From contig NZ_JAXHBW010000001.1 in the NCBI RefSeq assembly GCF_042466185.1, forward strand, positions 1,610,666 through 1,634,665: DNA of 24,000 bases, given 5' to 3'. How positions within the stretch are numbered: the stretch's first letter is position 1; each line of letters starts with the position of its first letter. This stretch comes from Alkalihalobacillus sp. R86527 (GTDB lineage Bacteria > Bacillota > Bacilli > Bacillales > Guptibacillaceae). The notes beneath the pieces are model-generated. The model did no database searches. It was given only the letters and a program-made list of their open reading frames with translations, and was not told the origin of the DNA. This document shows positions 1 through 24,000 of the stretch, piece after piece. The translations under genes were made by a program, and so were the position numbers.

Positions 1-32
1 AATGAGTTCTGGATTGTAATCCAAGAGAGAGT

Positions 33-68
33 GAAGCAGGGATTCAAAAAATTCCCTGCTTCTTTATT
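33..68 (+). terminator. Rho-independent terminator of an upstream gene that lies off the window
   Basis: Perfect 10-bp stem: GAAGCAGGGA (33-42) pairs with TCCCTGCTTC (53-62). A T-rich tract (TTTATT) follows. Confidence 0.6.
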
Positions 69-141
69 GTTTCATCATAAATATCAGAGTGGTTTCTAGT
101 AGGTAAGAACGGGGTATATTGTACTAAACGCTCGTAGCGAT

Positions 142-170
142 TTGAATAATTGCTGAAAATTTATTATGAT
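142..170 (+). promoter_or_regulatory. Candidate sigma-A promoter for the BCCT transporter gene
   Basis: TTGAAT (142-147), a 17-nt spacer, then TATGAT (165-170). It lies about 70 nt upstream of the start codon. Found by eye only. Confidence 0.4.
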
Positions 171-239
171 TAGTAACTATGTGGTTAGTATTTACTAGAA
201 AACTTATATAGCTACATAATAAAAAGAGGAGTGGATGGA

Positions 240-1772
240 ATGGATAAAGTAACAAAAGTATTTTGGATAGGCATCGCAATTGCGATCGTCTTCGTCGGAT
301 GGGGCGTGATGATGCCTGGAAATCTCGACCAGGTAATGACCACATCTAAAAGTTTCTTTTTAAATCAATTTGGATGGTTTTATCAGTTAGCAGCAACATT
401 TTTCCTTATTTTTGCAATTTATTTAATATTTAGTAGATTCGGAAATATTAAGTTAGGTAAAGATACAGACAAACCTGAATATAACAGGCTAACTTGGTTC
501 GCAATGTTATTTAGCGCAGGGATGGGAATTGGCCTTTTATTCTTTGGAGTTTCAGAACCAATGTCTCATTTCACTACCCCCCCATTAGGTGGAGAAGGTG
601 GAACAGTTGACGCAGCACACCAATCCTTGAGATATACATATTTACACTGGGGTTTTCATGCGTGGGCAATCTACGCTACTATTGCTCTTGCTCTTGCTTA
701 CTATAAATTTAGAAAAGGGGCACCTGGTCTCATAAGCGCAACGTTGTATCCGTTGCTTGGAGACCGTGTGAAAGGACCAATTGGAATAACAGTGGATGTT
801 ATTGCAGTATTTGCGACAGTCTTCGGTGTTGCAGCATCCCTTGGTCTAGGTGCTCAGCAGATTAATGGTGGCTTAGCTTACCTCACGGATATTCCGAATA
901 ACTTCACTGTTCAGCTGATTATTATTGCGATTATCACTGTCCTTTTCACTGTATCAGCTGGTACAGGAATCAAGAAAGGAATCAAATATTTAAGTAATAC
1001 GAATATGATTTTGGCAGTTCTATTACTTACACTCTTTATTTTCCTTGGACCAACTAAATTTATTTTGGATATATTTGTTACAACATTTGGTGAATATGTA
1101 CAAAATATTTTTGGAATGGGAATGCGACTTGCTCCTATGAATGCAGAAAAAGAATCATGGGTTCAAGGTTGGACGATTTTCTACTGGGCTTGGTGGATTG
1201 CTTGGTCTCCTTTTGTTGGAACATTTATCGCACGAGTTTCTAAAGGTAGAACAATAAGAGAATTTATGATAGCTGTTACAGTCGTACCAACAGTCGTTTG
1301 TGCTTTCTGGTTCGGAGTGTTTGGCGGCTCTGCAATCTTCTTTGATTTCAGTCAAGGCACAGATATTGCAGGACAGGGACTTGAAACAGCATTATTTTAC
1401 TTATATGAACAGGTTCCTCTTGGTGGTGTACTAACGGTTGTGACGCTATTGCTCATCTCGACTTTCTTCATTACATCAGCCGACTCTGCAACTTTCGTGT
1501 TAGGTATGCAAACGACGAATGGTAGCCTGAACCCACCGAACTTTGTTAAGTTTAGTTGGGGCTTTGTATTAGCGGCATCAGCTGTTGTTCTAATGATCAC
1601 GGGTGGTCTACAAAGTATGCAAACGGCCATCATCGTAAGTGCCTTTCCACTAACAATTATACTTCTGTTCACATGTTGGGGAATGATAAAGTCCTTTAGT
1701 GAAGAAGTACCTAGGAAACAACGAGGTGTAGAGCGTAAAACGAAATCACCGAAAGATCCGAAAACTGTTTAA
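240..1772 (+). CDS. opuD: BCCT-family (betaine/carnitine/choline) osmolyte transporter, OpuD-like
   Basis: The BCCT signature segment GWTIFYWAWWIAWSPFVGTFIARVSKGRTIREF is present. The protein is polytopic and about 510 aa, the same size class as B. subtilis OpuD. The ORF track starts at GTG 231, but AGAGGAG (225-231) sits 8 nt before ATG 240, so 240 is preferred. Confidence 0.9.
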   Translation: MDKVTKVFWIGIAIAIVFVGWGVMMPGNLDQVMTTSKSFFLNQFGWFYQLAATFFLIFAIYLIFSRFGNIKLGKDTDKPEYNRLTWFAMLFSAGMGIGLLFFGVSEPMSHFTTPPLGGEGGTVDAAHQSLRYTYLHWGFHAWAIYATIALALAYYKFRKGAPGLISATLYPLLGDRVKGPIGITVDVIAVFATVFGVAASLGLGAQQINGGLAYLTDIPNNFTVQLIIIAIITVLFTVSAGTGIKKGIKYLSNTNMILAVLLLTLFIFLGPTKFILDIFVTTFGEYVQNIFGMGMRLAPMNAEKESWVQGWTIFYWAWWIAWSPFVGTFIARVSKGRTIREFMIAVTVVPTVVCAFWFGVFGGSAIFFDFSQGTDIAGQGLETALFYLYEQVPLGGVLTVVTLLLISTFFITSADSATFVLGMQTTNGSLNPPNFVKFSWGFVLAASAVVLMITGGLQSMQTAIIVSAFPLTIILLFTCWGMIKSFSEEVPRKQRGVERKTKSPKDPKTV

Positions 1773-1781
1773 TTGTTATGT

Positions 1782-1817
1782 AGCCTTTGAAGATCATACT
1801 CTTCAAAGGCTTTTTAT
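1782..1817 (+). terminator. Rho-independent terminator after the BCCT gene
   Basis: AGCCTTTGAAG (1782-1792) pairs with CTTCAAAGGCT (1801-1811) across an 8-nt loop, followed by TTTTT. Confidence 0.8.
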
Positions 1818-1869
1818 TGCAAAAGACGAAAAACAACAATTCGATTTTATAGAAGGGGAGCGTATAGAA

Positions 1870-1923
1870 ATGTGGAACAATCAAGAAAACTTAGCTAAAA
1901 TAGTACTATGGAAAAAATATTAA
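1870..1923 (+). CDS. Possible 17-codon upstream ORF or leader peptide (MWNNQENLAKIVLWKKY) overlapping the start of the FUSC gene
   Basis: GGGGAG (1854-1859) lies 10 nt before ATG 1870. The ORF ends at TAA 1921-1923, 16 nt past the ATG (1908) of the large ORF, which has no recognisable RBS of its own. Confidence 0.3.
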   Translation: MWNNQENLAKIVLWKKY

Positions 1924-4082
1924 CTAGGCATTCGCTTCTCCATTCTATTATTCGTCTAACACCAGCAGATCCAGGAAAGACAAGGTTTCACTTGGCTTTG
2001 AGGATAACGATAAGTGTACTCTCTTCATCTCTTACCATGCTCGTTGTTGCATCTACGCTAGGTGGTTCATTTCCTGCTTCTATATTAGCTGGAGTAGTCA
2101 GCTTGCTGACATTGTTTTTAGTGAATGATGAAACGGAAAAGCAAATGAAAATATCTACATTGATTCTCGTTGCTTCAAGTTCAGTTGCTTTAACAATAAG
2201 TTCATACTTAAGCGCGATTCCATTCGCGATAGAAAGTTTGTTTTTGATTGTCATTTTTCTAGCATATTACTTACAACAATACGGATTCCGTTATTTTGCA
2301 GTGTTCACAGTTTCGTTTTTGTCAATTTACTTTTCGACGTTATTACAATTAACGGTAGACGACCTGCCGTGGTATCTCCTTGGGATTGTAGTAGGTGGAG
2401 GATACTCCTATGTGTACAGGTTTTACATCATCATAAACCGACCGAAAATTGAACTAATCAAAAGCGTTCGCTCGTTTCATACACAAACAAATATGACCCT
2501 TGATCTTATATTAGAGGCGATTGCGAATCCTGCTGCAAGTCATTCTGTAACTTCACACCTACGTAAAGATATAAAAAAAATCAACGCTTATTCTCAAGAG
2601 ATTTCAAGAACGCTAAACAACACAGAACCTAAGGATATATGGCCTGGAATCGATGCGGAGCAATTAAGATTTTATATTTTCGATGCGGAAATGCTAATTC
2701 AGTCGCTTTATTATGTGATCGATCGGTTAAAAGATTTACATGTTCTAGAGCACTCGACGATAAGGGTCCTTTTATACAAAGTTGTAGAATCGATTAGGGA
2801 TGCAGAAGTGCTTCGAACTCACGATGTTGTTGGTAATTTGAAGAAAACTGAATCAGTTATTAGCGAACTTAGTTCGATGATAAAAACGATGCGACGAAAC
2901 CATGAAGTTGATAAAGACTGGCTATGGTTAATTAGAAGGATCGAAGCGATATCAAATCATTTAGTTGAAAGTTCGAGACAGCTAGGGGTGCGAAGAGATA
3001 CTAACCTCGATATGAATGAAGAAATAACAACAGAAATGAGTCAAGAAAAACCAATTAAGGATGATAAAATTGCAACAAACAAGGCGTTTCAAGCAATTGC
3101 AGCTGGGTTCGCTGCGATAGTTGTCGGCTACTTCTTGTCTCCTACTCATCAATACTGGGTCTTGCTATCAACATTTATCGTATTGTTAGGCACGGATACA
3201 GTGGGAATGACGTTCCTAAAAGCAACTGAGAGATCGATTGGAACAATATTCGGTGCAATAGCGGGTTTCGGTGTTGCTCTTACTTTATCAGGACAACCTA
3301 TTATTGAGTTAATCACATTATTTTGCTGTGTTTTCCTTGCGTTTTATTTAATGCCAATCTCATATGGCATCATGATGTTCTGGATGACTATGCTAATTGC
3401 AATCATGTATGATTTCATCATGGGTGGAATAACGAGTGAAATTATACTTTCACGTGTAGTTGATACGTTAGTAGGGGCAGCGATTGGCTCTCTAGCTGCT
3501 GCATTAATTTATCCGAGAAAAACTAAAGAAAAAGTGGCAATAACCGCAAGTGAATTCCTTGAACAATTGAGAATATATGTATCGGATTACATCCAATCTT
3601 ATACAGATTCGAAGTCCCATTTTCAATTTGTTAATAAGGCATTTGTGTTGGATGAGAAATTTCAAAGTGTGCTGGTGGATGCGAAACCTTTGAGAAATAG
3701 GGTGTCTATCGCACAGAAATCAAATATTGAGCAGTGGATTACTGTGATCACAGCTATTAATTACTACGCTAAGCATCTTCTTGCTTCTTCAAATCGAAAT
3801 AGCACCGTTCATTCTGAACCAGAATTGGAAGCAGAACTCAATAAAACCTACCATATCATTAATTACAATATCGAAGCGTTATCTAAAGGATTAAGAGGAA
3901 ATAAGAAAATGATTATGTATAGCTTAGATTCAATTCGTGAGAAAATAGAAAAGATGGATGCCGGTAAACTTAAAGAAAACAGTGAACTCAAAGGACGAAT
4001 TAACGATCTATATTATGTTTGGAAAATCAACGAATCCTTACTATTACTAAGTAAGAGTTTCGGAATACAAGAAGCAAAGTAA
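1908..4082 (+). CDS. FUSC-family (YccS/YhfK-type, fusaric-acid-resistance-like or aromatic acid exporter-like) integral membrane protein
   Basis: 724 aa with two hydrophobic multi-helix blocks separated and followed by long helical soluble regions. The second block (FAAIVVGYFLSPTHQYWVLLSTFIVLLGTDTVGMTFLKATERSIGTIFGAIAGF) is typical of FUSC/ArAE proteins. The start is uncertain because ATG 1908 has no RBS. Confidence 0.7.
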   Translation: MEKILTRHSLLHSIIRLTPADPGKTRFHLALRITISVLSSSLTMLVVASTLGGSFPASILAGVVSLLTLFLVNDETEKQMKISTLILVASSSVALTISSYLSAIPFAIESLFLIVIFLAYYLQQYGFRYFAVFTVSFLSIYFSTLLQLTVDDLPWYLLGIVVGGGYSYVYRFYIIINRPKIELIKSVRSFHTQTNMTLDLILEAIANPAASHSVTSHLRKDIKKINAYSQEISRTLNNTEPKDIWPGIDAEQLRFYIFDAEMLIQSLYYVIDRLKDLHVLEHSTIRVLLYKVVESIRDAEVLRTHDVVGNLKKTESVISELSSMIKTMRRNHEVDKDWLWLIRRIEAISNHLVESSRQLGVRRDTNLDMNEEITTEMSQEKPIKDDKIATNKAFQAIAAGFAAIVVGYFLSPTHQYWVLLSTFIVLLGTDTVGMTFLKATERSIGTIFGAIAGFGVALTLSGQPIIELITLFCCVFLAFYLMPISYGIMMFWMTMLIAIMYDFIMGGITSEIILSRVVDTLVGAAIGSLAAALIYPRKTKEKVAITASEFLEQLRIYVSDYIQSYTDSKSHFQFVNKAFVLDEKFQSVLVDAKPLRNRVSIAQKSNIEQWITVITAINYYAKHLLASSNRNSTVHSEPELEAELNKTYHIINYNIEALSKGLRGNKKMIMYSLDSIREKIEKMDAGKLKENSELKGRINDLYYVWKINESLLLLSKSFGIQEAK

Positions 4083-4083
4083 A

Positions 4084-4113
4084 ATGTAACCAGGTCCCCC
4101 TGGTTACATTTTT
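4084..4113. terminator. Bidirectional rho-independent terminator shared by the convergent FUSC gene and oxidase operon
   Basis: ATGTAACCAGG (4084-4094) pairs with CCTGGTTACAT (4099-4109) across a 4-nt loop. A/T runs flank both sides. The 3' arm overlaps the last codons and the stop of the minus-strand subunit IV gene. Confidence 0.75.
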
Positions 4114-4391
4114 AATAGTGCTAGAAAAAAGATAGCGAGAAGGGCGATGAAGCCCCCGCCAACAACAGAAGTAATCCGATACCTGCCTTCTCTTTCCTTA
4201 ATATCCATGAACAAGACCATCTGGATGAGCACTTGAATCACTGCAAAGAAAAGAAGTAGATAAGGGAGAACTTTGTTTGAAATCCAATCACTGTTCACAA
4301 GATAGAAAGCAATAATAGTCAATACGATCATCGTGACGAACATAACAGAAAGTTTAGTAAGGTGATCGTTCTCTTTCTTCATGCGACTCAC
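4104..4391 (-). CDS. Heme-copper terminal oxidase subunit IV (QoxD/CtaF-like small membrane subunit)
   Basis: A 92-95 aa protein with three hydrophobic helices, placed last in the II-I-III-IV operon. GTG 4391 overlaps the stop of subunit III (GTGA). ATG 4382 is preceded by GGAAAGGTG and may be the real start. Confidence 0.75.
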   Translation of the reverse strand: MSRMKKENDHLTKLSVMFVTMIVLTIIAFYLVNSDWISNKVLPYLLLFFAVIQVLIQMVLFMDIKEREGRYRITSVVGGGFIALLAIFFLALLKM

Positions 4392-4981
4392 ACCTTTCCA
4401 AGTAGGTAGACTACTGTAAAGATAAAGACCCAGACGACATCTATAAAGTGCCAGTATAAGCTTGCGATAAATAGTTTTGGTGCGGTGTCTTTAGTGATGC
4501 CATGAAGCACTAGTTGAATGAGAAGCATTGATATCCATACGATTCCAAAGACCACATGAGCCCCATGGGTGCCAAGAAGCATGTAAAATGCACCAAGAAA
4601 TGCACTGCTACTAATGGTTGCACCTTCCCCCACATACGCCATGAATTCAATGGCTTCTAGGACCACAAACCCAATCCCCAAACTGATTGTAAGAAGGAAC
4701 CATATCAGAGTCATACGTTTTTTTTCGTGTTTTAATGTAAATACACCCAATGCGCATGTAAAGCTACTAGACAGTAATACAATTGTACTTATAATGATTT
4801 CTGAAAGGTTGAAAAGTTCTTTAGCTCCTGGACCATTAGTAGTTAACTCCTGAACAGATACATAAATACCAAATAAACATCCAAATACCACTACCTCAGC
4901 ACCAATCAGGAACCAAAAAGCAAGGATATTCATTTGGGCATGTGGATTACTAAATAAGTTTTTTTCAGTAAGAGCTGGCAT
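4388..4981 (-). CDS. Heme-copper terminal oxidase subunit III (QoxC/CtaE family)
   Basis: 197 aa with five predicted helices. The C-terminal segment YWHFIDVVWVFIFTVVYL is typical of subunit III. The start overlaps the subunit I stop (TAATG). Confidence 0.85.
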   Translation of the reverse strand: MPALTEKNLFSNPHAQMNILAFWFLIGAEVVVFGCLFGIYVSVQELTTNGPGAKELFNLSEIIISTIVLLSSSFTCALGVFTLKHEKKRMTLIWFLLTISLGIGFVVLEAIEFMAYVGEGATISSSAFLGAFYMLLGTHGAHVVFGIVWISMLLIQLVLHGITKDTAPKLFIASLYWHFIDVVWVFIFTVVYLLGKV

Positions 4982-6930
4982 TAATAATCCACTCCCTTAT
5001 CGTTATAGATAACTTTCTCTTTCGATATAGAGTAGCCGTTCTTATTTTGGAAAGACCGAATGGCCAAAGTAGTGAAAACGCCAATCATACCGAGAATAGC
5101 AATGGACCAGACCTCGAAAACAAAACCAAAGGAAGCAATTAGAAATGCCATCCCCATAATAAAGGGCAATGAACTAGAGGAAGGCATATGGATGTCTTCA
5201 TAACCACCTTCAAAATCGATGTTTTCCTTTCTATTTTCATAAGCATTCCATAATGGCTCACTGGATGTAACGACGGGAGTCCGGGCAAAATTATATGGGG
5301 GTGGGGGACTTGGAATTGTCCATTCTAACGTTCGTCCTCTCTTCTTCCATGGATCGTTGAGATCAACTGTTTTTCCATGGCGAGTAGTGATATAGATGTT
5401 CACAATAAAAATAAGTACGCCTATCCCCATCAAAAAAGCGCCACATGTACTAACGAAATTCAGCCATCCAAGTCCTTCTCCTTCTGGATATGTAAAGACT
5501 CTTCTTGGCATTCCCATCAATCCCATTATGTGCATCGGAAAGAAAGTGAAATGAAATCCGATTACGAACGTCCAGAAGTTCCACTTTCCAAGCTTCTCGT
5601 TTAACATTTTACCGAACATCTTTGGCCACCAATAATAAACGCCTGAAAGGACCCCGAAGATCGTTGCGCCAATAATGACATAGTGAAGGTGAGCTACAAC
5701 AAAATAACTATCATGGTATTGATAATCAGCTGGTACTGATCCAAGCATCACCCCTGTAACACCACCCATAACGAACGTTACGATGAAACCAAGGGCGTAA
5801 AGCATAGGGGTGTCAAATCGAATTCTTCCTCCGCGCATCGTAAATAACCAGTTAAAGATTTTTATGCCGGTAGGGATTGCAATCAACATGGTGGTCAAGG
5901 CAAAGAAAACGTTGATATTCGCATTGAGACCAACTGTAAACATGTGATGCACCCATACCATAAATCCTAAGAATCCAATTAAAATAATTGCAAATACCAT
6001 TGATGTATAGCCAAATAGCTTCTTTTTTGAAAAAGTACTTATAACATCAGAGAAGATTCCGAAAGCAGGTAGCGCAATGATATACACTTCAGGGTGACCA
6101 AAAATCCAGAATAGATGTTGCCATATCAATGGGTTCCCTGCCGAACTAGATAAAATGACTGTTCCAAAGAGGCGTTCAAACGTTAAGAGTAGCAACGCTA
6201 CCGCAAGAGCGGAAAAGGCATAAACGATGAGAACTGATGTAATGAGCATCGACCAGGTAGATAGAGGCATTCTCATAAACTTCATACCTGGAGCCCTCAT
6301 TTTTAATATCGTAACGATAAAATTGATCGCTCCCATAATGGTCCCAAGACCTGCAACTTGTAGGCCAATCGGATAATAGCTGTTGGAAGGACCAGGAGTA
6401 AACTCCTTCAGTGAAAGTGGGGCGTATGTAGTCCATCCAGCATTCGGAGAACCTCCTGCTATGAAGCTTACGTTAATTAAGATTCCACCTGAAATGAATA
6501 GCCAAAGGCTTAAAGAATTCATGAAAGGAAAAGCAACGTCTCTAGCCCCGATTTGTAGCGGAACGATCACATTCATCAATCCGATTAGAAGCGGTGTAGC
6601 CACAAGAAAAATCATAACCGTACCATGCGTACTTGTTAGTTGATTGAACCGTTCACTCTGAAACACCCAGAACTCATTTTCGGGGAAAGCAAGTTGCATC
6701 CTGATTAAAAGAGCTTCTAGTCCTGCTCTAAGGAAAAACAAGAATGAGACAAACAAATACATGATTCCAATCTTCTTATGATCAGTTGAAGTAATCCAAT
6801 TCCAGAGCCAATCCCACTTATTATATTTTGTAAGTAAGGTGATGGATGCAATCATAATGATCACAAACGATATGTCAGCTAAAATAATATCAGAAGGTAA
6901 TGTACTAAAATAATGAAAGATGCTATTCAT
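4981..6930 (-). CDS. A-family heme-copper oxidase subunit I (QoxB/CtaD family)
   Basis: 649 aa. Contains the GHPEVY motif (CuB His and cross-linked Tyr), VWVHHMFTVG (CuB His pair) and VVAHLHYVIIG (heme ligands). The length equals what I recall for B. subtilis QoxB. The ATG overlaps the stop of subunit II (ATGA). Confidence 0.92.
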   Translation of the reverse strand: MNSIFHYFSTLPSDIILADISFVIIMIASITLLTKYNKWDWLWNWITSTDHKKIGIMYLFVSFLFFLRAGLEALLIRMQLAFPENEFWVFQSERFNQLTSTHGTVMIFLVATPLLIGLMNVIVPLQIGARDVAFPFMNSLSLWLFISGGILINVSFIAGGSPNAGWTTYAPLSLKEFTPGPSNSYYPIGLQVAGLGTIMGAINFIVTILKMRAPGMKFMRMPLSTWSMLITSVLIVYAFSALAVALLLLTFERLFGTVILSSSAGNPLIWQHLFWIFGHPEVYIIALPAFGIFSDVISTFSKKKLFGYTSMVFAIILIGFLGFMVWVHHMFTVGLNANINVFFALTTMLIAIPTGIKIFNWLFTMRGGRIRFDTPMLYALGFIVTFVMGGVTGVMLGSVPADYQYHDSYFVVAHLHYVIIGATIFGVLSGVYYWWPKMFGKMLNEKLGKWNFWTFVIGFHFTFFPMHIMGLMGMPRRVFTYPEGEGLGWLNFVSTCGAFLMGIGVLIFIVNIYITTRHGKTVDLNDPWKKRGRTLEWTIPSPPPPYNFARTPVVTSSEPLWNAYENRKENIDFEGGYEDIHMPSSSSLPFIMGMAFLIASFGFVFEVWSIAILGMIGVFTTLAIRSFQNKNGYSISKEKVIYNDKGVDY

Positions 6931-7637
6931 CCGTTTTTCTCACCGTCCTTGGTTTTCTCTATCCATGAGCTGAAGTTGGTTCTGTCTTCGACAACCGTGT
7001 CAAACGTCATCAATGCGTGCTTCGCTCCACATAGTTCAGCACACTTCCCGTCATATGTACCTGTTTCAAGGGCAGTGAGCCGTAATGTGTTTTCCTTGCC
7101 AGGAAGAGCATCCTTTTTCCCTCCGAGTTGTGGAATCCAAAATGAGTGAATAACATCCTTTGATGATAGCTTGAACGTAATGGGCCTATCTACAGGAAGT
7201 CGTAATTCATCAGTAGAAGTAATGCCGTATTCAGGGTAGTAAAATGACCATTGAAACTGTTCCCCAGTCACTTCAATTATCAAGGGCTCTTTGGTGTTGT
7301 TATAGGGCACATCAAGCTGATAGGTAGTTGCGAAAGTAGGAACAGCAAGAACGATGATAATAATAAACGGAATGACGATCCAGCTAATTTCAAGCTTTTT
7401 ATTACCGGCAGTCTGATCTGGAAAATCATCTTCTTCACCTGGTTTTTCACGGTATTTTATTAGAAATCTCACAAAAAGCGTGAAAACGACCACAAGTACG
7501 ATACTCATCAACAAAAGACTTAACAGGAGAAGGTCCAATTGCTTTTCGCCCGCTGTCCCTTTTGGATTTAAAACCGCGATTGAAGAACAACCTGATAGAA
7601 AGAAAGCGATAACAACAGTGGTTAGTACTCGTTTCAT
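6927..7637 (-). CDS. Heme-copper oxidase subunit II lipoprotein with an intact CuA site and no cytochrome c domain
   Basis: Preferred start is Met32 of the tracked ORF, giving MKRVLTTVVIAFFLSGCSS with a lipobox (LSGC). The upstream 31 codons overlap the LysE terminator. CuA pattern: H(SFWIP)-x34-CAELCGAKHALM, i.e. H-x34-C-x-E-x-C-x3-H-x2-M. No CxxCH motif is present. Confidence 0.85.
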   Translation of the reverse strand: MKRVLTTVVIAFFLSGCSSIAVLNPKGTAGEKQLDLLLLSLLLMSIVLVVVFTLFVRFLIKYREKPGEEDDFPDQTAGNKKLEISWIVIPFIIIIVLAVPTFATTYQLDVPYNNTKEPLIIEVTGEQFQWSFYYPEYGITSTDELRLPVDRPITFKLSSKDVIHSFWIPQLGGKKDALPGKENTLRLTALETGTYDGKCAELCGAKHALMTFDTVVEDRTNFSSWIEKTKDGEKNG

Positions 7638-7714
7638 GAAGACTCTGCTCTCCTCTCTATATAGAAGACTAACAATTTCCATTACCCAATACCCATTTAT
7701 TTGAAACAGTGCGT

Positions 7715-7753
7715 AAACAAAAAGCCACACGAAGAAATAAGTTCGTGTAGCTT
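7715..7753 (-). terminator. Rho-independent terminator after the LysE-family gene, separating it from the oxidase operon
   Basis: On the minus strand, AAGCTACACGAA pairs with TTCGTGTGGCTT (one G-U pair) across an 8-nt loop, followed by TTTGTTT. Confidence 0.65.
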
Positions 7754-7787
7754 TGATTCTTAATGCACTGATTTTCGATACAAATTG

Positions 7788-8411
7788 TTACTTGCTACTA
7801 AAGGCAATTTGGATACCGATTATTCCTATTAAAACGCCTTTGACCATGTTTATTTTTCCAACAATCGCTGAATTTTTTAGGAGAAGACCTTTGATGCTAC
7901 TAGCGAACAGACTTATCGCTGTGAATATAAGGAAAGCTTGAATGATAAATATTACCCCTAATGTGACCATCTGCAGTGAAGCGTATCCTACATGTTGATT
8001 TACAAACTGAGGTAGTAGAGCTAGAAAAAATAAGGACACTTTAGGGTTGAGTATATTCATGATAATGCCTTTTCGATAGAGTGCAATATAAGGTTGGTTG
8101 TGTTGGTTTTTCACTAGCGTAGATTGCTTTCTTTCACGAAATGCTTGAAAAGCAAGATAAAGTAAATACGCTGCACCTAAATATTTCACGATTGAAAAAG
8201 CAAGTGATGATTGATATAGGAGTGCTGAAATTCCAACAGCTGCTGCAGTGATATGTACAACTAGCCCTGAACATAAGCCTAGAGAAGTGGCTATTCCAGC
8301 ACGTTTATCCTGAGATATACTTTGAGCAAGGACGAAAAGGTTGTCTGGTCCTGGCATAATCGTTAAAACAACTGCAGCAAACAGAAACGATACTATTACT
8401 GATATGTCCAT
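7788..8411 (-). CDS. LysE/RhtB-family amino-acid exporter
   Basis: 207 aa with six hydrophobic segments. The N-terminal segment TIMPGPDNLFVLAQS is typical of the LysE/RhtB family. An AAAGGAAAG RBS precedes the ATG. Confidence 0.8.
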   Translation of the reverse strand: MDISVIVSFLFAAVVLTIMPGPDNLFVLAQSISQDKRAGIATSLGLCSGLVVHITAAAVGISALLYQSSLAFSIVKYLGAAYLLYLAFQAFRERKQSTLVKNQHNQPYIALYRKGIIMNILNPKVSLFFLALLPQFVNQHVGYASLQMVTLGVIFIIQAFLIFTAISLFASSIKGLLLKNSAIVGKINMVKGVLIGIIGIQIAFSSK

Positions 8412-8559
8412 TACATTCTTTCCTTTCTGTTATGGTATTGTTTAAGTATATAAGAGAAAAGTTCTTTCCAAAAGGAGATTCAGGGGAGAGATTTAAATTT
8501 ATAAAGACCTTTTCAAAGTTGCAGCACCATCTTTAAAAGCAGTAGAATGTAAGTCTTAG

Positions 8560-8724
8560 CATGATCAATGGTCGCTTGAAGAGTTGTTAGGCCATTATTA
8601 TTCAACTTCATATGGATTGAAGAGGTATTTAGAAGACAATGTTGATGAATTTGAAGGTGGTATATGGCATGAGTTGTTGAGTCAACATTCAGATGGTCTA
8701 TTTAAGGAAGAGATAAAAGTGTAA
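8560..8724 (+). pseudogene. Possible 3' remnant of a decayed gene whose C-terminus resembles class I SAM-dependent methyltransferases
   Basis: An open frame with no start codon, beginning right after TAG 8557-8559. It reads HDQWSLEELLGHYYSTSYGLKRYLEDNVDEFEGGIWHELLSQHSDGLFKEEIKV*. It sits in a 390-bp gap that otherwise appears non-coding. The family resemblance is from memory only. Confidence 0.3.
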
Positions 8725-8741
8725 GTACCACTTGGCTATAA

Positions 8742-8771
8742 ATGACAAACCATTTCGTTTAGTGATATAAT
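8742..8771 (+). promoter_or_regulatory. Candidate sigma-A promoter with an extended -10 for the first GNAT gene
   Basis: ATGACA (8742-8747), an 18-nt spacer, TG at 8763-8764, then TATAAT (8766-8771). It lies about 30 nt upstream of the GGAGG RBS. Confidence 0.5.
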
Positions 8772-8803
8772 TCTGACATTTAAAACAATGTGGAGGCTGC
8801 TAA

Positions 8804-9367
8804 ATGAAACCGATCTTATTTGATATTCCTCACGAAATCCATACAGACCGTTTGTATATTCGCTGTCCTCTTCCTGGAGATGGTCCTGCTGTTCATAAAT
8901 CGATTCAAGTGTCGAGGAGAGATTTGAAGCTATGGATGCCTTTTGCAAAAAACGAACAATCCGTTGAAGAAGTAGAAGGAAATATCAGAGAAGCTCATGC
9001 TGCATTTCTTAAACGAGAAGACCTCAGGCTACATATTTTCCATAAAGGAACAGGAGATTTCATTGGATCCTCAGGGCTACACAGAATCAATTGGGACGTT
9101 AGGAAATTTGAAATAGGTTATTGGATAGACTCGCGGTATTCTGGATTTGGGTATATAACCGAAGCTGTTCGGGGAATTACGGATTATGCGTGTAGAGAAT
9201 TATATGCGAAGAGAGTAGAGATAAGGTGTGACTCGAAAAATGCCAAGAGCAAGAGAGTCATAGAACGATTAGGTTTTCGGCTTGAAGGTATTTTACGAAA
9301 TGAGGATGTTTCGATAGATGGCAATGAATTAAGAGATACATGTGTCTATGCAAAGATAAGTGATTGA
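8804..9367 (+). CDS. GNAT-family N-acetyltransferase (RimJ/RimL-like, Acetyltransf_3 type)
   Basis: 187 aa. The N-terminal TDRLYIR motif, EIGYWIDSRYSGFGYITEAV and the C-terminal NAKSKRVIERLGFRLEGILRNE are typical of RimJ/RimL-like GNATs. A GGAGG RBS is present. Confidence 0.85.
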   Translation: MKPILFDIPHEIHTDRLYIRCPLPGDGPAVHKSIQVSRRDLKLWMPFAKNEQSVEEVEGNIREAHAAFLKREDLRLHIFHKGTGDFIGSSGLHRINWDVRKFEIGYWIDSRYSGFGYITEAVRGITDYACRELYAKRVEIRCDSKNAKSKRVIERLGFRLEGILRNEDVSIDGNELRDTCVYAKISD

Positions 9368-9452
9368 GGTAAAGTTACCCAATTCATTAAAATAGCAGGA
9401 ACAAAGCTTTATAATAAAGAAATACCATAAAAGAACTGCAAGGAGGGGACCA

Positions 9453-9887
9453 TTGGTGATTGAACGTGCAAGTGCTGAAGAAAAAGAATACATTCTATCG
9501 AATTCTATTCAATCGGTAAATGAAGGGACCACAAACCCTGGAATAATAAAAGAAGATAAAGCAATAGAGATTGTATCTTCTATCCTCGATCGAGGAGGAT
9601 ACCACCTTGTTTATCGTGATGGTGATCAAATAGCGGGATGGGTGCTTATTGGTGAGAATACAGATTATTTCACTGGCATTAAGCATGGTTTTATCTACGA
9701 TGTATTTGTTTTTCCGGAGTTTCGTGGAAAGGGATATTCGAAGAAACTAGTGCAAGCAAGTATACATGATCTAAAAGAACAAGGATTTGAAGAAATACGT
9801 TTAAATGTTTACTCATCGAATTTCGCGAAATATATCTACAAAGATATTGGATTTAAAGAAATGCAGACAATCATGGTCTACAAATAA
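9453..9887 (+). CDS. GNAT-family N-acetyltransferase
   Basis: 144 aa. Acetyl-CoA binding motif FPEFRGKGYSKKLV (R-x-x-G-x-G). AGGAGG (9441-9446) precedes TTG 9453 and GTG 9456, and either could be the start. Confidence 0.8.
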   Translation: MVIERASAEEKEYILSNSIQSVNEGTTNPGIIKEDKAIEIVSSILDRGGYHLVYRDGDQIAGWVLIGENTDYFTGIKHGFIYDVFVFPEFRGKGYSKKLVQASIHDLKEQGFEEIRLNVYSSNFAKYIYKDIGFKEMQTIMVYK

Positions 9888-9907
9888 TAGACAGGCTTTA
9901 GATCGTA

Positions 9908-9940
9908 AGCCCCTATGCGAAAGCTAGCATAGGGCTTTTC
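9908..9940 (+). terminator. Rho-independent terminator after the GNAT pair
   Basis: CCCTATGC (9911-9918) pairs with GCATAGGG (9927-9934), extended by outer pairs with a bulge, followed by CTTTTC. Confidence 0.6.
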
Positions 9941-10123
9941 TAATTTAAATAATTACAAAAATGGTTTTTATCTAGGGGACGAAATCCCTTAGATATCAAG
10001 GTTTCTAGCGCTTATCAAACAAGTACTATTAAAAATGCGGAAAAAAGTTTTGAAAAAAGTGATCCATTCTCGCATCCACTCCGTTAGCTAGATGTATAAA
10101 AAATTAAGGGGAGTGGATGAAAG

Positions 10124-11503
10124 ATGAAAACGGAAAATAATATGAAGAAAAAAGTAATCGACTGGAAAAAAGGACTATTGATTGTCCCACTAAGTTTTTC
10201 ACTATTAATGCCGACTGGTGCATTTGCAGATGATCACGGTAGTCATTCGGACAAGCCTTCAGTTGAAACGCCAGCAGCTGACCTTAGAGCTACGCTAGGT
10301 CATTTACTTAGTGAACACGCATACCTTGCAGTTGAAACGATGAGAAAAGGAGCTCAAGGCGCTAAAGATTTTGAAGCATCAGCAGGAGCACTTAGCGAAA
10401 ATACAGAAGCTTTAACAGGTGCTATTTCTTCAGTATACGGTGAAGAAGCAGGAGCACAATTTAACCAAATCTGGAGTGACCACATCGGTTTCTTCGTAGA
10501 TTATGTTAAAGCAACAGGAAGTGAAAATGAAGAAGCAAAACAGGAAGCACTTGAAAACCTTGAAGGATATAAAGAGGAGTTTTCAAAGTTCCTTGAAACG
10601 GCGACTGGTGAACGTCTTGAAGCAGAATCTCTAACAAAAGGTTTACAAATGCATATCAACCAGTTAGTAGGGTCTTTCGATAGTTATGTTGAAGGAGATT
10701 ATGAGAAAGCTTATGAACAAGAACGTGAAGCGATCGCTCATATGCATGGTGTAGCAAAAGGGTTCTCAAGTGCAATAACTGATCAATTCCCTGAGAAGTT
10801 CGATGAAACCAAAGCGGTAACACCTGCTTCAGACCTTCGTGCGACTCTAGGTCACTTGCTTTCAGAGCATGCAGGCTTAGCGATGATGACGATGCAGAAT
10901 GGTATCGACGGTTCAGAAGACTTTGAAGCGTCAGCAGCTGCTCTAAACAAAAATACAGAAGCTCTTACTGCAGCGATTGCATCTGTTTATGGTGAAGAAG
11001 CAGGAATGAAATTTAATGAAATGTGGTCTGGCCATATTGGCAACTTCGTAGAATATGTTCAAGCAACGGGTGCTGAAGATGAAGCAGCTAAGGAAAAAGC
11101 ATTAGAAGCACTTGATAACTACCGCGCAGACTTCTCAAGCTTTTTAGAAACAGCTACAGAAGGACGTCTTAAATCAGATGCATTAGCTGAAGGTCTACAA
11201 ATGCACGTGACCCAGTTAATCGGTGCATTCGATAGCTACACAAACGAAGATTACGATGCAGCTTATAATTCAGTGAGAGAAGCATACGCTCATATGTATA
11301 AGCCAGCTAAAGGACTTTCAGGAGCATTTGCTGATCAGTTCCCAGACAAATTCGCTATGAGTATGCCAACGGATATGCCTAAAACAGGTATGGGTGGTAC
11401 TGCAGAACAGCAGCTGCCGATCGAATGGATCTTAGCAGCAGTTCTTGCAACGATGGCAGCTACAGGCGTAGTGGTTAGAAGGAAATTGCAAAAAGATAGC
11501 TAA
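10124..11503 (+). CDS. Secreted acidic two-repeat helical protein with a C-terminal sortase-type (MPKTG) cell-wall sorting signal; family not recognised
   Basis: Signal peptide ...LLMPTGAFA/DD. Two gapless 177-aa repeats. C-terminus: MPKTG, a 13-aa spacer, a hydrophobic stretch (ILAAVLATMAATGVVV) and an RRK tail. An AAGGGGAG RBS lies 10 nt upstream. Confidence 0.8.
   Translation: MKTENNMKKKVIDWKKGLLIVPLSFSLLMPTGAFADDHGSHSDKPSVETPAADLRATLGHLLSEHAYLAVETMRKGAQGAKDFEASAGALSENTEALTGAISSVYGEEAGAQFNQIWSDHIGFFVDYVKATGSENEEAKQEALENLEGYKEEFSKFLETATGERLEAESLTKGLQMHINQLVGSFDSYVEGDYEKAYEQEREAIAHMHGVAKGFSSAITDQFPEKFDETKAVTPASDLRATLGHLLSEHAGLAMMTMQNGIDGSEDFEASAAALNKNTEALTAAIASVYGEEAGMKFNEMWSGHIGNFVEYVQATGAEDEAAKEKALEALDNYRADFSSFLETATEGRLKSDALAEGLQMHVTQLIGAFDSYTNEDYDAAYNSVREAYAHMYKPAKGLSGAFADQFPDKFAMSMPTDMPKTGMGGTAEQQLPIEWILAAVLATMAATGVVVRRKLQKDS
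10271..11353 (+). repeat. Intragenic tandem duplication, units 10271-10801 and 10823-11353
   Basis: By hand alignment, aa 50-226 and aa 234-410 share 113 of 177 identical positions (about 64%) with no gaps. Synonymous sites have diverged, so the duplication is old. Confidence 0.9.
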
Positions 11504-11530
11504 TGCCATTTGGCACATATACTTCATTAA

Positions 11531-11564
11531 ACAGCAATAGCCGAAGTGCTATTGCTGTTTTTTA
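11531..11564 (+). terminator. Rho-independent terminator after the surface-protein gene
   Basis: ACAGCAATAGC (11531-11541) pairs with GCTATTGCTGT (11548-11558) across a 6-nt loop, followed by TTTTTT. Confidence 0.85.
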
Positions 11565-11704
11565 ATTTGAAAACCTACTATGTAAGTTGTATTACAACAA
11601 AAATTTATTGAACAAGATATAATTATAATAGAAACAGTATTTTGTAAAACATAATTATATTATTGTAAACTAAAAGATTTTATGTACACAGCGGAGGTTT
11701 TGGA

Positions 11705-12943
11705 ATGAAATGGAAATTTATAATCGTTATAACTGCTTTAGGAATTCTTACAGCTTGTGGTAATAGTGATGAAAGCGCACCTGAGTCCGAAGAAGTACTT
11801 TCAAAAGATTGGACGGAGATTGAGAAAGATGCTGAAGGAACTGAAGTGAATTTATTTATGTGGGGAGGAGATGAAGGGGTCAATCGTTACATCGATGATT
11901 GGGCTACCCCTATGCTTAAAGAAACGCATAACATCACATTAAACAGGCAACCGATGAATACAGAGGAGTTTATGCAAAAGCTATTAACAGAGAAAAGAGC
12001 AGGAAAGAATAAAGGAACGATCGATATTATTTGGATTAACGGTGCGAATTTCAAGAATGCAAAGAATGCGAATCTTTTATTAGGATCTTTTTCAAATAAA
12101 TTGCCTAACTTCAAGAAGTATATCGGGAGTGATAATCCTTCGGAAGCGTTTGATCAGGGAACGAAAATAGATGGCATGGAAGCCCCGTGGGGAAGCGTGC
12201 AATTTGTGTTTAATTATGACTCAAAAAAGATAGATACCCCGCCTAAAACGTTTGATGAATTGAAATCTTGGATTGCTAAAAATCCAGGTAAATTTACTTA
12301 TCCTAATGTATCGGACTTCACAGGAAACACATTCGTCAAGCACCTCCTCGTAGCGAGTGCTTCAGATCGTGTCGATGTGATGGCAAAAGAGTTTAATCAA
12401 GACTTAGTTGATAAGAGTGGTGAGTATGTGTGGTCGTACTTAAATGAAATAAAACCAAATCTCTGGAGAAGTGGCAAAACGTATCCAGAGTCACTAACAA
12501 AGTTGGATACGTTGTATAGCCAGGGGGAAGTATGGATGACGATGGGATTCAACGAGGCTAGAGCGGAAAGCTTAATAAAAGATGGAACATTTCCAGAAAG
12601 CACAAAGTCATTCGTTCTTGAAGTTCCTGGCTCAATATCTAATAACCATTATTTAAGCATCCCATTTAATAGCCCTAATCCTGCTGGAGCGATGACAGTT
12701 ATTAACTTCTTAGAATCTCCTGAAGCACAGATTGCTAAGCTAGACCCAGAAATGTGGGGGGAAGGTATGGTCTTAGACTATGATAAGCTCAAGAAAGAAG
12801 ATATAAAAAAAATTGAAGCACTAAATCGTGGCGAAAGCGTTCTACCTTCAGAAAAATTAAATGATTCCAAGCTTCCAGATTTAGATACAGGGTATACGGA
12901 GTGGATTAATAATGATTGGGCAGACAAGGTTTTTGAGGAATAA
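11705..12943 (+). CDS. ABC transporter solute-binding lipoprotein (iron/thiamine/polyamine-type importer class; proposed YnjB-like)
   Basis: Lipobox LTAC at aa 15-18. 412 aa with the alpha/beta character typical of solute-binding proteins. First gene of the operon; a GGAGG RBS lies 7 nt upstream. The YnjB-family assignment rests on recollection plus gene context and is not verified. Confidence 0.75.
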   Translation: MKWKFIIVITALGILTACGNSDESAPESEEVLSKDWTEIEKDAEGTEVNLFMWGGDEGVNRYIDDWATPMLKETHNITLNRQPMNTEEFMQKLLTEKRAGKNKGTIDIIWINGANFKNAKNANLLLGSFSNKLPNFKKYIGSDNPSEAFDQGTKIDGMEAPWGSVQFVFNYDSKKIDTPPKTFDELKSWIAKNPGKFTYPNVSDFTGNTFVKHLLVASASDRVDVMAKEFNQDLVDKSGEYVWSYLNEIKPNLWRSGKTYPESLTKLDTLYSQGEVWMTMGFNEARAESLIKDGTFPESTKSFVLEVPGSISNNHYLSIPFNSPNPAGAMTVINFLESPEAQIAKLDPEMWGEGMVLDYDKLKKEDIKKIEALNRGESVLPSEKLNDSKLPDLDTGYTEWINNDWADKVFEE

Positions 12944-13796
12944 GCAGAAAACATGGTTATACTTAGCACCGGCAGTTATCGTTATTTTTTTTCTAGTGGG
13001 TTATGGGATGTGGTCGGCCGTGATTCAAAGTATACAAACTGTAGATGGCAAATGGACGATTGGGTTTTATGAGGACCTTTTTAGAAGCGAATCTTTTTTG
13101 AGGTCTGTACAGTTTACTTTCTGGATTACGGTTATCTCAACCGCTCTTTCTCTTCTTATCGGTCTTATATTGACCAGAATACTTTATCGCTTATTTCAAA
13201 AATCTTCAGTGAAGATTTTGGTGTGGATTCCAATGTTGATTCCTCACTTTGTAGCAGGATATCTTGTCTTCTTGTTTCTATCTCAGAGTGGGTTACTATC
13301 TTCATTTCTCTTTCAGTCGGGATTAATAAGTGATCGATCCATGTTTCCTGTACTTGTTCAAGATAATAGGGGGGGAGGGATTGTCTTAACGTATATATGG
13401 AAGGAAGTCCCATTTGTCATTCTGATGCTTCTCCCGGTTTACTATGAAATCGATCATCGCTATTCAGAGGTAGTAAGAACGTTAGGTGGTAGTAAATGGG
13501 ATGAATTTAAAACTGTGGAATGGCCATGGCTTCTCCCAATAGTCTTGGAAGTTGCGATCATCTTATTCGCCTTTGTTTCTACTGCTTTTGAGGTACCATA
13601 TTTACTAGGTGTTACAAGACCTGAAATGCTTCCTGTTCATGCCTATGATTGGTTTTATAATGGAGATTGGAGTAAGCGACCACTAGCCTTTGCTGCGATG
13701 ATCATTCCTGGTATCGTGTCACTTTTGCTGGCAGGGATCTCCTTCAAGCTCATTCAAAAACACAGGTTACGCCTAATTAAAGGGAGAGTACGATGA
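12912..13796 (+). CDS. ABC transporter permease 1
   Basis: Six hydrophobic helices and an EAA loop (SEVVRTLGGSKWDEFKTVEWPWLLP). It overlaps the solute-binding gene by 32 nt. GGAG lies 10 nt before ATG 12912. Confidence 0.85.
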   Translation: MIGQTRFLRNKQKTWLYLAPAVIVIFFLVGYGMWSAVIQSIQTVDGKWTIGFYEDLFRSESFLRSVQFTFWITVISTALSLLIGLILTRILYRLFQKSSVKILVWIPMLIPHFVAGYLVFLFLSQSGLLSSFLFQSGLISDRSMFPVLVQDNRGGGIVLTYIWKEVPFVILMLLPVYYEIDHRYSEVVRTLGGSKWDEFKTVEWPWLLPIVLEVAIILFAFVSTAFEVPYLLGVTRPEMLPVHAYDWFYNGDWSKRPLAFAAMIIPGIVSLLLAGISFKLIQKHRLRLIKGRVR

Positions 13797-14614
13797 GGTT
13801 AAAAGAAATTATTTGGGGGAAGAAAAGAAAGGTGATCGTTCTTATCACCTTGTTCATTTTTGTGTTATTGTTTATCCTCCCTCTCTTTGCAATCGTTGTA
13901 AAGAGTTTTGCTGCTGATTGGAAATGGCCGATTCTATTTCCTAACGAATTAGGTTTAGATGGATGGAAGGTTATCTTTTCAGATCCAGCACTAGTTGAAT
14001 CTCTCATTACAACGGTAAGACTGGGAATAATGGTAGTACTGCTAAACTTGATATTAGCTATGCCGGCAGCAAAAGCATTATCGATATATTCTTTTAAAGG
14101 GAAGTTTCTAATCGAGGCATTTTTACTATCACCTATCTTGATACCAGGCATTTTACTCGCTATGGGTTTGCAGTATACGTTGATTCAGTTTGGATTAGCA
14201 GATCGACTAAGTGGCGTGTTATTGGTTCATATGATCCCTACTTTGCCTTATTCGATACGCATAATGAGAGCAGGGTATGAACGACTTGGTAAAGGGTTGA
14301 GTGAACAAGCGGCAGTGCTAGGCTCAGGTCCAGTAGTCAGTTTTTTTACAGTATCTCTTCCACTCCTGCTCCCAAGCATTAGAAGTTTAATGCTTTTAAC
14401 ATTTGTGATTTCGCTTGGGCAATATGCATTAACAGCAATTATTGGTGGAGGAATTGTAACAACCCTGCCATTATTATACTATCCTTATTTTTCAAGCTCC
14501 AATGAAGCAGTTATCGCTGGGTTTTCATTATTATTTGCTTTACTTCCACTCCTATTTGTGGGAGTTGCAGAAATAGCATTAAGAGCGGTCATTCGGGTAG
14601 TTAATCGAATTTGA
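13793..14614 (+). CDS. ABC transporter permease 2
   Basis: EAA loop (LSEQAAVLGSGPVVSFFTVSLPLLLP). ATGA overlap with permease 1. Confidence 0.85.
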   Translation: MRLKEIIWGKKRKVIVLITLFIFVLLFILPLFAIVVKSFAADWKWPILFPNELGLDGWKVIFSDPALVESLITTVRLGIMVVLLNLILAMPAAKALSIYSFKGKFLIEAFLLSPILIPGILLAMGLQYTLIQFGLADRLSGVLLVHMIPTLPYSIRIMRAGYERLGKGLSEQAAVLGSGPVVSFFTVSLPLLLPSIRSLMLLTFVISLGQYALTAIIGGGIVTTLPLLYYPYFSSSNEAVIAGFSLLFALLPLLFVGVAEIALRAVIRVVNRI

Positions 14615-14630
14615 AAGGAAGATTACAGGT

Positions 14631-15626
14631 ATGAATGACCTTATCCAATGTAACAAATTAACGAAAAGCTATTCAGGACAATCCATTTTAAACGATGTTT
14701 CATTTTCTCTAAAAAAAGGAGAACATCTAACGATCGTTGGACCTTCCGGTTGTGGAAAATCCACTTTGCTTCGGTGCCTTGCAGGTCTTGAGTTCATCGA
14801 CAGTGGTGACGTAAAGCACAATGGACAATTGATTACGTCAACAAGACCTGAAAAACGCTCAATCGTTTTGATGTTTCAAGATTCCTTATTATTTCCTCAT
14901 CTCACAGTTATCGAAAATATAACATATGGGTTGAAAAGGACAAAAACTCCCAAAAAAGAGCGGGTAACACAAGCCCTACAAATGTTAGAAAAGGTGAAGC
15001 TTACACCTTGGAAAAACGTATATCCACATGAGCTTTCTGGTGGTCAGAAGCAGCGTGTCTCTCTTGCGAGGGCACTTGTTTTAAAACCAGACCTTCTGTT
15101 ACTAGATGAACCATTCAGCTCATTAGACGCATCACTTCGAGAATCTCTAAGGGGCGAAGTGAAGGAGATATTACGGGAAGAAAATATTACATCATTATTT
15201 ATTACTCATGACCGCGATGAAGCAATTGAGTTAGCAGATCGTTTAGCGGTTATGAATGATGGCCGATTGATTCAACAAGGAACACCGTATGATGTTGTAA
15301 CATATCCTTCTTCAATAGAAAGTGCCAGAATAATAGGAGAAGGTCTCCCTTTAGAAGAAGGGTTTGTACCTCTTCACCATGTTACAGCCGTAGGTAAGAA
15401 TGACGTCGTGCTGAATAATAAAGAATCGATATCAATCCCTGGAAAAGTAACCGCGCATACAGTGAAAAACAATTCAGTTTGTTATCGTGTTTCTTGGAAG
15501 GATGGAACGGTACTTGTTTCTTCTGAAGATGTATTAGTACCAGGACAGGATGTGCTTCTGAAGGCAGCAAGAATGCACGTTCATCCGTATGAACAAAATC
15601 TAAGTTCATGGAGCAATACTCCATGA
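14631..15626 (+). CDS. ABC transporter ATP-binding protein (PotA/FbpC/YnjD-like)
   Basis: Walker A GPSGCGKST, signature LSGGQKQRVSLAR, Walker B LLLLDEPFS, H-loop ITHD, plus a C-terminal accessory domain of about 90 aa. Confidence 0.92.
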   Translation: MNDLIQCNKLTKSYSGQSILNDVSFSLKKGEHLTIVGPSGCGKSTLLRCLAGLEFIDSGDVKHNGQLITSTRPEKRSIVLMFQDSLLFPHLTVIENITYGLKRTKTPKKERVTQALQMLEKVKLTPWKNVYPHELSGGQKQRVSLARALVLKPDLLLLDEPFSSLDASLRESLRGEVKEILREENITSLFITHDRDEAIELADRLAVMNDGRLIQQGTPYDVVTYPSSIESARIIGEGLPLEEGFVPLHHVTAVGKNDVVLNNKESISIPGKVTAHTVKNNSVCYRVSWKDGTVLVSSEDVLVPGQDVLLKAARMHVHPYEQNLSSWSNTP

Positions 15627-16276
15627 CGATTAGAGCAGTAATAAAAGGAATCATGATGGTTTGTCTGGTGATTGGAGTTTACCTGCTTAATGAGAATGTG
15701 TTTAACCTCCGACCTTCTCAACTTCGTTTGTGGATTTCATCATTTGGTCTTTATGCTCCGTTGATTTTCCTAATCGCTACGATAGGAAGACCGTTTATTT
15801 TGTTTCCAACATCGGTACTTTCGATAGCAGGTGGCCTGGTTTTTGGTCCGTATATTGGGACCATTTTAGCTGTAGTAGGTGGCTCCACTGGGGCATTGTT
15901 GTTCTTTCTAGCGGCACGAAAGCTTGGCTTGAAAGCATTGCCAGCATTCTTGCGGAAAAGAGGGGAAAGGTTAGAAAAAGGTCTTGCCGAGCAAGGGTTT
16001 GCCTATGTGTTGCTATTAAGGTTGGTCCCATTTTTGCACTTCGATCTTGTTAGTTATGTATGCGGTGTTTCTAACGTAGATAAAAAGAAATATTATCTTG
16101 CAACGTTAGTAGGCATGCTTCCTGGAGCATTAGCACTGAATTTTCTAGGTGCCAGTTTTCTATCAAACAATATTAAATCAGTTGGAATCGCAGCTATCGT
16201 CTTATTAGCTCTCCTATTAATCACATTGTATATTCGCAAAAAAGCGTTTGGAACAGAATTAGAAAAAGAAATTTAA
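15623..16276 (+). CDS. TVP38/TMEM64-family (DedA superfamily, SNARE-associated) membrane protein, YdjX/YdjZ-like
   Basis: Polytopic protein with the family-typical segments FILFPTSVLSIAGGLVFGP and LLRLVPFLHFDLVSYVCGVS. The preferred start, ATG 15623, has GGAG 9 nt upstream and an ATGA overlap with the ATPase stop. The tracked ORF starts at 15608. Confidence 0.8.
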   Translation: MTIRAVIKGIMMVCLVIGVYLLNENVFNLRPSQLRLWISSFGLYAPLIFLIATIGRPFILFPTSVLSIAGGLVFGPYIGTILAVVGGSTGALLFFLAARKLGLKALPAFLRKRGERLEKGLAEQGFAYVLLLRLVPFLHFDLVSYVCGVSNVDKKKYYLATLVGMLPGALALNFLGASFLSNNIKSVGIAAIVLLALLLITLYIRKKAFGTELEKEI

Positions 16277-16293
16277 TTGAAGGATGGTGTGCT

Positions 16294-16875
16294 GTGCTCG
16301 ATACACATGGAAGGAAGTATGTACAGCCTATCATGGACAAAACTGCAGACTGGTTTCTTAAGCTAGGTCTTAGTGCCAATCAGGTAACGATTATATCGTT
16401 TATAATTGGGGTCTCCTCAGGGGTTTTTATTTATATAGATCAACCGGTTTTAGCTGTTGTAGTTCTATGGGTTTCTGGATACCTCGATGCGGTGGATGGA
16501 ACGATGGCAAGGAAAACAAAGCCATCCGCGTTTGGAACAGTTTTGGATGTGAGTTTCGATCGTGTTGTAGAAATTAGTGTCATTTTAGGACTTGCTTTCG
16601 CATTTCCTGAATCGATGTGGGCATTGTTGTTACTCAGTACTTCGATCATATTTGCAATGACCATCTTTCTAACTGTCGGAGCTGTTTCAGAGAAACAAGG
16701 AATAAAATCATTTTATTATCAAGCAGGTGCAGCTGAACGGACAGAAGGGTTTCTATTGTTTACCGCTATGATCCTCTTCCCTAGCTACTTAACAATACTT
16801 ACATTAATATTTCTAGCAGTTGAACTATTTACAAGCTTACAAAGACTAATCGAAGCAAAAAGAATACTGTCGTAG
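16294..16875 (+). CDS. CDP-alcohol phosphatidyltransferase family protein (YnjF-like)
   Basis: Family motif LDAVDGTMARKTKPSAFGTVLDVSFD, i.e. D-x2-DG-x2-AR-x7-G-x3-D-x3-D. 193 aa and multi-pass. The GTG start has AGGA 9 nt upstream. Confidence 0.85.
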   Translation: MLDTHGRKYVQPIMDKTADWFLKLGLSANQVTIISFIIGVSSGVFIYIDQPVLAVVVLWVSGYLDAVDGTMARKTKPSAFGTVLDVSFDRVVEISVILGLAFAFPESMWALLLLSTSIIFAMTIFLTVGAVSEKQGIKSFYYQAGAAERTEGFLLFTAMILFPSYLTILTLIFLAVELFTSLQRLIEAKRILS

Positions 16876-16888
16876 AGGGGTGTTTCAT

Positions 16889-18316
16889 ATGGAGAAATAT
16901 GACTTGATCGTGATAGGTGGAGGGTCGGGAGGATTAACAGCTGCAGCTGGAGCTGCTAACATGGGAGCGAGCGTTGCATTGATCGATGATCAACCCGGTC
17001 TTGGTGGCGATTGTTTGCACTTTGGATGTGTGCCTTCTAAGGCTTTTATTTCGGCAGCAAGGGAAGTTCATGCCGTTTACAAAGGGGCAAAAGAATTTGG
17101 ATTATCTGTTAGCGGAGAAGTTCGATTTCAAAGAGCCATTGATCGAGTTCATGAAGCTATTGAGGACATCCAAGAAATCGATAGCGATCAGCGATTTGAA
17201 GACCTTGGTATAACGATTTACCGTGGGAAAGGTTCCTTCGTGGACGAACACACTGTATCGATTGATGGTGAAAATACAATTAAAGGAAAAAGAGTAATCA
17301 TTTCTACAGGTTCTAGTCCTAGTGTTCCTCCTATACAAGGTGTTGATCAAGTACCTTTTCTTACAAATGAAACGATATTTAATTTAGATCATCTACCTGA
17401 AAGTATTGTGTTTATTGGTGGAGGAGTTGTAGGGCTCGAGCTTGCTCAATCATTAGCAAGGTTCGGAGCGAATGTGACGGTCATCGAAACATCTCAGACA
17501 ATCTTAAAAAAAGAAGATGGCGATATTATTCCTGTAGCAAGAGAAATCTTAGAAAAAGAACTTACCTTTATTTACAAAGCGGAGGTAACTGGGATTTCTA
17601 CACGTGATGGGAAAAAGGCTGTAATGTATAAGGTTGATGGAAATGAAGAAGAGTTACTCGTTAACGAGATCATGATGTCAACAGGGAGAAAGCCCAATAC
17701 AGATAAGCTAAACCTTGAAGCTGCAGGCATAGAAAGCAATAAAGGATATATTACTGTGAATGATCAGTTACAAACTTCTAAATCACATATCTACGCTATA
17801 GGAGACGTTAACGGAGCTTTTCCATTCACACATGGAGCTGGAATGGAAGGGAAATTGATTATACAAAATGCGGTATTTGGATTAAGAAGAAAAGTGAACT
17901 ATGATAATGTACCATGGGTAACGTATACTGACCCGGAAATCTTCCATCTTGGCTTAACTGAGGAAGAAGCAAAAGAAAAACATGGTCAGAATATTCGTAT
18001 ATTCAAAGTTGATGTAGCTGACGTCGATCGCTTTATTGCAGAGCGGAAAAAAGATGGTCTTGTGAAAGTGATTACAGATTCAAAAGGGAAAATATTAGGA
18101 GCACATGCTGTTGGAGAAGATGCATCGAGTTGGATGCAGGAAATTGTTTTTGCAAAAGAACATGGGCATAAGCTAGGTGATTTATCTACCGTCATTCACC
18201 CATATCCTACTAAGGGAGCGATCCTGAATCAAGCATCAGATCTGTACTGGCGTGAAAAACTTTTTGATGGGATCTTTCCAAAGGTTGCTGAAAAATACAT
18301 TAAATGGGTCAGGTAA
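16889..18316 (+). CDS. Class I pyridine nucleotide-disulfide oxidoreductase (dihydrolipoyl dehydrogenase / mercuric reductase-like flavoprotein)
   Basis: FAD fold VIGGGSGG, redox-active disulfide GGDCLHFGCVPSK, NAD(P) fold FIGGGVVGLE, AIGDV motif and a dimerisation domain. AGAGGGG lies 8 nt before ATG 16889; the tracked ORF starts at GTG 16880. Confidence 0.85.
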   Translation: MEKYDLIVIGGGSGGLTAAAGAANMGASVALIDDQPGLGGDCLHFGCVPSKAFISAAREVHAVYKGAKEFGLSVSGEVRFQRAIDRVHEAIEDIQEIDSDQRFEDLGITIYRGKGSFVDEHTVSIDGENTIKGKRVIISTGSSPSVPPIQGVDQVPFLTNETIFNLDHLPESIVFIGGGVVGLELAQSLARFGANVTVIETSQTILKKEDGDIIPVAREILEKELTFIYKAEVTGISTRDGKKAVMYKVDGNEEELLVNEIMMSTGRKPNTDKLNLEAAGIESNKGYITVNDQLQTSKSHIYAIGDVNGAFPFTHGAGMEGKLIIQNAVFGLRRKVNYDNVPWVTYTDPEIFHLGLTEEEAKEKHGQNIRIFKVDVADVDRFIAERKKDGLVKVITDSKGKILGAHAVGEDASSWMQEIVFAKEHGHKLGDLSTVIHPYPTKGAILNQASDLYWREKLFDGIFPKVAEKYIKWVR

Positions 18317-18334
18317 GAGAAAAGGATGATTTGA

Positions 18335-19414
18335 TTGAAAAAGTTGTTGTTAATCGGGGGAGGACACGCTCACCTCTATTTAATTAAGAAATTACAAGAT
18401 GAAGAACTGGAAGTTGAAGTAACAGTCATGTCTCCTTCTGAATACCAGTATTATTCAGGTATGTTTTCTGGCTATATGGAGGGGATCTATAGTTTTGAGA
18501 ATATCCGAATTCATCTCCCTACTCTTGCAGATAAAGCAAAGGTTTCGTTCATAAGAGGAGCAGCATTATCGATCGATGCAGAAGCGAAAGTGGTATTAAC
18601 TGAGAAGGGAGATATTGTTTCATATGATATGCTATCGATTGATATTGGATCTTATACTGGTGGGATCGATGTGCCAGGAGTAAGGCAGCATGCTCTTCGA
18701 ATCAAACCTACGTACCGAATTGAAGAAGTTGCAAACAAAATGTGGGAAGCTAATAATCCTGTAGTTGTAGGTGGGGGTGCCGCGGGGATAGAGATGGCGC
18801 TTTCCTTGAATGCAAAGAGACAGGCTGAAGGCAAAGCAGCCGTAACGTTAATAACGCAGTCAACGCTATTAACAGGAGAGCACGAAAAAACACAAACTAA
18901 AATTCAAGAAATAGCAACGGAAAAAGGCTTGAATGTTCATCAGAACGAAAGAGTTTCAAATGTTACTTCCTCAAGCATCATAACCTCTGAAGGAAATCAG
19001 ATCTCTTATGATCAACTTCTCTGGTTGACTGGTCCAAAAGCACCAGGGATTTTCCAAACCTCTAAATTACCCGTTGATCATAATGGCTATTTGTTAGTTG
19101 AAGATACGCTACAAGTGAAGGAATATCCTGCTATATTTGCAGCTGGAGATTGTGCATCGCTTAGAGATTACCCAAACCTTCCAAAATCAGGTGTTATTGC
19201 AGTAAGGCAGTCAGAAGTCTTGTGGAATAATATTAAAGGCTTTATTAAAGGAGAAGATGGTATCCGTTTTCAACCAAAAGAGAGATATTTATCAATTCTC
19301 TCAACTGGAAATAAAGATGGACTATTATTATATGGAAACGTAAGTCTTCATCACCATTTCTCATGGAAGCTAAAAAATAAAATTGATCGAAGGTTTATAG
19401 AGAACTACCAATAG
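18335..19414 (+). CDS. FAD-dependent NADH-dehydrogenase-like oxidoreductase (Pyr_redox_2 type) lacking a redox disulfide
   Basis: N-terminal LLIGGGHAHLY dinucleotide fold, second fold VVVGGGAAGIEMAL and FAAGDCAS motif. TTG start with AGGA 8 nt upstream. Confidence 0.75.
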   Translation: MKKLLLIGGGHAHLYLIKKLQDEELEVEVTVMSPSEYQYYSGMFSGYMEGIYSFENIRIHLPTLADKAKVSFIRGAALSIDAEAKVVLTEKGDIVSYDMLSIDIGSYTGGIDVPGVRQHALRIKPTYRIEEVANKMWEANNPVVVGGGAAGIEMALSLNAKRQAEGKAAVTLITQSTLLTGEHEKTQTKIQEIATEKGLNVHQNERVSNVTSSSIITSEGNQISYDQLLWLTGPKAPGIFQTSKLPVDHNGYLLVEDTLQVKEYPAIFAAGDCASLRDYPNLPKSGVIAVRQSEVLWNNIKGFIKGEDGIRFQPKERYLSILSTGNKDGLLLYGNVSLHHHFSWKLKNKIDRRFIENYQ

Positions 19415-19419
19415 TAAAA

Positions 19420-19452
19420 GGCAGGCTTTCACTGACAGCCTGCCTTTTATGA
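19420..19452 (+). terminator. Rho-independent terminator ending the 8-gene operon
   Basis: AGGCAGGCT (19422-19430) pairs with AGCCTGCCT (19440-19448) across a 9-nt loop, followed by TTTTA. Confidence 0.8.
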
Positions 19453-19746
19453 TGCATTTCGTTCTTTTCTCGCAGTTTTGAAGAATAATAGTTCATATAT
19501 GATTGGAACGATTAGTAAGGAGAAGTGTTGGCGTTAGCAATGCATCTAGAGGTATGAAGGTTTCGGAATGTGTCATTTCTTGCCGATCACGTTTATAATG
19601 GGAATAGAGGTAATAGCTGAAAAGCAAATGACACTATAGCTCTACGAAGTGCTCGACCAGAGATACTCATAAAAAAACTTTCTACTGAGGATAAGGAAAC
19701 AGTTTATGAACCGTTTCTATAGATGAAAAGGAAGAGGAGTGAAAAG

Positions 19747-20064
19747 ATGAAGTTACAGTTTACAGATAGAGCGATTGAAAAACTAGAGTCAGAGCAAAAA
19801 GGTTACTTTAAGCTGAATTATGATATTGAGGATTGTGGATGTGTCGTCAACGGAGTTACGCAGCTTGTATTGGATTCAGAGGTTGGTGACTACGACTTAG
19901 AGTTAGAAACTAATTTTCGACCGGTTAGAGTACAGAAACAATATGCAGTGTTTTTTGATGAGGATATGAAGGTAGACTTTCTACCAAAATATCATTGTTT
20001 TATGTTGAAAAGTGATAATGAGATATTGAACCCAAGAATGCGTTATATCAATCGTATTTCGTAG
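19747..20064 (+). CDS. HesB/IscA-fold 'iron-sulfur cluster biosynthesis family' small protein (YneR-like)
   Basis: 105 aa reading MKLQFTDRAIEKL...YFKLNYDIEDCGCVVNGV...FFDEDMKVDF...LKSDNEILNPRM, which matches my memory of the Bacillus YneR-type family. GGAAGAGGAG precedes ATG 19747; the tracked ORF starts at 19723. Confidence 0.65.
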   Translation: MKLQFTDRAIEKLESEQKGYFKLNYDIEDCGCVVNGVTQLVLDSEVGDYDLELETNFRPVRVQKQYAVFFDEDMKVDFLPKYHCFMLKSDNEILNPRMRYINRIS

Positions 20065-20082
20065 TGTAGGAGGCTTTTAATC

Positions 20083-20244
20083 GTGTCGTTTATTACTTAT
20101 TTTCTTTTGTTTTTTCTCGTTTATCTTATTGTAAAAGGAATCTCTAATTTTCTAAAGGAAAAGAAAATGGATCGCATTTCATTTATTGGTGGAATAATAT
20201 TAGCCTTGATTTATAGCACGATTTTAACAATATTCAAAGGATAA
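20083..20244 (+). CDS. Small (53 aa) two-helix membrane protein, not in the supplied ORF track
   Basis: TAGGAGG (20067-20073) lies 9 nt before GTG 20083. Translation: MSFITYFLLFFLVYLIVKGISNFLKEKKMDRISFIGGIILALIYSTILTIFKG*. A terminator hairpin starts immediately after the stop. Confidence 0.5.
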   Translation: MSFITYFLLFFLVYLIVKGISNFLKEKKMDRISFIGGIILALIYSTILTIFKG

Positions 20245-20272
20245 AAGGAGCACGGTGATGTGCTCCTTTTAT
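20245..20272. terminator. Bidirectional terminator between the small membrane protein gene and the convergent HMG-CoA lyase gene
   Basis: AAGGAGCAC (20245-20253) pairs with GTGCTCCTT (20260-20268) across a 6-nt loop. T-runs follow on the plus strand and A-runs precede the stem. Confidence 0.7.
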
Positions 20273-20298
20273 TTTTAGTTAACCATAATTAAAATATG

Positions 20299-21207
20299 TT
20301 AGTTAGTTTTTGCTGAGACTTCTTTTTGATAAAGGGTACGATAGGGTGTACTAATAGATCGTGAAAGGTGTGGCTCTATCTCATCGATTGCCATCATGAG
20401 TTTATTTAAGTTAATCCCAGTAGCGACGCCCATCCGTTCTAACATGTAAACAACGCTTTCTGTTGCAACGTTGCCTGTTGCTCCTTTGGCAAAAGGACAA
20501 CCGCCAAGTCCACCTGCAGACGTGTCAAACCTTGAAATACCTGCTGTGAGACAGGCGTAAATATTAGCAAGTGCCATACCCCTAGTATCATGAAAATGAG
20601 CAGTCAGTAGGGTGGTTGGAAATTCCTTTTTTAGTGTATGGAAGAGGTGATAGGATTCTTCTGGGGTGGCCATGCCGATTGTATCAGCAACACTAAGCTC
20701 ATCTACTCCGGCGTTAACGAACTTCCTGCACACATCTAGCGTATCTTGTAATGCTATCTGCCCTTCATAGGGACAGTAGAAAGCAGTTGAAATGCATGCG
20801 CGAACAAAGTAACCGTCCCGTTTCAACTCATCTACTAAAACGGTCAGTTCTTCTAATAATTGTTCGGTTTCTTTATTGCTGTTCTTTTGATTAAACGTAT
20901 TACTTACACCTGCAAATAAAGCAACGGCTGAAACATTTGTTTCCTTTATTCGTTCGATGCCTTTTCTGTTAGGTGCAAGTACGAAATTTCTAGATTCATC
21001 TAGACATGAGTCGGTAATTCCTTTGGCGTCTTTCATCTGTGGAACCCACTTCGGAGAAACGAAAGAAGTAATTTCCATCTCTTTAATACCTGAATCTTTA
21101 AGTGCACTTATAAAGTTAATCTTATTTTCAGTAGGCACATAATTTGCTTCGTTTTGGAGACCATCTCTTGGGCCCACTTCGATTATTGTCGCTTGTTCTG
21201 GTATCAT
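20299..21207 (-). CDS. Hydroxymethylglutaryl-CoA lyase
   Basis: IIEVGPRDGLQNE, HFHDTRGMALAN and GGLGGCPFAKGATGNVATE motifs. The preferred start is Met59 of the tracked ORF (ATG 21207), with GAGAGG 9 nt upstream, giving a typical length of 302 aa. Confidence 0.9.
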   Translation of the reverse strand: MIPEQATIIEVGPRDGLQNEANYVPTENKINFISALKDSGIKEMEITSFVSPKWVPQMKDAKGITDSCLDESRNFVLAPNRKGIERIKETNVSAVALFAGVSNTFNQKNSNKETEQLLEELTVLVDELKRDGYFVRACISTAFYCPYEGQIALQDTLDVCRKFVNAGVDELSVADTIGMATPEESYHLFHTLKKEFPTTLLTAHFHDTRGMALANIYACLTAGISRFDTSAGGLGGCPFAKGATGNVATESVVYMLERMGVATGINLNKLMMAIDEIEPHLSRSISTPYRTLYQKEVSAKTN

Positions 21208-21225
21208 GATTATCAGCCTCTCATT

Positions 21226-21239
21226 TGTAAGCGTTATCT
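21226..21239. promoter_or_regulatory. Candidate catabolite-responsive element (cre, CcpA site) in the divergent intergenic region
   Basis: TGTAAGCGTTATCT matches 13 of 14 positions of TGWAANCGNTNWCA. It lies 19 nt upstream of the HMG-CoA lyase start codon. Confidence 0.45.
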
Positions 21240-21372
21240 TTTTTATTAAAACAAAGCTAAGGTATTGTTGCAAGAAAATCGTTAGAATAATGGGAATTCT
21301 ATTTCTTTGAAGGATTTTTCTTATCAAAGTAAGAATTATGTAGAAGAGAGTCACTTTAAGGAGGAAAATGCG

Positions 21373-22557
21373 ATGAATCAAGATGTAGTAATTGTAAGCG
21401 CTGTCAGAACCCCTATAGGGTCTTTTAGTGGTGCTTTGAAGAATATTTCAGCACCAGACCTTGGTGCGTTAGCTATTAAAGAATCAATCCGAAGAGCTGG
21501 CATTACGCCTGATCAAATAGAAGAAGTCATTATGGGTAATGTACTTCAAGCTGGGCTAGGTCAAAACCCAGCAAGGCAGGCAGCTATAAAAGCAGAAATT
21601 CCAGTAACTACGCCTGCGATGACCATTAATAAAGTATGTGGGTCTGGATTGAAAACAGTTCATCTAGGTGCACAATCAATCATGCTTGGTGATCAAGATA
21701 TTGTGGTAGCTGGAGGAATGGAAAATATGAGCCAAGCTCCATATCTTCTTCAAGGAGCGAGAGATGGACTTAGAATGGGCGATCAAAAGATTGTCGATAG
21801 TATGGTCCACGACGGACTTTGGTGTGCATTTAATGATTATCATATGGGAGTAACTGCAGAAAACCTTTGCGAGCATTACAATTTGTCGCGAGAAGAGATG
21901 GATGAATTTGCAGCTTCAAGTCAACAAAAAGCTCAAGTCGCGATTGAAGAAGGACGTTTTAAAGATGAAATTGTCCCTGTCTCGATCCCCCAACGTAAAG
22001 GTGACCCTGTAATCTTTGATACAGATGAATATGTGAAACCAGGTACGACATCTGACAAGCTTGGTAAGCTTCGACCTGCTTTCAAGAAAGATGGTCGTGT
22101 AACTGCAGGGAATGCTTCAGGAATTAATGATGGAGCAGCAGCTGTTGTGTTGATGAGTCGTAAGAAAGCAGAGGAACTAGGAGTTGAATATCTAGCCGTT
22201 ATTAAGGCTAACGCAAGCGGTGGCGTAGACCCAAGTGTTATGGGGCTCGGACCAGTTCCTGCAACTAAAAAGGTACTAGAGAGAGCAAGTCTATCGATGA
22301 GTGACATGGACTTAGTGGAAGCTAACGAAGCATTCGCTGCACAGTCTCTCGCTGTAGGAAGGGATTTAGATTTTGATCGTGAGATTCTTAATGTTAATGG
22401 AGGAGCAATTGCGTTAGGACATCCAATTGGGGCGAGTGGAACGAGAGTCTTAGTTACACTTATTCATGAGATGAAACGAAGAAATAATCGATATGGACTT
22501 GCCACACTCTGTATTGGTGGTGGACAAGGGGTAGCGACAATAATAGAAAGACCTTAA
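21373..22557 (+). CDS. Acetyl-CoA C-acetyltransferase (thiolase II)
   Basis: NKVCGSGLK (nucleophilic Cys), [15 protein letters not shown] and CIGGGQG motifs. AAGGAGG precedes ATG 21373. The tracked ORF's upstream 22 codons overlap the divergent region. Confidence 0.92.
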
Positions 22558-22579
22558 TAATAGAGGAGGCATATAGCAT

Positions 22580-23266
22580 ATGAAACCTATTCTAAATTCA
22601 TTTGATGAAGCAGTAAAAGATATACAGGATGGTGCGACCCTTTTGGTAGGTGGGTTCGGCCTTGTAGGTATTCCAGAGAATTTAATTATAGCTATTCGAG
22701 ACAAAGGTGTTAAAGACCTAACCGTTATTTCTAACAATTGTGGAGTAGACGATTGGGGTCTTGGTCTTCTCTTGAAAAATAAACAGATTAAAAAGATGGT
22801 AGGTTCTTACGTAGGTGAAAACAAAGAGTTTGAGCGTCAAGTACTGTCAGGAGAGTTAGAAGTAGAGTTAATCCCTCAAGGAACATTAGCTGAGCGAATT
22901 CGTGCTGGTGGTGCAGGGATTCCAGCTTTCTACACGCCTGCTGGAGTAGGAACTCCAATTGCAGAAGGTAAGGAAGTTCGGAGCTTTGATGGGAAAGAGT
23001 ATTTGCTTGAGCCTGCAATAAAAGCTGACTTTTCACTCGTTCGAGCTGCTAAAGCTGATTTGATGGGAAATCTTGTTTATAACAAAACTGCTCGTAATTT
23101 CAATCCTATGATTGCGGCAGCAGGTGAAGTGACCATCGCTGAAGTGGAAGAGGTTGTCGAAAACGGAGCGCTTGAACCAGATCACATTCATACTCCAAGT
23201 ATTTATGTGCAAAAAGTAATCGTTGGTGAACAAGAAAAGAGAATCGAAAGACTAACGACTAAGTAA
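22580..23266 (+). CDS. scoA: 3-oxoacid (succinyl-CoA:acetoacetate) CoA-transferase subunit A
   Basis: N-terminal segment [20 protein letters not shown] is typical of the family I CoA-transferase A subunit. GAGGAGG RBS. Confidence 0.9.
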
Positions 23267-23277
23267 GGAGGCTAACC

Positions 23278-23946
23278 ATGACAAAAGTAGATAAAGCAAC
23301 AGTTAGGGAAAAGATTGCAAGAAGAGCCGAGAAAGAAATTAACGATGGTTTTTATGTGAATCTTGGTATAGGGATGCCTACGATGGTTGCTAACTATATA
23401 CCTGAAGGGAAAAAGATCGTTCTTCAATCTGAAAATGGCCTTCTCGGTATAGGACCATATCCAACTGAAAGTGAAGTCGATCCTGACTTAATCAATGCGG
23501 GGAAAGAAACGGTTACAGCGATGCAAGGAGCTGCGTATTTTGATAGTGCAGAATCTTTTGCCATGATTCGAGGTGGACATATCGATGTTGCGATCCTCGG
23601 TGGTATGGAGGTATCGGAGAACGGTGACCTTGCGAACTGGATGATCCCAGGTAAGATGATCAAGGGAATGGGTGGAGCGATGGATTTAGTGCATGGAGCT
23701 AAACGAATCGTAGTCATCATGGACCACGTTAATAAGAATGGGGATCCAAAAATATTGAAAGATTGTTCATTACCTTTGACAGGAAAAGGTGTAGTCAATC
23801 GAATCATTACTGACCGTGCTGTTTTCGATGTGGCAGATGAAGGATTGGTACTAAGGGAAGTTGCAAAAGGATTTACTGTCGATGAGATCAAGCAATCAAC
23901 AGAGCCTGAAATTATTGTAAAAGACGTGCTCATGGACGCATTTTAA
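23278..23946 (+). CDS. scoB: 3-oxoacid CoA-transferase subunit B
   Basis: [12 protein letters not shown] contains the catalytic-Glu SENG motif. It begins 11 nt after subunit A, with an AAGGAGG RBS. Confidence 0.9.
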
Positions 23947-23954
23947 TATAAAAA

Positions 23955-23985
23955 AACGCAGTCTCACTAGAGACTGCGTTTTTTC
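23955..23985 (+). terminator. Rho-independent terminator after the thiolase/CoA-transferase operon
   Basis: AACGCAGTCTC (23955-23965) pairs with GAGACTGCGTT (23970-23980) across a 4-nt loop, followed by TTTTTT. Confidence 0.85.
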
Positions 23986-24000
23986 ACAGAGTGTCGAGAA

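Follow-up and report, generated by a model that had tools for sequence, protein, structure and literature searches.

Eight genes of Alkalihalobacillus sp. R86527, encoding a YnjBCD-type ABC importer, a TVP38/TMEM64 membrane protein, a YnjF-type CDP-alcohol phosphotransferase and two flavoproteins, belong to a module that is conserved, reciprocally linked and present across phyla. Since the combination recurs in distant bacteria as well as in E. coli, it represents a real, uncharacterised pathway. Our tentative reading, to which we assign a probability of about 0.4, is that a single activator-controlled operon forms a self-contained pathway by which a polar compound from outside the cell is salvaged into a specialised phospholipid. 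If this is true, the operon constitutes an uncharacterised pathway that probably builds an unusual membrane lipid.

All eight open reading frames lie on the + strand, spanning positions 11705-19414 of the analysed 24,000-nucleotide stretch of DNA (the window), and the starts are preceded by purine-rich ribosome-binding sites. The junctions measure, in order, -32, -4 (ATGA), 16, -4 (ATGA), 17, 13 and 18 nt. This is exactly the tight same-strand packing described by the initial annotation, and Pfam and NCBIfam searches agreed with every family it had assigned. The NCBI gene calls give the same starts for the last four proteins. The strong terminators proposed to flank the block are both real hairpins when folding is compared with 200 shuffles. 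The upstream one (11529..11560, + strand; a 13-bp stem, then a T-run) is the intrinsic terminator of the upstream surface-protein gene, has a folding energy of -17.9 kcal/mol (z -5.4; 0/200 shuffles fold as well) and is kept in two related species (L002 and L003); it marks the 5' boundary of the operon unit. The closing terminator (19414..19452, + strand) reads GGCAGGCU...AGCCUGCC followed by UUUUAU, its hairpin (19414-19450) folding at -22.3 kcal/mol (z -5.0; 0/200 shuffles). A consensus scan returned eight weak terminator-like sites inside coding sequence on the + strand. Four of them were folded and gave only -4.3 to -10.5 kcal/mol; the absence of an internal terminator, as initially annotated, is therefore correct in that no strong one exists.

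One conserved activator-type promoter is predicted in front of the first gene. It contains the palindrome TGTAAGTTGTATTACA (TGTAA-N6-TTACA; 11581..11596, + strand), a predicted Crp/Fnr-family activator site centred at about -41.5, and a predicted -10 hexamer TATAAT (11618..11623, + strand) with transcription starting near 11630; hexamer and start are inferred without transcript data. The half-sites are largely kept in the two related species, exactly in L002 and as TGTAA-N6-TTACG in L003. Of 43 Bacillota loci, 14 have the strict motif ahead of module genes, 11 of them with a -10-like hexamer 20-21 nt after the palindrome. Across the Bacillota loci 15 of 24 palindrome sites fall within 4.8% of the sequence (p = 1.5e-14), and in seven loci an orthologous Crp-family regulator gene lies beside the module. 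The palindrome at -41.5 and the neighbouring Crp-family regulator, common to the Bacillaceae operons, are a new finding and parallel the FNR control of the E. coli operon, a member of the anaerobic FNR regulon. A Crp-family regulator acting at -41.5 would turn on expression of the operon.

The substrate-binding protein (11705..12943, + strand) belongs to the YnjB family and is an extracytoplasmic lipoprotein. It scores 438.9 bits against NCBIfam NF008633/PRK11622 (cut-off 203; E. coli YnjB, 559.9 bits), is 36% identical to YnjB (E = 6e-63) and carries the lipobox LTAC, in which Cys18 is invariant. The AF2 model has a pLDDT of 89.7; no close solved relative of the binding protein was found, and its structural neighbours bind ligands as disparate as phosphonate, iron, polyamine and sugar phosphate. 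Permease 1 (12912..13796, + strand) and permease 2 (13793..14614, + strand), both BPD_transp_1 proteins, align to residues 37-231 and 363-503 of YnjC, that is to its N-terminal and C-terminal halves, with 24-26% identity. In some Bacillaceae the two are fused, as in E. coli. The YnjD-like ATPase (14631..15626, + strand; ABC_tran, 128 bits) shares 39% identity with YnjD across residues 19-194, but at 331 aa it exceeds the 217 aa of the E. coli protein and has an extra C-terminal domain of ~100 residues. Profile searches that put the binding protein and permeases into a family unrelated to YnjBCD would have refuted the likeness to E. coli initially suggested; they did not do so.

The TVP38/TMEM64 membrane protein (15623..16276, + strand; VTT_dom, 88.8 bits), a TMEM41-type DedA protein with a VTT domain and a predicted lipid translocator, is 33% identical to YdjX and named 'TVP38/TMEM64 family protein' by NCBI; YdjX and YdjZ are TMEM41 family members. 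It is a bacterial member of the TMEM41B/TMEM64 scramblase family. Against lipid translocation, transport of small molecules or ions has also been attributed to DedA proteins. Its gene adjoins the transporter in 43 loci. Fusions of the VTT domain to a reductase of the class I flavoprotein type (L065) and to an SDR (L063) were observed, and the commonest fusions reported for TVP38/COG0398 are to PF07992+PF02852 (PMC10127716). For the pairing with a CDP-alcohol transferase there is precedent both in the pssA-petA-psd operon, which includes a DedA flippase, and in a DedA protein fused to a CDP-OH transferase (PMC10193950).

The transferase (16294..16875, + strand; GTG start; PF01066) shares 30% identity with YnjF along its entire length, and family-specific motifs are common to both. 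It holds the complete catalytic motif of CDP-alcohol phosphotransferases, DxxDGxxAR-x7-G-x3-D-x3-D (D65xxD68G69xxA72R73...G81xxxD85xxxD89); E151 and R184 are also invariant. Among characterised enzymes it is closest to AIPS, PIPS and DIPPS, but scores below the cut-off for each of them and reaches no equivalog cut-off (AIPS: 95 vs 180). The profile aligns over its full length with those of DIPPS and PIPS, with the ER.E and QRL motifs in common. In the reactions of PIPS, AIPS and DIPPS a phosphorylated cyclitol is coupled with a CDP-activated donor; by analogy with DIPPS, the donor here could be a non-lipid CDP-alcohol.

Neighbourhood analysis was anchored on 80 YnjB-type genomic loci, with genes scored as near (within 4 kb of the transporter) or far (beyond) in zones of equal size (543 and 561 kb). 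TVP38 genes were counted 48 times near and 3 times far, YnjF-type transferase genes 37 and 0 times, and flavoprotein 1 (Lpd/MerA-like) genes 36 and 0 times. Clustering of this gene set beside the transporter is far beyond chance. At least one partner was present in 43 of 55 fully flanked loci, and the association was seen in every clade of the binding-protein tree. Anchored in reverse on the transferase, 20 of 25 loci contained the transporter, 20 TVP38 and 19 a redox partner. The reciprocal enrichment extends to Bacillota, Actinomycetota (Rubrobacter), Chloroflexota, Spirochaetota, Desulfobacterota and E. coli. Both analyses bear out the conserved functional module that had been inferred from the window alone; lack of enrichment of TVP38 and transferase genes would have spoken against it. 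In the remaining 12 loci the transporter stands without any partner. Some of these carry a kinase and a hydrolase only, which means that the importer does not serve a lipid branch exclusively.

The proposed likeness to the E. coli ydjX-ynjF cluster is supported, with one correction. Homology of YnjB, YnjC, YnjD, YdjX and YnjF holds; however, ynjF is convergent to ynjE and lies outside the ydjXYZ-ynjABCD transcript (PMC12288877). The separate transcription of ynjF in E. coli weighs against the phospholipid-salvage reading.

Flavoprotein 1 (16889..18316, + strand; Pyr_redox_2 and Pyr_redox_dim) is a class I disulfide reductase of the Lpd/MerA-like type containing GGDCLHFGCVPSK. It has no C-terminal Cys pair, its catalytic His is not strictly conserved and the Glu partner is missing. 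A basic, aromatic C-terminal tail (YWRxKLF...KYIKWVR) is kept in 33 homologues and has a hydrophobic moment of 0.51 (rank 10 of 458). Elsewhere its place is taken by an HdrB-like CCG iron-sulfur protein plus rhodanese, or by YdjY, a lipoprotein with an invariant CxxCxxxC motif. In both the binding-protein- and the transferase-anchored loci, the Lpd-like flavoprotein never occurred alongside YdjY, rhodanese or CCG partners. The redox partner is hence interchangeable and mutually exclusive by type, a new finding which agrees with the initial annotation's idea of swapped redox partners. Flavoprotein 2 (18335..19414, + strand; TTG start), an NDH-2/FSP1-like protein of the 'N-terminal-to-SelD' family, scores 301.4 bits against TIGR03169, just under the cut-off of 310, and 191 bits against a SelD-related fusion model; its PDB matches are NDH-2, FSP1 and SQR. 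Among Bacillaceae, its gene was found close to the module in 17 loci but shares the strand in only 7, and it is a looser accessory confined to this family.

In some anaerobes the operon is extended, which is also a new finding. Five extended operons (L064, L046, L100, L106 and L145) include, within one gene string, TIGR04283 and TIGR04282 'arsenosugar biosynthesis' transferases scoring above cut-off, an APH-family kinase and a RihA-like nucleoside hydrolase. Together the added genes form a sugar-activation route. No ArsS or ArsM gene was seen among the checked open reading frames of the extended loci, and therefore the 'arsenosugar' label rests on database naming alone.

In the best model, whose chemistry is unproven, the head group is polar, probably S-, Se- or As-bearing and of sugar type, and TVP38 translocates the lipid. 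The importer would take up a hydroxylated, sugar- or riboside-like precursor, the YnjF-type enzyme would join it to CDP-diacylglycerol at the inner leaflet, and the TVP38 protein would move the product across the membrane. Flavoprotein 1, which its amphipathic tail would anchor at the membrane and which in other species is fused to TVP38, would keep the S-, Se- or As-containing group of the precursor or lipid reduced via NAD(P)H. This role is a guess, because nothing in the lipid model requires a disulfide reductase. Flavoprotein 2 would be a second, quinone- or chalcogen-directed reductase added by Bacillaceae only. Organisms with the extended operon would build the head group from a nucleoside themselves, by nucleoside hydrolase, kinase, CofC-like nucleotidyltransferase and GT2 glycosyltransferase in turn; the minimal version in the window would depend on ready-made environmental material. 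None of the members has a known ligand, lipid product or enzyme activity. Head-group import with lipid flipping and chalcogen handling, the two hypotheses initially offered, remain unproven, each with contextual support, and may be two halves of one pathway.

Uptake and reduction of an S, Se or As compound for assimilation or detoxification, without a dedicated lipid product, is possible but unlikely. Reductases, rhodanese or HdrB-like proteins would reduce or transfer the imported chalcogen, TVP38 would carry small molecules, the function suggested for DedA in selenite uptake, and the transferase would be secondary, for membrane adaptation. The SelD-related scores of flavoprotein 2 fit, as do partners found elsewhere: rhodanese, an AhpD-like protein, an HdrB/TfrB-like CCG protein (NF045663 'diclust_near_Sec'), a DCC1 thiol-disulfide oxidoreductase and YedE/FdhT-like selenium/sulfur transporter halves. 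ArsR-family regulators, encoded in 11 loci no more than ~10 kb from the gene for the binding protein, TauE-family membrane proteins in five Desulfovibrionaceae loci and the LysR regulator of L046, weakly similar to a selenium-associated type, point the same way. Left unexplained are the linkage of the transferase, tighter than that of any other partner (37 near and 0 far, with the transporter recovered in 20/25 reverse-anchored loci), and the sugar-activation genes; moreover, the conserved aromatic and acidic residues of the binding protein (W, D, E, N) are unlike those of oxyanion binders, and permeases and ATPase fall into the polyamine/phosphonate/thiamine type, not the CysPTWA type. The transferase, GT, CofC-like, kinase and hydrolase genes likewise find no role in a thiol/disulfide shuttle exporting reducing power, which we consider improbable. 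There, the importer would retrieve a low-molecular-weight thiol in its oxidised, disulfide form for cytoplasmic reduction by flavoprotein 1 or an HdrB-like enzyme, and TVP38 would export the thiol to extracytoplasmic proteins such as YdjY or periplasmic YnjE. Recurrent, interchangeable partners of disulfide-reductase type (a redox partner in 19/25 reverse-anchored loci), the CxxCxxxC motif of YdjY, adjacency or fusion of TVP38 and reductase, and the FNR regulon membership in E. coli favour such a shuttle, but the His and Glu deviations of flavoprotein 1 do not, and the binding protein yielded no thiol-binding signature.

YnjBCD is labelled a thiamine transporter in some pathway databases by homology with ThiBPQ. 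Salvage of thiamine or another vitamin, with unrelated or loosely related neighbours, nevertheless has very little in its favour: permeases and ATPase match ThiP and ThiQ models weakly and the extended-locus kinase is weakly ThiK-like (27-31 bits), but every thiamine-model score is far under its cut-off, the binding protein matches the YnjB model only and no thiamine-binding family, no TPP or other riboswitch was found, and the cross-phylum linkage to TVP38, transferase and reductases is unexplained. Fortuitous juxtaposition of independent units sharing a strand in this lineage is scarcely credible and already contradicted by the conservation data. Flavoprotein 2 does vary in position and strand, ynjF is on the opposite strand in E. 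coli and the transporter is alone in 12 of 55 loci; against this, stop and start codons overlap, a strong internal terminator is lacking, at least six phyla retain the same partners in proximity though in shuffled order, the near/far control and reciprocal anchor both show tight linkage, fusion proteins exist and the regulatory palindrome is shared.

A YdjM-like membrane hydrolase was also encoded within ~2 kb of the transporter genes in three loci, once between the two permease genes.

ORF calling identified eight open reading frames on the plus strand between positions 11705 and 19414 of a window with a G+C content of 39%, and purine-rich ribosome-binding sites precede the gene starts. The gene calls of NCBI agree on the starts of the last four proteins. 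The distances between consecutive genes are -32, -4, 16, -4, 17, 13 and 18 nt, negative values being overlaps. The eight-gene block described in the initial annotation was thereby confirmed, with all seven junction lengths exact, and the same holds for the flanking terminators: two strong hairpins bound the block, at 11529-11560 (-17.9 kcal/mol) on the 5' side and at 19414-19450 (-22.3 kcal/mol) on the 3' side, neither of which was equaled by any of its shuffled sequences. Within the coding sequence, four weak terminator-like matches were folded and reached -4 to -10.5 kcal/mol at best.

The first four genes encode an importer. Gene 1 specifies a lipoprotein (lipobox LTAC) that scored 438.9 bits against the NCBIfam model NF008633/PRK11622 (cut-off 203; E. 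coli YnjB, 559.9 bits) and is 36% identical to YnjB in BLASTP (E = 6e-63). Genes 2 and 3 encode BPD_transp_1 permeases, which match residues 37-231 in the N-terminal half (E = 6e-6) and residues 363-503 in the C-terminal half (E = 4e-8) of YnjC, respectively. Both matches are weak, and no family-specific permease model for the YnjC type exists to score against. The ABC ATPase encoded by gene 4 is 39% identical to YnjD (E = 1.5e-34). A sequence search with the binding protein found no solved structural relative, and Foldseek with its confident AF2 model (pLDDT 89.7) returned only remote neighbors of 12-19% identity with disparate, unrelated ligands. Hence, the ligand cannot be inferred. A literature search on the function of YnjBCD found no functional paper.

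Orphan binding proteins of the YnjB family, without adjoining permease or ATPase, were observed in five Desulfovibrionaceae among our comparison loci (L051, L052, L054, L058 and L069, at ~7300-12400). In four of them a RihA-like nucleoside hydrolase gene lies 3' and a gene for a TauE/SafE-family membrane protein 5', with an ArsR-family regulator ~2 kb upstream; a GntR regulator was confirmed in L051. In L052 the hydrolase is present and the upstream genes differ. This arrangement points to a ligand of the riboside type in at least this part of the family.

Gene 6 encodes a CDP-alcohol phosphotransferase (PF01066, 46.9 bits against a threshold of 22). Its catalytic motif, D-x2-D-G-x2-A-R-x7-8-G-x3-D-x3-D, is complete, and D65, D68, G69, A72, R73, G81, D85 and D89 are invariant in 15 members of the family. 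BLASTP revealed 30% identity to YnjF over residues 1-184, the full length. Both proteins have an MLD start, the motif KSFYY..G..E.TE and a QRL element, and NCBIfam models rank in the same order for the two; a curated YnjF model does not exist. In full-length profile comparisons the nearest characterized relatives were DIPPS (1e-17) and PIPS (1e-16), enzymes all of which join a phosphorylated cyclitol to a CDP-activated donor. Akin to PIPS, AIPS and DIPPS, the transferase has the six-helix architecture over its full length, the catalytic motif, ER.E and a C-terminal QRL. However, its scores are about half of the equivalog cut-offs, and its acceptor is unknown. The transferase falls short of the models for PIP and archaetidylinositol-phosphate synthases (95.5 against 180 for NF040950 and 64.9 against 170 for NF045883) and is not classed as a PIP synthase. 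The operon genes include no inositol-phosphate synthase.

Gene 5, named "TVP38/TMEM64 family protein" by NCBI, carries a VTT domain (PF09335, TVP38/TMEM64; 88.8 bits against a Pfam gathering score of 33.9). It is 33% identical to YdjX (E = 1.4e-19) in a BLASTP comparison that left out the other six DedA paralogues of E. coli, and it scored 15.9 bits against the UptA model, which has a cut-off of 250. YdjX and YdjZ are members of the TMEM41 family of eukaryotic scramblases and the closest bacterial proteins to the human scramblases TMEM41B and TMEM64. A lipid scramblase or flippase activity of the TVP38 protein is inferred solely from its relatives (PMC10193950; preprint 10.1101/2020.12.18.423352).

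The last two genes encode flavoproteins. Flavoprotein 1 is a class I flavoprotein disulfide reductase (Pyr_redox_2, 205 bits; Pyr_redox_dim, 86.9 bits) whose redox-active CxxxxC element, GGDCLHFGCVPSK, is kept in 33 homologues and whose conserved tail is basic and aromatic (YWRxKLF...KYIKWVR). It stays below the cut-offs for Lpd (TIGR01350, 364.1 against 408.8; an HPYP motif without its Glu partner) and for MerA (TIGR02053, 362.6 against 454.45). In some homologues Tyr or Leu takes the place of the His of HPYP. A mercury or metal reading was likewise discarded, the C-terminal Cys pair and an HMA domain being absent. A bona fide MerA-type reductase with an HMA domain does adjoin a TVP38-flavoprotein pair in the Chloroflexota locus L071 (4871-6673, minus strand), which may be a coincidence. 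Flavoprotein 2 resembles NDH-2 and FSP1, its nearest structures. It falls narrowly below the cut-off of TIGR03169 ("N-terminal-to-SelD"; 301.4 against 310, residues 4-358 aligned to model positions 2-365), a family that occurs fused N-terminally to SelD.

The E. coli locus (NC_000913, 1828000-1845000) was used as reference for the BLASTP comparisons. There, ydjXYZ-ynjABCD forms a single FNR-activated operon (PMC3688515). Together with ynjE and ynjF it has in common with the window the NF008633 binding protein, YnjC-type permease domains, a YnjD-like ATPase, TVP38 proteins (that of the window resembling YdjX), a YnjF-type transferase and a sulfur/redox accessory set. Thus, the initial annotation, which had seen the operon as a mirror of this locus, is borne out for YnjB, YnjC, YnjD and YnjF, and for YdjX at the level of the 33% identity; membership of the YnjF family rests on full-length similarity, common motifs and the same genomic partner, and the predicted disulfide reductase and NDH-2-like enzyme are supported by domain, motif and structure matches. 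The two loci nevertheless differ in several respects. Only E. coli has two TVP38 paralogues, which flank the lipoprotein YdjY, and it possesses the AhpD-like YnjA and the rhodanese YnjE where the window has flavoproteins. Its permease is fused and its ATPase shorter. Moreover, ynjF is convergent to ynjE and not co-transcribed, whereas the window transferase gene lies inside the operon. An intermediate architecture joining both forms was found in Ammoniphilus (L031), in the order YdjY, two TVP38 genes, binding protein, two permeases, ATPase and transferase. Searches of the literature on the ynj and ydj genes and on the gene combination yielded only transcriptome tables, and no assigned function for YdjX, YdjZ, YnjF or YnjBCD was found in the searchable literature.

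Conservation of the gene combination was analyzed in 80 loci anchored on the binding protein, with one genome per species, from Bacillota, Rubrobacter, Chloroflexota, Spirochaetota and Desulfobacterota. The ORFs of these loci were searched with the window and E. coli proteins, and neighbors were called by BLAST at score thresholds of our own choosing. As an internal control, the sequence flanking the transporter was divided at a distance of 4 kb, and the near part (543 kb in total) was compared with the far part (561 kb). Near and far counts were 48 and 3 for TVP38, 37 and 0 for the transferase, 36 and 0 for flavoprotein 1, and 17 and 3 for flavoprotein 2. At least one partner was present in 43 of the 55 fully flanked loci, and the association occurs in every clade of the binding-protein tree. 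About a quarter of the transporter loci lack any partner, and some hold only kinase and hydrolase, which indicates that the importer family is not exclusive to the proposed lipid branch described below. A second scan, anchored on the transferase, yielded 80 further metagenome loci, 25 of them with at least 6 kb on both sides; these contained the transporter and TVP38 in 20 cases each and a redox partner in 19. The second scan started from an alignment of eight Bacillota sequences and is therefore biased to Bacillota-type enzymes, and the loci counted are not phylogenetically independent. Both expectations of the initial annotation, that TVP38 and transferase genes would be concentrated next to this transporter and that the gene set would recur across phyla, were met, the reverse anchor recovering the transporter as well. 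The order of the module genes changes among loci; their proximity does not.

Fusions point in the same direction. A VTT domain is fused to a reductase in locus L065 and to a short-chain dehydrogenase (SDR) in L063. VTT-reductase-type fusions are the commonest known for TVP38-type DedA proteins, and a fusion of a TVP38/COG0398 DedA protein with a pyridine nucleotide-disulfide oxidoreductase has been noted, with a suggested link to aerobic metabolism (PMC10127716). The same two domains are neighbors in the window, in the string TVP38, transferase, flavoprotein 1. The earlier report makes no connection to YnjBCD or a YnjF-type transferase, nor to the HdrB-like replacement in anaerobes described below. 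Taken together, the two anchored searches, the proximity despite shuffled order and the fusions show that the linkage of the module genes is functional and not accidental.

Flavoprotein 1 and YdjY-like or rhodanese genes exclude each other: none of the loci has both, 28 have only the flavoprotein, 7 only YdjY or rhodanese, and 14 neither (Fisher p = 0.0014, without phylogenetic correction). YdjY carries an invariant TGCxxCxDSCP motif. Anaerobes, represented by Clostridium (L039), Garciella (L041), Anaerobacillus (L030) and most of the metagenome loci from gut and sediment, have in place of the flavoprotein a Fer4 plus double-CCG protein resembling HdrB and TfrB (NF045663, 251 bits, under the cut-off). 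Its gene mostly lies between two TVP38 genes, followed by those for the transferase, binding protein, two permeases, ATPase and, 3', a rhodanese, and it never co-occurs with the flavoprotein. In L036 a DCC1-like thiol-disulfide oxidoreductase gene is placed between TVP38 and the flavoprotein. That redox partners are swapped between loci, as had been proposed, is thus supported. The exchange of flavoprotein, CCG and YdjY/rhodanese partners implies that a thiol/disulfide-type reductase function is a constant requirement of the module, filled by different proteins in aerobes and anaerobes.

Five extended loci (L046, L064, L100, L106 and L145), from two phyla and metagenomes, carry additional genes in one string with the YnjBCD-type transporter. 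Two of these, for a GT2 glycosyltransferase and a CofC-like nucleotidyltransferase, exceed the cut-offs of TIGR04283 and TIGR04282, respectively, and another encodes an APH-family kinase. In L100, L106 and L145 the string also includes TVP38, the YnjF-type transferase, the CCG protein and a rhodanese, and L064 and L145 further contain a RihA-like nucleoside hydrolase as well as a YedE/FdhT-like membrane protein that is split. The order in L145 is rhodanese, regulator, YedE halves, Fe-S flavoprotein, CCG protein, TVP38, binding protein, permease, transferase, permease, ATPase, GT2, CofC-like protein, kinase and hydrolase. Hydrolase, kinase, nucleotidyltransferase and glycosyltransferase constitute a textbook route from nucleoside through activated pentose to glycoside. 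In NCBIfam, TIGR04282 and TIGR04283 both bear the name "arsenosugar biosynthesis glycosyltransferase", and the arsenosugar system to which they belong is associated with the radical-SAM enzyme ArsS, whose product is 5'-deoxy-5'-dimethylarsinoyl-adenosine (PMC13598754). No ArsS, ArsM or SelD gene was found among the checked ORFs of the extended loci, and the absence of ArsS and ArsM leaves the element (As, Se or S) open. Our search of the arsenosugar literature found nothing on later biosynthetic steps. The genes annotated in the window, which span ~1.9 kb to 23.3 kb, include no TIGR04282 or TIGR04283 member, kinase or nucleoside hydrolase; its operon is a minimal form without the four sugar-activation genes.

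Analysis of the region upstream of gene 1 revealed the palindrome TGTAAGTTGTATTACA at 11581-11596, which fits TGTAA-N6-TTACA and whose half-sites are largely kept in two related species. The strict pattern was counted 24 times across the 839 kb of sequence from Bacillota loci, and 15 of these sites, in 14 loci, lie within 250 nt upstream of module genes, a space that makes up 4.8% of the sequence (p = 1.5e-14). In 11 of the 14 loci a -10-like hexamer follows 20-21 nt 3' of the palindrome, in the window TATAAT at 11618-11623. This spacing would center the palindrome at -41.5, the geometry of a class II Crp/Fnr-dependent promoter in which the site replaces the -35 element; regulator binding and transcription start are predictions from sequence. 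Seven Bacillaceae loci, though not the window, encode next to the module an orthologous Crp-family regulator of 225-226 aa, with a cNMP-binding and an HTH_Crp_2 domain. Its single cysteine rules out an Fe-S FNR. Control by a Crp/Fnr-family activator, predicted here, is documented for E. coli (PMC3688515), and this striking parallel argues for one promoter serving the whole block. A σ70 promoter scan yielded fewer matches than shuffled sequence (18 against 27) and none on the plus strand upstream of the operon. Rfam at the gathering threshold found nothing in the whole window and only chance-level terminator-hairpin matches in 11400-11800, so that no known RNA element supports a riboswitch or leader upstream of gene 1. 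The AT-rich repeats ATAATTAT (11619, 11651) were rejected as Fur/PerR boxes, since their half-sites are poor and not kept in L003. The flavoprotein 1 gene contains a relaxed match to the palindrome (TGTGAAAGTGATTACA, 18061-18076), probably fortuitous given a frequency of ~0.02 per kb for the relaxed pattern.

Beyond the observed composition, conservation and family memberships, any mechanism is inference. We tentatively read the module as a head-group-specific phospholipid pathway with a DedA translocator, its chemistry being inferred. In the model we favor, tentatively and with a probability of about 0.4, the importer would supply a sugar- or riboside-type head-group precursor, which the YnjF-type enzyme would join to CDP-diacylglycerol. 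The lipid might then be translocated by TVP38, while a membrane-tethered reductase would maintain the chalcogen or metalloid function carried by the head group in its reduced state. The same logic underlies phosphatidylcholine synthesis by the Pcs pathway, in which choline uptake is followed by CDP-diacylglycerol:choline transfer, an imported alcohol being condensed directly with CDP-diacylglycerol by a CDP-alcohol phosphatidyltransferase. Pcs operons are not known to contain a DedA protein or a reductase. Models of Pcs gave ~20 bits on YnjF and no score on the window transferase. The favored model is drawn from the cyclitol-condensing relatives of the transferase, the TMEM41 membership of YdjX and YdjZ, and a precedent with its fusions: in B. 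subtilis, pssA-petA(ybfM)-psd combines a CDP-alcohol transferase and a DedA protein flipping its product in one operon (PMC10193950), and DedA-CDP-OH transferase fusions exist (Roney and Rudner, PMC10193950). As in the window, a CDP-alcohol phosphatidyltransferase is encoded with a DedA-superfamily protein. However, PetA groups with the UptA-like DedA proteins, outside the TVP38/TMEM41 branch, importer and reductase are lacking, the head group serine is made inside the cell, and the window transferase is PIPS/AIPS-like and not PssA-like.

The main alternative keeps the sulfur, selenium or arsenic theme and dispenses with a lipid product; we consider it possible, if doubtful. A thiol/disulfide shuttle would account for the reductases but leaves the transferase and the sugar-activation genes unexplained, and appears quite unlikely. 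Thiamine salvage is poorly supported and was dropped as very improbable, there being no TPP riboswitch and no match of the binding protein to a thiamine-binding family. Mere coincidental juxtaposition of the genes, likewise poorly supported, is scarcely credible. Within the lipid pathway that we prefer, a more specific version is that the module makes and translocates a phospholipid whose ribose-derived sugar head group bears redox-active S, Se or As, a bacterial relative of the arsenosugar phospholipids, TVP38 and the membrane-tethered reductase forming a transmembrane cycle of redox or detoxification reactions linked to this lipid. We regard this version as speculative and, as it stands, unlikely. 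If true, it would give bacterial DedA proteins of the TMEM41 type their first assigned substrate and nine E. coli y-genes a function.

The individual families are known already, as are the E. coli y-gene cluster and the fusion of TVP38 with a reductase. In the papers that could be searched, no description was found of the four-way module, of a reductase that is interchangeable, of a link to TIGR04282/TIGR04283 or of the Crp-type operator. The tight, reciprocal association across phyla of an importer, an enzyme of the phospholipid-synthase family, a TMEM41-type protein and an exchangeable reductase merges four "unknowns" into one testable pathway. It points to a phospholipid that is minor and inducible, is made from an external precursor and possibly contains S, Se or As. 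A likely induction switch, the dedicated Crp-family regulator with its operator in Bacillaceae and FNR in E. coli, could make the pathway visible. The link to the arsenosugar-annotated genes, which are common among anaerobes of gut and sediment, could be relevant to how microbes handle dietary As or Se.

Several further TVP38-linked genes were observed. In the spirochaete version of the module (L063), the VTT-SDR fusion, a 764-aa protein with a VTT domain and two short-chain dehydrogenase domains (14357-16651, plus strand), lies directly 3' of the flavoprotein and represents a second kind of TVP38-oxidoreductase fusion. In several Bacillaceae a further TVP38 paralogue, which is transcribed separately, is located on the minus strand at a distance of a few kb from the operon (L004 18981-19649, L005 17140-17808, L010 10588-11244, L012 973-1641). 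The same palindrome lies on its upstream side, at most 16 nt from the ORF in L010 and 200-700 nt in the others, suggesting that the Crp-family regulator controls a small regulon including this paralogue. TVP38 proteins encoded beside the YdjY lipoprotein are 380-397 aa long (L031 8094-9239, L035 6789-7961, L037 6800-7972, L025 8531-9721), and in L031, the one scanned, the first ~200 residues before the VTT domain match no Pfam family. A YdjM-family membrane hydrolase with a weak match to zinc phospholipase C is encoded in seven loci of three phyla (L004 8094-8630, L005 8064-8648, L049 8582-9178, L071 11983-12570, and L048, L074 and L076) and may process the lipid product. Its gene sits between both permease genes in L071 and has its own TGTAA-N6-TTACA site in L004 and L005.

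The genes flanking the operon, upstream for a quinol oxidase, LysE, GNAT acetyltransferases and a surface protein and downstream for a HesB-like protein, HMG-CoA lyase, thiolase and CoA transferase, are unrelated to it. The heme-copper oxidase cluster (COX2, COX1, COX3; 4388-7730, minus strand) and the HMG-CoA lyase/thiolase/CoA-transferase cluster (20299-23946) belong to ordinary metabolism, without a conserved link to the module. Just 3' of the operon, a HesB/IscA-type iron-sulfur cluster assembly protein (PF01521, 78.6 bits; 19723-20064, plus strand) has its own promoter-like site at 19570-19599 (10/12 match) and lies outside the conserved module. Directly upstream of the operon, a secreted 459-aa protein (10124-11503, plus strand) consists of two copies of a ~190-aa helical domain, with TLGHLLSEHA...YGEEAG...SFDSY, for example, occurring twice. 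A Pfam search with it found no family match; its C-terminal hydrophobic anchor bears a weak likeness to a GVDTG sorting domain (23 bits, cut-off 29). The terminator of this gene and its place upstream of the operon are kept in Guptibacillus (L002, L003).
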